Assembly: GCA_020341815.1 (NCBI GenBank)
Contig: CP070837.1
Location: 135,229-199,228 of the forward strand
DNA: 64,000 nucleotides
Reading direction: 5' to 3'
Source of the DNA: Candidatus Omnitrophota bacterium
Lineage (GTDB): Bacteria > Omnitrophota > Gorgyraeia > JAFGHF01
Shown: piece by piece, positions 1 to 64,000 of the stretch
How positions within the stretch are numbered: position 1 is the first letter of the stretch
Layout: every line of letters starts with the position of its first letter
Program-made: the position numbers and the translations under genes
Notes under the pieces: generated by a model
Databases searched by the model: none
Seen by the model: the letters and a program-made list of their open reading frames with translations, nothing else
Told to the model about the DNA's origin: nothing

Positions 1-1368
1 CTGGATGATTTGCGGCTTATTTTGAAGATAGAGGTCAAATCAGTCCTGGCGGCAGAAAGTGATATTTTAGAAGCGATTAGAAAATATTACGGAGTCGGTG
101 CTGATACGATAGAGACAATGGAGATAGAGCCTTCTTCTTCGGATAACCTGGAGACTTTCAAGGTCTCCAAAGAGGACTTAGAAGGCTTAGCCCAGGATGC
201 CTCCATCGTCAGATTTGTCAATCAGATATTAATGCAGGCCCTTAATGATAGAGCCACCGATATTCATATCGAGCCCTTTGAAGATCAGCTGCGCGTGAGA
301 TTTCGCATCGACGGAGTGCTTTATGATGCCAGCGTACCTTCCAACATTAAATTCTTTCACTCTGCGATTGTCTCGCGAATAAAGGTAATGGCCAATCTGG
401 ATATCGCAGAAAGGCGCCTGCCGCAGGACGGCCGGATAGTAATTAGGCTTGCCGATAAAGATTTGGACCTGCGTATTTCTGTTTTGCCTACTCCTTACGG
501 AGAGACTGTAGATATCAGAATTCTTGTTCCGGGCATGCTTTTTAGCCTGAAAGATTTAGGTCTCTTAGAAAGTGATTTAAAGATTTTAGAGTCTTTAATC
601 AAAAAACCGCACGGAATAGTTTTTGTTACAGGTCCCACCGGAAGCGGCAAGACCACCACTTTATATGCCTGTCTTACTAAAATTAACGATGCCCAAAAAA
701 AGATTATTACTATCGAAGACCCTATTGAATATCAGATAAAGGGCGTAACCCAGGTTCAAATTCAGCCCAAGATTAACTTAAGCTTTGCCCAGGGCTTACG
801 TTCGATGTTAAGGCACGACCCGGATATTATGATGGTAGGGGAAGTAAGAGACAGAGAGACGGCTGATATAACTATCCGCGTAGCTTTGACGGGGCATCTA
901 GTTTTCAGCACTTTGCATACCAATGACGCAGCCGGAGGAGTGGCCCGGCTCCTGGATATCGGTATCGAGCCATATTTAGTTGCTTCATCGGTTGAGTGTT
1001 TTATTGCTCAGCGCCTTGTGCGCCTTATCTGTCCTAAATGCAAGCATGAAGTTAAATTAGAAGAAGATATGCTGCAGCAGTTACAGCTTAGGCCTGAGGA
1101 CGTCTCCGGGATTAAGTTCTATGCGGGTAGAGGATGTGAGTTCTGCAAGTTTACAGGATACAGGGGGCGCACGGGAATTTATGAGTTTTTACTGATAGAT
1201 GAACGGATTAGAGAATTGATCTTACAAAGAGTCTCAGCCGATCAAATGAAAAAGGCGGCTGTATCGGCCGGCATGCATACCCTGCGCCAGGATGGCTGGG
1301 AGAAGATAAAAATGGGTCTGACTACCCCCGCCGAAGTAGTCAGGGTTACTCAGCAGGAACAGATGTAA
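1..1368 (+). CDS. Type II secretion / type IV pilus assembly ATPase (GspE/PilB family), 5'-truncated by window start
   Basis: The frame is open from position 1. It has a Walker A motif (VFVTGPTGSGKTTTLYA), an Asp box and a C-terminal CxxC...CxxC zinc motif typical of GspE/PilB. Confidence 0.85.
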   Translation: MDDLRLILKIEVKSVLAAESDILEAIRKYYGVGADTIETMEIEPSSSDNLETFKVSKEDLEGLAQDASIVRFVNQILMQALNDRATDIHIEPFEDQLRVRFRIDGVLYDASVPSNIKFFHSAIVSRIKVMANLDIAERRLPQDGRIVIRLADKDLDLRISVLPTPYGETVDIRILVPGMLFSLKDLGLLESDLKILESLIKKPHGIVFVTGPTGSGKTTTLYACLTKINDAQKKIITIEDPIEYQIKGVTQVQIQPKINLSFAQGLRSMLRHDPDIMMVGEVRDRETADITIRVALTGHLVFSTLHTNDAAGGVARLLDIGIEPYLVASSVECFIAQRLVRLICPKCKHEVKLEEDMLQQLQLRPEDVSGIKFYAGRGCEFCKFTGYRGRTGIYEFLLIDERIRELILQRVSADQMKKAAVSAGMHTLRQDGWEKIKMGLTTPAEVVRVTQQEQM

Positions 1369-1492
1369 TATCCCTTCAAAAAGCGCGTTGTGCTTCCCTT
1401 CACGAAACAACTTCCTTGACATTCGTTGATTTTCTTGGTAAATCTATGTATAGTCGCTGATTACTATCCAATAAAAAAAAGGGGGCGTTTAC

Positions 1493-3469
1493 TTGAATTT
1501 GCTTTTTGGTGTGCATAATCATCAGCCGGTAGGTAACTTTGAAAACGTCTTTCAGAAAGCAAATCGGGAGTGTTATCGCCCCTTTGTGGACACCCTCTAT
1601 AACTTCCCCTCCATTAAATGCACTTTCCACTTTAGCGGTTCCCTGATAGATTGGTTATTAAAAAACGACCCCGGTCTCCTTAAGAAAGTCAAAGAGATGC
1701 TTAAGCGTGGACAGGTGGAAATCTTAACAGGCGCATATTATGAGGCGGTTCTGTCCGTTATCCCGCAGAGGGACCGCTTAGGTCAAATTGATATGCTCAG
1801 CGGTTTTATCAAAGATTACTTTGAGTATGAGCCCAAGGGCATATGGCTGGGCGAGAGGGTTTGGGAGCCGCAGCTGGTAAAGACCTTGTGCGAGGCAGGA
1901 GTAAAATATACTATTTTAGATGAAGCGCATTTTCGTCTGGCGGGGATGGATGAGGAAAAAATAAAGGGTTATTATCTTACCGAGGACGAAGGAGAAACTC
2001 TGGCAATATTTCCTATCAACGAAAAATTGAGATATATTGTTCCCTTTTCGCTGCCGAGAGAGCCCATTAGATATTTGAAAAAATTGGCGGATGAAGGCGA
2101 AATTAACGCCTGCACAATAGTGGATGACGGGGAAAAATTCGGTCTTTGGCCCGGCACCCATAAATGGGTTTATAAAGAAAAGTGGCTGGAGAAGTTCTTC
2201 CAGCTCGTTGTAAAAAATCAGGATTGGCTGAAGACAGAGACTATCCATAACTATATGCAGAGAGAAAAACCTCAAGGGTTATTTTATCTTCCCTGTGCCA
2301 GCTATGACAGAATGGTTGTCTGGTCCGGAGGCTTCTTTAGGAATTTCTTTGTGAAATATCCTGAGGCAAATAATCTGCATAAGCGGATGCTTTATGTGAG
2401 CGATAGATTAAAAGATGAAGGCGACAGAGAAATAAAGAAATATCTCTATATGGGGCAATGCAATTGCCCTTACTGGCACGGAGTATTCGGGGGGATATAT
2501 TTGACGCATCTGAGGCACGCTGCTTATAAGAATATTATCACCGCCCAGGCCCTTCTTGAAAAGAAACAGAAGAAGCCTTTTCTGGAGAGCGAGATGTTCG
2601 ATTTTGATAAGGACGGCCATAACGAAATACTTATCAGGAATCCGCTTTTAAATATATTTGTCGCGCCAGCCCGCGGCGGGGCGATTTTCGAGATGGATTA
2701 TTTAGAACGTCCTATTAATCTGATGGATACGATGAGCAGGCGCCCTGAATCATATCATGAAAAAATTAAAACCAGCCTTAAAAAGCGCTTGCACCTGGGA
2801 AAGAAAAAGATTGTCAGTATCCATGATTTGCTAAGAAGCAAAGAAAAGGGCCTGGAGAAGTTTCTGATTTATGATTCCTACAGGCGAGCCTCACTCTTGG
2901 AGCACTTTTTCTATCAGGATTTAAGCTTTGAAGATTTCAGGAATTCGCGCTATGAAGAGCTGGGCGACTTCATCAATGCCCCATATTCCTTCAGACAGAG
3001 AAGAGATAAGGATACGCTTTCGCTAATTTTATCCAGGCGCGGCACCTTAAATTATAAGGGCGAAAGAGTTCTTCTGGGTCTTTCCAAAGAACTCTCTTTA
3101 AATACACAAGAGGCCCAGGTTATGATTAAATATAATCTGGAGAATTTAAGCAACAGGCCTCTAAAGATAATTTTTGCTGTAGAGTTTAATTTTTCAGTAC
3201 AAGGTAAACTTCAGCCCGATAATTTCCCTATTGAAGCAGAGCGGTTAAGCCTGCGCGATGAGGCCGCAGGCATAGAGTGCGCTTTCGGTTTTGATAAAAG
3301 GCCTAAACTCTGGGCGCATCCCTTAGAGACCGTTTCCGCTTCCGAATCAGGGTTTGAACGCAATTACCAGCAGAGGGTCCTCCTGCCTTTCTGGCCCATC
3401 ACGTTGGAAAAAACCTGGCAGACTGATATAAAAATAGCTGTTTCTAATTGCAATTTGGATGATATTTAG
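1493..3469 (+). CDS. Glycoside hydrolase family 57 (4-alpha-glucanotransferase / alpha-amylase-like)
   Basis: N-terminal HNHQP motif, GH57-like length (658 aa) and a TTG start preceded by a GGGGG RBS. Lies near other glycogen genes. Confidence 0.75.
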   Translation: MNLLFGVHNHQPVGNFENVFQKANRECYRPFVDTLYNFPSIKCTFHFSGSLIDWLLKNDPGLLKKVKEMLKRGQVEILTGAYYEAVLSVIPQRDRLGQIDMLSGFIKDYFEYEPKGIWLGERVWEPQLVKTLCEAGVKYTILDEAHFRLAGMDEEKIKGYYLTEDEGETLAIFPINEKLRYIVPFSLPREPIRYLKKLADEGEINACTIVDDGEKFGLWPGTHKWVYKEKWLEKFFQLVVKNQDWLKTETIHNYMQREKPQGLFYLPCASYDRMVVWSGGFFRNFFVKYPEANNLHKRMLYVSDRLKDEGDREIKKYLYMGQCNCPYWHGVFGGIYLTHLRHAAYKNIITAQALLEKKQKKPFLESEMFDFDKDGHNEILIRNPLLNIFVAPARGGAIFEMDYLERPINLMDTMSRRPESYHEKIKTSLKKRLHLGKKKIVSIHDLLRSKEKGLEKFLIYDSYRRASLLEHFFYQDLSFEDFRNSRYEELGDFINAPYSFRQRRDKDTLSLILSRRGTLNYKGERVLLGLSKELSLNTQEAQVMIKYNLENLSNRPLKIIFAVEFNFSVQGKLQPDNFPIEAERLSLRDEAAGIECAFGFDKRPKLWAHPLETVSASESGFERNYQQRVLLPFWPITLEKTWQTDIKIAVSNCNLDDI

Positions 3470-3511
3470 TTATAATCAATGCACGCAGATAGATAAAGAA
3501 GGAGGGGGAAG

Positions 3512-4369
3512 ATGCTCCTGAAGATAAGCGCCTTTTGCAGCATTAACCTGGTCCAGTTTTTATTTATTATTTTAGCCATTTATCTCTCGGGTGTATTAAT
3601 CATCAGGCTGATAAATAGATGGGTAAAGGACGTGCACCATCGCCATACGGGGCGCAAGATTACGCTTTACACGACAGTGCTGGCTATTCTGATAGTTTCT
3701 CTGATATTCTGGCTGGAAAGCGTAAAGCCGGTGGCGGTGATGATAAGTATTGTAGGCGCCGGTCTTGTAGTAGCCTTGCAGGAAGTAATCCTTTGTTTTT
3801 TCGGTTGGATTTTGATAATTTTTAAGCGTCCCTTCAGCGTAGGGGACCGGGTGGAAATTGGCTCGGTTAAAGGAGACGTCATCGATGTACGGATGTTTCA
3901 GACCGCGCTTCTTGAGGTGGGTAACTGGGTTAGCGCTGAGCAGAGCACCGGCAGGGTGGTACATGTTCCCAACAGCAGCGTATTCAGGGAAAGGGTATTT
4001 AACTATACCAAAGGCTTTGCCTTTATCTGGAACGAGGTCAAGGTAACCGTTACTTTTGAGACCAACTGGGCCAAGGCCAAAGAGATTGTTTTGCGCCAGG
4101 CCGGCTCCCAAGCAGATGAACTGAAAGCAAAGGCGCAGACGTCCATTGAAAAAATGGCTCAGCGCTATATGATTCATTATGAGAAATTTACGCCTATTGT
4201 CTATGTAAACATCGTTGATTATGGCGTAGAGCTTACCTTGCGTTATCTGACGCAGGTACGCGAAAGGCGCACGACCGAGGACAGGATATCGCGAGGTATC
4301 CTGGAGGAGTTTAACCGGGAAAAGGATATACAGTTTGCTTATCCTACTTACCGCATTGTAAAAAAATGA
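3512..4369 (+). CDS. mscS: Small-conductance mechanosensitive channel (MscS family)
   Basis: Three N-terminal transmembrane helices and an MscS beta-domain motif (PFSVGDRVEIGSVKGDVIDV). Confidence 0.8.
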   Translation: MLLKISAFCSINLVQFLFIILAIYLSGVLIIRLINRWVKDVHHRHTGRKITLYTTVLAILIVSLIFWLESVKPVAVMISIVGAGLVVALQEVILCFFGWILIIFKRPFSVGDRVEIGSVKGDVIDVRMFQTALLEVGNWVSAEQSTGRVVHVPNSSVFRERVFNYTKGFAFIWNEVKVTVTFETNWAKAKEIVLRQAGSQADELKAKAQTSIEKMAQRYMIHYEKFTPIVYVNIVDYGVELTLRYLTQVRERRTTEDRISRGILEEFNREKDIQFAYPTYRIVKK

Positions 4370-4480
4370 ACCCCGCCCTTCCCAACACTATGCTTTGCAT
4401 AAGAGATATTGGCGAAGGCAATAAAAGGAAGGGTTGGGGATATAACCCTGGCATAGCGATGAAAGGAAGAGCGGGGTGAA
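4366..4480 (+). repeat. IR-flanked intergenic repeat element (RPE/MITE-like), copy 1, subfamily A
   Basis: Left end TGAACCCCGCCCTTCC includes the mscS stop. Right end GGAAGAGCGGGGTGAA includes the SD-like motif and the glgC GTG start. Core is TTGCATAAGAGATATTGGCGAAGGCAATAAAAGG. Confidence 0.8.
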
Positions 4481-5696
4481 TAAGATACTTACATTTATTA
4501 TGGCCGGAGGAAAAGGGGAAAGACTTTTTCCTTTGACCAGGGAAAGAACCAAGCCGGCGACTCCCTTCGGAGGCGTCTATCGAATTATTGATTTTACTTT
4601 AAGCAATTGCATCAATTCGGGCCTACGCAAAGTCTGCGTGCTTACTCAATATAAATCCAGCTCCCTTAATCATCACTTAACTATGGGCTGGAGTATCTTA
4701 AACAGCGAATTGGGTGAGTATATCGATGCTGTTCCGGCCCAGCAGAGAATTAGCGATACCTGGTACTTAGGCACGGCCGATTCTATTTATCAAAATCTTT
4801 ATCTGGTTATCGAAGAGACCCCTGATTATGTCCTTATTCTGGCTGGCGACCATATATATAAGATGGACTATGGCCAGATGCTCCAGTTTCATCGCAAAAG
4901 ACGCGCCGACCTTACGGTTGCAGTTGTGGAGGCTCAAAAGGAAGAGGCTCATCGCTTGGGTATCCTTGAGGTCGACAGGAGGATGCAGGTGCGGGGTTTT
5001 CAGGAAAAACCCAAAGGGCCTGAGGGTATTTTCGGCAGAACAGACTCTGTCTATGCCTCGATGGGGATATATGTTTTTAGCCGGGAAGTCCTGATTGAGG
5101 AACTGGCCGAAGATGCTGCCAGGCAAAACTCTGAACACGACTTTGGGAAAAATATAATTCCCCAGATGGTCGGCAAGCGAAAGAAGATTTTTGCCTATAA
5201 TTTCAAAGACCCCGAAAGCAATACGCCGAAATACTGGAGAGATGTGGGGGATATCGATGCCTATTATGAGGCAAATATGGATTTGGTGCGGGTTACGCCC
5301 GAATTTAATCTCTATGATAAAGAGTGGCCTATTCGTACTTATCAGGAGCAGTTTCCCCCGGCAAAGACCGTCTGGAGCGGCCAGGAAAATAAACGGCGCA
5401 TCGGCCAGGCTATTAATTCTCTGATTGCCAGCGGATGTATTATAAGCGGAGGCTTGGTAAAGAATTCTATCCTTTCTCCTGCGGTGCGCATTAATAGCTT
5501 TGCCGAGGTTTATGATTCCATTATTATGGAAGGCGCAGAAATCGGAAGGTTTGCTAAAATCAAAAGGGCAATCATCGATAAAAATGTCAGGGTTTCTCAA
5601 GATGCGACAATCGGCTACGACCCGATAGAAGACAGAAAGAGATTTACGGTTAGCGAATCAGGAATTACCGTGGTAGGCAAAGGGGCCAGCGTCTAA
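4476..5696 (+). CDS. glgC: Glucose-1-phosphate adenylyltransferase
   Basis: N-terminal MNKILTFIMAGGKGERLFPLT nucleotidyltransferase motif. GTG start lies inside the repeat element. Confidence 0.9.
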   Translation: MNKILTFIMAGGKGERLFPLTRERTKPATPFGGVYRIIDFTLSNCINSGLRKVCVLTQYKSSSLNHHLTMGWSILNSELGEYIDAVPAQQRISDTWYLGTADSIYQNLYLVIEETPDYVLILAGDHIYKMDYGQMLQFHRKRRADLTVAVVEAQKEEAHRLGILEVDRRMQVRGFQEKPKGPEGIFGRTDSVYASMGIYVFSREVLIEELAEDAARQNSEHDFGKNIIPQMVGKRKKIFAYNFKDPESNTPKYWRDVGDIDAYYEANMDLVRVTPEFNLYDKEWPIRTYQEQFPPAKTVWSGQENKRRIGQAINSLIASGCIISGGLVKNSILSPAVRINSFAEVYDSIIMEGAEIGRFAKIKRAIIDKNVRVSQDATIGYDPIEDRKRFTVSESGITVVGKGASV

Positions 5697-6970
5697 TGCG
5701 ATTGAACATTACCGAGAAAATATTGTTAGCGCATACAGATCGAGAAGAGATCTCACCCGGAGAAATTATTGAGGCCCGCGTAGATTTGGCCCTGGGCAAC
5801 GATATTACCGCGCCCCTTGCTATTAAAAAATTCAAGGCCGCAGGCATCAAAAAGGTGTTCAACCGCGAAAGGATTGCTCTTGTCTGCGACCATTTTGTGC
5901 CCAATAAGGACGCTCCCAGCGCCCGTCAGTGCCGGATGGTTGAAGACTTCGCCCGTGATTTTAAGATTAATCATTTTTATCCCCTGGGAGAAGGCGGCAT
6001 TGAGCATGTGCTTTTGCCTGAGGCGGGCCTGGTTCTTCCGGGAGATTTGATTATAGGGGCCGATTCGCACACCTGCACCTACGGCGCCTTAGGGGCCTTT
6101 TCCACAGGAGTGGGCTCAACGGATTTAGCGGCGGTCTGGATTACGGGAAAGATTTGGCTGCGCGTGCCCGAATCGATGAAGTTTATCTATTCCGGAAAAT
6201 TAAGACCCTGGGTAGGCGGCAAAGACCTTATCCTGCACACCATAGGCGATATCGGGGTCTCCGGAGCTACATATAAGGCCATGGAGTTTACCGGGCCTGC
6301 GATTAAACATTTGTCCATGGATGACAGATTCTCGATGTGTAATATGGCTATTGAGGCCGGGGCAAAATCAGGGATAATTGAAGCGGATAAAATAACGCGT
6401 AAATATATTAATTCAGTCGCTAGTCGCTTGTCGCTAGTATCTAGTAAAAGATTTTATAAAAGCGATAGGAACGCCAGGTATTGCGACATGAGGGAATATG
6501 ACGTAAGTAAACTCCAGCCGCAGGTGGCCTGTCCGCATCTGCCCAGCAACGTAAAGCCCGTAGGCGAGCTGAAAAAAGTAAGCATAGACCAGGCGGTAAT
6601 CGGCTCCTGCACCAACGGGCGGATTTCCGATTTGATGACAGCGGCCAGAGTCCTGAAAAACAAAAAGGCTAATTCCCGGGTAAGGTTAATCGTTTTTCCG
6701 GGCACGCAGCAGATTTATCAAGAGGCCCTGAAGATGGGCTTAATGGATATATTTATTGATGCCGGTGCAACTATTTGTCCGCCTACCTGCGGGCCCTGCC
6801 TTGGCGGGCATATGGGCGTTTTAGGTGATAAAGAAGTGGCTATCGCCACCACTAATCGTAATTTCCGCGGTAGAATGGGGGCTTTAACAAGTAAGGTGTA
6901 TTTGTCTAATCCGGCTGTAGCAGCGGCAAGTGCCGTTCATGGCACGATTACGCATCCGGGAGAGAGTTGA
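5696..6970 (+). CDS. leuC: 3-isopropylmalate dehydratase large subunit (archaeal-type LeuC/aconitase family)
   Basis: Aconitase-family Cys ligands (CTNGR, CGPC) at a length of 424 aa. Followed by leuD and leuB. Confidence 0.85.
   Translation: MRLNITEKILLAHTDREEISPGEIIEARVDLALGNDITAPLAIKKFKAAGIKKVFNRERIALVCDHFVPNKDAPSARQCRMVEDFARDFKINHFYPLGEGGIEHVLLPEAGLVLPGDLIIGADSHTCTYGALGAFSTGVGSTDLAAVWITGKIWLRVPESMKFIYSGKLRPWVGGKDLILHTIGDIGVSGATYKAMEFTGPAIKHLSMDDRFSMCNMAIEAGAKSGIIEADKITRKYINSVASRLSLVSSKRFYKSDRNARYCDMREYDVSKLQPQVACPHLPSNVKPVGELKKVSIDQAVIGSCTNGRISDLMTAARVLKNKKANSRVRLIVFPGTQQIYQEALKMGLMDIFIDAGATICPPTCGPCLGGHMGVLGDKEVAIATTNRNFRGRMGALTSKVYLSNPAVAAASAVHGTITHPGES
6414..6446. repeat. Heptamer tandem array inside leuC (AGTCGCT AGTCGCT TGTCGCT AGTATCT AGTA)
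   Basis: The 7-bp periodic repeat is directly visible. About 30 nt nearly match the array at 15675-15712. Confidence 0.6.
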
Positions 6971-7032
6971 TAAAGCCTTGAGGCGTTTTTGAATACAATG
7001 AAGACGAACCTTAAAACAAAGGAGCGGATACA

Positions 7033-7395
7033 ATGAAAAGAATAGTTTGTATCTTATTGAGCGTTATTCTCCTTAGTGGTTGTGCAGGCAAGAAGATAGC
7101 CCAAGTTCCAGGGGTAAGTTATGATAACGGCATTACTAAAGAAGAGGCAAAGATAATTGCCAAGGAATACTTCCTTGATTCAAAATATAAAAATAAATTT
7201 CGCTCTACAGATGCTGGAGTATTGAGCAGCGTGGAAACAGCGCAACATCCGGATAGCTGGTTTATTATGTTTCGCCCCAAGAAAATGAAATGGATAAAGT
7301 ATAAACACATTGTCGGGGTTGATAAAAAGACAGGAAAGATAACATTTGAGGGAACGCTTTCTCCTTCGGGACTTTCCTCCTCTACACCTTATTAA
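7033..7395 (+). CDS. Small lipoprotein of unknown function
   Basis: Signal peptide with lipobox LLSGC-AG. Inserted between leuC and leuD. Confidence 0.6.
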
Positions 7396-7396
7396 A

Positions 7397-7885
7397 ATGA
7401 AGCTTAAAGGCAAAGTTCATAAGTTCGGCAGCAATATCAATACGGATGAGATAATTCCGGCCAAGTTCCTGAATATCAGTGAGGCTAAAGAGCTGGGTGC
7501 GCATTGCATGGAAGGGATAGCGCCGGGTTTTGCAAAAAAAGTGGAAAAGGGCGATATAATAGTAGCCGGGAAAAACTTTGGCTGCGGCTCATCCCGTGAG
7601 CATGCGCCCGTTTCCATCAAGGCCTGCGGGATTAGTTGCGTGTTAGCCGAAAGTTTCGCCCGTATTTTTTATCGCAATGCTATTAATATCGGCCTGCCAA
7701 TTTTAGAGTGCAGCCAGGTAAAGAGGATTTCTAAAAATAGTTTAGTGGAAATAGATCTGGATAACGGGGAAATCAGGGATTTGACCAAAAATAAAGTCTA
7801 TTCTGGGCAGGGTTTTCCTAAATTCATGCAGGAGTTGATCAAGGCAGGAGGACTCTTGCCTTACATAAGAAAGGGACATCGCTAA
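7397..7885 (+). CDS. leuD: 3-isopropylmalate dehydratase small subunit
   Basis: [25 protein letters not shown] is a typical LeuD N-terminus. The ATG lies 1 nt after the lipoprotein stop. Confidence 0.85.
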
Positions 7886-8953
7886 ATGAGCAGGAATTAC
7901 AAGATTGCCGTAGTGCCCGGAGATGGAACGGGTCCGGAAGTAGTCAGAGAGGGCTTGAAGGTCTTGAAGGCGGTAAGCGAAATTAGCGGCTTTAAATATA
8001 CCTTGAAGGAGTTTGATTACGGGGCAGAACGTTATTTAAAGACAAACAAGGTGCTTTCCGATTCAGCTTTAGCTGAGTTTAAAAAGTTTGATGCTATTTA
8101 CCTTGGCGCGGTGGGCGACCCGCGGGTAAAGCCGGGGATACTGGAGCAGGGCCTTCTTTTAAAGATGAGATTTGGCCTGCAGCAGTATATTAATCTGCGG
8201 CCGGTAAAGCTTTATCCGGGTGTCTGGACACCTCTTAGAGACAAGGGTCCTGAGGATATCGATTTTGTGGTGGTGCGCGAAAATAATGAAGGTTTATATG
8301 TGGGAGAGGGAAAGTTTATTAAAAAAGGCACCAAGAATGAAGTGGCCCTTCAGGTTTCACGCAACAGCCGAAGTGGTGTCGAGCGCTGTATTCGTTATGC
8401 CTTTGAGTTTACCCGAAAGCGCAACAAGAGAAAAAAACTCACCCTTTGCGGTAAGACTAATGTCTTGACTTATGCCTGGGACCTGTGGGAGCGCACCTTT
8501 GGCGAGGTGGCCAAGGAATATTCCGATATCACCACCGATTATGCCCATGTGGATGCAACGTGTATGTGGATGGTGAAGAACCCTGAGTGGTTTGACGTGA
8601 TTGTTACGGATAATATGTTCGGTGATATTATTACCGACCTGGGCGCAATGATTCAGGGTGGGATGGGCATTGCCGCAGGGGGCAATATCAACCCCCAAGG
8701 AGTTTCCATGTTTGAGCCGATTGGCGGCTCGGCCCCCAAATATACCGGCAAGAACTTAATCAATCCTTTGGCGGCAATCTGTGCCCTGGGAATGCTGCTC
8801 GATGAATTAGGGGAAGAAGAGGCCGCTACAACGATAGAGAAGTCGGTAATGCATGTAACCGCAAATAAACTAAAAAGTCTCTCCGCTGGAAAAATGGGTT
8901 ATTCCACCAGCGAGGTGGGGGACTTAGTGGCGGAGAACTTAAGCAGGGGTTAG
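7886..8953 (+). CDS. leuB: 3-isopropylmalate dehydrogenase
   Basis: N-terminal [16 protein letters not shown] and isocitrate/isopropylmalate dehydrogenase motifs. Confidence 0.9.
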
Positions 8954-8955
8954 AA

Positions 8956-9453
8956 ATGGTTTTTTATGAAGAGACATTGCGGGCATTTCAAAAACAAAAA
9001 GTAAAATATGTACTTGTAGGGGGAATTGCCGTTAATCTGCTTGGTGCAATGCGAAGTACCGCTGATTTAGATATTCTTGTCGAAATGAGTGATAATAATT
9101 TGAGAAAGACAGTTAAAATTTTAAAAAGGCAGGGTTATTATGTTAAGCAGCCGGTTGATCCGATAAGCATTGCAATTAGAGAAATAAGAGAAGACTGGAT
9201 TAAGAATAAACACATGAAGGCTTTTAACTTCTATAAAGAAGATGAGTTAAAAGAAGTCGACATAATTATAGAATCGCCCGTATCCTTCAAGGAAGCCAGA
9301 AACAGTGCAATACGTATTAAAGCCGGCGACTTAACTTTACCTGTAATTTCCATAGATAAGCTGATCAAAATGAAAAGCAAGGCAGCGCGCTTGGTTGATA
9401 AATTAGATATAGAAGAGTTAAAGAAAATAAAAAAATTAAGGAAGAAGCTATGA
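8956..9453 (+). CDS. Minimal nucleotidyltransferase-fold protein (DUF6036/MNT-like)
   Basis: hGG-x13-DLD motif (YVLVGGIAVNLLGAMRSTADLDILV). It is an accessory insertion between leuB and asd. Confidence 0.55.
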   Translation: MVFYEETLRAFQKQKVKYVLVGGIAVNLLGAMRSTADLDILVEMSDNNLRKTVKILKRQGYYVKQPVDPISIAIREIREDWIKNKHMKAFNFYKEDELKEVDIIIESPVSFKEARNSAIRIKAGDLTLPVISIDKLIKMKSKAARLVDKLDIEELKKIKKLRKKL

Positions 9454-9608
9454 TTTTTAAATGGGAAAGCCAAAGGGAGCGTCTTTTGAGATTTATGAAG
9501 ATATCACCGAAGAAAAAGTTAGAGTGGCTTCGGGAAATAAATGAATTCACTGCTAAATATTCGTCAAAACGCAGCAACTTAATTCGGCGGAAACTTCGCA
9601 CGAGGTAA
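9450..9608 (+). CDS. Small basic ORF (52 aa) translationally coupled to the nucleotidyltransferase gene
   Basis: ATGA start/stop overlap with the upstream gene. Peptide is MIFKWESQRERLLRFMKISPKKKLEWLREINEFTAKYSSKRSNLIRRKLRTR. Not in the ORF track because it is shorter than 60 aa. Confidence 0.4.
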   Translation: MIFKWESQRERLLRFMKISPKKKLEWLREINEFTAKYSSKRSNLIRRKLRTR

Positions 9609-9613
9609 ATCAA

Positions 9614-10633
9614 ATGAAGAGATATAATGTAGCGGTAGTAGGAGTGGGAGCGGTTGGTGAGGAAATGCTGCGCGTTCTGCACCAGCGAAAGTTTCCTGTA
9701 AATGAATTGCGTGTTTTTGCCCGCAGCTCACGGGAGATTGTCGTAGATAGGCATAAATATAGCGTCCGGAAGGTCTCTCCCGAGGGCTTTGAGGCAATAA
9801 ATATTGCTTTATTTGCCGGAACCGAAGGCGAAAAGGGCGCAGCCGTAACTTATGCCCCCGAGGCCATAAAAAGAGGGGCGATAGCGATTGATAACGGCGC
9901 AGACTTTCGTCTGAGGAAAGATGTGCCTTTGGTTGTGCCGGAAGTAAATCCGCAGGATGTAAAAAAGCATAAGGGGATTATCTCCAATCCCAATTGTTCT
10001 ACTATTCAGCTGGTTGTTGCCTGCGGGCCTATCCATAAAAAAGTAGGAATAAAAAGGATGATTGTTGCTACCTACCAGGCCGCCTCCGGCGCCGGCAGGG
10101 CAGCGGTGGATGAGTTGAACAGGCAGTCAAAGGAGGTCTTAAGCGGGGGCGCAGTAAGTGAGGCTAAGGCCCTCCCGGCCCGGATTGCCTTTAATGTTTT
10201 TCCGCAAATCGGCGGCTTCCAGAAGGATGATTATACAACAGAGGAGTGGAAGACGGTTAATGAGACGCACAAGATTCTCCATGATAATAAGATAAAGATT
10301 ACCTCAACCACAGCGCGCGTGCCTGTTGCCGTAGGCCACAGCCAGGCGGTTTATCTGGAGACGGCTGAAGAGATTTCTCCTGCCGGCCTCAGGCAGTTGC
10401 TTAAGAAATCAAAAGGCATAAAGGTGGTTGACGCAGCGCAAGGTGAGAAAGGGCGCAGTTATCCCCAGGCCATAGACGCCGCAGGAGGCGATGATGTATT
10501 GGTCGGGCGCATCAGAAAGGACCCATTTGTGAAAAATGGCCTCTGGTTATGGGTGGTTGCCGATAATCTGCGCAAAGGCGCAGCCTTGAATGCGGTGCAG
10601 ATTGCCGAACTCGTATGCGGAATATCAAGTTAA
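9614..10633 (+). CDS. asd: Aspartate-semialdehyde dehydrogenase
   Basis: N-terminal NAD-binding VAVVGVGAVG and the Asd active-site region (NPNCSTI). Confidence 0.9.
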   Translation: MKRYNVAVVGVGAVGEEMLRVLHQRKFPVNELRVFARSSREIVVDRHKYSVRKVSPEGFEAINIALFAGTEGEKGAAVTYAPEAIKRGAIAIDNGADFRLRKDVPLVVPEVNPQDVKKHKGIISNPNCSTIQLVVACGPIHKKVGIKRMIVATYQAASGAGRAAVDELNRQSKEVLSGGAVSEAKALPARIAFNVFPQIGGFQKDDYTTEEWKTVNETHKILHDNKIKITSTTARVPVAVGHSQAVYLETAEEISPAGLRQLLKKSKGIKVVDAAQGEKGRSYPQAIDAAGGDDVLVGRIRKDPFVKNGLWLWVVADNLRKGAALNAVQIAELVCGISS

Positions 10634-11364
10634 TCATTGAATATGAGGGCAGCGGTTATTCCGGCTGGCAGGTACAAAACGGAAGTCAGAGAAAAACCGT
10701 TCAGGAGACGATAGAAGGCGCCTTAGCTCAGATTCTTCAGGAAAAGGTTAAATTAATCGGTTCAGGAAGGACCGATAGCGGGGTTCATGCCCAAGCCCAG
10801 ATAGCCAATTTTAAGACCAAATCCGGGCTTGATTGCGCCAATATCAAGAGGGCCTTAAACAGTGTTTTGCCTGTGGATATCCGTATCAAAGAGGTCAAAG
10901 AGGCCCATCCCGATTTTCACGCAAGATTTGCTGCCCAAAGCAAGACCTATCGCTACACTATAGTTAATGACAGCTTTGCCTCGCCTTTTCTCAGGCGCTA
11001 CGCGCATCTGATAAAGTACCCTTTAAGTATAACAAAGATGCGTAAAGCAGGTAATTATCTTATAGGAAGGCATAATCTCGCTTCCTTTCAGGCCCAGGAT
11101 AAAAGAAAGAGGCCGGCGGTGCGCACAATCAAGCGCCTGAACGTGCGCAAGTATAAGAATCTTATACATATAGACATTGAGGCCGACGGTTTTCTCTACC
11201 GGATGGTGCGCAATATTGTAGGCACCCTTATTGAAGTGGGCCGAAAGAAGCTTACTCCAGAGGATATAAAGGCCATTCTTAAGGCCAAAAACAGGATTTA
11301 TGCCGGTCCCTGTGCCCCGGCCAGGGGTTTGTGCCTCTTAGAGGTGAGATATAAAAGGGGTTGA
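10615..11364 (+). CDS. truA: tRNA pseudouridine(38-40) synthase
   Basis: IEYEGSGYSGWQ and RTDSGVHA motifs. Confidence 0.85.
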   Translation: MRNIKLIIEYEGSGYSGWQVQNGSQRKTVQETIEGALAQILQEKVKLIGSGRTDSGVHAQAQIANFKTKSGLDCANIKRALNSVLPVDIRIKEVKEAHPDFHARFAAQSKTYRYTIVNDSFASPFLRRYAHLIKYPLSITKMRKAGNYLIGRHNLASFQAQDKRKRPAVRTIKRLNVRKYKNLIHIDIEADGFLYRMVRNIVGTLIEVGRKKLTPEDIKAILKAKNRIYAGPCAPARGLCLLEVRYKRG

Positions 11365-11389
11365 CAAACGGCTAAAATTATGCTATACT
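11361..11389 (+). promoter_or_regulatory. Sigma70-type promoter TTGACA-17-TATACT upstream of rplM-rpsI
   Basis: TTGACA at 11361-11366, a 17-nt spacer and TATACT at 11384-11389. Confidence 0.6.
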
Positions 11390-11414
11390 TCACCTCTCCC
11401 GAAAAGAGGCAAAA

Positions 11415-11843
11415 ATGAAGACCTACATCGCTAAACCCAAAGAAATCAAGAGGAAATGGTATTTGCTTGACGCCAAGGATAAAATCTTGGGCCGTATTGC
11501 CACGCAGGCGGCGACGATTCTGCGCGGCAAGCATAAGGCCATCTTTACACCTCATGTCGATTGCGGAGATTATGTGGTTATAATTAACGCTAAAGATATA
11601 AGGGTAACCGGAAACAAGATGGAAGAGAAGATGTATAAGCGTTATTCCGGATATCCCAGCGGATTGAAGGAAACGCCGCTAAAAGATATGCTTAAGAAAA
11701 AGCCTGAAGAGGCGCTTAAGCATGCAATCAAGGGGATGCTGCCTAAGGGGCCTTTAGGCAGAGAGACTTTTAAAAAGCTGAAGATTTATGCAGGAAGCGC
11801 CCATCATCACCAGGCCCAGAAACCAAAGGTCTTGGAGCTTTAA
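11415..11843 (+). CDS. rplM: 50S ribosomal protein L13
   Basis: [30 protein letters not shown] is a canonical L13 N-terminus. Confidence 0.95.
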
Positions 11844-11846
11844 GCT

Positions 11847-12239
11847 ATGGAAAAGGAAAAATTTCAGGGGACAGGAAGAAGAAAAAGAGCCGTAGCCAGG
11901 ATAATGCTTTCGCCGGGCGAAGGGAAAGTGCTGATTAACGGCAGGACGCCGGAGGACTACTTTCCTATTCCGACCCTGCGTGTATGTATCTTGCAGCCTC
12001 TGAAAGCTACAGATACCCTAAAGAAGTTTAACGTCCATGTCAATGTAAGAGGCGGAGGTACCGCCGGCCAGGCCGAAGCTGTGCGTCATGGGATCGCCCG
12101 GGCTTTAATCAAAGCGGATGAAACCCTGCGCGCAACATTAAAAAGCGCCGGTTTCCTAAGGCGTGACCCACGGATGAAAGAGCGCAAGAAATACGGGCAA
12201 AAAGGCGCGCGACGGCAATTCCAGTGGACCAAGCGATAA
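11847..12239 (+). CDS. rpsI: 30S ribosomal protein S9
   Basis: [12 protein letters not shown] motif and a C-terminal basic tail ending in KR. Confidence 0.95.
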
Positions 12240-12302
12240 GTAAGGAGGACCAGCCAGAGATTGTTTAATATTTTTAAGTTTAATATTTAAGGTTTTAAAA
12301 TG

Positions 12303-12350
12303 AGCCTACTTATCGACGAAATTTCTTGACGGAGTAGGCTTTTTTATTTT
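12303..12350 (+). terminator. Putative intrinsic terminator after rpsI
   Basis: Stem GCCTACT...AGTAGGC followed by TTTTTTATTTT. Confidence 0.5.
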
Positions 12351-12364
12351 ATAATATAAGTGAG

Positions 12365-12400
12365 GTTATAACTTATGGAACGAAGTAAACATAAGTTATA
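12365..12400 (+). promoter_or_regulatory. 12-bp perfect inverted repeat TTATAACTTATG-N12-CATAAGTTATAA in the argC leader
   Basis: Directly visible. A second imperfect hairpin (CCGAC..TGCGGGAAA / TTTCCCCGCA..GTCGG) follows at 12411-12465. Confidence 0.5.
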
Positions 12401-12486
12401 AGGCCGAACTTATTCCGACGAGTGCGGGAAAATTGTGGAATAGAATTTCCCCGCATCATACGAGTCGGAGAAGAGGATAAACGGTT

Positions 12487-13506
12487 ATGTTAAAAATTGC
12501 TATAGTAGGGGCAACAGGATATGCAGGTGAGGAATTATTGAAAGTTTTAGTCAATCATCCCCGCCTTAAGATAACCTCTGTCTCGGCGAAGATAGATAAA
12601 CCGCAGAAGATCGATCAAGTCTTTCCTTATCTTAAAGGCAAGTTAGATTTAATCTGTAAAGAGCCGGACTTTTCTCAAATTGTACCTGATTGCGATTTGG
12701 CCTTTCTGGCGCTTCCGCACCGGGTATCTATGGATGTGGCTCCTCAATTTCTGCATGGGGGAAAGAAGGTTATCGACTTAAGCGCAGATTATAGATTAAA
12801 AGAGACTTCTGTCTATGAGAAGTGGTACGCCGCCAAACATAAAGACCCCGAACATCTTAAAGGGGCAGTTTATGGCCTGCCGGAAGTTTACAGAAAAAAA
12901 ATTAAACAGGCCCAGCTTATAGCCAATCCCGGCTGTTATCCTACGGGAATAATTCTGGGCTGCCTGCCTTTTTTGTCGAAGCATGCGGTGTTCACGGAGA
13001 ATATTATCGTTGATGCCAAGACCGGCTTAAGCGGCGCAGGAAGAGAAAAAGAGGCCTTGCTTATTCCCCAGATGCAGGATAATTTCAGGGCCTATAAGGT
13101 TGATGAACATCAGCATTCACCGGAGATAAATCAGGAATTATCCGGCTTTGCCAAAGAAAAAATAGAGATTACCTTTACCCCTCATCTTATTCCTATAAAG
13201 AGGGGAATCTTGAGCACAATTTATTTTCAATTGAAAAATAGAATTTCCCAGGAAGAGGCGCAGAAACTGTATCAGGATTTTTATCAGAATGAGCCGTTCG
13301 TGAAAGTGTTACCGGAAGGAAAGTTTCCTCAGCTTAGGGATGTAGTGAAGACGAATTTCTGCCACATAGGCTTGAAGGTAAACCCGGCCAGAAAAACAGC
13401 TATTGTTATTTCCGCCATAGATAACTTGGTTAAGGGTGCCTCCGGACAGGCGGTACAGAATATGAATATTATGTATGGGTTTGAAGAAACAGAAGGCTTG
13501 AAATGA
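12487..13506 (+). CDS. argC: N-acetyl-gamma-glutamyl-phosphate reductase
   Basis: MLKIAIVGATGYAGEEL and the active-site Cys region (NPGCYPT). Confidence 0.9.
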   Translation: MLKIAIVGATGYAGEELLKVLVNHPRLKITSVSAKIDKPQKIDQVFPYLKGKLDLICKEPDFSQIVPDCDLAFLALPHRVSMDVAPQFLHGGKKVIDLSADYRLKETSVYEKWYAAKHKDPEHLKGAVYGLPEVYRKKIKQAQLIANPGCYPTGIILGCLPFLSKHAVFTENIIVDAKTGLSGAGREKEALLIPQMQDNFRAYKVDEHQHSPEINQELSGFAKEKIEITFTPHLIPIKRGILSTIYFQLKNRISQEEAQKLYQDFYQNEPFVKVLPEGKFPQLRDVVKTNFCHIGLKVNPARKTAIVISAIDNLVKGASGQAVQNMNIMYGFEETEGLK

Positions 13507-13620
13507 ACCCCGCCCTTCCTAAAAAATGCAACTTAAGTATTGCAAAGAAGCGCTGGGGAGCTTTACTTTTGTTAAAAAAATGTATACAGAATAAGGGATG
13601 AAAGGAAGAGCGGGGTGAAG
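13504..13620 (+). repeat. IR-flanked intergenic repeat element, copy 2, subfamily B
   Basis: Left end TGAACCCCGCCCTTCC includes the argC stop. Right end GGAAGAGCGGGGTGAAG includes the argJ GTG start. Confidence 0.8.
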
Positions 13621-14802
13621 ATTATTGAAGGAGGAATAACAGCGCCAAAGGGTTTTACCTCAGGCGGCGTCCATTGCGGCATAAAATACAGAAATAAAGA
13701 CTTGAGCTTGATATATTCAAAAGCTCCTTGTCTGGGGTGTGGGTTGTTCACCCAGAATAAGGTTCAGGCCGCACCTGTTAAGATAACTCGTGCCCATTTA
13801 AAGAATAATAAAGCCCAGGCCATTATTGCCAACAGCGGAAATGCCAATTGTTGCACGGGAGAGCAAGGCCTTAAAGATGCCCGCAGGATATGTAAAGTTG
13901 TGGCCGATAAATTGGGCATAAGTCCGAGCGATGTCCTGGTAGCCTCTACAGGGATTATCGGCAAGAGATTGCCGATGGAGAGAATGGAAAAAGCTATCCC
14001 TGCGCTGCTTGATAGATTAAGCAACGAAAGAAGCCTTGAGGCGGCCCATGCGATTATGACTACGGATACTAAGCCTAAGCAGATATCCGTAGAGCTGAAC
14101 TTGGGAAGTGCTAAGGTGAGAATTGGCGCTATCGCCAAGGGCGCAGGGATGCTCCAGCCTCATTTGGCTACGATGCTCGCCTTTATTAGCACCGATGCGA
14201 AAATAGATAAAACAAGATTACAAAAAGCGCTTAAAGAGGCGGTGGATAATTCCTTCAATCTGATTACTGTAGAGGGCGATACCAGTACCAATGATATGGT
14301 TTTGATGCTGGCTAATGGTTTATCCGGCAATAAAAAGCTTAACGCAAAAGAGTTTATGCTTTTTCAGCAGGCCCTTAATTTTGTCTGCCTTTCCTTGGCT
14401 AAGATGCTTATTAAGGATGCCGAGGGCGCAACCAAATTTGCCCAGATTAAGGTGGAGCAGGCAAAAAATATTACTCAAGCCAAGCAAGTAGCCTTTAAAG
14501 TGGCCAATTCTGCTTTGGTAAAGACTGCCTTATTCGGGTCCAATCCCAACTGGGGCAGGATTGCTGCCGCAGCCGGTTGTGCCGATAGCGCGATCAAGGC
14601 TGATAGACTGGATATTTATCTGGATGGGCTAAAGGTATTGCAAAAAGGCGTTGTCTCGAAAGTGGACCGCCAGAGATTAAATGAAAGCTTCAAAAAAGAC
14701 GAAATAGAGATAAAAATTAATTTAGGATTAGGCAAATCTGCAACACGTGTTTTTACATGCGACCTGTCCGGGAAATATGTCAAGATCAATGCCAGGTATT
14801 AA
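13615..14802 (+). CDS. argJ: Bifunctional glutamate N-acetyltransferase / ornithine acetyltransferase
   Basis: GITAPKGF, ATMLAFISTDA and the T-autocleavage region. GTG start. Confidence 0.9.
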   Translation: MKIIEGGITAPKGFTSGGVHCGIKYRNKDLSLIYSKAPCLGCGLFTQNKVQAAPVKITRAHLKNNKAQAIIANSGNANCCTGEQGLKDARRICKVVADKLGISPSDVLVASTGIIGKRLPMERMEKAIPALLDRLSNERSLEAAHAIMTTDTKPKQISVELNLGSAKVRIGAIAKGAGMLQPHLATMLAFISTDAKIDKTRLQKALKEAVDNSFNLITVEGDTSTNDMVLMLANGLSGNKKLNAKEFMLFQQALNFVCLSLAKMLIKDAEGATKFAQIKVEQAKNITQAKQVAFKVANSALVKTALFGSNPNWGRIAAAAGCADSAIKADRLDIYLDGLKVLQKGVVSKVDRQRLNESFKKDEIEIKINLGLGKSATRVFTCDLSGKYVKINARY

Positions 14803-14823
14803 CCGCAGGAGTGTTGAAGTTTA

Positions 14824-15678
14824 ATGAAAAAGGCGATACAGAAGGCGGATATTTTATTAGAGGCCCTGCCTTATATTAAGAAGTTTCAGCATAAGGTTAT
14901 GGTGATAAAGTGCGGGGGCAGGCAGTTAATGAATAAACACATTATTGATAATATCCTGCAGGATATAGTGTTTATGAATTGCGTGGGCCTGAATCCGGTG
15001 CTTATCCACGGAGGCGGCCCCAGCATTAATCAGACACTGCAAGATTTAGGCAAAAAGATAGAGTTTCATCAGGGCTTTCGTGTTACGGATAAGCATACCT
15101 TAACAGTGGTGGTTAAGGAGTTAAATAAGCTTAACCAGTTAATGGTGAAGAAAATCAGGCAACTGGGAGCAAAGGCCGAAGGCCTAAGCGGTCAAAAGGG
15201 TAAGGCAATTAAAGCAAAAAAATTGCATTTCGATAAGAATATCGGTTTTGTGGGAGAGGTGGCCGCGATAAATACGCAAGGGATAAAAAATTTATTAAAA
15301 AGAGGAGTTGTGCCGGTACTTACTCCTTTGGGAATAGGCAGGGACAATCAAATTTACAACATTAATGCCGATATGGCAGCGGCGGAGATAGCCGCACAAT
15401 TAGGAGCGTGGAAACTGGTTCTTTTGACCGATGTGCAGGGTATTATGTATAGTCAAAGGGATAAAAATTCGCTGATTTCGACTTTGAAAATAGCAGAGAT
15501 TAAAGCTTTGATTAAAAAAGGCATTATCCATGGAGGGATGCTGCCCAAGGTTGCTTCCTGCGTAAAAGCATTAAAAAATGGAGTAAAAAAGACGCACATA
15601 ATTGACGGGGGAACCCCTCGTTCCTTGCTTCTGGAAATCTTTACCAATGAAGGTATCGGTACCCAGATTGTCAGTTAG
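14824..15678 (+). CDS. argB: Acetylglutamate kinase
   Basis: VIKCGG and the amino-acid kinase fold, with arginine-cluster context. Confidence 0.9.
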   Translation: MKKAIQKADILLEALPYIKKFQHKVMVIKCGGRQLMNKHIIDNILQDIVFMNCVGLNPVLIHGGGPSINQTLQDLGKKIEFHQGFRVTDKHTLTVVVKELNKLNQLMVKKIRQLGAKAEGLSGQKGKAIKAKKLHFDKNIGFVGEVAAINTQGIKNLLKRGVVPVLTPLGIGRDNQIYNINADMAAAEIAAQLGAWKLVLLTDVQGIMYSQRDKNSLISTLKIAEIKALIKKGIIHGGMLPKVASCVKALKNGVKKTHIIDGGTPRSLLLEIFTNEGIGTQIVS

Positions 15679-15812
15679 TCGCTCGTCGCTCGTATCTGGT
15701 ATCTAGTAAGAAGTAAGACAGAAACAATAAAATTTTTTAAATATTTAGAAATTACACAAAAAGTTTTTAATAACTAGATACAAGATACTGGATACTAGAT
15801 ACTAGTAAAAAT
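15675..15812. repeat. Inverted arrays of GTATCTNG/GTCGCT heptamer repeats flanking an AT-rich core (argB-argD intergenic)
   Basis: Left arm is TAGTCGCTCGTCGCTCGTATCTGGTATCTAGTAAGAAGTAAG. Right arm is CTAGATACAAGATACTGGATACTAGATACTAGTAA, the reverse complement of tandem GTATCTNG units. About 60 bp of AT-rich sequence lies between them. Confidence 0.6.
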
Positions 15813-16994
15813 ATGGATAAGAATAAATTAATTAAAGAATATGAAAAATATGTAATGCCCACTTATACCAGGACACCTTTGGTGATTACAAAGGGTAAGG
15901 GCTCAAAGGTTTGGGATGAGAGTGGCAAGGAATATCTGGACTTTTTTCCCGGCTGGGCAGTCAGCGGCCTGGGACACAGGCATCCTCTGGTAGTTGCGGC
16001 TTTATCGGAGCAGGCCAAGAAAGTTCTACATGTACCCAATAATTATTATAATGAATTGCAGGGAGAATTAGCAAAAAAGATTTCTCAAAGTTCTTTTGAC
16101 GGCAAGGTTTTTTTCTGTAACAGCGGCGCCGAAAGCGTTGAGTCGGCAATAAAACTGGCCAGGCTTTACGGAAGCAGCGCCGGTAAATACGAAATTATCA
16201 CTATGGAAAACTCTTTCCATGGCAGGACATTAGCTTCTTTGGCCGCCACAGGCCAAAGTAAATATAAAGAAGGTTTTGCTCCTTTGCCGCAAGGATTTCT
16301 CCAGGTGCCTTTCAATGATTTGGCGGCCCTGAAGGCAAAAATTAACCCAAAGACGACTGCTGTGATGCTTGAGCTGATTCAGGGAGAAGGCGGGATAAAT
16401 GTAGCCGACCCCGAATATATTAAAGCTATAAAAGCGCTTTGCGATGAAAAGGGCTTGCTTTTGATTTTTGATGAGGTGCAGACGGGAATAGGAAGAACGG
16501 GAAAGATGTTTTGCTATCAGCATTATGGTATTACGCCCGATATAATGACTATGGCAAAGTCCTTAGGCGGAGGCTTTCCTATAGGAGCAATTATTGCCCA
16601 GAGAAAAATCGCCGATACATTGGGGCCGGGAAAGCATGCCTCTACCTTTGGGGGCAGTCCTTTGGCCTGCGCCTGCAGTTTGGCGGTTTTTCAGGCCGTA
16701 GAGAAAGAAAAACTTTTAGCCAATGCTAAAGAGACGGGCGAATATTTATATAAAAAATTATCCCATTTGAAAGAAAAATATCATATAATAAAAGAGATTA
16801 GAGGAAAAGGCCTGATGCTGGGGATAGAATTGGATAAAGAGGGAGGCCCCATATATGAGGAGTGTCTTAAAAAGGGCCTTCTGATTAATTGCACGCACGG
16901 CAATGTCTTAAGGATAATGCCCCGCTTGGGCGTATCAAAAGCTGAAATAGATAAGGCGATAGCTATTCTGGATAGCGTATTGCAGGGAAGCTGA
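15813..16994 (+). CDS. argD: Acetylornithine aminotransferase
   Basis: Class-III aminotransferase motifs (FDEVQTGIGRTG and the PLP lysine region). Confidence 0.9.
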   Translation: MDKNKLIKEYEKYVMPTYTRTPLVITKGKGSKVWDESGKEYLDFFPGWAVSGLGHRHPLVVAALSEQAKKVLHVPNNYYNELQGELAKKISQSSFDGKVFFCNSGAESVESAIKLARLYGSSAGKYEIITMENSFHGRTLASLAATGQSKYKEGFAPLPQGFLQVPFNDLAALKAKINPKTTAVMLELIQGEGGINVADPEYIKAIKALCDEKGLLLIFDEVQTGIGRTGKMFCYQHYGITPDIMTMAKSLGGGFPIGAIIAQRKIADTLGPGKHASTFGGSPLACACSLAVFQAVEKEKLLANAKETGEYLYKKLSHLKEKYHIIKEIRGKGLMLGIELDKEGGPIYEECLKKGLLINCTHGNVLRIMPRLGVSKAEIDKAIAILDSVLQGS

Positions 16995-17001
16995 GAAAAA
17001 A

Positions 17002-17922
17002 ATGAAGAGAGACTTTCTTTCCATTAAGGATTTGCAGTTAGAAGAGATTGAGCATATCTTTAGCCTGACCGATGAGCTCAAGGCGAAGGTCAAGGACCAT
17101 AGCCGCAGTTTATCGGGTAAGTCCCTGGGGCTCATCTTTCTCAAGCCTTCTTTAAGGACAAGGGTATCTTTTGAAGTGGGGATGAACCAGTTAGGGGGTT
17201 ACGCCCTTTCCCTGGCGGCGGAAGATATAAAGTTTGGCACCAGAGAAGCGGCTAAAGATTTCGGTAAAGTTCTTTCGCGATATTTAGATGCCTTGGTGGT
17301 AAGGACCTTTTCTCATAGCGAAGTTGAGGAGCTGGCAGACTCATCCGATATTCCCGTAATCAACGGCTTAACGGATTTACTGCACCCTTGCCAGGCATTA
17401 AGCGACCTTTATACCATTAAAGAGAAAAAAGGTAATTTAGACGATATTAAGCTTGCCTTTATAGGTGACGGAAATAATGTAGCCCATTCTTTGCTTTACG
17501 GATGCGCTAAATTAGGAGTAAACTTAAAGATAGCTACTCCCTCCAAACATAAACCTGATGAGGAAATCTTTAATCATGCAAAGGAACTGGCCAAATCATC
17601 CGGAGTGGAAATAATTTTGTCGGATAAGCCCTCCAGCGCGGCAGCCAATGCCGATGTAATATATACCGATGTCTGGGCAAGTATGGGCCAGGAGAGAGAA
17701 TATAAGAAAAAAGTTAAAGATTTTAAAGGATTTCAGGTAAATCAGGAGCTTCTTTCTTTGGCAAAACCAGATTGTCTGGTGATGCATTGCCTGCCGGCGC
17801 ACAGAGGCGAAGAGATAACCGATGAGGTACTTGACGGGGCCCATTCCATAGTATTTGACCAGGCAGAGAACAGGATGCACCTGCAGAAGGCAATATTATT
17901 GATGTTGTTAGGAGGATATTGA
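17002..17922 (+). CDS. argF: Ornithine carbamoyltransferase
   Basis: STRTR and HCLPA motifs. Confidence 0.9.
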   Translation: MKRDFLSIKDLQLEEIEHIFSLTDELKAKVKDHSRSLSGKSLGLIFLKPSLRTRVSFEVGMNQLGGYALSLAAEDIKFGTREAAKDFGKVLSRYLDALVVRTFSHSEVEELADSSDIPVINGLTDLLHPCQALSDLYTIKEKKGNLDDIKLAFIGDGNNVAHSLLYGCAKLGVNLKIATPSKHKPDEEIFNHAKELAKSSGVEIILSDKPSSAAANADVIYTDVWASMGQEREYKKKVKDFKGFQVNQELLSLAKPDCLVMHCLPAHRGEEITDEVLDGAHSIVFDQAENRMHLQKAILLMLLGGY

Positions 17923-18043
17923 TGAACCCCGTTACTCCCAAGCACCACGCCTTGCATAATAGATATGGGCGAAGCTAATAAAAAGGAATAGCGGGGATAA
18001 AGATTTGGCATTAGGATGAGATGAAAGGAGTAACGGGGTGAAA
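17923..18043 (+). repeat. IR-flanked intergenic repeat element, copy 3, subfamily A, with compensatory arm changes
   Basis: Left end TGAACCCCGTTACTCC and right end GGAGTAACGGGGTGAA, including the argG GTG start. The arms differ from the other copies but remain mutually complementary. Confidence 0.8.
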
Positions 18044-19207
18044 AAGGTAATTTTAGCCTATTCGGGAGGATTGGATACTTCTTGCTGTGTAGTTTGGCTT
18101 AAAGAGCAGGGGTTTAAGGTGATTACCTATACCGCAGATTTAGGCCAGGGAATAAACTTTGCCCAGCTGAAGAAAAAGGCCAAAGATTGCGGGGTAAGCA
18201 AGGCCTATGTTCAGGGCTTAAAAGATAAGTTTCTCAAACATTTTGTTTTTCCTACGCTTCGTGCCGGGGCAATCTATGAAGCAAAATATCCTCTGGCTAC
18301 AGCCTTGGGCAGGCCCTTGATTGCCGAGGGCTTGGTGGAGATTGCCCATAAAGAAGGGGCTGGATATATCGCCCACGGCTGCACCGGAAAGGGTAACGAC
18401 CAGGTGCGAATTGAGGTCTCTGTAGCAGCCCTGGATAAAAAAATAAAAACGATTGCACCTTTAAGGGAATGGGACTTAAAAACAAGAGAAGAGGAAATAA
18501 AATATGCCAAAAAACACCAGATTCAGGTTTCCGCTACCAAAAAGAGCCCTTACAGCACAGACTTAAATCTCTGGGGCAGAAGTATTGAATGCGGGGTATT
18601 AGAAAACCCCTATCATGAGCCTCCGGAAGAGATTTATGAGTTAACCGAAAATCCGCTTAAATGTCCAAATAAAGCAACTTATGTAACAATTGAGTTTGCC
18701 GAAGGCGTGCCTGTAAAATTAAACGGAAAAGCACAGGGAGCAGTTGCTCTTATATCCAAGCTTAATAAAATAGCCGGTGCCTGTGGTGTAGGCAGGATTG
18801 ATATGGTGGAAAACAGGCTCGTTGGAATTAAAAGCAGGGAGATTTATGAGGCCCCGGCAGCGATAGTTCTTTACCTTGCCCATCGTGAGCTGGAGGATTT
18901 GGTCTTAGATAGAGAAACTGCCCAGTTTAAAAGAATTGTTGCAGAGAAATATTCGCAGTTAGTCTACAACGGCCTCTGGCACACGTCGCTAAAGAGCGCC
19001 CTGGATAAGTTTGTTCAGGTCACACAGAAAAATGTCACAGGTGTTGTTAAAATGAAGCTGTATAAAGGCAGTTGTGTATGTGTAGGCAGAAAATCGCCCT
19101 TCTCCTTGTACAAAAAAGAACTGGCCACATATGAAAAAGGGGATAAGTTTGATGCATCCGCAGCAAGCGGCTTCATCAAGATTTGGGGCCTGCCATATAA
19201 TAGTTAA
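18038..19207 (+). CDS. argG: Argininosuccinate synthase
   Basis: AYSGGLDTS PP-loop and argininosuccinate synthase signature. GTG start. Confidence 0.9.
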   Translation: MKKVILAYSGGLDTSCCVVWLKEQGFKVITYTADLGQGINFAQLKKKAKDCGVSKAYVQGLKDKFLKHFVFPTLRAGAIYEAKYPLATALGRPLIAEGLVEIAHKEGAGYIAHGCTGKGNDQVRIEVSVAALDKKIKTIAPLREWDLKTREEEIKYAKKHQIQVSATKKSPYSTDLNLWGRSIECGVLENPYHEPPEEIYELTENPLKCPNKATYVTIEFAEGVPVKLNGKAQGAVALISKLNKIAGACGVGRIDMVENRLVGIKSREIYEAPAAIVLYLAHRELEDLVLDRETAQFKRIVAEKYSQLVYNGLWHTSLKSALDKFVQVTQKNVTGVVKMKLYKGSCVCVGRKSPFSLYKKELATYEKGDKFDASAASGFIKIWGLPYNS

Positions 19208-19229
19208 TTGATAAAAAGGAGAAAAAACA

Positions 19230-20927
19230 ATGCCTAAAATCAATGTAATACTTTTGATTGGTTTGGCTGCTATTGTTACGAGCACATCCTTTGCCGAAGA
19301 ATTCACCCTGACCACCTATTACCCCGCCCCATACGGGGTATATCGCGAGATGCGCGCACAAAGAATGGCCATAGGAGATAACTTCTATGATGCCTCGGCC
19401 TATTGTTGGCAGGGAACTTGTACCGATGCCATAGGTTCGGCTGCCGATTTAGTTGTACAGGGTGATGTGGGTATTGGAACTCATAATCCTTCAAGGAGAC
19501 TGACTATTGCCGGAAGCGGCGGATACGGCGAAGCAGGAGCCGCGGCAATCGGGCTGGAAAATACATCAGCAACAGGCACCAACTGGCAGTGGCACGTAAG
19601 AGATGACATGCGGGCTCAACTCGTTGACTACACTACAGCAGGCATAACAAGATTTTTGGCTTCATCAGGTAATGCTGTAGGATACATATATGTTGATGGA
19701 ACAGACGGTAATGTAGGCATTGCCGCAACCGGGACATTTAGTCCTGTAAATAAGCTGGATGTGGATGGAGCAGTTGCCATTGGCGATACTTACGCGGGAT
19801 CATCCACAGCGCCTGCTAACGGGTTGCTTGTTGAGGGTAATGTCCGTTTCAACAGTGCTATAGCGCGGCAGGGCTCGACCCTGGCAGGTAACGCTCCTGC
19901 CACCCACGTTAATTTAGGAGCAAGTAGCACTACAGGGTGGAAAGGAACAGGAGCAGCCGGCTATGCAACAGTGGGGGGAGGATATAATAATAAGGCAATA
20001 TTGGATTACACCACGGTTGCTGGTGGATCGGGCAACAAAGCAGATAATAGCTGGTCAACAGTTGGCGGTGGAAAGTCAAATAGTGCAATTGACTATGCCT
20101 GTTTCATTGGAGGCGGGGATGGCAATTCTGCAAAAGGAGACTGTTCTTCAATTTTAGGTGGCAAGAACAATCAGGCTGCGGATAACTACTCTACTGTAGC
20201 AGGAGGCATAGCCAATAAAGCTATCGGCAGAGTGTCTTTTGCAGCAGGAGCATTGGCAACAGCTAGACATGATGGTAGTTTTGTTTGGGCTGACTATTCA
20301 GAAAGTGTAGAGTATGCTTCTAATGGAGAAAACACCTTCAACATCCTTGCCGACGGAGGTATCTATTTTACTGGAGCAGCTGGGACCAATAACTTAAGAT
20401 ATAGGCCGGGTGACATTGCAGAGTTTGTCGATACCCTAAAAAAAGACCGACTTCAGGAAGCAGAGATAGTCAGTATAGTGGACAATAATCTTTTTGGCAG
20501 GACAACAAAGCCTTATGATGAGAACCTAATGGGGGTTATTTCCGGGGATAGGACCTGTTCTTTTTATATAGGCCAGACCGAAAGTCTCAAAGAAGAGATA
20601 GAGCGCTTGCCCATAGCTTTGGCCGGCCCTGTGTATGTGAAGGTAACCAGCGAGTCAGGTAATATAGCTATAGGCGATTCCATAACTTCATCGGCTATTG
20701 CAGGTGTAGGGATGAAGGCTACTCGAAGCGGCAAAATCATCGGTTACGCGATGGAAAATGAGGATTTTTCTGATGCCGGAGAGATAAAAGAAATTTTGGT
20801 ATTTGTTAATATAGGATATTATATGGCAAATGATGATTTTCGAAAGTTAACACAACTTGAGCAAAGCTTGACTAAGATTGAACGCTTAGAAGAAGAGATA
20901 GAGATGTTGAAGGCGGAATTATTTTAA
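19230..20927 (+). CDS. Secreted glycine-rich repeat protein (tail-fibre-like / YadA-head-like repeats) with C-terminal coiled coil
   Basis: Signal peptide MPKINVILLIGLAAIVTSTSFA. Repeated xTVAGG.GNKA / SxxGGG.xNxA units and a C-terminal heptad coiled coil (LTQLEQSLTKIERLEEEIEMLKAELF). Inserted between argG and argH. Confidence 0.6.
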   Translation: MPKINVILLIGLAAIVTSTSFAEEFTLTTYYPAPYGVYREMRAQRMAIGDNFYDASAYCWQGTCTDAIGSAADLVVQGDVGIGTHNPSRRLTIAGSGGYGEAGAAAIGLENTSATGTNWQWHVRDDMRAQLVDYTTAGITRFLASSGNAVGYIYVDGTDGNVGIAATGTFSPVNKLDVDGAVAIGDTYAGSSTAPANGLLVEGNVRFNSAIARQGSTLAGNAPATHVNLGASSTTGWKGTGAAGYATVGGGYNNKAILDYTTVAGGSGNKADNSWSTVGGGKSNSAIDYACFIGGGDGNSAKGDCSSILGGKNNQAADNYSTVAGGIANKAIGRVSFAAGALATARHDGSFVWADYSESVEYASNGENTFNILADGGIYFTGAAGTNNLRYRPGDIAEFVDTLKKDRLQEAEIVSIVDNNLFGRTTKPYDENLMGVISGDRTCSFYIGQTESLKEEIERLPIALAGPVYVKVTSESGNIAIGDSITSSAIAGVGMKATRSGKIIGYAMENEDFSDAGEIKEILVFVNIGYYMANDDFRKLTQLEQSLTKIERLEEEIEMLKAELF

Positions 20928-20968
20928 AGGAACAGACTTCTTTTTTGCAAATAAGATAAGGTGATAAA

Positions 20969-22288
20969 ATGAAAAAGTTATGGGGTGGAAGGTTTAAGAA
21001 GAAGACTAATCCTCTGGTGGAAGAGTTTACCAAGTCTATTCATTATGACTATAAGCTTGCTAAATATGATTTAGCGGGTTCGATAACCCATGTAAAGATA
21101 TTGGAGAAATGCGGGTATTTGACTTCAGATGAAACGTCTGAATTAGAGACTGCCCTTGAGTCTATTGGCAAAGAAATCGGTAAGAAAGATTTCACCCAGA
21201 ATGAAAAGTGCGAAGATATCCACACCTATATCCAAAATGAATTACAGAAAAAGGTGGGTAATTTGGCATTGAAGCTGCAGACCGCCAGAAGCAGAAATGA
21301 CCAGGTGGTATTTGCCACCAAGCTATATTGCAAGGAAGAGGCTATTCCTGATTTGCAAAGTGCTATAAAGCATTTAGTAAAGGCTATAGATAAATTGGTT
21401 GATGAAAATAAAAATATTATTCTGCCCGGCTTTACTCATATGCAGCATGCCCAGCCGGTTTATCTAAAAGATTATCTGGGCGCTTATTGCGATATGCTCA
21501 AGAGGGATAGCAATAGATTAAAATATATTTCTCAAAATATGAAAGTAACTCTGGGCGCCGGCGCTTTAGCAGGCACTCCCATTAAGGCGGATATTTATGA
21601 AGCAGCGGATGTAGAGGCAGTAATCAATTCCATAGATTCGGTAAGTGACAGAGACTTTGTAATCGAGATTATCAGCGCCTTGTCAATTGTTGCTATGCAT
21701 TTATCCAGATTGGCCGAAGATTTAATTATCTACTCAAGCAAAGAGTTTGACTTTATTGAGATAGATGAGGCCTTTTGCACGGGCAGCTCGCTTATGCCTC
21801 AGAAGAAAAATCCCGATGTATTGGAGCTGGTAAGGGGCTATAGCGGAAGATTATATGGTAATTTAGTCAGTATGCTTACGATGATGAAGGGTTTACCCTT
21901 AAGTTACAACAGGGATATGCAGCTGGATAAAGAATCTTTATTTTCCTCTTTTGAGATAGTTTCTCAAGAGCTGGAAGTATTGACAGGACTTATCAAGACA
22001 CTCAAGTTCAATAAGGCAAAGATAAAGGAACATTTGGAAGATGAATCCCTGTATGCGACCGATTTAGTATATTACCTTGTGGATAAAGAGGTTCCTTTTG
22101 CTCAGGCCCATGAAATTGCGGGTGAGCTCTACAGATATTCTTTGGATAATAAATTAGGAATAAAAGGGTTACCTCAAAAAAAGCTGAAAAAATTCTCCGA
22201 CAAAATTGTAAAAAAAGAAATAGTCAGATTATTTAATCCTGCGTTTTCAGTCAGGTCCAAAAAATCAATCAAAAGAGCAAAGGCATAA
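20969..22288 (+). CDS. argH: Argininosuccinate lyase
   Basis: Fumarate-lyase family signature (GSSLMPQKKNPD). Confidence 0.9.
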   Translation: MKKLWGGRFKKKTNPLVEEFTKSIHYDYKLAKYDLAGSITHVKILEKCGYLTSDETSELETALESIGKEIGKKDFTQNEKCEDIHTYIQNELQKKVGNLALKLQTARSRNDQVVFATKLYCKEEAIPDLQSAIKHLVKAIDKLVDENKNIILPGFTHMQHAQPVYLKDYLGAYCDMLKRDSNRLKYISQNMKVTLGAGALAGTPIKADIYEAADVEAVINSIDSVSDRDFVIEIISALSIVAMHLSRLAEDLIIYSSKEFDFIEIDEAFCTGSSLMPQKKNPDVLELVRGYSGRLYGNLVSMLTMMKGLPLSYNRDMQLDKESLFSSFEIVSQELEVLTGLIKTLKFNKAKIKEHLEDESLYATDLVYYLVDKEVPFAQAHEIAGELYRYSLDNKLGIKGLPQKKLKKFSDKIVKKEIVRLFNPAFSVRSKKSIKRAKA

Positions 22289-22289
22289 A

Positions 22290-23552
22290 ATGCACGAGTT
22301 CAGATATAAGGGAAATGAGCTTTATTGCGAGGGAGTGAAAATAAGCCGCATAGCTAAGAGGTTTGATACCCCTCTCTATATTTACAGCCGTAAGACTTTG
22401 ATTGATCATTATCGCAAGATTAAAAAGGCCTTTAGCGCAATTAGGCCCTTAATCTGTTTTTCGGTAAAGGCAAATTCAAACCTTGCCGTATTAAAGGTCT
22501 TGGCCAACCAGAGCGCAGGTATGGATGTGGTCTCAGGAGGTGAGCTCTACAGGGCCCTTAAGGTGGGTGTTGCCCCCCAAAGAATAGTTTATGCCGGGGT
22601 AGGCAAAAGAGAACAGGAAATCGCCTTAGCAATAAAAGCAGGAATCCTTTTGTTTAATGCGGAGTCTTTTGCGGAGCTGGGACTGATTGAACGGGCAGCC
22701 GGCCGCTTAAGGAAAAAGGTGGATGTCTCTTTAAGGATAAACCCGGATGTCGAGATACATACTCATAGGTTTATTACTACAGGGAGAATGATTAATAAGT
22801 TTGGGCTGGATATAAGGACTGCTGAGGAAATATTTTTGCGCTCGCGCATCTTTTCGCACCTCAATTTGGTCGGGGTGCATATCCATATCGGTTCACAGAT
22901 AACCGAGGGGCGACCCTTTGTTTTAGCAATTAAGAAGGCACTTCATCTGATAAAGCGGCTGAAGAGCAAGGGAGTGCAGCTTAAATATTTCAATATCGGA
23001 GGGGGCTTGGGTATAGTCTATCGGAATGAGCGTCCCCAGACGGCTGATGAGTTTGCCCAAGCTGTCCTGCCTCTTTTGAAGGAAACAAAGCTTAAGATAA
23101 TTCTTGAACCCGGCAGGTTTATTGCCGGAAACAGCGGGATTTTACTTACAAAGGTAGTCTATGTAAAGAAGACACCGAAGAAAAACTTTGCTATTGTTGA
23201 TGCCGGAATGAATGATTTGATTCGACCAGCCCTATACGGGGCATATCATGAGATTTTACCCGTTGTGCGCGCAAAAGATAAGGCCGAGCGGAAAGTGCGC
23301 TATGATGTAGTAGGGCCAATTTGCGAAAGCGGGGATTTTTTGGCTCAAGGCAGGGATATGCCTATCGTTCAAGCCGGAGATTTATTGGCGGTGATGTCGA
23401 GTGGTGCCTATGGCTTTGTTATGTCCAGCAATTATAATTCCCGGCCGAGAGTTGCCGAGGTCTTAATAGATAAAAATAAAGTTAGCCTGGTGAGAAAAAG
23501 AGAATCTTATCGCGATTTGATAAGGGCTGAGGTTATACCAAAGGGTTTATGA
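22290..23552 (+). CDS. lysA: Diaminopimelate decarboxylase
   Basis: Orn/DAP/Arg decarboxylase fold motifs (FSVKAN and the HIGSQ region). Confidence 0.9.
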   Translation: MHEFRYKGNELYCEGVKISRIAKRFDTPLYIYSRKTLIDHYRKIKKAFSAIRPLICFSVKANSNLAVLKVLANQSAGMDVVSGGELYRALKVGVAPQRIVYAGVGKREQEIALAIKAGILLFNAESFAELGLIERAAGRLRKKVDVSLRINPDVEIHTHRFITTGRMINKFGLDIRTAEEIFLRSRIFSHLNLVGVHIHIGSQITEGRPFVLAIKKALHLIKRLKSKGVQLKYFNIGGGLGIVYRNERPQTADEFAQAVLPLLKETKLKIILEPGRFIAGNSGILLTKVVYVKKTPKKNFAIVDAGMNDLIRPALYGAYHEILPVVRAKDKAERKVRYDVVGPICESGDFLAQGRDMPIVQAGDLLAVMSSGAYGFVMSSNYNSRPRVAEVLIDKNKVSLVRKRESYRDLIRAEVIPKGL

Positions 23553-24376
23553 TGGAATTTGTCAAGGCCGAGGCCTGCGGCAACGATTTTATTATTATCG
23601 ATAGATTTAATAGCCAGAAACTAGCCTCCAGAAATCATATAGGAAAACTGGCAAAGAGATTTTGTCAGCGTAAGACGTCTGTTGGGGCAGATGGCCTGCT
23701 TCTGCTTGAGCGCTCAAAAAGATGTGATTTTAAGATGCGCATTTTTAATCCCGATGGTAGCGAAGTAGATATGTGCGGTAACGGCGCCCGCTGCATAGCT
23801 CTTTATGCCGCTCGAGATAAAGTTGTCTCTAGGCGCAAAATGACTATCGAGACCGCAGCAGGAGACTTAGAGGCCGAAGTCAAAAAAGATCTGGTTAAAA
23901 TAAAGATGTCTCTGCCGCAAGATTTGCGGCTGAAATTCGATTTGAATATCGACGGGCAAAGACAAAATGTAAGTTATATTAATACGGGCGTTCCTCATGT
24001 TGTTTGTTTTGTGCAGGGTTTAGATAATTTTGGCGTTGAAAAAATGGGCCGGGCTATTCGCTATCATCCTGAATTTCGCCCGGAAGGAACAAATGCCGAT
24101 TTCGCCGAAGTATTGCGTAATGACCGTATCCGAATAAGGACCTATGAGCGGGGAGTGGAGACTGAGACCTTAGCCTGCGGCACAGGGGCGGTAGCCTCAG
24201 GGATAATCACTGTCTATCAAAGGAAAAAACCTCAAGGTAAATACAGGGTTAAGGTGGATACACGTAGCGGAGAGAGTTTGAATGTTTATTTTAGTATAAA
24301 AAAAGACATAATAGACAATGTCTATTTAGAAGGCAAGGCAAAGATTGTCTATAGGGGAGGAATTGAAGATGTTTAA
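23549..24376 (+). CDS. dapF: Diaminopimelate epimerase
   Basis: Two catalytic Cys motifs (MCGNG and CGTG) in the DapF fold. Confidence 0.9.
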   Translation: MMEFVKAEACGNDFIIIDRFNSQKLASRNHIGKLAKRFCQRKTSVGADGLLLLERSKRCDFKMRIFNPDGSEVDMCGNGARCIALYAARDKVVSRRKMTIETAAGDLEAEVKKDLVKIKMSLPQDLRLKFDLNIDGQRQNVSYINTGVPHVVCFVQGLDNFGVEKMGRAIRYHPEFRPEGTNADFAEVLRNDRIRIRTYERGVETETLACGTGAVASGIITVYQRKKPQGKYRVKVDTRSGESLNVYFSIKKDIIDNVYLEGKAKIVYRGGIEDV

Positions 24377-25241
24377 GGGTTCAATGGTAGCAATTGTTAC
24401 GCCCTTTGAAAACGGCAGGCTTGATGAGAAAAGATTTAAGGCGTTAATAGAGTTCCAGATTAAAAATGGCACTTCCGCTATTGTCCCTTGCGGGACAACG
24501 GGTGAGTCGGCAACTCTATCTTTAGAAGAGCACGAAAGGGTGATAGAGCTTACCGTTGAGACCGTAGCCGGCAGAGTTCCCGTAATTGCCGGGGCCGGCT
24601 CTAATAATACGGCCGAGGCGATAACATTGACCAAACATGCCAAGAGCGCTGGGGTGAGCGCTGTGCTTTTGATTTCTCCTTATTACAATAAGCCTACGCA
24701 AAATGGAATTTACCTCCATTTTAAGGCCGTTGCCGAGGTGGTAGATATCCCGATTGTCCTTTATAATATCGCCTCCCGCACAGGCATAAATATTGAACCT
24801 GAGACAATGGCGAAACTTGCTCAGATTAAGAATATTGTGGCTGTTAAAGAGGCCTCAGGCAATATTGCCCAGATGGCCCAGATTATGCGGTTGTGCGGGG
24901 ATAATATTACCTTGATTTCCGGAGACGATGCCCTTACTTTACCGGTTTTATCTATCGGGGGGACAGGGGTCATCTCTGTGGTTGCCAATATCGTCCCCAA
25001 AGAGACAGCCTCTTTGATTAAGGAGTTTGAGCGGGGTAATATAAAGGAAGCAAGGAAAATATATCTCCATTTATTGCCTTTGGTAAAGGCGATGTTTATC
25101 GAGACCAATCCCGCTCCGGTAAAGCAGGCCCTGGGGATGATGGGCCTGGTCAAGCCGGAGTTGCGTCTGCCGCTTTGTCCGATGTTGCCGGAGAACGAGG
25201 CAAAGCTCAAGAAGACGCTCAAGGAGTATAAGCTGATATGA
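24369..25241 (+). CDS. dapA: 4-hydroxy-tetrahydrodipicolinate synthase
   Basis: MFKGSMVAIVTPF N-terminus and the active-site Lys region. I chose the internal ATG at 24369 over the track start at 24345. Confidence 0.85.
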   Translation: MFKGSMVAIVTPFENGRLDEKRFKALIEFQIKNGTSAIVPCGTTGESATLSLEEHERVIELTVETVAGRVPVIAGAGSNNTAEAITLTKHAKSAGVSAVLLISPYYNKPTQNGIYLHFKAVAEVVDIPIVLYNIASRTGINIEPETMAKLAQIKNIVAVKEASGNIAQMAQIMRLCGDNITLISGDDALTLPVLSIGGTGVISVVANIVPKETASLIKEFERGNIKEARKIYLHLLPLVKAMFIETNPAPVKQALGMMGLVKPELRLPLCPMLPENEAKLKKTLKEYKLI

Positions 25242-25999
25242 TTAAGTTGGTCATCAGTGGCTGTTGCGGAAAAATGGGCAAAAGGATAATTGCCTTGGCT
25301 CTTGCTGACAAGGAATTCAAATTAGTAGGGGCCATAGAAAACAAAGGTCACCCGGCAATAGGAAAAAAAATAAATGAAATTCTGCATCTCTCTGCTTCCG
25401 ATATTAAGATTACGGATAATCTCGATATAATCAAAAAGGCAGATGCCTTGATTGAATTTACCAGTCCTTTAGCTACTGCAGAACATCTGGGCCTTGCAGC
25501 TGAATATAAAAAAGCGATAGTTATCGGCACGACAGGGCTGGACATCCGGCAAGTTTCTCAAATTAAAAAGGCGAGCAGCCAAATACCCATAGTCTTTTCG
25601 CCGAATATGTCGGTGGGAGTAAATCTTGTTTTTAGATTAGTTAAAGAATTATCCCGGCAATTGGGTAAGGATTATCAGGCGGATATTGTGGAGGCACATC
25701 ATATACAGAAGAAAGATGCACCCTCAGGTACCGCCAAGCGCCTGGCAGAATTGATTAAACAGAGTTCCGGGCGCAAAAAAGTAAATATTAAGTCTATTCG
25801 CGAAGGTGGAATTGTAGGAGACCACCAGGTGCGTTTTGAAAGCGGGCAGGATGCGATAGTTATAAAACACAGCGCAAAGACTCGGGACATCTTTGCCCAA
25901 GGGGCGCTTGAAGCGGCCAGGTTTGCGGTGAGACAGAAGCCCGGCTTGTACGATATGCAGGATGTAATCACAGATAGAAAGGTGATGGAAAAAAGATGA
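25238..25999 (+). CDS. dapB: 4-hydroxy-tetrahydrodipicolinate reductase
   Basis: DapB N- and C-domain motifs (EAHHIQKKDAPSGTA). Confidence 0.9.
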   Translation: MIKLVISGCCGKMGKRIIALALADKEFKLVGAIENKGHPAIGKKINEILHLSASDIKITDNLDIIKKADALIEFTSPLATAEHLGLAAEYKKAIVIGTTGLDIRQVSQIKKASSQIPIVFSPNMSVGVNLVFRLVKELSRQLGKDYQADIVEAHHIQKKDAPSGTAKRLAELIKQSSGRKKVNIKSIREGGIVGDHQVRFESGQDAIVIKHSAKTRDIFAQGALEAARFAVRQKPGLYDMQDVITDRKVMEKR

Positions 26000-27162
26000 G
26001 AATAGAGAAAGCAGAACGCTTAAAGAAGCTACCACCTTATCTTTTTGCCAAGATTGATAAGGCCAAAAGAGAAGCACAAAATGAAGGGCGAGATATAATC
26101 GATTTAGGCGTGGGTGACCCCGATCAGCCTACACCCAGCCATATTGTAGATAAATTGCATCAGGCAGCAGGCGAGCCGGCTAATCAACATTACGCCTTAG
26201 ATCAAGGCATGCGCGATTTAAGAGTGGCCATAGCGAGCTGGTATCGAAAAAGATTTAATGTAGAGCTTGATGCGGATAAGGAAATTTTGCCTTTAATCGG
26301 CTCCAAAGAAGGTTTAGCCCATTTGCCTCTGGCCTTAATTAATCCTAACGATGTAGTCTTAATACCCGAGCCCTGTTACCCTCCGTATCGTTCGGCGACT
26401 ATTTTTGCCGGAGGCAGGCCGAAGTATCTGCCTCTTCTGGAAGAAAAGGGGTTTTTGCCTCAACTTGATAAGATTAATTTTCGCATTCTTGCCAAAGCCA
26501 AGCTCCTTTTTCTGAATTATCCCAATAATCCTACTGCGGCAGTTGCTGAGAGTGATTTTTTCGCACGCGCTGTTAAGTTTGCCCGAAAAAATAAGATTTT
26601 AATTGCTCAGGATGCCGCTTATTCGGAGATTACCTTCGATAATTACACTGCCCCCAGTATATTACAGATTAAAGGGGCAAAGGATTTGGCGGTAGAGTTC
26701 CATTCGCTTTCCAAGACCTATAATATGACCGGCTGGCGGGTGGGCTGGGTTTGCGGAAATCGCGATATTATTGCCCATCTTACTCAGCTTAAGTCAAATA
26801 TAGATTCAGGGATTTTTCAGGCAATCCAGGTTGCCGCAATATGCGCGCTGAATACGGGGCCCAAGCACCTCGATTCTTTAAGAAAGCTCTATCAGGACAG
26901 AAGAGATGTGCTTTGCGCGGGATTGAATAGTTTGGGCTGGAAGGTAGATAAACCTCGCGCTACATTTTATGTCTGGGCGAGGCTCCCTAAGAAATATTCC
27001 GATTCCATAAAGTTTGCCCGGCTTCTTCTGGATAAGGCAAATGTAATAGCTACTCCGGGCGTGGGGTTTGGTCCATCGGGAAATAATTATATCCGTTTTG
27101 CCCTGACTGTACCCAGGGAAAGACTAGAGCAGGCTAGTGCAAAAATAAAAGAAATTATTTGA
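25996..27162 (+). CDS. dapL: LL-diaminopimelate aminotransferase (class I aminotransferase)
   Basis: KLPPYLFAKID...GDPDQPTP N-terminus typical of DapL, plus a PLP-lysine SKTYNMTGWR motif. Lies within the dap cluster. Confidence 0.7.
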   Translation: MRIEKAERLKKLPPYLFAKIDKAKREAQNEGRDIIDLGVGDPDQPTPSHIVDKLHQAAGEPANQHYALDQGMRDLRVAIASWYRKRFNVELDADKEILPLIGSKEGLAHLPLALINPNDVVLIPEPCYPPYRSATIFAGGRPKYLPLLEEKGFLPQLDKINFRILAKAKLLFLNYPNNPTAAVAESDFFARAVKFARKNKILIAQDAAYSEITFDNYTAPSILQIKGAKDLAVEFHSLSKTYNMTGWRVGWVCGNRDIIAHLTQLKSNIDSGIFQAIQVAAICALNTGPKHLDSLRKLYQDRRDVLCAGLNSLGWKVDKPRATFYVWARLPKKYSDSIKFARLLLDKANVIATPGVGFGPSGNNYIRFALTVPRERLEQASAKIKEII

Positions 27163-27581
27163 TGGTAATCTGCTATATTGCTTTAGGTTCAAATTTAGGA
27201 AATCGCGCTAAGAATATTGATCTCGCCCTTAAATACCTAAGAGAAGACCCTGCCATTATAATTCTAAAAACTTCCTCTTTTATCGAAACAAAGCCGCAAG
27301 GCGTCTTGCTTCAGGCGAAGTTCCTCAACGGGGTAATTAAAATAAAAACCGATTATTCTGCGCAGGAATTATTGAAGAAATTGCAGGCAGTCGAAACCAA
27401 AATGGGAAGAAGTCTTCCCCGTCCGAAGAATGAACCCCGCACTATCGATTTAGACATTTTGATTTATGCAGATATGAAGATTGAAGAAGAAACGTTACAA
27501 ATTCCTCATCCGCGGATGTGGCAGAGAGATTTTGTAATCACACCTTTAAAGGAAATTGCTCCGGAATTATTTTTAAAATGA
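27159..27581 (+). CDS. folK: 2-amino-4-hydroxy-6-hydroxymethyldihydropteridine pyrophosphokinase
   Basis: YIALGSNLGNR and TIDLDIL motifs. Confidence 0.85.
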   Translation: MMVICYIALGSNLGNRAKNIDLALKYLREDPAIIILKTSSFIETKPQGVLLQAKFLNGVIKIKTDYSAQELLKKLQAVETKMGRSLPRPKNEPRTIDLDILIYADMKIEEETLQIPHPRMWQRDFVITPLKEIAPELFLK

Positions 27582-28423
27582 AAGTTATCTCAAGTATTAA
27601 CGGAATGCAGAATTGGTCAAAGCAGATGCGTTGCAAAGGCAAGACCATCGGTTTTGTTCCTATGATGGGATATCTGCACGAGGGTCATTTGAGTCTTTTG
27701 CGCAAGGCAAGAGAAGAAAACGACTATCTGGTAATGAGTATCTTTGTTAATCCCACTCAATTTGGTCCGAAGGAAGACCTGGGACGATATCCGCGCGATT
27801 TTGGGCGGGATAAAAAACTGGCTAAGTTATGCGGCGTGGATGTGATATTTTATCCTGAAGCAAAAAAGATGTATCCGGCGCCTTACAAGACCTATGTTGA
27901 GGTTGAGGATTTAAGCGATGTGCTTTGCGGAAAATCGCGTCCGGGGCACTTTCGCGGCGTGACTACCGTCGTGCTCAAGCTTTTTAACATTGTTTTGCCA
28001 AACACAGCCTATTTCGGATGGAAAGACGCCCAGCAGGCAATTATTATTAATAAGATGGTCAAGGATTTAAACTTGCCTATTAAGATAAAAACCTTACCCA
28101 TTGCCAGGGAAGAGAATGGCCTGGCTTTGAGTTCGCGTAATACCTACCTGAAGGAAGATCAGAGGCGCCAGGCCATAATTTTAGATAAAGCTTTACAAGT
28201 TGCCGTCGGTATGATACAATCCGGGTATAAAGATCCTCGGAGAATTGTTGCAAAAATGCGCAAAATGATAAAGTCTCAAAAAACCGGTCGCATAGATTAC
28301 GTCGAGATAGTCGATATGAATACTCTTAAGCCGGTCAAAAAAATCAAAGGACGCCTGTTAATTTGCCTTGCCGTATTTTTTGGTAAAACCCGCCTTATTG
28401 ATAATGCAATTATTTGTGCCTAG
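27578..28423 (+). CDS. panC: Pantoate--beta-alanine ligase
   Basis: GFVPMMGYLHEGHLSL (HIGH-like) motif. Start taken at the ATG at 27578, overlapping the folK stop. Confidence 0.9.
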   Translation: MKVISSINGMQNWSKQMRCKGKTIGFVPMMGYLHEGHLSLLRKAREENDYLVMSIFVNPTQFGPKEDLGRYPRDFGRDKKLAKLCGVDVIFYPEAKKMYPAPYKTYVEVEDLSDVLCGKSRPGHFRGVTTVVLKLFNIVLPNTAYFGWKDAQQAIIINKMVKDLNLPIKIKTLPIAREENGLALSSRNTYLKEDQRRQAIILDKALQVAVGMIQSGYKDPRRIVAKMRKMIKSQKTGRIDYVEIVDMNTLKPVKKIKGRLLICLAVFFGKTRLIDNAIICA

Positions 28424-28435
28424 CGGGGAAAGTTT

Positions 28436-29383
28436 ATGCCTTACAGCGAAGAGAACGATAAAAAGTATCGCCAGGAATTAGAAAAAGAGATAGCCAGATT
28501 AAAGAAAGAGAAAAATGCGATAATTCTGGCGCACAATTATCAGAGAGAAGAAATTCAGGATATCGCTGATATTGTAGGAGATTCCCTGCAATTGGCTCGC
28601 GCCGCAACAAAAGTGGATGCCGATATAATCGAGTTTTGCGGCGTGCGTTTTATGGCTGAGAGCGCCAGTATCCTCAATCCCGATAAAAAGGTGCTTCTTC
28701 CGGTGAAGGAGGCGGGTTGCCCTTTGGCCGATATGATTAGTCCGGAAAAACTAAAGGCGCTAAAAGCTCAACATCCGGATGCAGCTTGCGTCTGCTATGT
28801 GAATTCCTCCGCAGAAGTAAAGGCCGAAAGCGATGTGGCGTGCACCTCAAGCAATGCAATTGAGGTAGTCAGGTCCCTGCCTAATAAAAGAATTATTTTT
28901 GTCCCCGATGAAAACCTGGCTAAGTATGTGCAATCGCAGGTTCCCGAAAAAGAAATCATTATGTGGAAGGGCTTTTGCCCTACACATATCAGATTATCCG
29001 AGGAAGAAGTAATCCAAGCCAAAAAAGAGCACCCAAAAGCGCTTTTCCTGGCACATCCTGAGTGTAAGCCCGAGGTGCTTAAGCTTGCCGATCAGGTTTG
29101 CAGCACAGGAGGGATGTTTAAATATGCCCGCGCCTCCAAGGCTAAGGAGTTTATAATCGGCACGGAAAGCGGAATGCTCTACAGGCTAAAGAAAGAAAAC
29201 CCCGATAAGAATTTTTATCTGCCCAGTGAGCATTTGGTCTGTGCCAATATGAAGCTGACTACCTTGGGCTGGATAGCCCATTCCCTGGAATTAGAGGTCA
29301 ATGAGATAAGAGTCCCTGAGGAAATAAGGGTAAAGGCCAAGAAGTCCTTGGATAGGATGCTGGAAATTACTTATGGGAAATAA
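28436..29383 (+). CDS. nadA: Quinolinate synthase A
   Basis: NadA fold with conserved Cys ligands and an N-terminal coiled region. Confidence 0.85.
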   Translation: MPYSEENDKKYRQELEKEIARLKKEKNAIILAHNYQREEIQDIADIVGDSLQLARAATKVDADIIEFCGVRFMAESASILNPDKKVLLPVKEAGCPLADMISPEKLKALKAQHPDAACVCYVNSSAEVKAESDVACTSSNAIEVVRSLPNKRIIFVPDENLAKYVQSQVPEKEIIMWKGFCPTHIRLSEEEVIQAKKEHPKALFLAHPECKPEVLKLADQVCSTGGMFKYARASKAKEFIIGTESGMLYRLKKENPDKNFYLPSEHLVCANMKLTTLGWIAHSLELEVNEIRVPEEIRVKAKKSLDRMLEITYGK

Positions 29384-30194
29384 AAAGATAAGAATAGGCA
29401 TAATCGGCTGCGGCGCAATCGGATCGCAGTTGGCCGGGGCAATAAAAAATAACTTTTCTGAACAGGCCGAACTTTTTGCCATTTGCGATATAGATAGGGA
29501 TAAAGCAGAGAACCTGAAAGCAGATTTTTCTTTAGGGCCTGAGGTGCTCCTTATCGATGAATTGATTGAGAGGAGCGAGTTGATTATCGAGGCGGCTTCG
29601 GCGAAAATTTCATATGAAGTAGCCCAGAAGGCCTTGGCAGCGGGTAAAAATGTAATAATTATGAGCGTGGGAGGTATATTAGATAGATATGAGGAGCTTC
29701 GCGCCCTGGCACGGGATGCGGGCGGGCACATCTATCTTCCCAGCGGGGCAGTTGCAGGGCTGGATGCAGTAAAGGCCGCATCAATGGTGAGAGTTAACAA
29801 AGTCACTTTGACTACCCGCAAACCCCCTCAAGGATTAGCCGGGGCCCCTTATCTTGCAGAGAAAAATATAGACTTATCCGCCATCAAAGAAGAAACCGTG
29901 ATCTTTGAAGGAGATGCCTCCGAGGCAATAAAAGGATTTCCTCAAAATGTAAATGTCTGTGCTACCTTAAGCCTGGCCGGAATCGGACCGAAAAAGACAA
30001 GGGTGAAGATAATTGCTTCTCCCGAATATAAAACCAATATCCATGAAATAGAGGCAGAAGGGGATTTTGGAAGGCTCTTTGCCAGAACGGAAAATCTTCC
30101 CTTTCCCCAGAACCCCAGGACGAGTTTCCTGGCTTCTTTATCCGCTATCGCTACTTTGCGAAATATTTTGGATGTAGTGAAAATAGGAACATGA
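29373..30194 (+). CDS. nadX: L-aspartate dehydrogenase (NadX-like)
   Basis: IGIIGCGAIG Rossmann motif at ~270 aa, adjacent to nadA. Confidence 0.65.
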   Translation: MGNKKIRIGIIGCGAIGSQLAGAIKNNFSEQAELFAICDIDRDKAENLKADFSLGPEVLLIDELIERSELIIEAASAKISYEVAQKALAAGKNVIIMSVGGILDRYEELRALARDAGGHIYLPSGAVAGLDAVKAASMVRVNKVTLTTRKPPQGLAGAPYLAEKNIDLSAIKEETVIFEGDASEAIKGFPQNVNVCATLSLAGIGPKKTRVKIIASPEYKTNIHEIEAEGDFGRLFARTENLPFPQNPRTSFLASLSAIATLRNILDVVKIGT

Positions 30195-30212
30195 AGGGAG
30201 GTGAAAAGACTA

Positions 30213-30482
30213 ATGGCACAAAAAGTAATGAAATGCGGCGTCACTAGGAAGAAGGGCTATCTTTACTACCTTGATAAGAACGGTAACGTCGCCGAGGCAA
30301 AGATGGCCCGGGGCAGAAAAAGAGGTGGTGGCTCCAAGGTGGTCGTCAAATGCGGCATCAAGAGGAAAAAGGGTTATCTCTACTTCATTGACAAAAAAGG
30401 CGATGTCTCTATGGCCAAAATGGTTCGCGGCGGCCGCAAGAGAAAGAAGAAAAAGGCAACAAGAAGAAGGAGAAGAAGGTAG
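30213..30482 (+). CDS. Small extremely basic protein with internal tandem duplication and poly-Arg tail
   Basis: Two ~35-aa repeats: KCG(V/I)xRKKGYLY(Y/F)(L/I)DKxGxVxxAKMxRGxRKR. C-terminus is KKKKATRRRRRR. A GGGAGGTG RBS lies 9 nt before the ATG at 30213. Confidence 0.6.
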   Translation: MAQKVMKCGVTRKKGYLYYLDKNGNVAEAKMARGRKRGGGSKVVVKCGIKRKKGYLYFIDKKGDVSMAKMVRGGRKRKKKKATRRRRRR

Positions 30483-30503
30483 TTTTATTTAAGTTTTGAG
30501 CTT

Positions 30504-30564
30504 AAGGCCCCTGTAATTGCTGCTTGGCCCGTTCAAAATTTTGAATGGGCTTTACAGGGGCCTT
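30504..30564. promoter_or_regulatory. Nested palindrome overlapping the uvrA promoter
   Basis: Outer arms are AAGGCCCCTGTAA / TTACAGGGGCCTT. Inner palindrome is GCCCGTTCAAAATTTTGAATGGGC. TTTACA(30551)-17-TATAAT(30574) overlaps the right arm. Confidence 0.55.
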
Positions 30565-30588
30565 ACCCTTTGCTATAATCGGACTAAA

Positions 30589-33463
30589 GATGCCTAAGGA
30601 ATATATTATTATAAGAGGTGCCAAAGAGCACAACCTCAAAAGTATCAACCTCAAAATTCCCCGCGACAAATTAGTGGTCGTGACCGGCTTAAGCGGTTCG
30701 GGAAAATCTTCTCTTGCCTTTGATACTATTTATGCCGAAGGACAGAGAAGGTATGTAGAGAGCCTCTCCAGTTACGCCCGCCAGTTCTTAGAGCAGTTAC
30801 AGAAACCTGATGTAGAGCATATCGAAGGTATTTCTCCGGCAATCTCTATTGAACAGAGGCCCGCAGGCAGTAATCCGCGCTCTACGGTAGGCACTCAGAC
30901 CGAAATCTACGATTACCTGCGTCTTTTATTTGCCCGTGTAGGCAGGGCCCATTGCTATAAATGCGGCCGGGAGATTTCTCGCCAGAGCCCACAACATATC
31001 GTAGAGCAGATTCTCAAATTACCTGCCGAAAGCAATATTATGCTTCTGGCCCCTTGCATCCGGGGGCGTAAAGGTGAATTTCGTCAGGTCTTTAGCGACA
31101 TTCGCAAACAGGGTTTTGTGCGCGTACGGGTGGATAATAAAGTCTACGACATAGACGAAATAAACCCCGCCCTTCTTAAAAACCCTACGTCAAAGAATAT
31201 GTATAGATTGAGCGACAAAAAGAAGGGCGGGGTGAAATTAGATAAAAAAAGAGCTCATAGTATCGAAGCGGTAGTGGATAGGCTCAAGGTTAACCCTCTT
31301 GAGAAATCAAGGCTTACGGATTCGGTGGAGACTGCCTTAAAAGCAGGAGGAGGAATAGTAATTGTTTCCAGACTCATCAAAAAAGGGCGTTGGCAGGATA
31401 TGCTCTTCAGTGAAGATTATGCCTGCGTTGATTGCGGCATAAGTTTTGCTGAGCTGCAACCACGCGATTTTTCCTTTAACAGCCCTTATGGAGCATGCAG
31501 CGCCTGTAATGGGCTGGGCACCAAGATTGAGGTGGATCCGGATCTTTTAGTGCCGGATAAAAACCGCTCGCTTTCCGAAGGCGCACTTGAGCCTTGGAGA
31601 AAAGGAGGCAGGGGTTATATCCTATATTATCGAGGGCTGATAAGGGAATTGGCCAGACAAATGGGCTTCAGTATAGATATCCCTTTTAAAAAACTAAATA
31701 AAAATGTGCGCAAGGCGATTTTTTACGGATGCGACGAATATGTCTGGGGCAAGCCGTTTGAAGGGGTGATTCCCCACCTGGAGCGTCTTTTCCGGGAGAC
31801 CGAGAGCGAGTATTTAAAATCCGAAATCAATAACTTTATGAGTATCTTGCCTTGTCCTGTCTGCGACGGGGCGCGCCTGAAAAAAGAAAGTCTGGCCGTA
31901 ACCATCAATAATAAAAGCATATGGGATGTGGTCAGAATGTCTATTAGCCGGCTCAAAGGTTTTTTCGAAGAGTTGGATCTTACTCCCGCAGAAAGCATAA
32001 TTGCCCATCAGGCCCTCAAGGGCATTAAGGAAAGATGCAGATTTATGCTCAATGTGGGGCTGGACTATCTGACTTTAGAGAGGGCCGCCGGTACTCTTTC
32101 CGGAGGCGAGGCTCAACGCATTCGCCTGGCCACACAGGTGGGGGCGGGGCTAGTGGGTGTGGTTTATATACTGGATGAGCCCAGTATCGGCCTGCACCAG
32201 AGGGATAACAGGAAGCTTCTGAACACGCTTTGCGCTCTTCGGGACCTGGGAAACAGCTTGATTGTCGTAGAGCATGATGAGGCCACTATAAGGTCTGCAG
32301 ATTATATTATCGATCTGGGGCCCGGGGCAGGCCGTCATGGCGGAAAGGTTGTAGCCTGCGGAAGCTTTAAGAGTTTATTAAGGTCGCGCGAGTCTTTAAC
32401 CGCCAGATATCTGCGCGGGCAGCTTAAAATAGAAGTGCCCAAGGCAAGGAGAAAGATAAATGCCAAGGCCCTGCAGGTCTGGGGTGCACGCGAACACAAT
32501 CTAAAAAATATAAATGTGCGTATCCCCCTGGGGTTATTTGTCTGCGTCAGCGGCGTATCCGGCTCAGGCAAAAGCACGCTTGTGGATGAGATTCTTTACC
32601 GGGGCCTGGCAAAGAAGCTCTACCGCCATAAAGAAAGGCCCGGGGCACATGACAAAATTACCGGAGCGGAATTTATAGATAAGGTGATTGTGGTGGATCA
32701 GTCTCCCATTGGCCGCACGCCCCGCTCTAATCCGGCTACCTATTCAGGGGTTTTTACTCATATCCGTGAGCTTTTCTCTAGACTTCCGGAGTCGCGTATG
32801 GCAGGATATAAGCCGGGCAGGTTCAGCTTTAATCTTAAAGGCGGAAGGTGCGAAGACTGCCAGGGCGAGGGGATAAAAAGGATAGAGATGCACTTTCTTC
32901 CCGATGTTTATGTTAGCTGTGAGACTTGTCGGGGCTTAAGGTTCAACGAGCAGACCTTGGGAATAAAATATAAGGGAAAATCTATTGCCGATGTTTTGAA
33001 TATGACAACGGAAGATGCCTTGAACTTATTTAAGAATATCCCCAGAATCAGAGAGAAGCTGGCAATTCTTAATGATGTGGGCCTGGGGTATATTCAGCTG
33101 GGTCAGTCGGCAACTACCCTCTCAGGAGGCGAGGCCCAGAGACTGAAGCTTTCTGCGGAATTAGGCAAGAGGGCTACCGGCAAGACGCTCTATATACTGG
33201 ATGAGCCCACAACGGGATTGCATTTTGCGGATATAGATAAGTTACTCGCTGTTTTACAGAGATTGGTTGATATGGGTAATACAGTGCTTGTGATCGAGCA
33301 CAATTTGGAGGTGCTTAAAAGCGCCGATTATATTATTGATTTGGGGCCTGAAGCAGGAGAGTCCGGAGGCCGCATTGTTGGCTGCGGTACACCGGAAGAA
33401 CTGGCCAGGATTGAAAGTTCCTTCACCGGTAAATATTTGAAAAAGATTTTGATGAGATGCTAA
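30589..33463 (+). CDS. uvrA: Excinuclease ABC subunit A, carrying an in-frame repeat-element insertion
   Basis: Two ABC ATPase modules ([20 protein letters not shown]), zinc fingers and signature motifs. Start taken at the ATG at 30589 after the promoter. Confidence 0.9.
31160..31237 (+). repeat. IR-flanked repeat element, copy 4, subfamily B, inserted in-frame inside uvrA
   Basis: TAAACCCCGCCCTTCT ... GAAGGGCGGGGTGAA, translated as [27 protein letters not shown] within UvrA. Confidence 0.75.
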
Positions 33464-35946
33464 GGATTATTTATATCTGGATTATTTTATTTTTTCTCAG
33501 TTGTTTGAGCGGGACTGCTTCTTGCGAAGAGCCGCAGGATTTATATTTAGCCAAACGGGCCTTCGATGACGGCTTTTATGAAATTGCCCTTAAGCACTTC
33601 CAGAAATATCAACAGGTTAATCCCGAGGCACAGATTTTTATCGGCCGTTGTTATCTAAATTTAAATAAGTTTCCGGAGGCCCTGGAGGTACTGGGTGAGA
33701 TTTTGAAGCAGGATTCCCGCGAAAATAAATTTTTAGACTCAGCTACCTATTGGACGGCACAAACATATTTTAAAGCCAAGGATTATGAAAATGCCCTTAG
33801 CTTTTTTGAGAAGGTGATCGGCTCTTACCCAAATTCTTCCCTCCTGCCGCAGAGTTATTATTATCGAGCTTGCTGCTATTATCAACGCCAGCAATACAAT
33901 CAGGCATTTAATTTTTATAAAGAATTCAATAAGGCTTTTAATAGGCACCAATTGAAGGAAAAAAGCTCTTTCCGTATTGCCCAGTGCCTCTACAATATTA
34001 AAAATTATAAGCAGGCTCATAAAGAATTCAAATCATTTCTTAAGAGTTTTTCTAAGTCGGGAGAGAGAAATAGCGCCTTCTATTATTTAGGCGAGATAGA
34101 ATATACCAGAGGCAATTTCAATAAAGCCCTGGGCTATTATACCGAGGCCGCTGAGCTTCTGCCCAAGGTGAAAATTGCTGCTCTGGCTAAATATGCCAGG
34201 GGCTGGTCCTACCTTAAGCTCGAAGAATATAAAAAGGCTCTGAATGAGTTTAACAGATTGCAAAGGGCTTCAAGTTTCGGCCCGGCCTTAGAAGATTCGA
34301 TAATTTTTGCTAAAGGACGTTGCAATGCTTATTTAAGGAGATACCCGGAGAGCATTCAATTATATGAAAAAATTATCAATGAGTTTAGTCACTCTTCCTG
34401 GTTTGCCGATGTCTATTTTTGGAAAGGCCAGGCACTTTATGAAATGGGAGAATACAAACAGGCTTGCCAGACCTATGAAGAGGCCTTGGAGAGGTTTTCT
34501 AAAAGCCCTTCTCTTAGAAGAATTGATAAGGATTCAGTCGTCTATGAGCGCGAGGGTTTTTCCGATAATCTAATCGATAATCTTCGTTATAATCTGGGCT
34601 GGGCCTATGCCAGAATGAAAGACTATACGCAAGCCATAGATCAGTTCAGGCAGGTCTTCGAACGTTCCGGCGAGCGCTTTCTTAAAAGCGGAGCGCTTTG
34701 CAGAATAGGGGATATCTATCTTGAGCAGGCAGATACCAAAGAGGCAATTAAGCATTACGATTCCGTATTGAAAGACTTTTCCGCCTCCTATTATGCGGAT
34801 TATGCTCAATATCAATTGGGTGTTGCCTTCTGCGAAGAAAAGAGATTTGATAGCGCGATATTGGCTTTTAATGCTTTGATAGCCAATTTTCCCCAGAGCA
34901 ATCTTCAGGATAAGGCGCATTATCAAATAGCCGCAATATATTTTCGCCAGGGCAGGTTTTCTCAAGTCCAAGAGCAGATGGATAATTTAATTAAGAAGTT
35001 TCCGCGCAGCCAGCTTAAAAGCGAGGCTACTTTTCTTAAAGGCTTCGCCTATTACAATAACAAGAAATATAAAGAGGCAGAAGAGGCTTTTAGCGATGTC
35101 CTGCGTCTATCAGAAGATACAAAGCTAAAGTTGAAAGCGCAATATCAGATAGGATTTTGTTTTTACCAGAGGGGCGAAGAGGAAAGAGCTATAAAAGAGT
35201 TTAAAAAGTTTTTAAGTATTTATCCTGATTCGGAGTTGAGTTGCGACTTATTATTTTGGATGGGAAAGTATTATTTTCGCAAAAAGGATTATAGTAAAGC
35301 GCAAAAATATTTCGCCGACTTAAAAGAAGAGTTTCCTCGCAAGGAATTAGTTGATGATGCCTTGTTCTGGCAGGCCAAGGCACTTTCTGAGCAGAATAAG
35401 TCGAAGGAGGCGCTTAAATTATTGAAAGATCTGGAGAATGGTTATCCAAATAGCGATTTGGCGGCTGATGCCTTGTTGCTTCAGGGAGATATCTTGAAAG
35501 CTGAAAACAGGATGGATGAAGCCAGGAATTTACATAAAATAGTCTGCAGTAGATTTAGGGAAACAAACTTTGAGCGTCTCGCCCATAAAAAAATAGCTGA
35601 GATTATGCTTGAAGAGGGGCAGTTTCTTGAGGCCATTGAGGAATATGGCCGGGCCTTGGGTTCCGACAGCGATGACTTCAATGCCCAGATACAATTTGCC
35701 ATAGCCGACTGTTTTCAAGGACAGAAAGACCTCATCCGGGCCCTGGACGAATACTTAAAGGTCTGCTATCTTTACCCCGATGCCTTTGAGTGGGCAAAGA
35801 AGGCCCAGTTTGAATGCGCGCAGATTTTTGAAGAGCAGGCCGATTGGCAAAAGGCCAAAGATATCTATGAAAAATTGGCTAAAGGTAAGGGTGAAGAGGC
35901 CGAGTTTGCACGCAAGAGATTAGAACAGTTGGGGGGAGAAAAGTAA
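33457..35946 (+). CDS. Secreted tetratricopeptide (TPR) repeat protein
   Basis: Signal peptide and more than 15 TPR-like repeats. Confidence 0.7.
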   Translation: MLRIIYIWIILFFLSCLSGTASCEEPQDLYLAKRAFDDGFYEIALKHFQKYQQVNPEAQIFIGRCYLNLNKFPEALEVLGEILKQDSRENKFLDSATYWTAQTYFKAKDYENALSFFEKVIGSYPNSSLLPQSYYYRACCYYQRQQYNQAFNFYKEFNKAFNRHQLKEKSSFRIAQCLYNIKNYKQAHKEFKSFLKSFSKSGERNSAFYYLGEIEYTRGNFNKALGYYTEAAELLPKVKIAALAKYARGWSYLKLEEYKKALNEFNRLQRASSFGPALEDSIIFAKGRCNAYLRRYPESIQLYEKIINEFSHSSWFADVYFWKGQALYEMGEYKQACQTYEEALERFSKSPSLRRIDKDSVVYEREGFSDNLIDNLRYNLGWAYARMKDYTQAIDQFRQVFERSGERFLKSGALCRIGDIYLEQADTKEAIKHYDSVLKDFSASYYADYAQYQLGVAFCEEKRFDSAILAFNALIANFPQSNLQDKAHYQIAAIYFRQGRFSQVQEQMDNLIKKFPRSQLKSEATFLKGFAYYNNKKYKEAEEAFSDVLRLSEDTKLKLKAQYQIGFCFYQRGEEERAIKEFKKFLSIYPDSELSCDLLFWMGKYYFRKKDYSKAQKYFADLKEEFPRKELVDDALFWQAKALSEQNKSKEALKLLKDLENGYPNSDLAADALLLQGDILKAENRMDEARNLHKIVCSRFRETNFERLAHKKIAEIMLEEGQFLEAIEEYGRALGSDSDDFNAQIQFAIADCFQGQKDLIRALDEYLKVCYLYPDAFEWAKKAQFECAQIFEEQADWQKAKDIYEKLAKGKGEEAEFARKRLEQLGGEK

Positions 35947-35948
35947 AC

Positions 35949-37529
35949 TTGAATAAGCTGCATAAGGTAAGCTTAATCTTTTTATTTTTTGCACTTTTTA
36001 TTCAGCAGAATTGCTTTGGCGAGAAAGTCTGGCAGCGACTGGATTCGGAAGTCAAAGACTCAGAGATTATCTCAATTTCTGTCTTTTCAGGGAATGATAG
36101 TTTTATTTGTGCTGCAAGCGAGAACTGCGTTTATCTTTCAAAAGACGCAGGAGATTCCTGGAAAGAGGTTTTCTCTCTCAAAGTTGCTACGGGTGAGATA
36201 AACTTTGTCGCTTTTGATTGTCTGGATGAGGAGACTTTGTATTTAGCTACAACCGAGGGACTCTTTATCAGGAAAGACCAGCGCTGGCAGAAGGTATTCT
36301 CAAAACCAAGCGAGGAGGCAAATAATGTGCTTCGGATTGCTCCTGCCTGTTTTGATTCCCGCAAGCTTTATATTGGTACAAAAGAAGGCTTGTACTTTTC
36401 TCAGGATAAGGCACAGACTTGGAAGAGGCTTAAAGGAGGCCTGCCTCGCTCGGAAATCAGGTCCATTGCGGCTCATACAGATAATTCCTTTGTTTTATAT
36501 TTAGCCAATACATACGGCCTTTTTAAATCGACAGATGTCGGCCGCTCCTGGCGAAGGATTTACGTTACCAGCTATAAAGTTAGCGATGAAGAAGAGGAAG
36601 AGAGTGACGAGGAAGAGGATTCGCAAAATCTGATTAACTGTATTGCCATTGACAGGACCGATCCCAGAAGAGTGTTTATTGCTACAGGTAAAGGTGTCTT
36701 GGTTTCTCCGGATGCGGGAGAAAGCTGGAATAGATTACCCAGCCGAGGTTTGGTTTGCGATTATGTCAATTTTATAGTTATCTCAAGTAAAAAAGGCACG
36801 TTATATGCGGCTACAAATAACGGTGTATTCAAATTTTCTCCTCAATCGGATAGCTGGCAGGAAATCTACCAGGGTATGACCGGGCGCAATGTTTATTCTC
36901 TTGCCTTGGGTATGGATGAGGAGCATCTGTTTGCCGCTACGGATAAGGGGATTTTTAACACAGTTAGGGCCAAAGATATCCAAAAACAAAAAGTAAAGAA
37001 AGAAAAAGATAAACCGGCTCTTGAACAAGTGCTTAAGGAGCTCACCCTGAAGGAGCCGACTATCCGGGAGGTTCAGGAGGCGGCGATAAGATATGCCGAA
37101 GTGGTTCATCCTAAGGTATTTAAAGCTCTACGCAGGGATTCCAGGCTCAGGGGGTTTTTGCCAACTATAAGTTTAGATTATGATAAGACTGTATATGGAA
37201 GTTCCAACAATAAAGTTGGATTTGTCGGTCCTCGCGACTGGGGGCTTAGCTTTTCCTGGGATGTGGGGGAGCTTCTTTTTAGCGAGCAGACAAGATTGGT
37301 GGACAGTAACATCCGCCTGGCGGTGCAGCTGCGTGATGATATCCTTGATGAAGTAACGCGGCTCTATTATGAAAGGCGAAAGTTGCAGACAGAACTTATC
37401 GTCAGGCCACCCAAAAAGACCGAAGATAAACTGGCCCAAACCCTGAGACTACAAGAGCTAACCGCAAATATTGATGCCTTAACCGGGGGCTACTTCTCCC
37501 GACAGCTGAAAATGGCTAATTGCAAATAA
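35949..37529 (+). CDS. Secreted BNR/Asp-box repeat beta-propeller protein (Ycf48-like)
   Basis: Signal peptide, repeated SxDxGxSW motifs (SKDAGDSW, STDVGRSW, SPDAGESW) and an acidic DEEEEESDEEEDS stretch. Confidence 0.65.
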   Translation: MNKLHKVSLIFLFFALFIQQNCFGEKVWQRLDSEVKDSEIISISVFSGNDSFICAASENCVYLSKDAGDSWKEVFSLKVATGEINFVAFDCLDEETLYLATTEGLFIRKDQRWQKVFSKPSEEANNVLRIAPACFDSRKLYIGTKEGLYFSQDKAQTWKRLKGGLPRSEIRSIAAHTDNSFVLYLANTYGLFKSTDVGRSWRRIYVTSYKVSDEEEEESDEEEDSQNLINCIAIDRTDPRRVFIATGKGVLVSPDAGESWNRLPSRGLVCDYVNFIVISSKKGTLYAATNNGVFKFSPQSDSWQEIYQGMTGRNVYSLALGMDEEHLFAATDKGIFNTVRAKDIQKQKVKKEKDKPALEQVLKELTLKEPTIREVQEAAIRYAEVVHPKVFKALRRDSRLRGFLPTISLDYDKTVYGSSNNKVGFVGPRDWGLSFSWDVGELLFSEQTRLVDSNIRLAVQLRDDILDEVTRLYYERRKLQTELIVRPPKKTEDKLAQTLRLQELTANIDALTGGYFSRQLKMANCK

Positions 37530-37612
37530 ATGTCGGTTATAACCATTTTCTTATCAAGCGGTTACGAATACAAGTTTATTCTTTTGAAATTGTTGAATAA
37601 TTTGAAATAAAT

Positions 37613-37642
37613 GTTGTATTTATTTTACAACTATGGTATACT
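37613..37642 (+). promoter_or_regulatory. Palindromic operator GTTGTATTTATTTTACAAC overlapping the TTGTAT-17-TATACT promoter of the XRE gene
   Basis: Directly visible 19-bp palindrome with 6-bp arms. -35 at 37614-37619 and -10 at 37637-37642. Confidence 0.5.
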
Positions 37643-37712
37643 TTAAGTAGGCGTAGTAGATATATTACAACACTGCGGTCATTAGAACTGTTAAACAGAA
37701 AGGTAGGTGAGT

Positions 37713-38081
37713 ATGATGGTTACCTTTGGAGAATTCTTTAAACAGAAAAGAATTTCTTTAGGTAAGACATTAAGGCAGTTCTGCTTAGAGAATCAACTGG
37801 ACCCTGGCAATATCAGCAAGATAGAAAGAGGGAAATTACCTCCGCCTGCTTCAGAGGAAAAATTGAAAGAGTATGCTAAATATTTAAATATCCAATTTGG
37901 CAGTGAAGAATGGCAAACATTTAAAGATTTAGCTTCTCTTAGCGCCGGTAAGATACCCGATGATTTAAAGAATGAGCAGGAATTGCTTGCAAGACTTCCT
38001 GTATTCTTTAGGACATTAAGAGATAAAAAATTCTCGGAAGAAGATTTGAAGGAGCTGATTAAAAAAATCAGAGAATCATGA
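37713..38081 (+). CDS. XRE-family helix-turn-helix transcriptional regulator
   Basis: HTH_XRE signature (LRQFCLENQLDPGNISKIERGK). Confidence 0.75.
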   Translation: MMVTFGEFFKQKRISLGKTLRQFCLENQLDPGNISKIERGKLPPPASEEKLKEYAKYLNIQFGSEEWQTFKDLASLSAGKIPDDLKNEQELLARLPVFFRTLRDKKFSEEDLKELIKKIRES

Positions 38082-38084
38082 TAG

Positions 38085-38717
38085 ATGGAACTCCAGCCAA
38101 TATTTAAAACTAAAGAGCAAATAAATTCTGAAGCAGAAAGTTTTTTAAAAAAGTACCATCCATCCAAAGCTATCCCTATCCCAATAGAACAAATAATAGA
38201 TATACAATTACAAATCGATATTATTTCAATTCCTGGCTTAAAAGATGCCTCTGAAACATTAGACCATGATATAGATGCATTTATTTCTTCAGATTTCAGA
38301 AGTATTTCCGTAGATAAGTATATTTATGATAAAGTTGCTACCCGATATAGATTTACTTTAGCGCATGAAATTGGGCATATGATACTTCACGAATATTTAT
38401 ATGCACAATTTAAATTTAATAAAATGGATGAATTTATTACAACCATTAACGAGATGCCATTGAAGGAACGGGGAATGGTTGAATGGCAAGCCGATGAATT
38501 TGCCGGTTTAATTCTTGTGCCTCGAGAATTTCTGGAAGAGAAATTTAAAAAAGCGCTAACAAGAGCTGAAGAAGTACTCAATACATCTTTTAAGGATAGT
38601 CCGGATTTTGTAATAGATGTGGCAATTGCCTATCTTGCACAAGACTTTGCTGTAAGTGCAGATGTAGCAAGAATACGGCTCGAAAGAGATGGTTTAAAGG
38701 AAAAACAGCTTCAATAA
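38085..38717 (+). CDS. ImmA/IrrE-family zinc metallopeptidase (COG2856)
   Basis: HEIGH zinc motif (LAHEIGHMILHEY) and the downstream WQADEFAGLILVP motif. Starts 3 nt after the XRE gene. Confidence 0.8.
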   Translation: MELQPIFKTKEQINSEAESFLKKYHPSKAIPIPIEQIIDIQLQIDIISIPGLKDASETLDHDIDAFISSDFRSISVDKYIYDKVATRYRFTLAHEIGHMILHEYLYAQFKFNKMDEFITTINEMPLKERGMVEWQADEFAGLILVPREFLEEKFKKALTRAEEVLNTSFKDSPDFVIDVAIAYLAQDFAVSADVARIRLERDGLKEKQLQ

Positions 38718-38886
38718 ATAAACCATACCGACGTTGATATTGCTGTCAAAACAGGCGTTTTGAAGTGGAAAGAGTCATGAACTTTTCTCTTGACTAACCC
38801 TATATTTTATGGTATGTTAAGCCAAATTTGCCTCTCTTTAATTAGCCCGTCAAGGTTAGTCCTTTGATGACAGACTCCATATTATT

Positions 38887-41526
38887 ATGAATAAAAAAGT
38901 ATTGCTTATTGACGGTAACTCCTTTTGTTATCGTGCCTTTTACGCCATCAGAAGCCTTTCCACATCAAAAGGTCAGCCCACCAATGCGGTTTACGGTTTT
39001 GTGGCTATGCTGAATAAGCTTATCACGCAGCAAAAGCCCGATTATCTGGCAGTAGCCTTTGACCTTAAAGGGCCTACTTTTCGCCACAAGAAATTTGCCG
39101 ATTACAAAGTTCAGCGCAAGCCTATGCCGGATGATTTAAGCGTTCAATTGCCTGTGATTAAAAGGGTTCTTCATGCCTATCGTATTCCCATATTTGAGAA
39201 AAAGGGCTATGAGGCCGATGATGTTATCGCTACTTTAGCCAAGAGATTAAGCCAGACGAAAGCAGAGATATTGATAGTTACGGGAGATAAAGATATATTG
39301 CAGTTGGTTAGCAGTAATATCAAGGTAATCAATCCGCACAAAGACGATTTAGTTTTAGATGAGGGTTGGGTGAAGAAGAGGTTTGGTGTTGCGCCCGATA
39401 AAATTACCGAGATTATGGCTTTGGCAGGAGATGCCAGCGATAATATTCCCGGCGTTCCCGGCATAGGTGAGGCCACTGCCGTAGAACTGATTAAGCAGTT
39501 CGGCACACTTGATGAGGTATTAGCCAATACGGATAAGATAAAAAATAAGGCCAGGGCCGAAAAGATAAAGGAGTTTGCAAGCCTTGCCCAGATGAGCAGG
39601 GAGCTTACCCGACTGGACAGCGACATTACTCACCTGGCCGAAACCGAGCCAGGCCAGCTGCTCGGACAATTGAAAATAGTCGAGGCGGATAAAAAGGAGT
39701 TGTTTGAGATCTTTAAGGAGCTTGAGTTTAAATCCTTAATGGAGAAGGCCGCAGAAGAATTTAAGGATGAGACAGGTTATAAAGTTATTTCCGATACTAA
39801 AGAAATAGAGGAATATTTTAAAAAGCTTGCGAAAAAAGATACCATAACCTTTTATCCCGCAGGCGGGCGGCCTGACCCTGTGACGGCCAAAATATCAGGC
39901 ATTGCTTTTACTTTCGAGAGAACGAAGCCGGCGTTTTTTTCTTTCGCAGATATTTCCAAAGACGCCCTGAAGCTTATTCTGGAGAATAAAAATATAAAGA
40001 AAATCGGGCACAATTTAAAATACGCAAAAGTGCTTTTCTCCAATTACGGAATTACCTTGGAAGGTATGAGTTTCGATACGATGATTGCCGCATATCTCTT
40101 AGACCCGGCAAAACTGAAATACGGCCTGGGTGATTTAGCTTTAGAATATCTTAATTGCAAATTGGGAGATTTGCCTGATGCGGGCCTGTCTCGCCCTCAG
40201 GCGGACACAGAAAACGAGGCGGCAGAACTTGCCTGCCAGAATGTAACTATAATTTTTAGATTGAGCAAAACCTTAAAAGAAAAGCTGAAAGAAAAGAGTC
40301 TTTTGAGTTTATTTGAGAATATCGAGATGCCCCTTGCGGGAGTCTTGGCGGATATGGAAAGAGAAGGGGTTACGCTGGATAAGAAATTATTGCTTGAGCT
40401 CTCCGGAGATTTTGAGAAGAAACTGAATAGTTTAACCAGAGAGATTTATGAGATGGCCGGCGGCAGCTTCAATATCAATTCACCCAAGCAACTGAGTTCT
40501 GTTTTGTTTGATAAGCTGAAACTGCCCAGAATAAAGCGGACAAAGACAGGAAGCTCAACAGACACAGAAGTCCTGCGTAAGCTCACCAGCGTTCATCCTC
40601 TGGCCCAGCGGCTTCTGGAGTTTAGAGAGATATCCAAGCTAAAGTCCACTTATGTAGAGGGGATGATGAAGCTGTTAAAGTCTTCCTCGTCAGGAAAAAT
40701 TCACACCTCTTTCAATCAAACAGGCACCGCAACCGGCAGGCTTTCTTCAAGCCAGCCCAATTTACAAAATATCCCTATACGCACCGCTTTAGGGAGAAAG
40801 ATTCGCCGGGTTTTTGTTCCTTCGGCAGGCGACAGTTTTCTTTTATCGGCAGACTATTCGCAAATAGAATTAAGGATACTTGCCCATCTTTCGGAAGATA
40901 AAGGCTTGATTTCGGCATTTAAAGAAGACTTGGATATCCATGCCTATACGGCATCTTTAATTTTTAATGTAAGCGTTGATAAAGTATCCCGCCAGATGAG
41001 GAGCGCTGCCAAGACGGTTAATTTCGGAATTATTTACGGAATGGGCGCTTACGCCCTATCCAAGGATTTGGGCATAAAACAGGCCCAGGCAGAGGAGTTC
41101 ATCGAGGCCTATTTCCAGAGGTATCCCGGGGTGAGGAATTATGTCAAGCGCCAGACAGAAAAGGCCGCAAAAGACGGCTTTGTGACCACGCTTATGAAGC
41201 GCCGGCGCTACATCCCACAAATCCAGAGCCCTGATGAAAGCATGCGCCGCTTTGCCCAGCGCATGGCCATAAACGCGCCCGTGCAGGGCTCTGCCAGCGA
41301 TTTAATCAAGGCAGCAATGGTAAATATTCACAATGCCCTGATAAAACAAGGGCATCGGGCGAAGATGATTATCCAGGTTCACGATGAGCTGGTATTTTCC
41401 CTGCCCGAGGAGGAATTGGAGGCGCTCTCTTTGCTTGTTAAGGACAAAATGGAAAATGTAATAAAACTGAAAGTTCCGATTAAGGTTTCAATCAAAAGCG
41501 GAAAGAACTGGCTGGAGGTAAAATGA
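38887..41526 (+). CDS. polA: DNA polymerase I
   Basis: 5'-3' exonuclease N-terminus and family A polymerase motifs A, B and C (DYSQIELR, RRSAKTVNFGIIYG, QVHDEL). Confidence 0.9.
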   Translation: MNKKVLLIDGNSFCYRAFYAIRSLSTSKGQPTNAVYGFVAMLNKLITQQKPDYLAVAFDLKGPTFRHKKFADYKVQRKPMPDDLSVQLPVIKRVLHAYRIPIFEKKGYEADDVIATLAKRLSQTKAEILIVTGDKDILQLVSSNIKVINPHKDDLVLDEGWVKKRFGVAPDKITEIMALAGDASDNIPGVPGIGEATAVELIKQFGTLDEVLANTDKIKNKARAEKIKEFASLAQMSRELTRLDSDITHLAETEPGQLLGQLKIVEADKKELFEIFKELEFKSLMEKAAEEFKDETGYKVISDTKEIEEYFKKLAKKDTITFYPAGGRPDPVTAKISGIAFTFERTKPAFFSFADISKDALKLILENKNIKKIGHNLKYAKVLFSNYGITLEGMSFDTMIAAYLLDPAKLKYGLGDLALEYLNCKLGDLPDAGLSRPQADTENEAAELACQNVTIIFRLSKTLKEKLKEKSLLSLFENIEMPLAGVLADMEREGVTLDKKLLLELSGDFEKKLNSLTREIYEMAGGSFNINSPKQLSSVLFDKLKLPRIKRTKTGSSTDTEVLRKLTSVHPLAQRLLEFREISKLKSTYVEGMMKLLKSSSSGKIHTSFNQTGTATGRLSSSQPNLQNIPIRTALGRKIRRVFVPSAGDSFLLSADYSQIELRILAHLSEDKGLISAFKEDLDIHAYTASLIFNVSVDKVSRQMRSAAKTVNFGIIYGMGAYALSKDLGIKQAQAEEFIEAYFQRYPGVRNYVKRQTEKAAKDGFVTTLMKRRRYIPQIQSPDESMRRFAQRMAINAPVQGSASDLIKAAMVNIHNALIKQGHRAKMIIQVHDELVFSLPEEELEALSLLVKDKMENVIKLKVPIKVSIKSGKNWLEVK

Positions 41527-41599
41527 ACCCCGCCCTTCCAAATACCACGCCTTGCATAAAAGATATGTGCGGAAGCAATAGAAAGAAGGGCGGGGTGAA
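41524..41599 (+). repeat. IR-flanked intergenic repeat element, copy 5 (short form), subfamily A
   Basis: Left end TGAACCCCGCCCTTCC includes the polA stop. Right end GAAGGGCGGGGTGAAA includes the glgA GTG start. The element frame is open and in frame with glgA. Confidence 0.8.
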
Positions 41600-42956
41600 A
41601 GTCTTATTCTGTTCCAGCGAAGTAGTCCCTTTTGCCAAAACCGGCGGCCTGGCCGATGTAAGCGGGGCCCTGCCGCAGGCCTTAGAAAAGGAGGGTGCCG
41701 AGGTAAAGGTAGCTTTGCCCGGATACAGATCCGCAAAGGCGCACTCCCCTAAAATGGGCAAAGATATAGAGGTTTATCTTGTTCAAAACGATAAATACTT
41801 CGACCGTAAAGAATTATACGGGACAAGCAGCGGGGATTATCCCGATAATTTAGAAAGATTCGCCTTTTTCTGCAAACAGACCCTCTTGCTATTGAAAGAA
41901 AAAGGGTTCTGCCCCGATATTATTCACTGCAACGACTGGCAGAGCGCCCTTATCCCCGTTTACTTAAAGACCAATTTTAAGGATGATGACTTTTTTAAAA
42001 AGACAAAGGTTATATTTACTATTCATAACCTGGCATATCAGGGGGTTTTCCCTCAAGATGAGTTTGCCAAGACGGATCTCGATAAGCAGCTCTTTAATAT
42101 GCACGCCCTTGAGTTTTACGGCAAAGCCAATTTACTAAAAGGGGGCTTGGTTTTCTCGCGCTTTATTACTACGGTCAGCCCTACATACGCCCAGCAGATT
42201 CAAAGCGTAAAATTCGGCTGTGGACTGGATGGAGTCTTAAGGAAAAGAAAGAAAGATTTATCGGGGATAATTAATGGTCTGGATTATCATATATGGGACC
42301 CTCAGCAGGATAATAAGATTTTTCAGAAATACGGCAGGGATGATTTAGGAGACAAATACATTAATAAGGAAAAGCTGCAGCAGGAATTGAACCTACCTGT
42401 TGACAGAAATATTCCGCTTCTGGGGATAGTCACCCGCCTGGCTTCGCAAAAAGGCATAGAACTTATAATTTCAGCATTGAATAAAAAAATGCCCAAGCTC
42501 AATCTGCAATTTGTTCTTCTGGGTACGGGAGATGAGAAATACCACCATCAGCTGGAAAAGATAATGCAGAGAGGATATAAAAATATCTCTATCAGTCTGC
42601 GTTTTGATGCGGTCCTGGCGCGTAAGATTTATGCCGGGTGCGATATGTTCTTAATGCCTTCATATTATGAGCCCTGTGGGCTGGGGCAGTTGATTTCCTT
42701 GAAATACGGCACTATTCCTATCGGGCGAAAGACCGGGGGGCTGGCGGATACTATTATAGATGCACAAAACGGATTCCTTTTTGAAAAATACAGCCCTGGC
42801 GAGATGATGAGGGCCATAATGAGAGCTCTCAAATTATATGAAAACAGGGAAAAATGGCGAAGCCTGATGCTCAAAGCTATGGATTGCGATTTTTCCTGGG
42901 AGGCCTCCGCTAAAAAATATATCGAGCTTTACGGACAGGCCTTGAAAGAAGTTTAG
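41595..42956 (+). CDS. glgA: Glycogen synthase
   Basis: MKVLFCSSEVVPFAKTGGLADV is a canonical GlgA N-terminus, from the GTG at 41595. The ORF track extends it to 41523 through the element. Confidence 0.85.
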   Translation: MKVLFCSSEVVPFAKTGGLADVSGALPQALEKEGAEVKVALPGYRSAKAHSPKMGKDIEVYLVQNDKYFDRKELYGTSSGDYPDNLERFAFFCKQTLLLLKEKGFCPDIIHCNDWQSALIPVYLKTNFKDDDFFKKTKVIFTIHNLAYQGVFPQDEFAKTDLDKQLFNMHALEFYGKANLLKGGLVFSRFITTVSPTYAQQIQSVKFGCGLDGVLRKRKKDLSGIINGLDYHIWDPQQDNKIFQKYGRDDLGDKYINKEKLQQELNLPVDRNIPLLGIVTRLASQKGIELIISALNKKMPKLNLQFVLLGTGDEKYHHQLEKIMQRGYKNISISLRFDAVLARKIYAGCDMFLMPSYYEPCGLGQLISLKYGTIPIGRKTGGLADTIIDAQNGFLFEKYSPGEMMRAIMRALKLYENREKWRSLMLKAMDCDFSWEASAKKYIELYGQALKEV

Positions 42957-42966
42957 GGCTTTTATC

Positions 42967-43569
42967 TTGAAGAAAAAGATATTGGTTTTAGGCATTACGG
43001 GAAGTTTTGCCAGCGGCAAAAGCAGTGTTGCTGAGATGTTCAGGAGGCTGGGTGCCAGAATTATCGATGCCGATAAAATATACCACCGCCTAATCAAACC
43101 CCCAAACCCTCTCTATAAAAAAATTGTTTCCGTCTTTGGGCAAGACATCTTAAGAAGAAATAAATATATAGACAGGAAGAAACTGGCCGAGAGAGTTTTC
43201 ACCGACAAAGAGGCCTTAAATAAATTATCGCAGATTACGCATCCTGTAATTATAAAGGAAATCAAAAGAAGATTAAAAAAAATTAAGCCGGGGGTTGTAA
43301 TAATCGATGCTCCGCTTTTGATAGAAGCGGGTTTAAATAAGATTGTAGATAAGTTGATAGTGGTGAAAATAAACAGAAAGAATCAAGTCATAAGGTGCAG
43401 AGAGCAAAGGGGCTTATCCGGCGATGAAATTGCCGGAAGAAACAGGGCTCAAGTAGCTTTGAGTGAAAAAATTAAATTGGCCGACTATGTAATAGATAAT
43501 AATGGGACTTTTAAACAGACAAACGAACAGGTGGATAAAATTTGGAAAAAGATCAGTGTCAAGCGCTGA
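42967..43569 (+). CDS. coaE: Dephospho-CoA kinase
   Basis: [13 protein letters not shown]-loop. TTG start. Confidence 0.85.
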
Positions 43570-43589
43570 TTAACAAGGAGGTTTTTAAG

Positions 43590-44849
43590 ATGGAGATAGC
43601 GAATTTAAAAGATATGAAAATGGCCGGATTGAATAAGCTGGGAAAGGAGCTTAAGATAAACGGCATAAGCGGCTTAAGGAAGCAGGACCTGATTTTCAAA
43701 ATCCTGCAGGCCCAGGCGCAAAAGGAAGGCCGCATTTTTGGCGAAGGGATACTGGAGATATTGCAGGACGGCTTTGGTTTCTTAAGGTCTCCTAATTATA
43801 ATTATCTGCCCTGTCCGGACGATATCTACATTTCTCCTTCCCAGATTCGCAAGTTTGGTCTGCGCACAGGGGACACCGTAGGCGGGCAGATCCGCCCTCC
43901 CAAAGAGGGGGAAAAATACTTTGCTATGCTCAAAGTGGAGGCGGTAAATTTTGAGAACCCGGAGGAGGCGAAGGATAAAATACTTTTTGATAATCTTACG
44001 CCTCTTTATCCCAAGGAGCGCTATTTGCTGGAGACAAAGGCTGATGAGATTTCCACCCGCATTATGGACCTGATTACTCCTTTGGGGAAAGGTCAGCGTG
44101 CCTTGATTGTCGCTCCGCCATACAGCGGAAAGACCGTAATAATGCAGAAGGTGGCCAACGGCATTACCGCCAATTCTCCCGATACCATTCCGATAATTCT
44201 TCTGATTGACGAGCGTCCTGAGGAGGTTACGGATATGCAGCATTCGGTAAAGGCTGAGGTAATCAGCTCTACCTTTGATGAGCCGGCCGAACGGCATATC
44301 CAGGTTGCCGAGATAGTGCTGGAGAAGGCCAAAAGGCTTGTTGAACACAAAAAGGACGTAGTGATACTCCTAGACAGTATTACCCGTCTTGCCCGGGCCT
44401 ATAATACTATTGCCCCGCACAGCGGAAAGATTCTTACCGGTGGGGTGGATTCCAGCGCTTTGCATAAACCTAAACGCTTTTTCGGTGCGGCAAGGTGCGT
44501 GGAAGAGGGCGGTTCTCTAACTATAATTGCCACTGCCTTGGTTGATACAGGCAGTCGCATGGATGAGGTTATCTTTGAGGAGTTTAAGGGCACAGGCAAT
44601 ATGGAACTTCAGCTGGATAGAAATCTATTTCAGCGCCGGATTTATCCTGCTATTGATATCAAGCGCTCCAATACACGCAAGGAAGAGCTGCTTCTGGACC
44701 CGGAGGAATTGAAGAAGGTCTGGCTGCTGCGCAAGGCGCTGAATGAATTAAGTTCCGTAGAGGCAATGGAACTTCTCATCGAAAAATTGAAAAAGTTTAA
44801 AACCAATGCCGAGTTTTTGCTGTCTTTGGATAAGCTACGCTTGGCGTAA
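43590..44849 (+). CDS. rho: Transcription termination factor Rho
   Basis: N-terminal domain, cold-shock-like RNA-binding domain and RecA-like ATPase motifs. AGGAGG RBS before the ATG at 43590. Confidence 0.95.
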
Positions 44850-44850
44850 T

Positions 44851-44940
44851 ACACTGAGAGCACTGAGAAAAATCTGAAACCTCTGAGAGTCAATTCAGTG
44901 GTTTCAGTGTAATAATTTCAGTGATTTCAGTGATAAAAAA
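44851..44940. repeat. CACTGAG / TTCAGTG repeat-rich imperfect inverted repeat in the rho-rpmE intergenic region
   Basis: CACTGAGA x2 and CTCTGAGAG on the left, TTCAGTG x4 on the right. The halves are reverse complements. Confidence 0.55.
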
Positions 44941-44949
44941 GGAGATAAA

Positions 44950-45162
44950 ATGAAAAAGAAGATACATCCCGAATATAAAGAGACGACAATCAGCTGCGCC
45001 TGCGGAGAGGTGATCCACACCCGTTCAACAAAGCAGAATATCCGCGTGGAGATTTGCTCTAAGTGTCATCCTCTCTATACCGGAAAACAGAGACTCGTTG
45101 ATTCTGCCGGGCGCGTGGAAAAGTTCAGACGTAAATACGACCGACAGAAAAAAAATAAATAA
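44950..45162 (+). CDS. rpmE: 50S ribosomal protein L31 (zinc-ribbon type)
   Basis: CACGEV...CSKCHP zinc ligands with an L31 fold. Confidence 0.9.
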
Positions 45163-45173
45163 GAGAAAAAACT

Positions 45174-46256
45174 ATGTTTGAACGCTTGCAGGAGATAGAA
45201 AAGCGTTATAACCAGCTGCAGGAATTATTGGCGAGACCTGAAACCTTGCAGGATAAAAAGTTATACCCCAGGTATGCCAGGGAGCTGGCAGGCTTGAGTC
45301 TTACCGTGGACAGGTATAAGCAATACAAGGTCCTGCTTAAAGAAATAGAGAATATTGAAACAATGCTGGCGAATAAGGAGCATCATGGTGAGAAAGAGTT
45401 CCTGAAATTAGCAAAAGAGGAATTAGACCAGCTGAATGAAAAGAAAAAAGATTTGGAGTTGCAGCTGGAGGAGATGCTTCTTGAAGAGGAAGACAGCATT
45501 CACAAAAATATTATTCTTGAAATCCGGGCAGGCACAGGAGGCGAGGAAGCAGCTTTGTTCTGCGCCGACCTTTACCGGATGTATACTAAATACGCGGCAA
45601 AATGCGGATGGAAAATGGAGCTTTTAAGTTCCCGTCCCACGGCCATAGGCGGTGTTAAGGAAGTTATCTTTTCGTTGCAAGGAGAAGGCGTCTTTAAAAA
45701 ATTGAAATATGAAAGCGGCGTGCATCGTGTTCAGCGCGTTCCCCAGACAGAGACCTCCGGACGCATCCATACCTCGGCGGTTTCGGTAGCGGTCCTGCCG
45801 GAGCCGCAGGAAGTGGAGTTGAAGCTTGACCCCAAGGATATCAAGATAGATGTTTACCGCTCCACAGGCCCCGGCGGGCAGGGGGTAAATACCACAGATT
45901 CGGCGGTAAGGATTACGCATTTTCCCACAGGGATAGTGGTCAGCTGCCAGGATGAGCGCTCACAGATGAAAAATAAGGCCAAGGCAATGCGTGTGTTGCG
46001 CGCACGTCTTTTAAATAAAATGCAGACGGATCAGAAGAAAGAAATTTCTCAAGCGCGTAAATCGCAGGTAGGCACAGGCGACCGCAGCGAAAAAATCCGC
46101 ACTTATAATTTTCCCGATTCGCGCGTTACCGACCACAGGATAGGTTTTACCTTGCATAAATTGGAATTGGTTTTGGAGGGGAATCTTGAAGAGATAGTCC
46201 AGGCTCTTATCAGCGAAGACAGAAAAAGAAGGCTCAAAGAGTGGAAAAAAGAATAG
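45174..46256 (+). CDS. prfA: Peptide chain release factor 1
   Basis: GGQ motif ([20 protein letters not shown]) and PxT-type decoding region. Confidence 0.95.
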
Positions 46257-47092
46257 ATTTATTGAAGGAAGGATTTCATTTTTTATCCAAAGAAGGCTTG
46301 GCTAATCCAAAGGTCGAGGCAGAGATTTTCCTGTCGCATATAATTAATTGTCCGCGCCTGGGGCTTTATCTCGATAAAGAGCCCATAACACAAAAAGAAT
46401 CACAGGATTATTGGCATCTGTTGCGCCAGAGGGCAAAGGGGCGTCCTTTACAATATCTTATCGGCTATGTCGAGTTTATGGGTTTAGAGTTCAAGACAGC
46501 TCCGGGAGTATTTATCCCCCGCCCGGAAACAGAGATTTTGATAGAGAAAGCATTGGAGCTTTTAACTCTTAAGAGTTATCTTTCATCCGCTATTTTGGAT
46601 ATAGGTACCGGCTGCGGAAATATCGCCATAAGCATTGCCAAAGAAATAAAAAAAACCGATATTTTTGCTTGCGATATCTCCGATTCTGCTCTACAATTAG
46701 CAGAGGAGAATGCTCATCTAAACAAGGTAGAAATCAATCTTGTCAAAAGCAACCTCTTTAGCGTTTTTAAAAGGAAGAATTACTTTTCTTTAATTCTTAG
46801 CAATCCTCCTTATATCAGAAGCGAGGCTATCCCTGGACTTTCCCGGGAATTGCATTATGAGCCAAGAGGCGCTATTGATGCAGGGAATGATGGCCTCCTT
46901 TATTACCGGGCAATTTTGTCTGAGGCTGCGGATTATTTATCCGATAAAGGTATGCTGATATTGGAAATCGGGGATAAACAAGGGGCTTTAATAAAAGAGA
47001 TTGTTGCCAGGACGAAAAGGCTTTCCGTGATCGAGGTAATTAAAGATTATAACGATATCGAAAGAATAATAGTCGCAGAAAAACAAAGGTAG
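46241..47092 (+). CDS. prmC: Release factor glutamine methyltransferase
   Basis: NPPY motif (LSNPPYI) and SAM-binding GTGCG motif. Downstream of prfA. Confidence 0.85.
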
Positions 47093-47095
47093 AAT

Positions 47096-48358
47096 ATGGA
47101 TAAGCTTGTTATTGAAGGCGGAAGGAAACTCAAGGGCACTGTGCAGATAAGCGGGGCTAAAAATGCAGCGTTACCTATCCTGGCGGCTACTTTACTTACG
47201 CAGGAGAAGTGCGTTATATCCAATGTTCCCCCCCTTCGCGATGTGCAGACTATGGTTAAAATTTTGCGCAGTTTAGGGGTAAGGGTGCAGATGCAGGACA
47301 GCCGCATTACGGTTTACCCGGCTAAATATAAAGGATATACCGCCCCTTATAAATTAGTCAGTACTATGCGGGCTTCTATTTGTGTGCTCGGGCCGCTTCT
47401 GGCAAAACAGGCCCTGGTGCGGGTGTCTCTGCCGGGAGGATGCGTTATCGGGCCCCGGCCTATCGATTTGCACCTTAAAGGACTAAGCGCCCTGGGTGCT
47501 AAGATTAAGATTGAGCATGGATACATTGTTGCCCAGGGAAAGAAGATGAAAGGGGCGCGCATTTATTTAGGCGGGCCTTTTGGTTCTTCGGTCCTGGCCA
47601 CGGCCAATGTAATGATGGCGGCAACCTTAACCCCCGGCATAACCATAATCGAGAATGCCGCCTGCGAGCCTGAAGTGGTGGACTTGGCAAATTTCTTATT
47701 GAAGATGGGAGCCAAGATTCATGGCCAGAAGACACATACTATTGAAATTGAGGGAGTGAAAAAGTTGCACGGCGCCGAACACAAAATTATCAATGACCGC
47801 ATAGAGGCAGGAACTTATATGCTGGCCTGCGCTATAACGGGAGGAGAGATTTCCATCAAGGGTGCATCTATCAGTCATCTGGGGGTGTTGATTGATAAAC
47901 TCAAGGGTGTCGGAACGACAATCAGGCATTCCGGCGACACTATTTTTGTTAAGGCCACGCGCCGCCTGCGACCGGTAGATATTACTACGCTGCCTTTTCC
48001 GGGTTTTCCTACTGATCTTCAGGCGCAGATGATGGTCTTGATGTGTATGGCTGGTGGCATTAGCGTGATTACCGAGAAGGTTTATCCCGAGAGATTTATG
48101 CATATCAGCGAGCTAAACCGCATGGGTGCCCGAGTTATGAAGGAAGGCTCAAGCGCCATTATTGAGGGGGTGCCGAAATTGAGCGGCGCGCCGGTAATGG
48201 CTTCGGACTTACGCGCTTCCGCAGCGCTGGTTTTAGCGGGGCTGGCGGCCTCAGGCAGGACGGAAATCTCGCGGGTTTATCATTTGGATAGAGGTTATAA
48301 AACAATGGAAGAGAAACTCTCACGATTAGGAGCAAAGATTTGGCGGGAGAAGGAATGA
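47096..48358 (+). CDS. murA: UDP-N-acetylglucosamine 1-carboxyvinyltransferase
   Basis: EPSP-synthase-like fold with MurA N-terminus KLVIEGGRKLKGTVQISGAKNAALP. Confidence 0.9.
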   Translation: MDKLVIEGGRKLKGTVQISGAKNAALPILAATLLTQEKCVISNVPPLRDVQTMVKILRSLGVRVQMQDSRITVYPAKYKGYTAPYKLVSTMRASICVLGPLLAKQALVRVSLPGGCVIGPRPIDLHLKGLSALGAKIKIEHGYIVAQGKKMKGARIYLGGPFGSSVLATANVMMAATLTPGITIIENAACEPEVVDLANFLLKMGAKIHGQKTHTIEIEGVKKLHGAEHKIINDRIEAGTYMLACAITGGEISIKGASISHLGVLIDKLKGVGTTIRHSGDTIFVKATRRLRPVDITTLPFPGFPTDLQAQMMVLMCMAGGISVITEKVYPERFMHISELNRMGARVMKEGSSAIIEGVPKLSGAPVMASDLRASAALVLAGLAASGRTEISRVYHLDRGYKTMEEKLSRLGAKIWREKE

Positions 48359-48371
48359 TTAAGGAGGCAAG

Positions 48372-48614
48372 ATGGCAGTAGCAATAAGATTAAAAAGATT
48401 AGGCACAAATAAAAAACCGCATTCAAGGATTATTGTCTGCGAATCAAGCAGGGCGCGCGATGCGCGCATAATCGATAAAATCGGTTTTTATAACCCCACG
48501 AAGAATCCGCCTTTAGTGAAAGTCGATAAGGAAAAGGCGGAGAAATGGCTCAAGGCGGGGGCGCGGCCTTCGGAGACGGTTAGAAGTATCTTTAAGAGAC
48601 AAGGTATAGTTTAA
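48372..48614 (+). CDS. rpsP: 30S ribosomal protein S16
   Basis: MAVAIRLKRLGTNKKPHSRIIV is a canonical S16 N-terminus. Confidence 0.9.
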   Translation: MAVAIRLKRLGTNKKPHSRIIVCESSRARDARIIDKIGFYNPTKNPPLVKVDKEKAEKWLKAGARPSETVRSIFKRQGIV

Positions 48615-48627
48615 GAAGCTTTAAGCT

Positions 48628-49344
48628 ATGAAAATAGATGTAATTACTATTTTCCCCAAGATGTTTTCCCCGGTTTTGAATGAGTCTATCATCAAGCGTG
48701 CTCAGGCCAAGGGGCTTCTGAAGATAAAGATACACAACTTAAGGGATTATTCTAAAGATAAGCACCGCAAGATTGATGACCGTCCTTTCGGGGCAGGCCC
48801 GGGAATGGTTTTTCAGCCGGAGCCTATTTTTAGGGCAGTAGAAAGCATAGTTCATAGTTCGTCGTTCATAGTTCATAGAAAAAAAAGAATACGAAAAACA
48901 AAGTCTAAGACAAAGATTATTTTGTTGAGTCCGCAGGGAAAAAAATTAAACCATAAACTCACTAAGAAACTGTCCAGATACAAGCACTTAATCCTGATTT
49001 GCGGACACTACGAAGGCGTTGATGAAAGAGTGCGTCAGAAGTTAGTTACGGATGAGGTCTCCATAGGCGACTATGTCTTGACCTGTGGAGAATTGCCGGC
49101 AATGGTTTTAATCGATGCGGTCACCCGGCTTATCCCCAAGGTCTTAGGCAAGCTTGAGTCAACGCATTTTGAATCATTTAGCCAGGACTTGTTAGAGTAT
49201 CCCCAATACACCAGGCCTTCTGTATTTCGGGGTATGAAGGTGCCTGAGGTGCTTTTATCCGGCAATCATAAATTGATTGAAAAATGGCGCAGGGATAAGG
49301 CGCTGGAGATAACCAGGAAAAACAGGCCCGACCTTTTAAAGTAG
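48628..49344 (+). CDS. trmD: tRNA (guanine37-N1)-methyltransferase
   Basis: SPOUT-fold motifs ([18 protein letters not shown]). Confidence 0.9.
48846..48878. repeat. Heptamer tandem array inside trmD (CATAGTT CATAGTT CGTCGTT CATAGTT CATAG)
   Basis: Directly visible 7-bp periodic repeat in the coding sequence. Confidence 0.55.
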
Positions 49345-49367
49345 ATAGAGAGAGGAGTGCAAAAAAG

Positions 49368-49739
49368 ATGAAACAGATTGACTTAATGGAATCAGCCCAC
49401 CTTAAAAAAGAGATCCCTGAGCTTAAAGTCGGGGATACCATTTGTGTATATGTAAAGATCAAGGAAGAAGACAAAGTGCGCATTCAGGCCTTTGAAGGGA
49501 CCTTGATCGCCAAGCGTGGCAAGGGCCCTAAGGCAACTTTTACCATGCGTAAGGTCTCATACGGAGAGGGCCTGGAGAGAACGTTTCTCCTGCATTCTCC
49601 TTCGATTGACAGGATTGAAGTGGTCAGAAAAGGAAAGGCCAGAAGGGCTAAACTCTATTACCTCAGGGAAAAAGTAGGGAAAAAGTCAAAGGTTGCGCAA
49701 AAGCTGGAAAAGGCACAATCTAAAACTAAAAAAGTTTGA
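49368..49739 (+). CDS. rplS: 50S ribosomal protein L19
   Basis: Canonical L19 sequence, in the rpsP-trmD-rplS arrangement. Confidence 0.9.
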
Positions 49740-50328
49740 GAAGAAGCTCCTGGGCGCCAAAAGATATCGACTTGTAGCCGGAGTGGATGAGGCCGGTCGC
49801 GGTCCTTTGGCCGGACCGGTAGTGGCTGCTGCCTGTATCCTAAAAAGACACTCATTCACGGCCAGGATCTTTGATTCCAAAAAACTCTCGATTTCCGCTA
49901 GAAGAAGGGCTTTTGAGCAAATAATCAAACAGGCTCACATAGGGCTGGGAATAGTGGATAGAGAAACTATCGACCAAAAAAATATTTTGCAAGCTACCAT
50001 AATGGCGGTAAAGATGGCTTTAGATAATTTGCGCATAAGGCCGGAATGTCTGTTGGTGGACGGCAAGTTTAAGAAAGATACCTGGAGCGTTCCCTGCCGA
50101 AGTGTTGTTGGCGGAGACGGATTATGTTTTTCTATTGCCTGCGCTTCAATCATAGCCAAGGTGGCCAGAGATAATTTAATGTCCTATTATTCTGCTCTTT
50201 ATCCTCATTATGGCTTCAACTCTAATCGCGGCTACCATACACCAGAACATATCCGTGCGATTAATAAATACGGCTTAACTCCTATTCATCGTCGCAGCTT
50301 CAGACCTATCCGTAAGACATATTATTAA
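49693..50328 (+). CDS. rnhB: Ribonuclease HII
   Basis: [17 protein letters not shown] motif. The start is uncertain; the track ORF overlaps the rplS 3' end. Confidence 0.8.
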
Positions 50329-50365
50329 AATATATAAAGTTTAAAATTATATAAGGGGGAGGTGT

Positions 50366-50776
50366 TTGATGAAAGAGGAAAACAGGGGTTTTCAGGAAAG
50401 AAGAAAATACCTGCGCTTCAGCGCCGCAGTAGAAGTAAAATATACAATTATCGGCAATCCCGGAGCAATAAAAGTTTCCTCGAAGAATGTCGGCGCGGGC
50501 GGATTGTGCCTGACTCTTAAAGAACAGCTGAAAGTTGACAGTCCTTTGCAATTGGAGATAAAAATTCCCGATTTAAAAGAACCCATTCGCGCCTTGGGCA
50601 GGGTGGTCTGGCAAAAACCGGCTAAGACCTCAGGAGCTCAACCCACGGTGCATTTTGATACGGGAATAGAGTTTATCGGCATCAGTAATTTCGATCGTTT
50701 TAATATCAATCGTTATGTAAAGGAGCAAATTGAACCAAAATCGGAAGAAGAAGGAAGCGCTGAGGGCACTGAATAA
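50366..50776 (+). CDS. PilZ-domain (c-di-GMP-binding) protein
   Basis: RxxxR (QERRKYLRF) and D/NxSxxG (NVGAGGLCL) PilZ motifs. Confidence 0.7.
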   Translation: MMKEENRGFQERRKYLRFSAAVEVKYTIIGNPGAIKVSSKNVGAGGLCLTLKEQLKVDSPLQLEIKIPDLKEPIRALGRVVWQKPAKTSGAQPTVHFDTGIEFIGISNFDRFNINRYVKEQIEPKSEEEGSAEGTE

Positions 50777-50783
50777 ATAACTG

Positions 50784-50813
50784 AGTAGGGGCGTATTGCA
50801 ATACGCCCCTACT
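50784..50813. terminator. 30-bp perfect palindrome AGTAGGGGCGTATTGCAATACGCCCCTACT (hairpin, no U-tract)
   Basis: Perfect self-complementarity is directly visible, immediately after the PilZ gene stop. Confidence 0.4.
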
Positions 50814-50853
50814 TGCGAAAGAACGGTTCAGTGATAAAAAAGGAGGTGGGAAA

Positions 50854-51111
50854 ATGGAAGAGAAAAAAATAGGCGTAGTAACTCATTATTTTGGACACAT
50901 TGGCGTGGGAATTATAAAGCTCGAGAAAGAAGGCCTCAAATTGGGAGATACGCTTCATTTTAAAGGGCATACATCCGATTTTCAGCAAACGGTAGATTCA
51001 ATGCAAATCGAGCATAAGGACGTGCAGGAAGCCAAGGTCGGAGACTCTGTAGGGGTAAAGCTGAATGAGCATGTCCGTGAGCATGATGAGGTTTTTAAGG
51101 TAGTTGCCTAA
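50854..51111 (+). CDS. Small EF-Tu domain-2-like beta-barrel protein
   Basis: Pattern IGVVTHYFGHIGVGIIKLEKEGLKLGDTLHF...VDSMQIEHKDVQEAKVGDSVGVKL matches the EF-Tu/EF-1alpha domain 2 consensus. Confidence 0.5.
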   Translation: MEEKKIGVVTHYFGHIGVGIIKLEKEGLKLGDTLHFKGHTSDFQQTVDSMQIEHKDVQEAKVGDSVGVKLNEHVREHDEVFKVVA

Positions 51112-51117
51112 TTGCTT

Positions 51118-51921
51118 ATGCAAGCCGATAAAGAAAAGCTGGTTCTGGATCTGGAGACCAAGAAAAGCTTTGATGAGGTTAAAGGAAGAAGCTTAGAGTT
51201 ATTAGAGGTTTCGGTAGTAGGCATATACTCCTACAAGAACGATGAGTTTAAGACTTTTCTGGAAAAAGATATAAAGCTTCTTTTGCCATACCTTGAAGAA
51301 GCAGAGCTGGTTATCGGCTTTAACACCAAGGCGTTTGACTACCCTGTCTTGCAGCCCTATCTGGATTTCGATCTGAAGACCTTAAAAAGCCTGGATATAT
51401 TTGAGGAAGTGCGTAACCGCTTAGGGTTTCGCCTGAGCCTGAATAACATTGCTCAGGCAACGCTTGGAATTGGCAAGATTGGCTCAGGGCTTGATGCCCT
51501 CAAGTATTTTCGCCAGGGAGAAATAGATAAGCTTAAAACATATTGCCAGCAGGATGTGTTTGTTACCCGGGAACTTTATGAATACGGCCGCAAACACGGA
51601 AACCTGCTTTATCGCCGCGGCTTGCGTCTGGAGACTATCCCTGCGAGCTGGTCCGAGTCTAAGAGCATCGATCAGATTATGCATGAGGCCTTTAATGAGC
51701 GCAGGACCGTAGAAATTGATTACTCCTCAGGCTTTAATGCTGCCGGCAAGCTCACTCGCAAAATAGATGTTTATGAGTTTGAGTTCGGCAGGATAATTGC
51801 CTATTGCCACCTGCGAAAAGACTTGCGTACTTTTAATATGCGTAGGATTTTATCTGCGAAATTAACTCAACAACAGTATGAGATTCCTTCCTCTTTTAAT
51901 AAAGAAAGGAAACTGTCGTGA
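51118..51921 (+). CDS. DEDD-family 3'-5' exonuclease fused to a C-terminal WYL-like domain
   Basis: Exo I (LVLDLETKK), Exo II (VIGFNTKAFDYPVL) and Exo III (YCQQDVFVTRELYEY) motifs. C-terminus GRIIAYCHLRKDLRTFNMRRI resembles the WYL ligand-sensing domain. Confidence 0.55.
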   Translation: MQADKEKLVLDLETKKSFDEVKGRSLELLEVSVVGIYSYKNDEFKTFLEKDIKLLLPYLEEAELVIGFNTKAFDYPVLQPYLDFDLKTLKSLDIFEEVRNRLGFRLSLNNIAQATLGIGKIGSGLDALKYFRQGEIDKLKTYCQQDVFVTRELYEYGRKHGNLLYRRGLRLETIPASWSESKSIDQIMHEAFNERRTVEIDYSSGFNAAGKLTRKIDVYEFEFGRIIAYCHLRKDLRTFNMRRILSAKLTQQQYEIPSSFNKERKLS

Positions 51922-52568
51922 AGATTGTAACTGCAGACCAAATGCAGAAAATCGATAAAACAGCCGAAAAAAGATACGCTATTCCTGCCATAATTCTGAT
52001 GGAAAATGCCGCAATATCAATCGCCTTTTGCGTCTTTGAGGTGCTTAAAATCGGACAGGGCAATATTGTAATCTTTTGCGGAGAAGGCAACAATGGCGGC
52101 GATGGTTTTGCCTGCGCGCGCCATTTGATTAACCGAGGATTTAAGGTGAAGGTATGTTTTTCCGGCAATAAACAGAAGTTTTCTCGCGAGACAAAAATAA
52201 ATTATATGATTTTGAAGAAGATGGGATGTGAGATTGTCAAGGCGAAAGCCGCCCTCTTAAAAAAAGAACTAAGCGATGCGGATTTAATTATCGATGCCTT
52301 GCTGGGGATAGGCCTTAAGGATAAGGTAAGGGAGCCTTTTTACAGCTTAATCGAACTTATCAATAACTCCAAGAAACCCGTGCTTTCCCTGGATATTCCC
52401 TCAGGACTGGATGCCACATCCGGCCAAGTTCGCGGCACAGCCATTAAGGCCCAACATACAATTACTTTTGGTCTGTATAAAAGAGGATTTCTTAATCCGC
52501 AGGCCGCAGAGTATACAGGCAAAGTAACCATTGGCGACATCAGCCTTCCCCGCAAACTTTTGTATTAG
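51918..52568 (+). CDS. NAD(P)H-hydrate epimerase (YjeF N-terminal domain only)
   Basis: GEGNNGGDGFACARHL motif. GTG start overlapping the upstream stop (GTGA). Confidence 0.75.
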   Translation: MKIVTADQMQKIDKTAEKRYAIPAIILMENAAISIAFCVFEVLKIGQGNIVIFCGEGNNGGDGFACARHLINRGFKVKVCFSGNKQKFSRETKINYMILKKMGCEIVKAKAALLKKELSDADLIIDALLGIGLKDKVREPFYSLIELINNSKKPVLSLDIPSGLDATSGQVRGTAIKAQHTITFGLYKRGFLNPQAAEYTGKVTIGDISLPRKLLY

Positions 52569-52572
52569 ATAG

Positions 52573-53706
52573 ATGGAAAAAGCCGATATTACTATTATTG
52601 GAGCAGGAGTAATCGGATTGGCGGTTGCTGCGGCTTTGGCCAGGCAGGATAGAGCCCTCTATGTGCTGGAGAGAAATGCATCTTTTGGGCAGGAGACTTC
52701 CGGCAGAAACAGCGAAGTTATTCATAGCGGGATATATTATCCGCAAAACAGCCTGAAAGCCAGGACCTGTGTTAGGGGCAATCGTTTGATTTATGAGCTT
52801 TGCGCAAAAAATAATATCCCTTGCGAAAAAAGGGGGAAGCTGATTATAGCCAGCGAGGAGAAGGAGCTCGCAAAACTTAATGAGCTTTTGCGAAATGGCC
52901 AAAATAACGATGTCCAGGGCCTTAAAATCATTAGCGAAAAAGAGATTAAAGATATAGAGCCGAATGTAAGGGCGCTGGCAGCTCTATATTCACCCGATAC
53001 AGGGATAGTCGATTCTCATAATTTGATGCGTTACTTTTTTCAAAAAGCCAAGACCGAAGGGGGAGAGTTCGTTTTTGAGGCCGAGGTGCGAAAGATAAAA
53101 AAGCAGGGTGAGGGATTTGAAGTAACTGTTTGCGATGCCGATGGCAGCGACTTTTTATTTTTTAGTCGTATTTTGATAAATTGCGCCGGGTTAAGCAGCG
53201 ATATCGTTGCGGGATTGGCCGGCATAGATACAGGTAAGGAAAATTACACTTTAAAGTTTTGCAAGGGTCAGTATTTTCGCGTAGGCGCCGCAAAAAGCCG
53301 CATGATTACGCACTTGGTTTATCCTGTGCCTGATGAAAAGCACGGCTCTTTAGGGATACACGCCACTCCCGACTTAGGCAAGGGCTTGCGTCTGGGGCCC
53401 GATGCCGAATACGTTGAAAGAGACAAAGCAGATTACAGTGTCGATAATTCAAGAAAAGAGCACTTTTGGCGCGCGGCAAACAGATTTCTACCTTTCATTG
53501 AAGCGAATGACTTGACTGCTGATACCTCTGGCATCAGGCCAAAGCTGCAGGGTGAAGATGAGCCTTTTCGGGATTTTGTGATTTCGCATGAGGAGAAAAA
53601 GGGTTTAACAGGTCTGATTAATCTTATCGGTATTGATTCACCCGGCTTGACCGCTGCTGCGGCTATCGCAAAACACGTAGAGGATATGGTAGAGGATTTA
53701 ATTTAA
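52573..53706 (+). CDS. FAD-dependent oxidoreductase, L-2-hydroxyglutarate oxidase-like
   Basis: N-terminal ITIIGAGVIGLAVA FAD motif and LhgO-like pattern NSEVIHSGIYYPQNSLKA. Confidence 0.65.
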   Translation: MEKADITIIGAGVIGLAVAAALARQDRALYVLERNASFGQETSGRNSEVIHSGIYYPQNSLKARTCVRGNRLIYELCAKNNIPCEKRGKLIIASEEKELAKLNELLRNGQNNDVQGLKIISEKEIKDIEPNVRALAALYSPDTGIVDSHNLMRYFFQKAKTEGGEFVFEAEVRKIKKQGEGFEVTVCDADGSDFLFFSRILINCAGLSSDIVAGLAGIDTGKENYTLKFCKGQYFRVGAAKSRMITHLVYPVPDEKHGSLGIHATPDLGKGLRLGPDAEYVERDKADYSVDNSRKEHFWRAANRFLPFIEANDLTADTSGIRPKLQGEDEPFRDFVISHEEKKGLTGLINLIGIDSPGLTAAAAIAKHVEDMVEDLI

Positions 53707-53714
53707 CTTAAAAA

Positions 53715-55430
53715 ATGAAAAATAAGGAAGTGGCGGAGATATTCCGCCAGATTGCCGAGATTCTGGAAATTCAGGATGAGAATCCTTTTCGTATTCGCGC
53801 TTATCTTAAGGCGGCGCAAAATATAGAGAGTTTAAGCCGGGATATCGCCGAAATCGCCCGCAAGGATGAATTGGAGAAGATTCCGGGTATTGGGAAAGAC
53901 CTGGCCGAGAAAATAAAAGAGATTGTCAAGACAGGGAAGCTGAAATTTTATAATCAATTGAAAGATGAGATCCCCGAAGGGCTAACTGTGTTGATGTCTA
54001 TCCCCGGCATTGGCCCTAAGACCGCCAAGCTTTTATACGATAAATTAAAGATAAAGAATATCAAGGACTTAGAAAAGGCCGCAGCTAAGCATAAAATAAG
54101 CGCCCTGCCCGGAATAAAAGAGAAGACCGAAGAGAATATCCTGCGCGGAATTGCCTTGAAGAAAAAGGCAAAGGAAAGGATGTCCCTGGCCCAGGCCTTA
54201 TCTATCTATGGAGAGCTGGAAGAGCCTTTAAAAAAGTTGAAAGAGGTAAAAGAGATTGCCCCGGCAGGCTCCTTGCGCCGCCGAAAGGAGACGGTGCGGG
54301 ATATAGATATCCTGGTTACCTCATCCCACCCGGAAAAAATTATGGATGTCTTTACAAAATTGCCGCAGGTAAAGGAGATTAATGCAAAAGGCCCAACCAA
54401 GTCCAGCATATTGACTAAAGAGGGTGTGCAGGTTGATTTGCGTTGTGTTGAGCCCAAGAGCTTTGGCGCAGCACTTCTATATTTTACCGGCTCCAAGCAG
54501 CATAATATCAAACTGCGCCGCCTGGCGGTAAAAAAGGGCTGGAAAATTAATGAATACGGCCTGTATAAAAAGGACAGGTGGCTGGCGGGAAAGACCGAGG
54601 AAGAGCTGTTTGGCAAGTTCAACCTTCCTTATATAGTACCTGAGCTGCGTGAGGATACAGGCGAGATTGAGGCAGCTTTTAAGGGAAAGTTGCCTAAACT
54701 CATAGAATTGGAACATATAAAAGGTGACTTACACGTCCATTCTAAATGGAGCGATGGCGCATCAAAGATTGAGGATGTTGCCCGGGCCGCTAAAAAAAGA
54801 GGCTATAGCTATATTGCAATCTGCGACCATTCCCAGTCTATAAAGATTGCTAGAGGCTTAAGTATTGAACGCTTGAAGAAGCAAATAGACCTAATTCATA
54901 AATTGAATAAAAAGTTAAAGGGCTTTCGCATTTTGACGGGCAGTGAAGTAGATATCAAGTCGGACGGAAGTCTGGATTATCCGGATAAGGTATTGAAAGA
55001 GCTGGATGTTGTGGTGGGGGCTATCCATACCGGATTTAAGCAGAGCCGCAGACAGCTCACCCAGAGGATAACTGCGGCAATGGAAAACAAATATGTCAAT
55101 ATTATTGCTCATCCTTCAGGGAGGCTTATAGGTGAGCGTGAGCCTTATGAGCTGGATATGGATGAGGTCTTAAAGAAGGCGCACCAGACAAACACCTTTA
55201 TAGAGATTAATGCTTTCCCGGAGAGGCTGGACCTTACGGATATAAATTGCCGCCGGGCCAAAGAGCTGGGCGTAAAAATGGCTATTTCTACCGATAGCCA
55301 TATGCTGGAGCAGTTGGATTATATGTATCTGGGTCTAACCGTTGCCCGCAGAGGATGGCTTGAGAAAAAGGATGTAGTGAATACGCTTTCTCTGGATAAG
55401 CTCTTAACGTTGCTTAAAAAGAAAAGATAA
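53715..55430 (+). CDS. DNA polymerase X family protein with C-terminal PHP domain
   Basis: HhH/Pol-beta-like N-terminus, GSLRRRKETVRDIDIL nucleotidyltransferase motif and PHP motif DLHVHSKWSDG. Confidence 0.85.
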   Translation: MKNKEVAEIFRQIAEILEIQDENPFRIRAYLKAAQNIESLSRDIAEIARKDELEKIPGIGKDLAEKIKEIVKTGKLKFYNQLKDEIPEGLTVLMSIPGIGPKTAKLLYDKLKIKNIKDLEKAAAKHKISALPGIKEKTEENILRGIALKKKAKERMSLAQALSIYGELEEPLKKLKEVKEIAPAGSLRRRKETVRDIDILVTSSHPEKIMDVFTKLPQVKEINAKGPTKSSILTKEGVQVDLRCVEPKSFGAALLYFTGSKQHNIKLRRLAVKKGWKINEYGLYKKDRWLAGKTEEELFGKFNLPYIVPELREDTGEIEAAFKGKLPKLIELEHIKGDLHVHSKWSDGASKIEDVARAAKKRGYSYIAICDHSQSIKIARGLSIERLKKQIDLIHKLNKKLKGFRILTGSEVDIKSDGSLDYPDKVLKELDVVVGAIHTGFKQSRRQLTQRITAAMENKYVNIIAHPSGRLIGEREPYELDMDEVLKKAHQTNTFIEINAFPERLDLTDINCRRAKELGVKMAISTDSHMLEQLDYMYLGLTVARRGWLEKKDVVNTLSLDKLLTLLKKKR

Positions 55431-55431
55431 A

Positions 55432-55869
55432 ATGGCAAAGCGTGAATTTTCCGCAGGAGGAATAGTCTTTAAGAAAAAGGACAGGGGTTTTGAGATTCTC
55501 TTGATTAAAGATTCCTACGGGCGCTGGACCTGGCCCAAGGGAAAGATTGATAAGGGTGAGAAATCCCTTGATGCAGCAGTGCGTGAGATAGAAGAGGAGG
55601 TGGGGCTAAAGGATGTAGATGTCTTAGGCCGGATTGGCCGCACTAATTATTTTTATCGTTTAAAAGGGGGCTTGATTTTTAAAACGGTGTTTTTCTTTTT
55701 GATGGAAGCGAAGGGAAATGAAAAATTGAAGATTCAAAAAGGTGAAATCAACGATGCTCGCTGGTTTAAATCATCCGAGGCTCTTGAGAAGGTTGAATAT
55801 AAAGGAGCAAGGGAAATGCTGGAGAAGGCCATAAATATGTATAAAAAGGAGAGGAAATGTTCAGAATAG
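55432..55869 (+). CDS. NUDIX hydrolase
   Basis: Nudix box GKIDKGEKSLDAAVREIEEEVG. Confidence 0.85.
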   Translation: MAKREFSAGGIVFKKKDRGFEILLIKDSYGRWTWPKGKIDKGEKSLDAAVREIEEEVGLKDVDVLGRIGRTNYFYRLKGGLIFKTVFFFLMEAKGNEKLKIQKGEINDARWFKSSEALEKVEYKGAREMLEKAINMYKKERKCSE

Positions 55870-56822
55870 AATATCCTTTTAAGAAGGAGATTTTGGCCTG
55901 TGGAGCGCAAAGTGAGGCCGGGTTTTGCCTTACCAAAAAGAATCTCGGTTATGTAATCAATGGCTTAGGGAAATGGCTTGAAGATTCTGTGCTTGAGCAT
56001 TACCGCCAGCAGATAGGACGTGCCAGAGATGAATTGAAGATTAAGCCGAAGGTTATTGCGCACGATTTACATCCTGAGTACGCCTCTACGAAATACGCCC
56101 AGAGCTTAAGTCAGAGTTCAAAAGGTTTGAAATATTTTCCCATCCAGCACCACCACGCCCATATTGCCAGTTGTATAGCGGAAAATAGACACGAGGGGAA
56201 GGTGATTGCTGTAGTTTTTGACGGTGCCGGATATGGTGAAGACGGCAATATTTGGGGCGGAGGGTTCTTTGTCGGAGACCTTCGGGCTTTTAGGAGGGTT
56301 GCCTATTTAAGAGACGGCGCAGCAAAAGGCGCTGCCTTGAGCGCAGCGGGATTGTTTGATGCGGTTTCGATATTGGCGGGCCTGCGTGAGCAGGTAGAGT
56401 ACGAAGGCCAGGGGATAATCGATTTGGAAAAGATAGTTAACCGTTCAACCCATGTAGCCAGCAAAAATTATGAGTTTACGCTGGGTTCGGAAAAAGGCCA
56501 ATTTTCAATTAATACAGAGCCGATATTGCAAAATATTAGCGAGGACTTAAAAAGCAATATTTCCAAGTCAATCATCTCTGCGGCCTTTCACAATACTCTC
56601 GTTGAGCTCATTGTTCAAGTTTGCCATAAAATCAGTCAGAAGGAAAAGACTAAGAGCATTATTCTAACCGGCACAGTCTTTCAGAATAAAGTGTTATTAA
56701 ATCGCCTTAAGGATTTATTGAGCCGGGAAGGTTTCGAGGTAATTACCCATAGGCATTTTTCCTGCAATGACAGTAATATTTCCTTTGGCCAGGCGGTCCT
56801 GGCAGACGCGAGATGTAAATGA
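55857..56822 (+). CDS. HypF C-terminal (Kae1/YgjD-like carbamoyltransferase) domain protein; N-terminal HypF domains absent
   Basis: HDLHPEY...IQHHHAHIASC and TGTVFQN motifs of the HypF Kae1-like domain. Only 321 aa. Confidence 0.55.
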   Translation: MFRIEYPFKKEILACGAQSEAGFCLTKKNLGYVINGLGKWLEDSVLEHYRQQIGRARDELKIKPKVIAHDLHPEYASTKYAQSLSQSSKGLKYFPIQHHHAHIASCIAENRHEGKVIAVVFDGAGYGEDGNIWGGGFFVGDLRAFRRVAYLRDGAAKGAALSAAGLFDAVSILAGLREQVEYEGQGIIDLEKIVNRSTHVASKNYEFTLGSEKGQFSINTEPILQNISEDLKSNISKSIISAAFHNTLVELIVQVCHKISQKEKTKSIILTGTVFQNKVLLNRLKDLLSREGFEVITHRHFSCNDSNISFGQAVLADARCK

Positions 56823-58180
56823 TCGGACGATTGTTGCCTAATAATTACAGATTGAATTTAACCGAAGGTAATACCATAAAAAATATCTGGGTCCTGGCCT
56901 TTCCGATAATGCTGGGAAATATCCTGCAGACCGCTTTTAATGTGGTGGATATGATTTGGGTGGGCCGCCTTGGTGAAGCGGCGATAGCCAGCGTAGCTAT
57001 GAGCGGAGGCGTGCTTCTGGTGATTATAACTTTAGTTATCGGGGTTTCTGCGGCAACTCATAGCTTGATAGCCAGATTTACAGGAGCCGGCAATCAGCAG
57101 GCAGCAGAAAATGTAGCTATGCAGTCTTTGATTGTTGGCACCGTTCTTTCGGTGATACTGGCAGCGGCAGGTTTGATTTTTGCCCGCCCGATTTTAGGGC
57201 TTTTAGGGGCAAAGGCGCAGGTTCTTGAACTGGGTACAGATTATCTGAAGATAATTCTAATGGGCGGCGTTGCAATGGTGTATCTATTTTTAATATGTGC
57301 CATCTTTCGCGCCAGGGGAGATGCGGTTACGCCTATGCTGATTATGATTGGGGCGACAGTTTTGAATGTTATCCTCGACCCTTTAATGATTTTTGGTATC
57401 GGCTTTCCCTTTATGGGTGTCAAGGGTGCGGCCCTGGCCACTGTAGTTTCTCGGGGGCTGGCAGCTTTTCTGGGGCTTTATATTTTATTTCGGGGCTCAT
57501 CCACATTGCGGCTAAGCCTGGTGAAATTGCGCGCCGATATCAAAAGCATTGGCAATATTATTAAGCTGGGATTCCCTAATTCTATACAGATGGCCCTGCG
57601 CAGCATAGCCGGCTTAGTATTGATGGCTATCGTTGCCCAATATGGCACCTATGCCCTGGCGGCATACGGTATCGGCCTGCGGATATTTTCGGTAGTCTTG
57701 ATGCCGGGATTTGCCCTGGCCACGAGTGCCGCTACACTAGTAGGGCAAAACCTGGGAGCAAAGAAATTATTGCGGGCGAATACCTGTGCAAGGCAGGCAG
57801 CAGGGTTTAATAGTCTGCTGATGGGATTAGTCGGGGTTGTTTTTTTTGTATTTTCTGCCCAGTTGATAGCTCTATTTAATACCAATCCCGATGTAGTTAA
57901 GTTAGGCACCGAGTATCTAAAGATAACCTCTTTTGGTTATGTATTTGTGGCCCAGGGGTTGGTCTTGGGACGGTCTTTAGTGGGTGCGGGGGACAGTCTT
58001 TCCCCAATGTTGATTTCTGTTGTTACGCTTTTAGGTATTCAGCTGCCTTTAGCCGTTATCCTTCCCGATTATTTAAAGATAGGAATAAACGGGGTTTGGT
58101 GGGCAATTTTGATTTCTTCGGTTTTACAAGGTATATTGACGCATTTTTGGTTCAATCTAGGACTAAGGAGGCATTTTTAA
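56819..58180 (+). CDS. MATE family efflux transporter
   Basis: Twelve predicted transmembrane helices and the MATE duplication. Confidence 0.8.
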   Translation: MIGRLLPNNYRLNLTEGNTIKNIWVLAFPIMLGNILQTAFNVVDMIWVGRLGEAAIASVAMSGGVLLVIITLVIGVSAATHSLIARFTGAGNQQAAENVAMQSLIVGTVLSVILAAAGLIFARPILGLLGAKAQVLELGTDYLKIILMGGVAMVYLFLICAIFRARGDAVTPMLIMIGATVLNVILDPLMIFGIGFPFMGVKGAALATVVSRGLAAFLGLYILFRGSSTLRLSLVKLRADIKSIGNIIKLGFPNSIQMALRSIAGLVLMAIVAQYGTYALAAYGIGLRIFSVVLMPGFALATSAATLVGQNLGAKKLLRANTCARQAAGFNSLLMGLVGVVFFVFSAQLIALFNTNPDVVKLGTEYLKITSFGYVFVAQGLVLGRSLVGAGDSLSPMLISVVTLLGIQLPLAVILPDYLKIGINGVWWAILISSVLQGILTHFWFNLGLRRHF

Positions 58181-58500
58181 TGAGCACTGTTCGTTTATCC
58201 GACAGCCAGTTTAAGCAAGAGGTATTGCAATCCAAAGAACCTGTTATAGTTGATTTCTGGGCACCCTGGTGTGGGCCATGCATGGCCGTTGCTCCGATTT
58301 TGGAAGATTTGGCCAAAGAATATAAGGGCCGCCTTAAAGTCTGCAAGGTAAATATAGATGAGGCCCAAACCGTAGCGACAAAATACCAGATTTTAAGTAT
58401 CCCCACCTTGTTATTCTTTAAAGACGGAAAAGTTACCAACCAGTTGGTGGGAGCAAAATCCAAATCAGAAATAAAGAAGGTGATTGCATCATTATGTTGA
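58180..58500 (+). CDS. trxA: Thioredoxin
   Basis: WCGPC active site. ATG overlaps the MATE gene stop (TAATG). Confidence 0.9.
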   Translation: MSTVRLSDSQFKQEVLQSKEPVIVDFWAPWCGPCMAVAPILEDLAKEYKGRLKVCKVNIDEAQTVATKYQILSIPTLLFFKDGKVTNQLVGAKSKSEIKKVIASLC

Positions 58501-58847
58501 GAGTAATGTATAAATCCAAGATTCAGAGAGCAACTATTACGCAAACCAAACTGCACTATCAGGGCAGTATCGGCATTGATAGCGACCTTATAGAGATGGC
58601 CGATATATTGCCGAACGAAAAGGTGCAGGTGCTTAATTTAGATACGGGTGCGAGATTTGAGACCTATGTAATTAAGGAAAAGGCACGTTCAGGCACAATA
58701 TGTCTTTATGGGCCGGCTGCTCACTTGGGAAAGGTCGGTGAGAAGATATTTATTATTTCTTATTGCCTGCTCGATACTCACCAGGCCAGCAGCCTTAAAC
58801 CAAAAGTGGTCTATGTGGACGAACATAATCGAGTAAAGCCAATCTAA
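58494..58847 (+). CDS. panD: Aspartate 1-decarboxylase (pyruvoyl-dependent)
   Basis: KSKIQRATIT and the G-S autocleavage site (YQGSIGID). Confidence 0.9.
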   Translation: MLRVMYKSKIQRATITQTKLHYQGSIGIDSDLIEMADILPNEKVQVLNLDTGARFETYVIKEKARSGTICLYGPAAHLGKVGEKIFIISYCLLDTHQASSLKPKVVYVDEHNRVKPI

Positions 58848-58856
58848 AAGAAAGAG

Positions 58857-59894
58857 TTGAGGAAAATGGCTAAATGCGCAAAGATTGTGGGCACAGGTTC
58901 GTATTTACCTAAAAAGAAAATTAACAATGAACAGATGGAAAAGCTCGTGCGCAATTTTGATTATGAGCGGGCGGGTATGCCTTTTAGCCAATGGGTTGAG
59001 AAGGTGACCGGTATAAAAACGAGATACTTCGTGCAGGAGGAAGATACCGAAAGCATGGCTCGTGAGGCCTCCCTGCGGGCACTGGAGGCAGCGCAGATGA
59101 ATCCGGAGGAAATAGATTTTATTATTGTTTCCAGCTTTACGCCTACAAGGGATATTCCTAATTTAGCCTGTTCGTTGGGGGCCCTGATTGGGGCTCAAGG
59201 GGTCGGAGGTTTTCCTTTAAATGCGGCCTGCGCAGGATTCGTCTATGCTTTGTCTGTTGGATATGCCTTGATTAAATCCGATATATATAAAAATATTCTG
59301 GTGGTTTCTTCAGAAACCCTCTCACGGGTAACCGATTACGGCGATCCAACGACAGCGGTGCTTTTTGCTGACGGAGCGGGTGCGGCCATCTTACAGGCCT
59401 CAAGCCAAAGCGGCATTTGCAGTCCACCGTATTTAAGTTCAAGTTTTACCGACCACTTTGAATTGCGAAACTCAGATGCCTATGGCCCTGAGAATATAAA
59501 GGAGATAGAGGGGCAGGAATTTTTTCCGCGCAGCACCCTGCATATGCCCGGGGGGCCTCAGGTATTAAGGAAGGCGGTAAATGGAATGGCAGAGGCCCTG
59601 CTTAAGGCATTGGAGGCGAGTCCCTACGAACTAAAAGATTTGGATTTAATTATTCCTCATCAGGCAAATCGGAGAATTACTTACGGCCTGATTGAGAAAT
59701 TGAAAATCCCGGAAAGCAAGGTTTGCCGGGTTATTGATATGATTGGTAATACCTCAGGCGCCTCGGTAGCAATAAGTTTGGATATGGCCGCGCGCAATCA
59801 GCTGCCGGATGTAAAGATAAAGCGGGGCGATAAAATCGCCATGACCACAATCGGCGGGGGTTACAGCATAGGGTCAATCGTCTTCGAATATTGA
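58857..59894 (+). CDS. fabH: 3-oxoacyl-ACP synthase III (KAS III)
   Basis: Active-site Cys region LNAACAGFVYAL. FabH-like N-terminus IVGTGSYLP. Confidence 0.75.
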   Translation: MRKMAKCAKIVGTGSYLPKKKINNEQMEKLVRNFDYERAGMPFSQWVEKVTGIKTRYFVQEEDTESMAREASLRALEAAQMNPEEIDFIIVSSFTPTRDIPNLACSLGALIGAQGVGGFPLNAACAGFVYALSVGYALIKSDIYKNILVVSSETLSRVTDYGDPTTAVLFADGAGAAILQASSQSGICSPPYLSSSFTDHFELRNSDAYGPENIKEIEGQEFFPRSTLHMPGGPQVLRKAVNGMAEALLKALEASPYELKDLDLIIPHQANRRITYGLIEKLKIPESKVCRVIDMIGNTSGASVAISLDMAARNQLPDVKIKRGDKIAMTTIGGGYSIGSIVFEY

Positions 59895-60907
59895 TGAAAA
59901 AAATATTAATTTTATTTGCCGTCTTTGCGTCTTGTTCAAGTTGTAGTGAGTGCGCTCTGATTAAACAAACTAAGCCCGCCTTAGGCACTATTGTAGAGAT
60001 TACAGTCGCAGACAAAGATAAATCTCACGAGCTTCTTTACGGCGCAATAGAAAAGGCTTTTAGTGAGATAGAAAGAATAGAAGGGCTTTTTAGTAGATTT
60101 AGGCCCGAGAGCGATATTAGCCGAATTAACAATTATTCTTCTCTTAAGCCCATTAAGGTAAGCCCTGAGACAATAGAGGTGCTTGAGGATTCAATCAAAT
60201 TCAGTCGGCTTACCGATGGGGCCTTTGATATTACGATTTGCCCCTTAATGGAGGATTGGGATTTCAAAAGGAGAAAGATTAAAAGCTTGCCGCAGGATGC
60301 ACAATTGAAGGAGTCTTTAGATAAAGTAGGCTGGCAGAATATAAATATTATTAAGGAAAAGAGGGTTGTATCTTTTGGGCAACCGCAGATGAGTCTGGAT
60401 TTAGGGGGTATTGCCAAAGGTTATGCCGTGGATAAGGCCGTAGAGGTGCTTAAGCAGGAGGGGATTGATAACGCCTTAGTTAATGCCGGGGGAGATATCT
60501 ATGCCTTAGGCAAATGTAGTAAAGTTAATAAATGGCATATTGGTCTGCAGCATCCGCGCAAGCGCGATGCGATTTTGACGGTATTAGAGTTAGAGAACAA
60601 GGCCGTGGCTACATCCGGTGATTATCAAAAATATATTGAGATTAATAAAACACGCTATAGCCATATTCTTAATCCTGAATCAGGCTGGCCTGCCTCAAAG
60701 AACGCGATAAGCGTAACGATATTGGCCGATAATTGCACCAGCGCTGATGCTTTGGCTACCTCTGTATTTGCTTTGGGCCCAGAGAAGGGAATGAGTTTAG
60801 TTAATCGTTTAGAGAATACTGAGGCTATTATGGCTGGTTTTGAAGAGGATAAGTTGTGCTTTTGGCTTTCGGAAGGACTAAGAGAAAGAGTGAGGCTTAA
60901 TCAGTGA
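59891..60907 (+). CDS. apbE: FAD:protein FMN transferase (ApbE family lipoprotein)
   Basis: Lipoprotein signal (FASCSSCSE) and ApbE-family pattern. Confidence 0.75.
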   Translation: MMKKILILFAVFASCSSCSECALIKQTKPALGTIVEITVADKDKSHELLYGAIEKAFSEIERIEGLFSRFRPESDISRINNYSSLKPIKVSPETIEVLEDSIKFSRLTDGAFDITICPLMEDWDFKRRKIKSLPQDAQLKESLDKVGWQNINIIKEKRVVSFGQPQMSLDLGGIAKGYAVDKAVEVLKQEGIDNALVNAGGDIYALGKCSKVNKWHIGLQHPRKRDAILTVLELENKAVATSGDYQKYIEINKTRYSHILNPESGWPASKNAISVTILADNCTSADALATSVFALGPEKGMSLVNRLENTEAIMAGFEEDKLCFWLSEGLRERVRLNQ

Positions 60908-61734
60908 ATAAGATACTCTTTAAAGAAGATTTGGCGCCCAATATAAAAAAGATTGTCCTGGAGGCTCCCTTTGTAGCAAAGAAGGCTTCGCCTGGTGAGT
61001 TTGTCGTAATTATTGTTGATGGACAAGGGGAAAGGGTGCCCTTGACAATTGTCGATAGCGATAAGAAAAAAGGCACGATTACCTTAATCTTTCAGGAAGT
61101 AGGAAAGACAACTTATAAGTTGGGAAAACTCAAAACAGGTGATGCGATTTTAAATCTTTTGGGCCCCCTGGGTAAAGCAGCAGAGATTAAGAAAATAGGC
61201 ACAGTAGTTACCGTAGGCGGAGGGGTGGGTATTGCTGAGGTTTATCCGCTTACCCGTGCTTTTAAGGAAGCGGGCAATTCGGTTATCTCTATTATCGGGG
61301 CAAGGTCTAAGAAGCTTTTAATTTTAGAGCAGGAATTGCGCAGCGTGAGCAACGAACTCTTTGTCACTACCGACGATGGAAGCTATGGCCGCGAGGGATT
61401 TGTCAGCGATGTCTTGGAGGAAGTAATGGCCTCTTCCAAGAAGCCGCAGCTGATTTATGCGGTAGGGCCGGTAGTGATGATGCGAGTAGTCTCTGAGCTT
61501 AGCCGTCCTTATAAGATAAAAACGCTGGTCAGCCTCAATCCGGTTATGGTTGATGCTACGGGGATGTGCGGCTCATGCAGGGTTTGCGTATGCGGAGAAA
61601 CAAAATTCGGTTGTGTGGATGGGCCGGAGTTTGACGGACACGAAATAGATTTTGCAGAGCTGGAGAAACGTCTAAAATTATTTTCGGAACAGGAAAAAAT
61701 AGCTATGGAGGGCTTAAAAATACATGCGACCTGA
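60904..61734 (+). CDS. nfnA: NADH-dependent reduced ferredoxin:NADP oxidoreductase subunit A / sulfide dehydrogenase beta (PyrK-like)
   Basis: FAD/NAD-binding ferredoxin-reductase fold and a C-terminal 2Fe-2S Cys cluster (CGSCRVCVCG...C). Confidence 0.7.
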   Translation: MNKILFKEDLAPNIKKIVLEAPFVAKKASPGEFVVIIVDGQGERVPLTIVDSDKKKGTITLIFQEVGKTTYKLGKLKTGDAILNLLGPLGKAAEIKKIGTVVTVGGGVGIAEVYPLTRAFKEAGNSVISIIGARSKKLLILEQELRSVSNELFVTTDDGSYGREGFVSDVLEEVMASSKKPQLIYAVGPVVMMRVVSELSRPYKIKTLVSLNPVMVDATGMCGSCRVCVCGETKFGCVDGPEFDGHEIDFAELEKRLKLFSEQEKIAMEGLKIHAT

Positions 61735-63112
61735 GATGCCCAGACAAGCGCCGGGAGAGCGGATTAAAAACTTCAATCCTGTAGCCTTAGGATTGACTCA
61801 GCAGCAGGCGCAGGATGAGGCAAAAAGATGCCTTAAGTGCAAGGCCTCACCCTGCGTAAAGGGCTGTCCCGTAGAGATAGATATAGTGGCCTTTATAAAA
61901 TTGATTGCGGAGGGGAAATTTACAGAAGCCGCTGAAAAAATAAAGGAGAAAAATAACCTTCCGGCAGTCTGCGGGCGGGTTTGTCCTCAGGAGGCGCAGT
62001 GTGAGCTTTGCTGTACTCTGGGGAAAAAGGGTAAGCCTATCGCTATCGGGGCGCTGGAGCGATTTGCCGCCGACTGGCAATTAAACCATCCGTCGGAAAA
62101 AAAGAAAAAAATTACTAAGAAAAGAAAAGCCGTAAAGATAGCGGTAGTGGGCTCAGGGCCTTGCGGGTTGACTTGTGCGGGAGATTTGGCTAAAATGGGG
62201 TATCAGGTAAGCCTTTTTGAGTCTTTGCATAAACCGGGAGGGGTATTGGTTTACGGTATCCCGGAGTTTCGCCTGGCCAAAAAGATTGTAGAAACAGAAA
62301 TCGATTATATTAAAAGTTTGGGTGTAACTCTTAAGGAAAATACCCTTATAGGCAAGACCTTTAGTTTAGAGGACTTGTTGAGTAAAGAGGGATATAAAGC
62401 CGTCTTTATTGCAGTGGGGGCGGGTCTTCCGCAGTTCTTAGGTATTCCCGGTGAGAACTTAGACCGGGTTTATTCCGCCAATGAGTTTTTGACGCGGGTC
62501 AATCTGATGAAAGCTTATCTCTTTCCTCAATATGACACGCCCATAAATATAGGAAAGCGAGTTGCAGTGATTGGCGGGGGAAATGTGGCCTTTGATTCGG
62601 CACGCTGCGCCATCAGGCTGGGGGCAGACGAGGTCTTTATTGTTTATAGACGCACAGAAAAAGAGATGCCTGCCAGAGTTGAGGAAATAGAGAATGCCAA
62701 AGAGGAAGGAGTAAAGTTTCATCTTTTGACCCTGCCGGTAAAAATAATGGGCGATATACGGGGATATGTCAAAGGTATGGAATGTTTAAAAATGCGCCTG
62801 GGCGAACCTGATGCCTCCGGCAGAAGAAGACCCCTTCCTATCGAAGGCTCAGAGTTTATATTAGATGTAGATACGGTTATAGTTGCCATTGGCCAGAGAC
62901 CCAATCCTTTACTGATCAAGGCCACCCCGGAGTTAAAAACCGCGAAAGGCGGAATTATCGCTATCGATGAGAAAACACAAAAGACAAATTTAGCCGGAGT
63001 ATATGCCGGAGGAGATATCACTACAGGCGCAGCTACGGTAATCAGCGCCATGGGTGCGGGAAAACGCGCAGCAGGCGCTATAGATAAATACATCAGGAGG
63101 CAACATGATTGA
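61724..63112 (+). CDS. nfnB: NfnB / sulfide dehydrogenase alpha (glutamate synthase small-subunit-like)
   Basis: Two 4Fe-4S Cys motifs followed by FAD and NAD(P) Rossmann motifs (VAVVGSGPCGL, VAVIGGGNVAFD). Confidence 0.75.
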   Translation: MRPEMPRQAPGERIKNFNPVALGLTQQQAQDEAKRCLKCKASPCVKGCPVEIDIVAFIKLIAEGKFTEAAEKIKEKNNLPAVCGRVCPQEAQCELCCTLGKKGKPIAIGALERFAADWQLNHPSEKKKKITKKRKAVKIAVVGSGPCGLTCAGDLAKMGYQVSLFESLHKPGGVLVYGIPEFRLAKKIVETEIDYIKSLGVTLKENTLIGKTFSLEDLLSKEGYKAVFIAVGAGLPQFLGIPGENLDRVYSANEFLTRVNLMKAYLFPQYDTPINIGKRVAVIGGGNVAFDSARCAIRLGADEVFIVYRRTEKEMPARVEEIENAKEEGVKFHLLTLPVKIMGDIRGYVKGMECLKMRLGEPDASGRRRPLPIEGSEFILDVDTVIVAIGQRPNPLLIKATPELKTAKGGIIAIDEKTQKTNLAGVYAGGDITTGAATVISAMGAGKRAAGAIDKYIRRQHD

Positions 63113-63932
63113 GGAAACCAGGATTAGCCGGGCTATTATTAAGACAGCAGTCGATGATTTATTAAACTCTCTAGAGGTTGATGTAGGTATTGCCGGAGCC
63201 GGCCCTGCAGGCTTGACATGCGCTTACTATTTGGCAAAAGGCGGAGCCAAGGTAGTTATTTTTGAGCGTCGCCTGAACTATGGCGGGGGCATACCCGGAG
63301 GAGGCATGCTTTTTCCCCGTGTAGTTATTCAGGAGAAGGCCATACCTATTATAGAAGACATAAAGGTAAAAATAAAAGAGTTTGCCCCGGAGTTATATAC
63401 CGCTGATTCCGTAGAGATGGTGGCAAAATTAGGTACCGCTGCTATCGATGCGGGGGTGAGGATATTCCCCGCGGTCTTCGTGGAGGATGTAGTTATCCGC
63501 GAAAACGACAGAGTAGCCGGTCTTGTTTTGAATTGGACTGCAATACATATGTCCGGATTGCACGTAGACCCTTTAGGGCTTAAGGCAAAGTTTGTAGTTG
63601 ATGCCACTGGACATGAGGCCCAGATTGCCCGTATAATAGAGCGTAAAATATATGGCGCGAAGTTCAGGACGCCCACGGGTAAAGTTATGGGTGAGAAATC
63701 GATGTGGGCGAAAGAGGCGGAAGAAAAAATAGTGCAATATACGGATGAGGCCTATCCAGGCCTTTATCTTGCCGGAATGAGTGTCTCTGCGGTATATGGC
63801 CTGCCGCGGATGGGCGCTATCTTCGGAGGGATGCTTCTTTCGGGAAAGAAGACGGCGCAATTGATATTGCAGAGGTTAGAGGAAGAGGTAATTATATCAA
63901 GTAAGGATAGTAATCTGGCGGCCCACCAGTAA
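63105..63932 (+). CDS. thi4: Thiazole synthase, Thi4 family
   Basis: DVGIAGAGPAGLTCAYYLA FAD/NAD motif. Thi4-like length and pattern. Confidence 0.75.
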   Translation: MIEETRISRAIIKTAVDDLLNSLEVDVGIAGAGPAGLTCAYYLAKGGAKVVIFERRLNYGGGIPGGGMLFPRVVIQEKAIPIIEDIKVKIKEFAPELYTADSVEMVAKLGTAAIDAGVRIFPAVFVEDVVIRENDRVAGLVLNWTAIHMSGLHVDPLGLKAKFVVDATGHEAQIARIIERKIYGAKFRTPTGKVMGEKSMWAKEAEEKIVQYTDEAYPGLYLAGMSVSAVYGLPRMGAIFGGMLLSGKKTAQLILQRLEEEVIISSKDSNLAAHQ

Positions 63933-64000
63933 TTCTGGTGAGGCTCGCCGAATTACTGTATAATAATCTGGCGGCCCACCAGTAATTCTGGTGAGGCTCG
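63911..64000. repeat. Tandem ~55-bp duplication overlapping the thi4 3' end, truncated by window edge
   Basis: AATCTGGCGGCCCACCAGTAATTCTGGTGAGGCTCG occurs at 63911-63946 and 63966-64000. It contains the hairpin CACCAG-TAATT-CTGGTG. Confidence 0.6.

Follow-up and report, generated by a model that had tools for sequence, protein, structure and literature searches.

Pairings of an XRE-family repressor with an M78 (ImmA/IrrE-family, COG2856) peptidase are known from several settings, including DdrO/IrrE in Deinococcus and ImmR/ImmA in the Bacillus subtilis element ICEBs1 and phages of the phi105 type. In Deinococcus, irrE and ddrO belong to the core genome and lie apart from each other. The CapH/CapP pair regulates CBASS and other defence operons (Lau et al. 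2022, Calloji et al. 2026) and is transcribed divergently from its operon. [quoted passage not shown] Finally, in RosmerTA, the antitoxin RmrA is a fusion of an HTH with an ImmA protease that is found with variable RmrT toxins (PMC10440598).

The locus

The pair described here is located in a 64-kb window (the whole stretch of DNA that was analysed, taken from a genome of 1.55 Mb), where all the genes at the locus lie on the + strand and polA is the next gene after that encoding the peptidase.

37713..38081, + strand: XRE-family repressor, 122 aa (Pfam HTH_19, 2.5e-6; HTH_3, 23.4 bits against a cut-off of 23 bits)
38085..38717, + strand: M78 (ImmA/IrrE-family, COG2856) zinc metallopeptidase, 210 aa (Pfam Peptidase_M78, PF06114, 1e-14)

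A preliminary description of this DNA had reported an XRE-HTH gene and a COG2856 HEIGH peptidase gene separated by 3 nt, with polA downstream, uvrA upstream beyond two genes for secreted proteins, and neither phage nor ICE genes nearby. All of this is borne out by the ORFs, the Pfam matches and the re-measured gap, which is exactly 3 nt (TAG, 38082-38084). Upstream of the pair lie uvrA (30545/30590-33463) and the genes for a TPR protein (33457-35946) and a BNR/sortilin-like protein (35949-37529), and downstream lies polA (38887-41526); read by eye, the N-termini of the TPR and BNR proteins are hydrophobic and signal-like. No integrase, xis or phage genes are found near the pair in the window and no tRNA genes in its 64 kb, whilst a search of the ends of the cassette that carries the pair for repeats, inverted or direct, found nothing beyond 7-nt AT-rich matches and no att-like repeats. 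Residence in an integrated element, a possibility raised in the same description, is thus not seen.

The repressor and the peptidase

We place the start of the repressor at ATG 37713, which follows the ribosome-binding site AGGTAGGTG, rather than at GTG 37707 as given by the ORF finder. In the structural model, residues 1-77 make up an N-terminal five-helix HTH of the 434-Cro type, and when the model was compared with the PDB by fold, only this generic Cro/434 domain was matched (E ~0.01-0.1), the proteins concerned being ClgR, SinR, C-proteins and the N-terminal domains of DdrO, CapH and ImmR. A profile search of the PDB returned nothing significant (best E-value 0.056) and no significant sequence match to DdrO. 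The C-terminal segment, modelled with a pLDDT of 57-69 and without an assignment by fold, is conserved, with P96, F99 and R100 invariant in the family, and is a candidate for the cleavage region. Family members are 58-88% identical, a higher level of conservation than that of the peptidase, and a search of 50,697 sequenced phages gave no match to the repressor.

The peptidase has its HEIGH motif at residues 94-98, and 40 homologues share H94, E95, H98 and E133 without exception. It possesses no cysteine and, in the AF2 model (pLDDT 94), no GAF domain, the chain being all-helical after residue 147. Foldseek identified PprI/IrrE (E 3.6e-5, TM ~0.55) and CapP (1.1e-3) as the top matches, whilst the best PADLOC matches for the pair are capP (2.2e-14, confined to profile positions 4-126 of 242) and capH (2.4e-4). 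The PADLOC RmrA models match the peptidase at 2e-9, in the peptidase core only and with a score below that of capP. PHROG matches for the pair include phage metalloprotease and repressors; the 50,697 sequenced phages yielded one weak partial match to the peptidase, and viral contigs in IMG/VR encode more distant full-length relatives (27-36% identical). As this protein lacks two features of CapP, the GAF domain and the cysteine switch, the activating signal is not transferable to it from CapP or IrrE.

Operators and promoter

The region upstream of the repressor gene contains two copies of a palindrome and a likely promoter.

37613..37631, no strand: operator O1, GTTGTATTTATTTTACAAC, a perfect 6-N7-6 palindrome (GTTGTA-N7-TACAAC)
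37653..37671, no strand: operator O2, GTAGTAGATATATTACAAC, with one mismatch, its centre 40 bp after that of O1 and downstream of the -10
37634..37642, + strand: TGgTATACT, putative extended -10 of the XRE-peptidase operon promoter, read from the sequence

The left arm of O1 overlaps a possible -35 (TTGTAT, 37614-19) situated 17 nt before the extended -10, so that O1 covers the putative -35 and the spacer, and O1 and O2 together bracket the extended -10. TGgTATACT is not in the list produced by a simple promoter scan and we infer its role from its position and its conservation: TATG[GAT]TATA[CT]T is kept between O1 and O2 in three homologous loci (L003, L007 and L009, with peptidases 63, 63 and 50% identical), in each of which a second operator is also present at 38-40 bp spacing and the operator pair keeps its position with respect to the XRE start.

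A scan of the 64 kb allowing up to two mismatches found three sites against 1.0 expected, a total that is within chance expectation; two of the three are in the XRE promoter and the third, at 60365, has two mismatches. A stronger argument for the putative operator than these counts comes from conservation across loci. The 19-bp motif is found in the promoter window of 20 out of 28 homologous loci from several phyla, at 5.6 sites per kb compared with 0.04 per kb elsewhere (~140-fold). That operators and promoter are laid out in the same way across phyla constitutes a strong footprint for autorepression of the pair through these putative binding sites at its own promoter. Autoregulation had been suggested from the palindrome over the promoter, and the suggestion is supported, O2 and the cross-phyla conservation being additions to it.

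A recently exchanged cassette in a variable slot

Comparison with a sister strain (L001) and with more distant relatives defines the boundaries of the segment on which the pair is carried.

37500..38692, + strand: block identical to the sister strain, 0 mismatches over 1193 bp
38718..38778, + strand: 3' tail of the cassette, with no convincing intrinsic terminator
38779..38807, + strand: 29-bp stretch GAACTTTTCTCTTGACTAACCCTATATTT, which includes the polA -35 and is single-copy in the window
38790..38818, + strand: polA promoter, TTGACT-17-TATGTT with an upstream TG, kept in relatives without the pair

Whilst the block is 100% identical in the two strains, both flanks are 93-95% identical (~6% divergence), and the GC content of the cassette is 30-36% compared with 42-47% in the flanks. 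The block marks an accessory cassette that was exchanged recently. Relatives keep the gene order nadA-aspDH-uvrA-TPR-BNR|polA-glgA-coaE-rho, and in three related Omnitrophota with this synteny (L091, L093 and L094) the XRE/M78 pair is absent: the BNR|polA junction is empty in L093, whereas it holds an unknown 642-aa protein in L091 and PspC in L094. Judged by gene content, this junction is a variable accessory slot and the pair an accessory insertion within it. Synteny is kept on both sides, leaving room for a cassette of ~1.2 kb only, and the right-hand boundary of the slot is the polA promoter. The interval between the peptidase gene and polA yielded no terminator, and read-through toward polA may therefore be possible.

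Cargo of the sister strain and of homologous pairs

The window copy has no cargo gene and no adjacent defence gene and, as such, may be functionless or may act on its own. In the sister strain, by contrast, a gene for a SIR2_2 protein of 332 aa lies between the identical peptidase gene and polA; the protein scores 33 bits in Pfam, where the cut-off is 24.5, and matches PADLOC SIR2 models with values as low as 1.6e-9. This putative NADase has no relative in the PDB by sequence. Its gene is located 203 nt downstream of the peptidase gene, with a strong hairpin and a repeat of the polA -35 ahead of it, and may therefore be outside the control of the XRE promoter; Rfam gave no match on the sister-strain cassette, the hairpin leader included. 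The GAACTTTTCTCTTGACTAACCCTATATTT stretch is duplicated in this strain, with one copy on each side of the 1.14-kb insert carrying the SIR2-like gene. This hints at a remote possibility, namely that the pair serves as a 'landing pad', with its 3' side capturing and swapping defence genes.

The subfamily to which the pair belongs is found in Omnitrophota, Planctomycetota, Nitrospirota and other phyla. In nearly all homologous loci the peptidase gene immediately follows an ORF of ~120-130 aa, and any cargo is mostly co-directional and downstream of the pair. No similarity was found among the proteins encoded downstream in 28 homologous loci, which we take as cargo variability and not as evidence against linkage. 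The downstream genes include matches to DUF4238-Pers (1e-16), PDC-S15 (FRG; 8e-42), PDC-S31 (DUF2971; 4e-34) and SoFic (Fic; 2e-18), and several overlap the peptidase gene or start within 40 nt of it. Neighbours across the loci include type I/IIG restriction-modification, Schlafen/AlbA_2, AbiEii and Fic genes as well as integrase with xis; in one case (L011) the pair may be divergent from the Schlafen/AlbA_2 gene. Roughly a third of the homologous pairs surveyed have no obvious co-directional accessory gene.

Explanations for the pair

The explanation that we favour, with a probability of about 0.7, is that the pair is a protease/repressor switch of the ImmR/ImmA type (equally, of the CapH/CapP type) carried on a small, horizontally exchanged cassette. 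As judged from the conserved operators, the 122-aa XRE protein would bind as a dimer to the two GTTGTA-N7-TACAAC sites bracketing the extended -10 and so shut off its own transcription together with that of the co-transcribed M78 peptidase. By homology, an unspecified cue would then lead the peptidase to cleave within the conserved C-terminal part of the repressor, the best candidate site being the invariant F99-R100 by analogy with CapH F82|R83, and cleavage would derepress the operon along with whatever gene sits downstream. DNA binding, repressor cleavage and induction are all proposed here on the basis of homology and conservation. Relatives carry variable cargo downstream, and the corresponding slot in the present genome is empty. 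Since the cassette occupies a variable slot between the BNR gene and polA's own promoter, we regard it as an orphan switch whose proximity to uvrA and polA is coincidental.

Could the pair instead be the decayed immunity module (a classical ImmR/ImmA) of an integrative element or prophage, stripped of its integrase and of all other element genes and retaining self-repression only? Pairs that are 50-54% identical to it (L009, L175-178) adjoin excisionase and tyrosine-integrase genes, and the distant relatives on viral contigs and the PHROG matches point in the same direction. Against this, both ORFs are intact with all the invariant catalytic and family residues in place, att-like terminal repeats and tRNA genes were not found in the window, the extra gene in the sister strain is SIR2-like rather than an element gene, and the large set of sequenced phages offers only the single weak peptidase match and none for the repressor. 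Moreover, identity of the cassette in two diverged strains favours recent spread over old decay. We therefore consider a decayed module unlikely.

Another explanation is that the two genes form a self-contained, toxin-antitoxin-like or minimal defence module, with the M78 protein as effector and the XRE protein as antidote and sensor. Many homologous pairs do stand alone between housekeeping genes, among them L003-5 and also L014, where the pair is upstream of 141- and 132-aa ORFs whose translations we take to be ribosomal proteins L13 and S9; however, we are aware of nothing to show that an M78 peptidase on its own is toxic, and the tight tie to variable downstream genes seen in many loci is a better fit for a regulator. 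In networks of RosmerTA-like toxin-antitoxin and defence systems the ImmA domain acts as a hub (PMC10440598), and the RmrA matches described above agree with this, but the ImmA protein of RosmerTA is an HTH-fused antitoxin with a separate toxin, whereas a toxin gene is absent here. A self-contained module seems to us distinctly improbable.

It is also conceivable, if highly unlikely, that an orphan switch has been co-opted in this genome. With no terminator detectable before polA, transcription from a derepressed XRE promoter would continue into polA and thereby provide a stress- or phage-inducible boost of Pol I on top of the activity of the polA promoter. Such co-option would be a weaker version, evolved locally, of the idea with which the preliminary description began, namely a chromosomal damage switch resembling DdrO/IrrE, with an operator shared by repair genes and a uvrA promoter buried in a nested palindrome. 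The uvrA palindrome is real (outer arms 30503-30516 and 30552-30565, inner palindrome 30527-30550) but its sequence bears no relation to the XRE operator, and relatives without the pair keep the outer hairpin. The shared motif did not hold up: within the 64 kb, part of the 1.55-Mb genome, there is no operator near uvrA or polA and sites are found only at the pair's own promoter, an outcome that the description itself had named as a refutation. That the repressor controls uvrA, polA and other genes of this kind is accordingly very hard to credit. In its favour, PprI/IrrE heads the PDB matches of the peptidase model, the pair is situated between uvrA and polA, and the peptidase-polA interval is without a detected terminator. 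Against it, polA has its own conserved promoter, the pair is missing from syntenic relatives, the AT-rich cassette has a foreign composition and was recently exchanged, the peptidase is GAF-less, the repressor has no significant sequence match to DdrO, and relatives of the pair precede diverse defence-type genes or adjoin integrases.

Significance of the subfamily

Switches of this kind control mobile elements and anti-phage genes, and a role for the pair as a regulator of DNA repair is not supported. For annotation, it follows that an XRE/M78 pair found near repair genes is not evidence for a damage regulon of the DdrO/IrrE type. Whilst the kind of switch is already known and will not surprise specialists on ImmA or CapP, the subfamily itself is well defined, widespread and uncharacterised, its repressor being ~120 aa long, its peptidase GAF-less and ~205 aa long, and its GTTGTA-N7-TACAAC operator very strongly conserved, and it provides a small system in which to ask how M78 peptidases without a GAF domain sense their signal. 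Because its members precede diverse single-gene defence candidates, the subfamily could also guide the search for new defence genes in uncultured phyla.

Comparison with known systems

With DdrO/IrrE (PprI) of Deinococcus the pair shares the M78 fold and the pairing of an XRE repressor with a protease. It differs in having no GAF domain and, in the 64 kb, no operators at repair genes, and in being mobile, with its two genes adjacent, rather than part of a lineage-conserved core. RosmerTA is similar in coupling an M78 domain and an HTH partner to highly variable neighbouring effector genes, but here the HTH and peptidase are separate ORFs and the window copy has no adjacent toxin.

CapH/CapP provides the best PADLOC matches for both proteins. 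As with CapH/CapP, an HTH repressor and an M78 peptidase are found beside diverse defence-type genes in relatives, and the invariant Phe-Arg in the C-terminal segment of the repressor may, by analogy, correspond to CapH F82|R83. The differences are that the 210-aa peptidase, without GAF domain or cysteine, lacks the three-domain layout of CapP, that the window pair is not divergent from a defence operon, the cargo of relatives being co-directional and downstream, and that the window copy has no adjacent anti-phage genes, the sister strain having the SIR2-like gene.

ImmR/ImmA has in common with the pair a short (~170-210 aa), GAF-less M78/COG2856 peptidase whose gene comes straight after that of an XRE repressor, the two forming a single autoregulated operon with co-directional downstream genes (int in ICEBs1, variable cargo in this subfamily), and some relatives of the pair adjoin integrase and xis. 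It differs in that the window copy is without integrase or element genes, residence in integrative elements being seen in the relatives L009 and L175-178, that the cargo of the sister strain is SIR2-like, and that the proteins are not detectably close in sequence, the HTH alone matching the N-terminal domain of ImmR at the level of a generic fold. As far as sequence can tell, the features of ImmR/ImmA that the locus displays are an M78 domain with HExxH and a downstream Glu, an XRE gene directly upstream and putative operators at the pair's own promoter.

The cassette and its operators

Two ORFs lie on the + strand within 37530-38717, preceded by two operators.

Operators and genes of the pair (window coordinates)
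37613-37631: operator O1, GTTGTATTTATTTTACAAC, the palindrome first noticed
37653-37671: operator O2, GTAGTAGATATATTACAAC, a second copy of the palindrome with one mismatch
37713 (ATG) to 38081, + strand: XRE/Cro-type repressor, 122 aa, N-terminal HTH
38085-38717, + strand: Peptidase_M78 (ImmA/IrrE family) protein, 210 aa, HEIGH at residues 94-98, Pfam 1e-14

The repressor ORF matches Pfam HTH_19 (2.5e-6) and HTH_3 (23.4 bits; cut-off 23) and ends 3 nt before the peptidase gene, as the preliminary description had it. The neighbours named there, uvrA and polA, are also in place; genes for a TPR and a BNR/sortilin-like protein stand between uvrA and the pair, and glgA, coaE and rho follow polA. 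The sequence belongs to a Candidatus Omnitrophota MAG. Gene-like long ORFs are all on the + strand across the whole window (1-64000), and cumulative GC skew climbs steadily over the part examined; the strand uniformity represents a strong gene-strand bias, consistent with a single replichore.

The sequence between O1 and O2 includes a plausible extended -10, TGgTATACT (37634-42), and TTGTAT lies 17 nt upstream of it in the left arm of O1. The same order (O1, TATG-n-TATAyT, O2), at nearly the same distances, is found upstream of the XRE genes of three unrelated contigs (L003, L007 and L009) whose peptidases are 63, 63 and 50% identical to that of the window, and in more distant members of the subfamily TATAAT falls inside the operator spacer itself. 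We searched 28 loci carrying pairs of the subfamily for GTTGTA-N7-TACAAC with at most two mismatches: the 190-bp promoter windows held 30 sites and the remaining 356 kb 14 (an enrichment of ~140-fold), at least one promoter-window site being present in 20 of the 28 loci. At 58-88% identity across the family, the XRE proteins vary unusually little, less than the peptidases (40-66%), which fits a conserved operator. This comparative evidence argues strongly that the pair represses its own promoter; the autoregulation originally suggested by the palindrome is supported by the layout kept across loci and by the promoter enrichment.

At one locus (L025, 7586-7636) two operator-like sites with one mismatch each lie directly 3' of the peptidase gene, the sole case among the 28 loci of the motif recurring beyond the XRE promoter. 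In the window, a 17-nt direct repeat (copies 88% identical) is present at 37517-37533, at the BNR stop codon (TAATTGCAAATAAATGT), and at 37598-37614, directly before O1 (TAATTTGAAATAAATGT); it may be microhomology left at the junction when the cassette inserted, or a coincidence in AT-rich sequence.

Relationship to uvrA and polA

The pair had been proposed as a plausible DdrO/IrrE-like DNA-damage or stress switch set among repair genes. No additional operator sites were found near uvrA, polA or other gene starts in the 64-kb window, where a two-mismatch match at 60365 brings the total to three, within chance expectation. polA has its own promoter (TTGACT-17-TATGTT, with TG), kept beside the gene whatever stands upstream: the sequence TTGACTAAC-yCTATATTTT-rTGGTATGTTA is highly conserved in the window (38790-38880) and three related Omnitrophota loci lacking the pair (L091 10590-10690, L093 8650-8780, L094 8925-8960). 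Only the window, L091 and L093 share a conserved leader ahead of the polA start (TTAGCCC-r-TCAA...TAGTCCTTT-r-ATGA), which may be a regulatory element of the 5' UTR. Since no terminator was found between the peptidase gene and polA, transcripts from the XRE promoter could read through into polA; polA is not dependent on such read-through. With no operators at uvrA or polA, a separate polA promoter and syntenic relatives that lack the pair, a repair switch is not supported.

Upstream of uvrA, an outer hairpin (30503-30565; TAAGGCCCCTGTAA / TTACAGGGGCCTTA) overlaps the -35 region of a TGcTATAAT promoter, and is kept with a short loop in the sister strain (L001), L091 and L093. In the window its loop holds an extra 24-bp palindrome, GCCCGTTCAAAATTTTGAATGGGC (30527-30550), which the sister strain lacks. 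uvrA itself probably begins at ATG 30590 rather than at 30545. The preceding 93-aa ORF (30201-30482) is Lys/Arg-rich and internally duplicated (KCG[VI]..KKGYLY..D..G.V..AKM.RG, twice), with no Pfam family on record; relatives keep a small ORF of 84-92 aa at this position between aspDH and uvrA.

An accessory cassette at a variable junction

The GC content of the pair is 30-36%, versus 42-47% in both flanks. In the sister strain, which comes from a different sample, the flanking genes are 93-95% identical to those of the window and positions 37500 to 38692 are 100% identical (1193 bp), a block spanning exactly the promoter and both genes. Against ~6% background divergence, common descent is impossible for such a block, and the comparison identifies a cassette recently exchanged or swept.

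Related Omnitrophota (BNR protein 55-59% identical) share the order nadA-aspDH-small ORF-uvrA-TPR-BNR|polA-glgA-coaE-rho. Their BNR|polA junction is empty in L093 and encodes an unknown protein of 642 aa in L091/L092 and a PspC protein of 74 aa in L094; that of the window holds XRE+M78 and that of the sister strain XRE+M78+SIR2. As relatives keep the gene order without the pair, the proximity of uvrA to polA is ancestral and the junction a variable slot. On these comparisons the pair does not belong to the repair-gene neighbourhood but is an accessory cassette, and the junction (37530-38886) is an accessory-gene hotspot in the lineage. In L094 a toxin-antitoxin run (HicAB, PIN, RES-Xre) replaces uvrA-TPR upstream of BNR.

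Downstream cargo

In the sister strain the identical peptidase gene is followed by one for a 332-aa SIR2-like protein (Pfam SIR2_2, 33 bits, cut-off 24.5; PADLOC SIR2 models down to 1.6e-9), in which we read the motifs GSGFS, NYD and LHGS, characteristic of SIR2 NADases. A 29-bp direct repeat that includes the polA -35 stands on either side of the 1.14-kb insert and is present once in the window (38779-38807); either the window strain lost the SIR2 gene via repeat recombination or the sister strain gained it. The leader of the SIR2-like gene (L001 10711-10770) has mutually exclusive hairpins, one being GTTACTAT...ATAGTAAC and the other a perfect 16-bp inverted repeat (CACCTACGCGGTGGAA-N13-TTCCACCGCGTAGGTG); it looks like an attenuator or protein-binding site and has no match in Rfam.

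Pairs of the subfamily occur in GTDB genomes of Planctomycetota, Omnitrophota, Acidobacteriota, Thermodesulfovibrionales, Riflebacteria, Desulfobacterota and Patescibacteria, nearly all with a ~125-aa ORF directly 5' of the peptidase gene. The co-directional downstream genes show no similarity to one another, and several overlap the peptidase gene or start within 40 nt of it.

Neighbours of homologous pairs
Downstream: DUF4238 (PADLOC DUF4238-Pers, 1e-16)
Downstream: FRG-domain protein (PDC-S15, 8e-42)
Downstream: DUF2971 (PDC-S31, 4e-34)
Downstream: Fic (SoFic, 2e-18)
Downstream: Bro-N + HsdR fragment
Other: Eco57I-type and type I R-M genes, Schlafen/AlbA_2 gene, DUF3800
Other: RHH-Fic, AbiEii, methyltransferase
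Other: excisionase + tyrosine integrase (two lineages)

About one third of homologous pairs stand alone among housekeeping genes, like that of the window.

Proposed mechanism and comparison with known systems

Sequence comparison describes an operon of two genes: its promoter lies under a conserved double operator, the metalloprotease active site is intact, and in relatives the neighbours are variable defence or mobile-element genes. By homology, an XRE dimer would repress the operon until a stress or infection cue led the peptidase to cleave it, whereupon derepression would allow expression of downstream cargo. Here the cargo is absent, which makes the switch an orphan. Of the original proposal, then, the protease-cleaves-repressor logic is probably supported; control of repair genes is not.

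Peptidase residues H94, E95, H98, H102 and E133 are invariant in a 40-sequence alignment. In the AlphaFold model (pLDDT 94) everything after the peptidase core is helical; among PDB structures the model best matches PprI/IrrE (E 3.6e-5, TM ~0.55), a regulator of the XRE-M78 type from M. tuberculosis, and CapP (1.1e-3). The XRE model is a generic five-helix HTH (pLDDT >90) with the C-terminal 40 residues poorly modelled; its predicted fold resembles many repressors, including the N-terminal domains of DdrO, CapH and ImmR, and its sequence has no significant match among solved structures. The C-terminal segment contains an invariant motif, LPxFFRTLR (P96, F99, R100). In the CapH/CapP regulators of CBASS and other defence operons (bioRxiv 10.1101/2022.04.27.489752; bioRxiv 10.64898/2026.05.16.725639), cleavage of CapH falls at F82|R83, within helix 1 of the C-terminal domain, which by analogy suggests F99|R100 as a candidate cleavage site.

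IrrE and CapP have three domains (peptidase, HTH linker and GAF) and bind ssDNA between peptidase and GAF, whereas the window peptidase, at 210 aa, leaves no room for a GAF domain and aligns to the first half only of the capP profile. Some CapPs add a cysteine-switch loop; the window peptidase contains no cysteine. In architecture it is like ImmA, which is also short. The pair belongs to a subfamily, as yet uncharacterised, within the known ImmR/ImmA - CapH/CapP - DdrO/IrrE kind.

Follow-up and report, generated by a model that had tools for sequence, protein, structure and literature searches.

A mobile-element insertion at the polA/glgA junction of a Candidatus Omnitrophota bacterium and its family at gene starts

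The polA–glgA junction

The genes polA (DNA polymerase I) and glgA (glycogen synthase) lie side by side in a stretch of 64,000 nucleotides, here called the window, from a Candidatus Omnitrophota bacterium (GenBank assembly GCA_020341815.1, contig CP070837.1, positions 135,229 to 199,228). All features described here in the window are on the forward strand. polA spans 38887..41526 in the open reading frame list, matches NCBIfam PRK05755 at 1075 bits, and shares with its relatives the C-terminus ...NWLEVK-TGA. glgA matches NCBIfam glgA at 555 bits and is annotated at 41595..42956; it encodes 453 aa from a GTG at 41595..41597 or 477 aa from an ATG at 41523..41525. This ATG and the polA stop codon TGA (41524-41526) form an ATGA stop/start overlap (41523-41526) on one mRNA strand, as an earlier note on this sequence had proposed. 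Inside the 3′ end of polA, a GGAGG (41514..41518), identical in the relative L109, stands 4 nt before the ATG and probably functions as the ancestral glgA Shine-Dalgarno sequence.

The ATG and the GTG are separated by copy 5, the 68-nt core of a non-autonomous element (41528..41595), recognized by its inverted arms, its fold, and its absence from four orthologous loci. Its arms, CCCCGCCCTTC (41528-41538) and GAAGGGCGGGG (41585-41595), are perfect inverted repeats, and the element folds into a hairpin with a 12-bp stem (-30.9 kcal/mol, z = -4.0). The core is flanked by a left TGAA target tetranucleotide (41524..41527) and a right TGAA copy (41596..41599), both delimited by flank comparison and by BLAST of L109 against the window. 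The GTG is a regenerated start composed of the element’s last G and the TG of the right TGAA, and it yields the canonical N-terminus (M)KVLFCSSEVVPFAKTGG, or MKVLFCSS, in agreement with the earlier note. That note also read the copy 5 frame, MNPALPNTTPCIKDMCGSNRKKGGV, as open into glgA; it is stop-free, and for this reason the mechanical open reading frame list gives 41523..42956 and 477 aa. The open frame is unremarkable by itself, as 29% of interior shuffles are likewise stop-free; the element plus its placement is far beyond chance.

Copy 5 is a recent insertion of this mobile element into the polA/glgA ATGA overlap. The corresponding site is empty in L109 (...CTGGAGGTAAAATGAAAGTCTTATTC...), a 94%-identical relative with 22 kb of synteny (92-96% nucleotide identity), and the two BLAST segments between L109 and the window share exactly the TGAA overlap. 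Three more distant relatives (L102, L103, and L105) also lack the element and have a 4-nt polA/glgA overlap, which brings the empty sites to four. The insertion amounts to 72 nt, consisting of the 68-nt core and the second TGAA. glgA originally started at the ATG within the ATGA overlap, as it does in the empty-site relatives, and from there encoded the same MKVLF; this ATG now opens the element-encoded frame. Because the element’s last G and TGAA remake GTG-AAA-GTC, the insertion spares the polA stop and the ancestral ATG together with its GGAGG and leaves a start for the native N-terminus. Neither filled nor empty alleles of the exact polA/glgA junction turned up in a metagenome scan.

Copies in the window and across Omnitrophota

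The window holds five copies of the element, and the arm pattern gives six matches in it against zero expected from shuffles. Copy 1 (106 nt, 4371..4476) lies between an mscS-like gene and glgC, copy 2 (108 nt, 13508..13615) between argC and argJ, and copy 3 (112 nt, 17927..18038) between argF and argG. The variant arms of copy 3, CCCCGTTACTCC and GGAGTAACGGGG, are complementary throughout. Copy 4 (68 nt, 31165..31232) lies in frame within uvrA, to which it adds 24 codons; solved UvrA structures, the ten closest homologues, and L109 all lack it, and the uvrA that carries it is otherwise intact. When the core plus 4 nt is removed in silico, copies 1, 2, 3, and 5 each give way to an ATGA junction, and uvrA becomes intact at copy 4. 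The identities of glgC, argJ, argG, polA, and glgA were confirmed by NCBIfam.

The flanks are TGAA on both sides at copy 5, while other copies have mismatched pairs, such as TAAA on the left and TGAA on the right of copy 4. Across copies, co-varying pairs also occur (TGAG/TGAG, CTGA/CTGA, TAAA/TAAA, and TTTA/TTTA). The flanking TGAA may have arisen by genuine duplication of the target, may represent a common recombination core, or may belong to the element itself. An IS200/IS605-like mode, in which the element enters 3′ of a tetranucleotide without duplicating it, accounts for the mismatched copy 4 flanks but fails on the co-varying pairs.

The family comprises about 170 copies in Omnitrophota (51 from genomes and 122 from metagenomes), placed at (A/G)TGAA gene starts in a single orientation, which was determined by listing the element ends directly. 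The genome set was scanned with the arms only, and its left flank is nearly always ATGAA, GTGAA, or ATGAG; because ATGAA...TGAA was built into the metagenome pattern, that set carries no flank information. A long open reading frame follows from the rebuilt GTG in 108 of the 122 metagenome copies. High-G+C matches in the genome scan (Opitutales and others) belong to a separate palindromic element and were excluded. Tandem element copies are also seen. Literature searches for this element family returned no description of it.

Element lengths favor 3n+1, so that the open reading frame beginning at the retained ATG (MNPALP...KGRAG*) terminates at a TGA that overlaps the rebuilt GTG. This GTGA phase holds 64 of 113 unique copies, clustered only crudely for the count, and the other two phases hold 26 and 23 (chi-square p = 9.5e-7). 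Interiors are stop-free in 61, 19, and 3 cases by frame and in 44 of the 64 GTGA-phase copies, and the genome set contains 18 open copies against 6.0 ± 2.2 expected. Of 69 phase-2 copies, 46 carry GTGA at their 3′ terminus, as do all three full-length elements. In-frame stop-free copies, the arrangement of copies 4 and 5, are a minority (9 of 27 phase-0 copies, or about 8% of the total). The phase and stop counts suggest that, across the family, selection keeps the ATG frame open as far as the GTGA overlap; the phase bias could be partly inherited from a parent open reading frame instead of selected.

This arrangement recurs at copy 1. According to the earlier note, the ATG frame ends inside copies 1, 2, and 3 after 26, 32, and 18 codons, which holds for copies 2 and 3; in copy 1 the open reading frame (4366-4479) is 37 codons long, and its TGA stop overlaps the glgC GTG at 4476. 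The same note described the peptide as not conserved, and this holds for the element interior, whose peptides vary between copies.

Full-length members of about 290 nt consist of a single GIY-YIG nuclease open reading frame that lacks its own start codon, begins at the host ATG, and stops in a TGA overlapping the rebuilt GTG. In DNA from three loci (L230, L232, and L233), the series ATGAA, arms, and TGAA is wedged between housekeeping genes, and the nuclease frame fills the inter-arm space exactly, with nothing else encoded. The arm-encoded ends recur in 40 proteins of 80-120 aa that have a C-terminal GRAG and an NPALP at the N-terminus or close to it, and 45 proteins begin exactly with M(N/S)PAL(P/L). 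The nuclease, of about 96 aa and with no obvious DNA-binding domain, matches Pfam GIY-YIG PF01541 at 49-56 bits (cut-off 22.6), and its catalytic residues Y12, Y14, Y25, G27, R35, and E59 are invariant.

Short copies keep the 5′ and 3′ coding ends of the nuclease, and these short derivatives retain its reading phase far above chance. Copy 5 itself encodes no part of the GIY-YIG domain; in global alignment to the three full-length elements, only its arms match convincingly, so no nuclease-gene origin is claimed for its interior. With the nuclease as tblastn query, the window and L109 yielded the arm-encoded ends only and no full-length nuclease.

The start codon of glgA

Two starts are possible for glgA: the ATG in the ATGA overlap, which adds 24 aa, or the GTG at 41595. 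The earlier note had named these alternatives correctly, and the sequence by itself does not fully settle the choice. The predicted product from ATG 41523 is MNPALPNTTPCIK..., and that from GTG 41595 is (M)KVLFCSSEVVPFAK. Since the inserted 72 nt keep the frame and contain no stop, ribosomes initiating at the ATG would read directly into glgA and would yield GlgA with a 24-aa tail predicted to be disordered. In an AlphaFold model of the 477-aa GlgA, residues 1-22 are disordered and the first strand comprises residues 26-31. The GTG, half-buried in the 12-bp G+C stem and preceded by a weak Shine-Dalgarno sequence, would serve as an alternative start. Extended GlgA is somewhat more likely than not a substantial product. 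Translation through the element appears to be tolerated: copy 4 lies in an otherwise intact uvrA, and in-frame leader units precede intact nuclease open reading frames. Translational bypass resembling gene-60 hopping was rejected for copies 4 and 5, which are both simply in frame and stop-free.

It is possible, though on balance doubtful, that GTG 41595 is the sole start, as annotated. The stretch from ATG to GTG would then be a leader that is open by chance and not productively translated, and the element’s purine-rich 3′ end would serve as the ribosome-binding site. About 120 GlgA homologues start with M(K/R)(V/I)LFCSSE at the corresponding position, and NCBI protein UCB57789.1 (453 aa) begins at this GTG; both the public annotation and the homologues count against the extended form. 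The comparison of GlgA starts in relatives that the earlier note had suggested favors the GTG position; in the empty-site relatives, glgA begins at the ancestral ATG with the same MKVLF. For most copies of the family, the frame opened by the ATG does not extend into the gene, which means that the GTG must work there; the chance probability of an open frame is about 0.29, and the open phase-0 copies show no excess over expectation. However, the untouched ancestral GGAGG and ATG are better signals than AAGAAGG and a GTG inside the 12-bp G+C stem, and the family-wide phase and stop bias implies use of the retained ATG. Any ribosome that initiates at this ATG must also yield the long form, as no in-frame stop intervenes.

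By exact look-up, the 477-aa GlgA and the 972-aa UvrA are absent from the protein collection, where only the 453-aa GlgA is present. The hairpin of about -30 kcal/mol starts 5 nt past the ATG, where it could likewise impede de novo initiation. The long N-terminus of P0055 (contig L108) was rejected as a gene-caller artefact with no clear element.

Origin of the element and known counterparts

The earlier note observed that glgC and glgA are each preceded by a copy, which was confirmed. The glycogen-specific link it hinted at is unsupported, as the element also precedes the unrelated argJ, argG, dxr, nadD, and others starting with ATGAA, and its position before both glycogen genes is coincidental. 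The position before glgC, glgA, argJ, and argG, together with a stable hairpin adjoining start codons, could point to a host regulatory RNA element for glycogen and arginine genes in place of a mobile insertion. This origin is extremely improbable and is already contradicted: the sites are empty in the 94%-identical relative and in three others, unrelated genes including dxr, a nadD-like gene, PHP, and many more are also fronted, uvrA is interrupted, and the copies can be tandem and are flanked by TGAA. An Rfam 15 scan of the whole window gave no family match at the gathering score. A glycogen/arginine regulon is likewise ruled out by the empty sites, the unrelated downstream genes, and start-site occupancy, with 4 of the roughly 17 (A/G)TGAA gene starts in the window occupied.

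The reading that best accommodates these results, and that is very probably correct overall, is that copy 5 is a recent insertion from a start-rebuilding family with full-length GIY-YIG members and an inferred ribosome relay. In the proposed relay, ribosomes would still start from the ATG left in place, read across the hairpin, and enter the host gene by way of the GTGA overlap. Mobility is presumably driven by the nuclease, as suggested by its association with the element ends. [quoted passage not shown] Terminal inverted repeats of 11-12 nt and a 4-nt direct repeat with co-varying variants are a classical transposase signature, the nuclease is small and has no obvious DNA-binding domain, and no prokaryotic insertion-sequence family is known to use a GIY-YIG enzyme. 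Against this, the nuclease frame spans the arms exactly at three loci with nothing else coded, forty proteins bear both arm-encoded ends, the catalytic residues are conserved, and the nuclease coding ends persist in short copies. The strict orientation relative to an asymmetric target is also unusual for transposase elements with symmetric ends.

There is about an even chance that the family represents a new class of prokaryotic mobile element. Such a class would comprise a GIY-YIG cassette of about 290 nt with 12-nt inverted repeats that inserts into ATGAA in one orientation, is translated from the host ribosome-binding site and ATG, and rebuilds a GTG with a GTGA relay; its derivatives, copy 5 included, would be start-codon mini-elements that sometimes extend host proteins at the N-terminus or give them internal loops. 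Should the nuclease be what drives mobility, GIY-YIG enzymes would join those that move bacterial insertion elements. The element would be selfish yet nearly harmless to its host, since it repairs the start codon it destroys and keeps translation coupled.

Bacterial MITEs and palindromic repeats, such as Correia, ERIC, and RUP, are reviewed in PMC10969869. The element resembles MITEs in its small size, its abundance, the inverted repeats at its termini, sites that are empty in relatives, transcription within operons, and relation to a longer coding element; a putative short direct repeat at the flanks would be a further common trait. Unlike MITEs, it targets a start codon (ATGAA) in one orientation only, rebuilds that start codon, and is constrained in length to steps of three, and its longer partner, which has the same ends, encodes a GIY-YIG nuclease instead of a known transposase. 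Rickettsia palindromic elements are palindromic selfish DNA tolerated in frame within protein-coding genes, to which they add peptide (PMC10969869). Copy 4 in uvrA and copy 5, if translated as an N-terminal tail, add peptide segments in the same way, and the family could thus be a source of new N-terminal or internal segments in essential proteins such as GlgA and UvrA. In-frame insertion is exceptional here, whereas most copies sit exactly at gene starts, and the interior peptide is not conserved; this distinction from the Rickettsia elements is drawn from such features.

The seg genes of T-even phages are promoter-less, free-standing GIY-YIG cassettes between conserved genes, and some overlap the upstream stop codon, which suggests translational coupling (PMC2988022). 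The full-length element is similarly a nuclease cassette wedged between conserved genes, with a stop/start overlap. However, seg proteins have separate DNA-binding domains and act at one cognate locus via double-strand-break repair, while the element encodes a catalytic domain of about 96 aa bounded by inverted repeats. It occupies many unrelated gene starts that share only (A/G)TGAA, borrows the host ATG, and has abundant deletion derivatives; the single cognate site and repair-based inheritance expected of a homing endonuclease do not describe this family.

The nuclease belongs by sequence to the same fold family as the small GIY-YIG proteins of the UPF0213/YhbQ type (PDB 1ZG2 and 1YWL; E = 5e-5 to 1ZG2), and it is 50-56% identical to stand-alone MYYVYLLKS... 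proteins of Patescibacteria. The Omnitrophota nuclease clade differs from the UPF0213/YhbQ type by its added arm-encoded MNPALP and GRAG ends. The one stand-alone relative checked, P0301, is intergenic and has its own start, with neither overlaps nor arms, unlike the element.

In synthetic bicistronic designs, a leader cistron carries a second ribosome-binding site and stops on the downstream start codon, and its translation unfolds structure and delivers ribosomes. The element would be a natural counterpart to this engineered design if the relay operates; unlike the design it is natural and mobile, and its presumed relay function is deduced solely from the bias in phase and stops. The element also explains the disagreement between mechanical open reading frames and curated starts at dozens of Omnitrophota genes, for which a simple annotation rule follows: the native start lies at the GTG that the element’s last G completes.

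Hairpin elements at start codons in the window

The window contains five copies of a hairpin element, every one on the + strand. By NCBIfam names, copy 1 (core 4371-4476) lies between mscS-like and glgC, copy 2 (13508-13615) between argC and argJ, copy 3 (17927-18038) between argF and argG, and copy 5 (41528-41595) between polA and glgA, while copy 4 (31165-31232) is inside uvrA (30545-33463). The copies share perfect inverted arms of 11-12 nt, CCCCGCCCTTC(C)...(G)GAAG(G/A)GCGGGG, a pattern with six matches in the window versus zero expected, and fold as long-range hairpins (z-scores of -3 to -5). In copy 3 the arms (CCCCGTTACTCC/GGAGTAACGGGG) differ from the consensus by four compensatory changes and are fully complementary; no further copy of this type was seen, in collection scans that demanded consensus arms.

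The left flank is ATGAA at each copy except copy 4 (ATAAA), and the right flank is TGAA at all. In silico deletion of the core plus 4 nt yields KK*/MNKILTF (glgC) at copy 1, GLK*/MKIIEGG (argJ) at copy 2, GGY*/MKKVILAYSGG (argG) at copy 3, LEVK*/MKVLFCSS (glgA) at copy 5, and a continuous uvrA at copy 4 (...YDIDEI joined directly to KLDKKRAH...). Given these clean junctions, the last G and the right TGAA remake GTG-AAx, which replaces the displaced ATG-AAx.

At the polA/glgA junction (...ctggaggtaaaATGAAccccgcccttccaaatacc...agaaagaagggcggggTGAAagtcttattc...), the sequence bears out the earlier note's reading: an ATG at 41523 overlaps the TGA that ends polA (38887-41526, + strand), and the frame MNPALPNTTPCIKDMCGSNRKKGGV runs without a stop into glgA, which explains why the mechanical ORF list starts glgA at 41523 (477 aa). 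The GTG at 41595 likewise gives the canonical N-terminus KVLFCSSEVVPFAKTGG. A stop-free frame also occurs in 29% of shuffled interiors, and copy 5's open frame is unremarkable when taken alone. The note's frame length is correct for copy 2 (32 codons) and for copy 3 (18 codons); that of copy 1 is 37 codons rather than 26 (ORF 4366-4479, MNPALPNTMLCIRDIGEGNKRKGWGYNPGIAMKGRAG*), and its TGA overlaps the GTG start of glgC, an arrangement typical of the family. Both glgC and glgA are indeed fronted by a copy. However, the + strand of the window holds 119 ATGAA sequences, and of the roughly 17 gene starts that read (A/G)TGAA four are occupied, so the pairing needs no functional or glycogen-specific explanation.

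The nearest GlgA homologues (70-76% identity) are encoded on contigs that have a 4-nt polA/glgA overlap and no intervening sequence. In L109, a close relative that is syntenic over 22 kb at 92-96% nucleotide identity, the junction reads ...CTGGAGGTAAAATGAAAGTCTTATTC..., and its BLAST segments against the window share exactly TGAA, which matches both 41524-41527 and 41596-41599. This identifies copy 5 as a recent insertion of 72 nt; copy 4 is likewise absent from L109 uvrA. The ancestral start of glgA was the ATG within the ATGA overlap, preceded by GGAGG at 41514-41518 and encoding the same MKVLF. The glgA start of another lineage (contig L107) holds an unrelated long copy, which shows that the same ATGAA has been struck repeatedly.

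Copy 4 is in-frame and stop-free, and adds 24 codons to an otherwise highly conserved UvrA. Its insertion is absent from solved UvrA structures and from the ten closest homologues, one of them 97.4% identical. Just upstream, one Ser codon is missing from the window uvrA. The exact 972-aa translation (30545-33460) is not in a 15-billion-protein collection that holds the same genome's GlgA, so the depositor's uvrA annotation must differ, with either another start or a pseudogene.

A wider family and its GIY-YIG nuclease form

A genome scan with the arms alone as query, at one genome per species, retrieved many Candidatus Omnitrophota assemblies. In almost all low-G+C (Omnitrophota-type) matches the left flank is ATGAA, GTGAA, or ATGAG and the right flank TGAA or TGAG; the larger metagenome set was retrieved with a query that already contained both ATGAA and TGAA and says nothing about flanks. 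All canonical copies have a single orientation (5′ ...CTTCCTAAA, 3′ GAAAGGAAG...). The rebuilt GTG opens a long ORF in at least 40 of the 45 copies from genomes and in 108 of the 122 from metagenomes, and approximately 40% of copies also have an upstream ORF whose stop is the left TGA. Some flanks co-vary as pairs (TGAG/TGAG, CTGA/CTGA, TAAA/TAAA, TTTA/TTTA), and others are mismatched, as at copy 4 (TAAA left, TGAA right); the tetranucleotide may therefore be either a recombination core common to both partners or a duplicated target. Neighboring tandem copies have one TGAA in common.

Some 109-nt copies encode MNPALPKNWYYVYLLKSNTRSWIYIGCTNDLEKKGRAG*, which resembles the N-terminus of a GIY-YIG nuclease, and contig L127 carries a longer version. 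A protein search with this sequence found 45 proteins that begin exactly M(N/S)PAL(P/L), encoded by ATGAA and the 5′ arm, and 40 proteins of 80-120 aa that combine NPALP at or close to the N-terminus with a GRAG end, encoded by the 3′ arm and TGA. The latter score 49-56 bits against Pfam GIY-YIG (cut-off 22.6), maintain invariant catalytic Tyr, Tyr, Gly, Arg, His, and Glu residues, and have UPF0213 1ZG2 and 1YWL as closest structures. Three full-length DNA examples, CCCCGCCCTTCC...GGAAGGGCGGGG between ATGAA and TGAA, sit between housekeeping genes (cdsA/dxr, nusB/PHP, and proA-like/nadD-like) with cores of 280-289 nt, and the downstream host gene restarts at GTG (e.g., Dxr VKKVVILGSTGSIG). The nuclease ORF thus lacks its own start codon and takes its first two codons from the target. 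A stand-alone relative from Microgenomates, in contrast, lacks all of these features.

Short copies retain parts of the nuclease coding ends: its C-terminus is recognizable in the tails of copy 1 (...PGIAMKGRAG*) and of a copy on contig L226 (...LAKLKSRLGIAKKGRAG*), and its 5′ end in the first 26 nt of copy 2. Homology between the nuclease and the interior of copy 5 is not convincing, and no nuclease gene was found within the window. Because the long and short forms stand in a classic relationship, the nuclease is the putative driver of element mobility.

By most criteria copy 5 is a MITE, and its in-frame behavior is similar to that of Rickettsia palindromic elements. The full-length element resembles the free-standing GIY-YIG genes of T-even phages, which are promoter-less and in some cases overlap upstream stops (PMC2988022). 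Unlike all three, the element targets start codons in one orientation only, restores the start codon exactly, has phase-constrained derivatives, encloses a bare catalytic domain between inverted-repeat ends, and occupies many unrelated sites. No published description of the family was found in the literature searched, and the chances are even that it is a new class of nuclease-driven element.

Tandem arrays occur in the family (proteins P0277, P0286, and P0255; contig L226), with ultra-short in-frame units (e.g., NPALPKERKSGV, 36 nt) or 68-nt units placed before intact nuclease ORFs or long copies. On the minus strand of L226 (~901-1100), a 67-codon ORF crosses two elements and still ends on a GTGA overlap. 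A separate family of near-perfect palindromes of ~85-100 nt, CCCCGCCCTTCGGGCACCCCTCC...GGAGGGGTGCCCGAAGGGCGGGG bounded by ACCCA and TGGGT, occurs in multiple copies in Opitutales, Kiritimatiellia, and further assemblies of higher G+C (L003, L012, L017, L036, L092, and others) and shares an 11-nt arm core with the Omnitrophota element.

Reading phase and the start of glgA

Element length modulo three is strongly biased. The GTGA phase, in which the stop TGA of the ATG-frame ORF overlaps the rebuilt GTG, occurs in 64 of 113 unique metagenome copies versus 26 and 23 in the other phases (chi-square p = 9.5e-7, with relatedness among copies controlled only crudely), and in all three full-length elements. 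Lengths peak at 64, 67, 70, 73, 76, 79 ... 106, and 109 nt. In the ATG frame, 61 copies have an interior free of stops, versus 19 and 3 for the remaining sense frames, and 44 of the 64 GTGA-phase copies are open in the ATG frame. The genome set is concordant (18 open versus 6.0 ± 2.2 expected; 18/7/0 by frame). The interiors are highly varied (103 clusters from 122 copies) yet phase-biased; therefore, indels have been filtered by reading phase. Presumably, ribosomes initiate at the retained ATG and translate the element (MNPALP...KGRAG*), with re-initiation following at the GTGA overlap. Such a relay would amount to a naturally occurring, mobile counterpart of a bicistronic coupling design.

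In copy 5 the added 72 nt are in-frame and stop-free, so every ribosome that initiates at the ATG yields the 477-aa protein, and on balance this extended GlgA is probably a substantial product. Essentially exclusive use of the GTG at 41595 is the less likely alternative. In its favor, all homologues begin at this position, the public annotation starts there (UCB57789.1, 100% identical to the window GlgA), and the GTG must work in most family copies. However, the ancestral initiation site is unaltered, with GGAGG still 4 nt 5′ of the ATG and the ATGA coupling to polA intact, whereas the AAGAAGG motif that precedes the GTG is weaker and the GTG itself is located at the base of a 12-bp G+C stem. 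The family-wide phase and stop signature also points to use of the retained ATG. The extension would be tolerable, as its 24 residues are predicted to be disordered, with the Rossmann fold of the model starting at residue 26 (mean pLDDT 86.7). The same kind of unit appears to be translated without harm inside uvrA and ahead of intact nuclease ORFs, and related 68-nt units at other loci (L127, L226) are likewise in-frame and open.

Neighboring genes and other repeats

Immediately 5′ of polA, the window encodes a helix-turn-helix gene and then an M78 peptidase-domain gene (37707-38717), an ImmA/IrrE-like pair whose Pfam labels are taken from the L109 orthologues. L109 contains an additional 332-aa gene with a weak SIR2_2 match (18301-19299) between this pair and polA, which is absent from the window (~38718-38886). 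A 33-nt GTCGCT-rich motif (AGTCGCTAGTCGCT...TATCTAGTAA) occurs at two sites that are 85% identical: 6415-6447, within the listed ORF 5696..6970, and 15677-15709, from the stop codon of ORF 14824..15678. At the window's extreme end (63907-64000), a pair of 41-nt direct repeats with 98% identity lies 53 nt apart; each repeat holds an internal palindrome (CCCACCAG...CTGGTG), and the array may extend past the window end.
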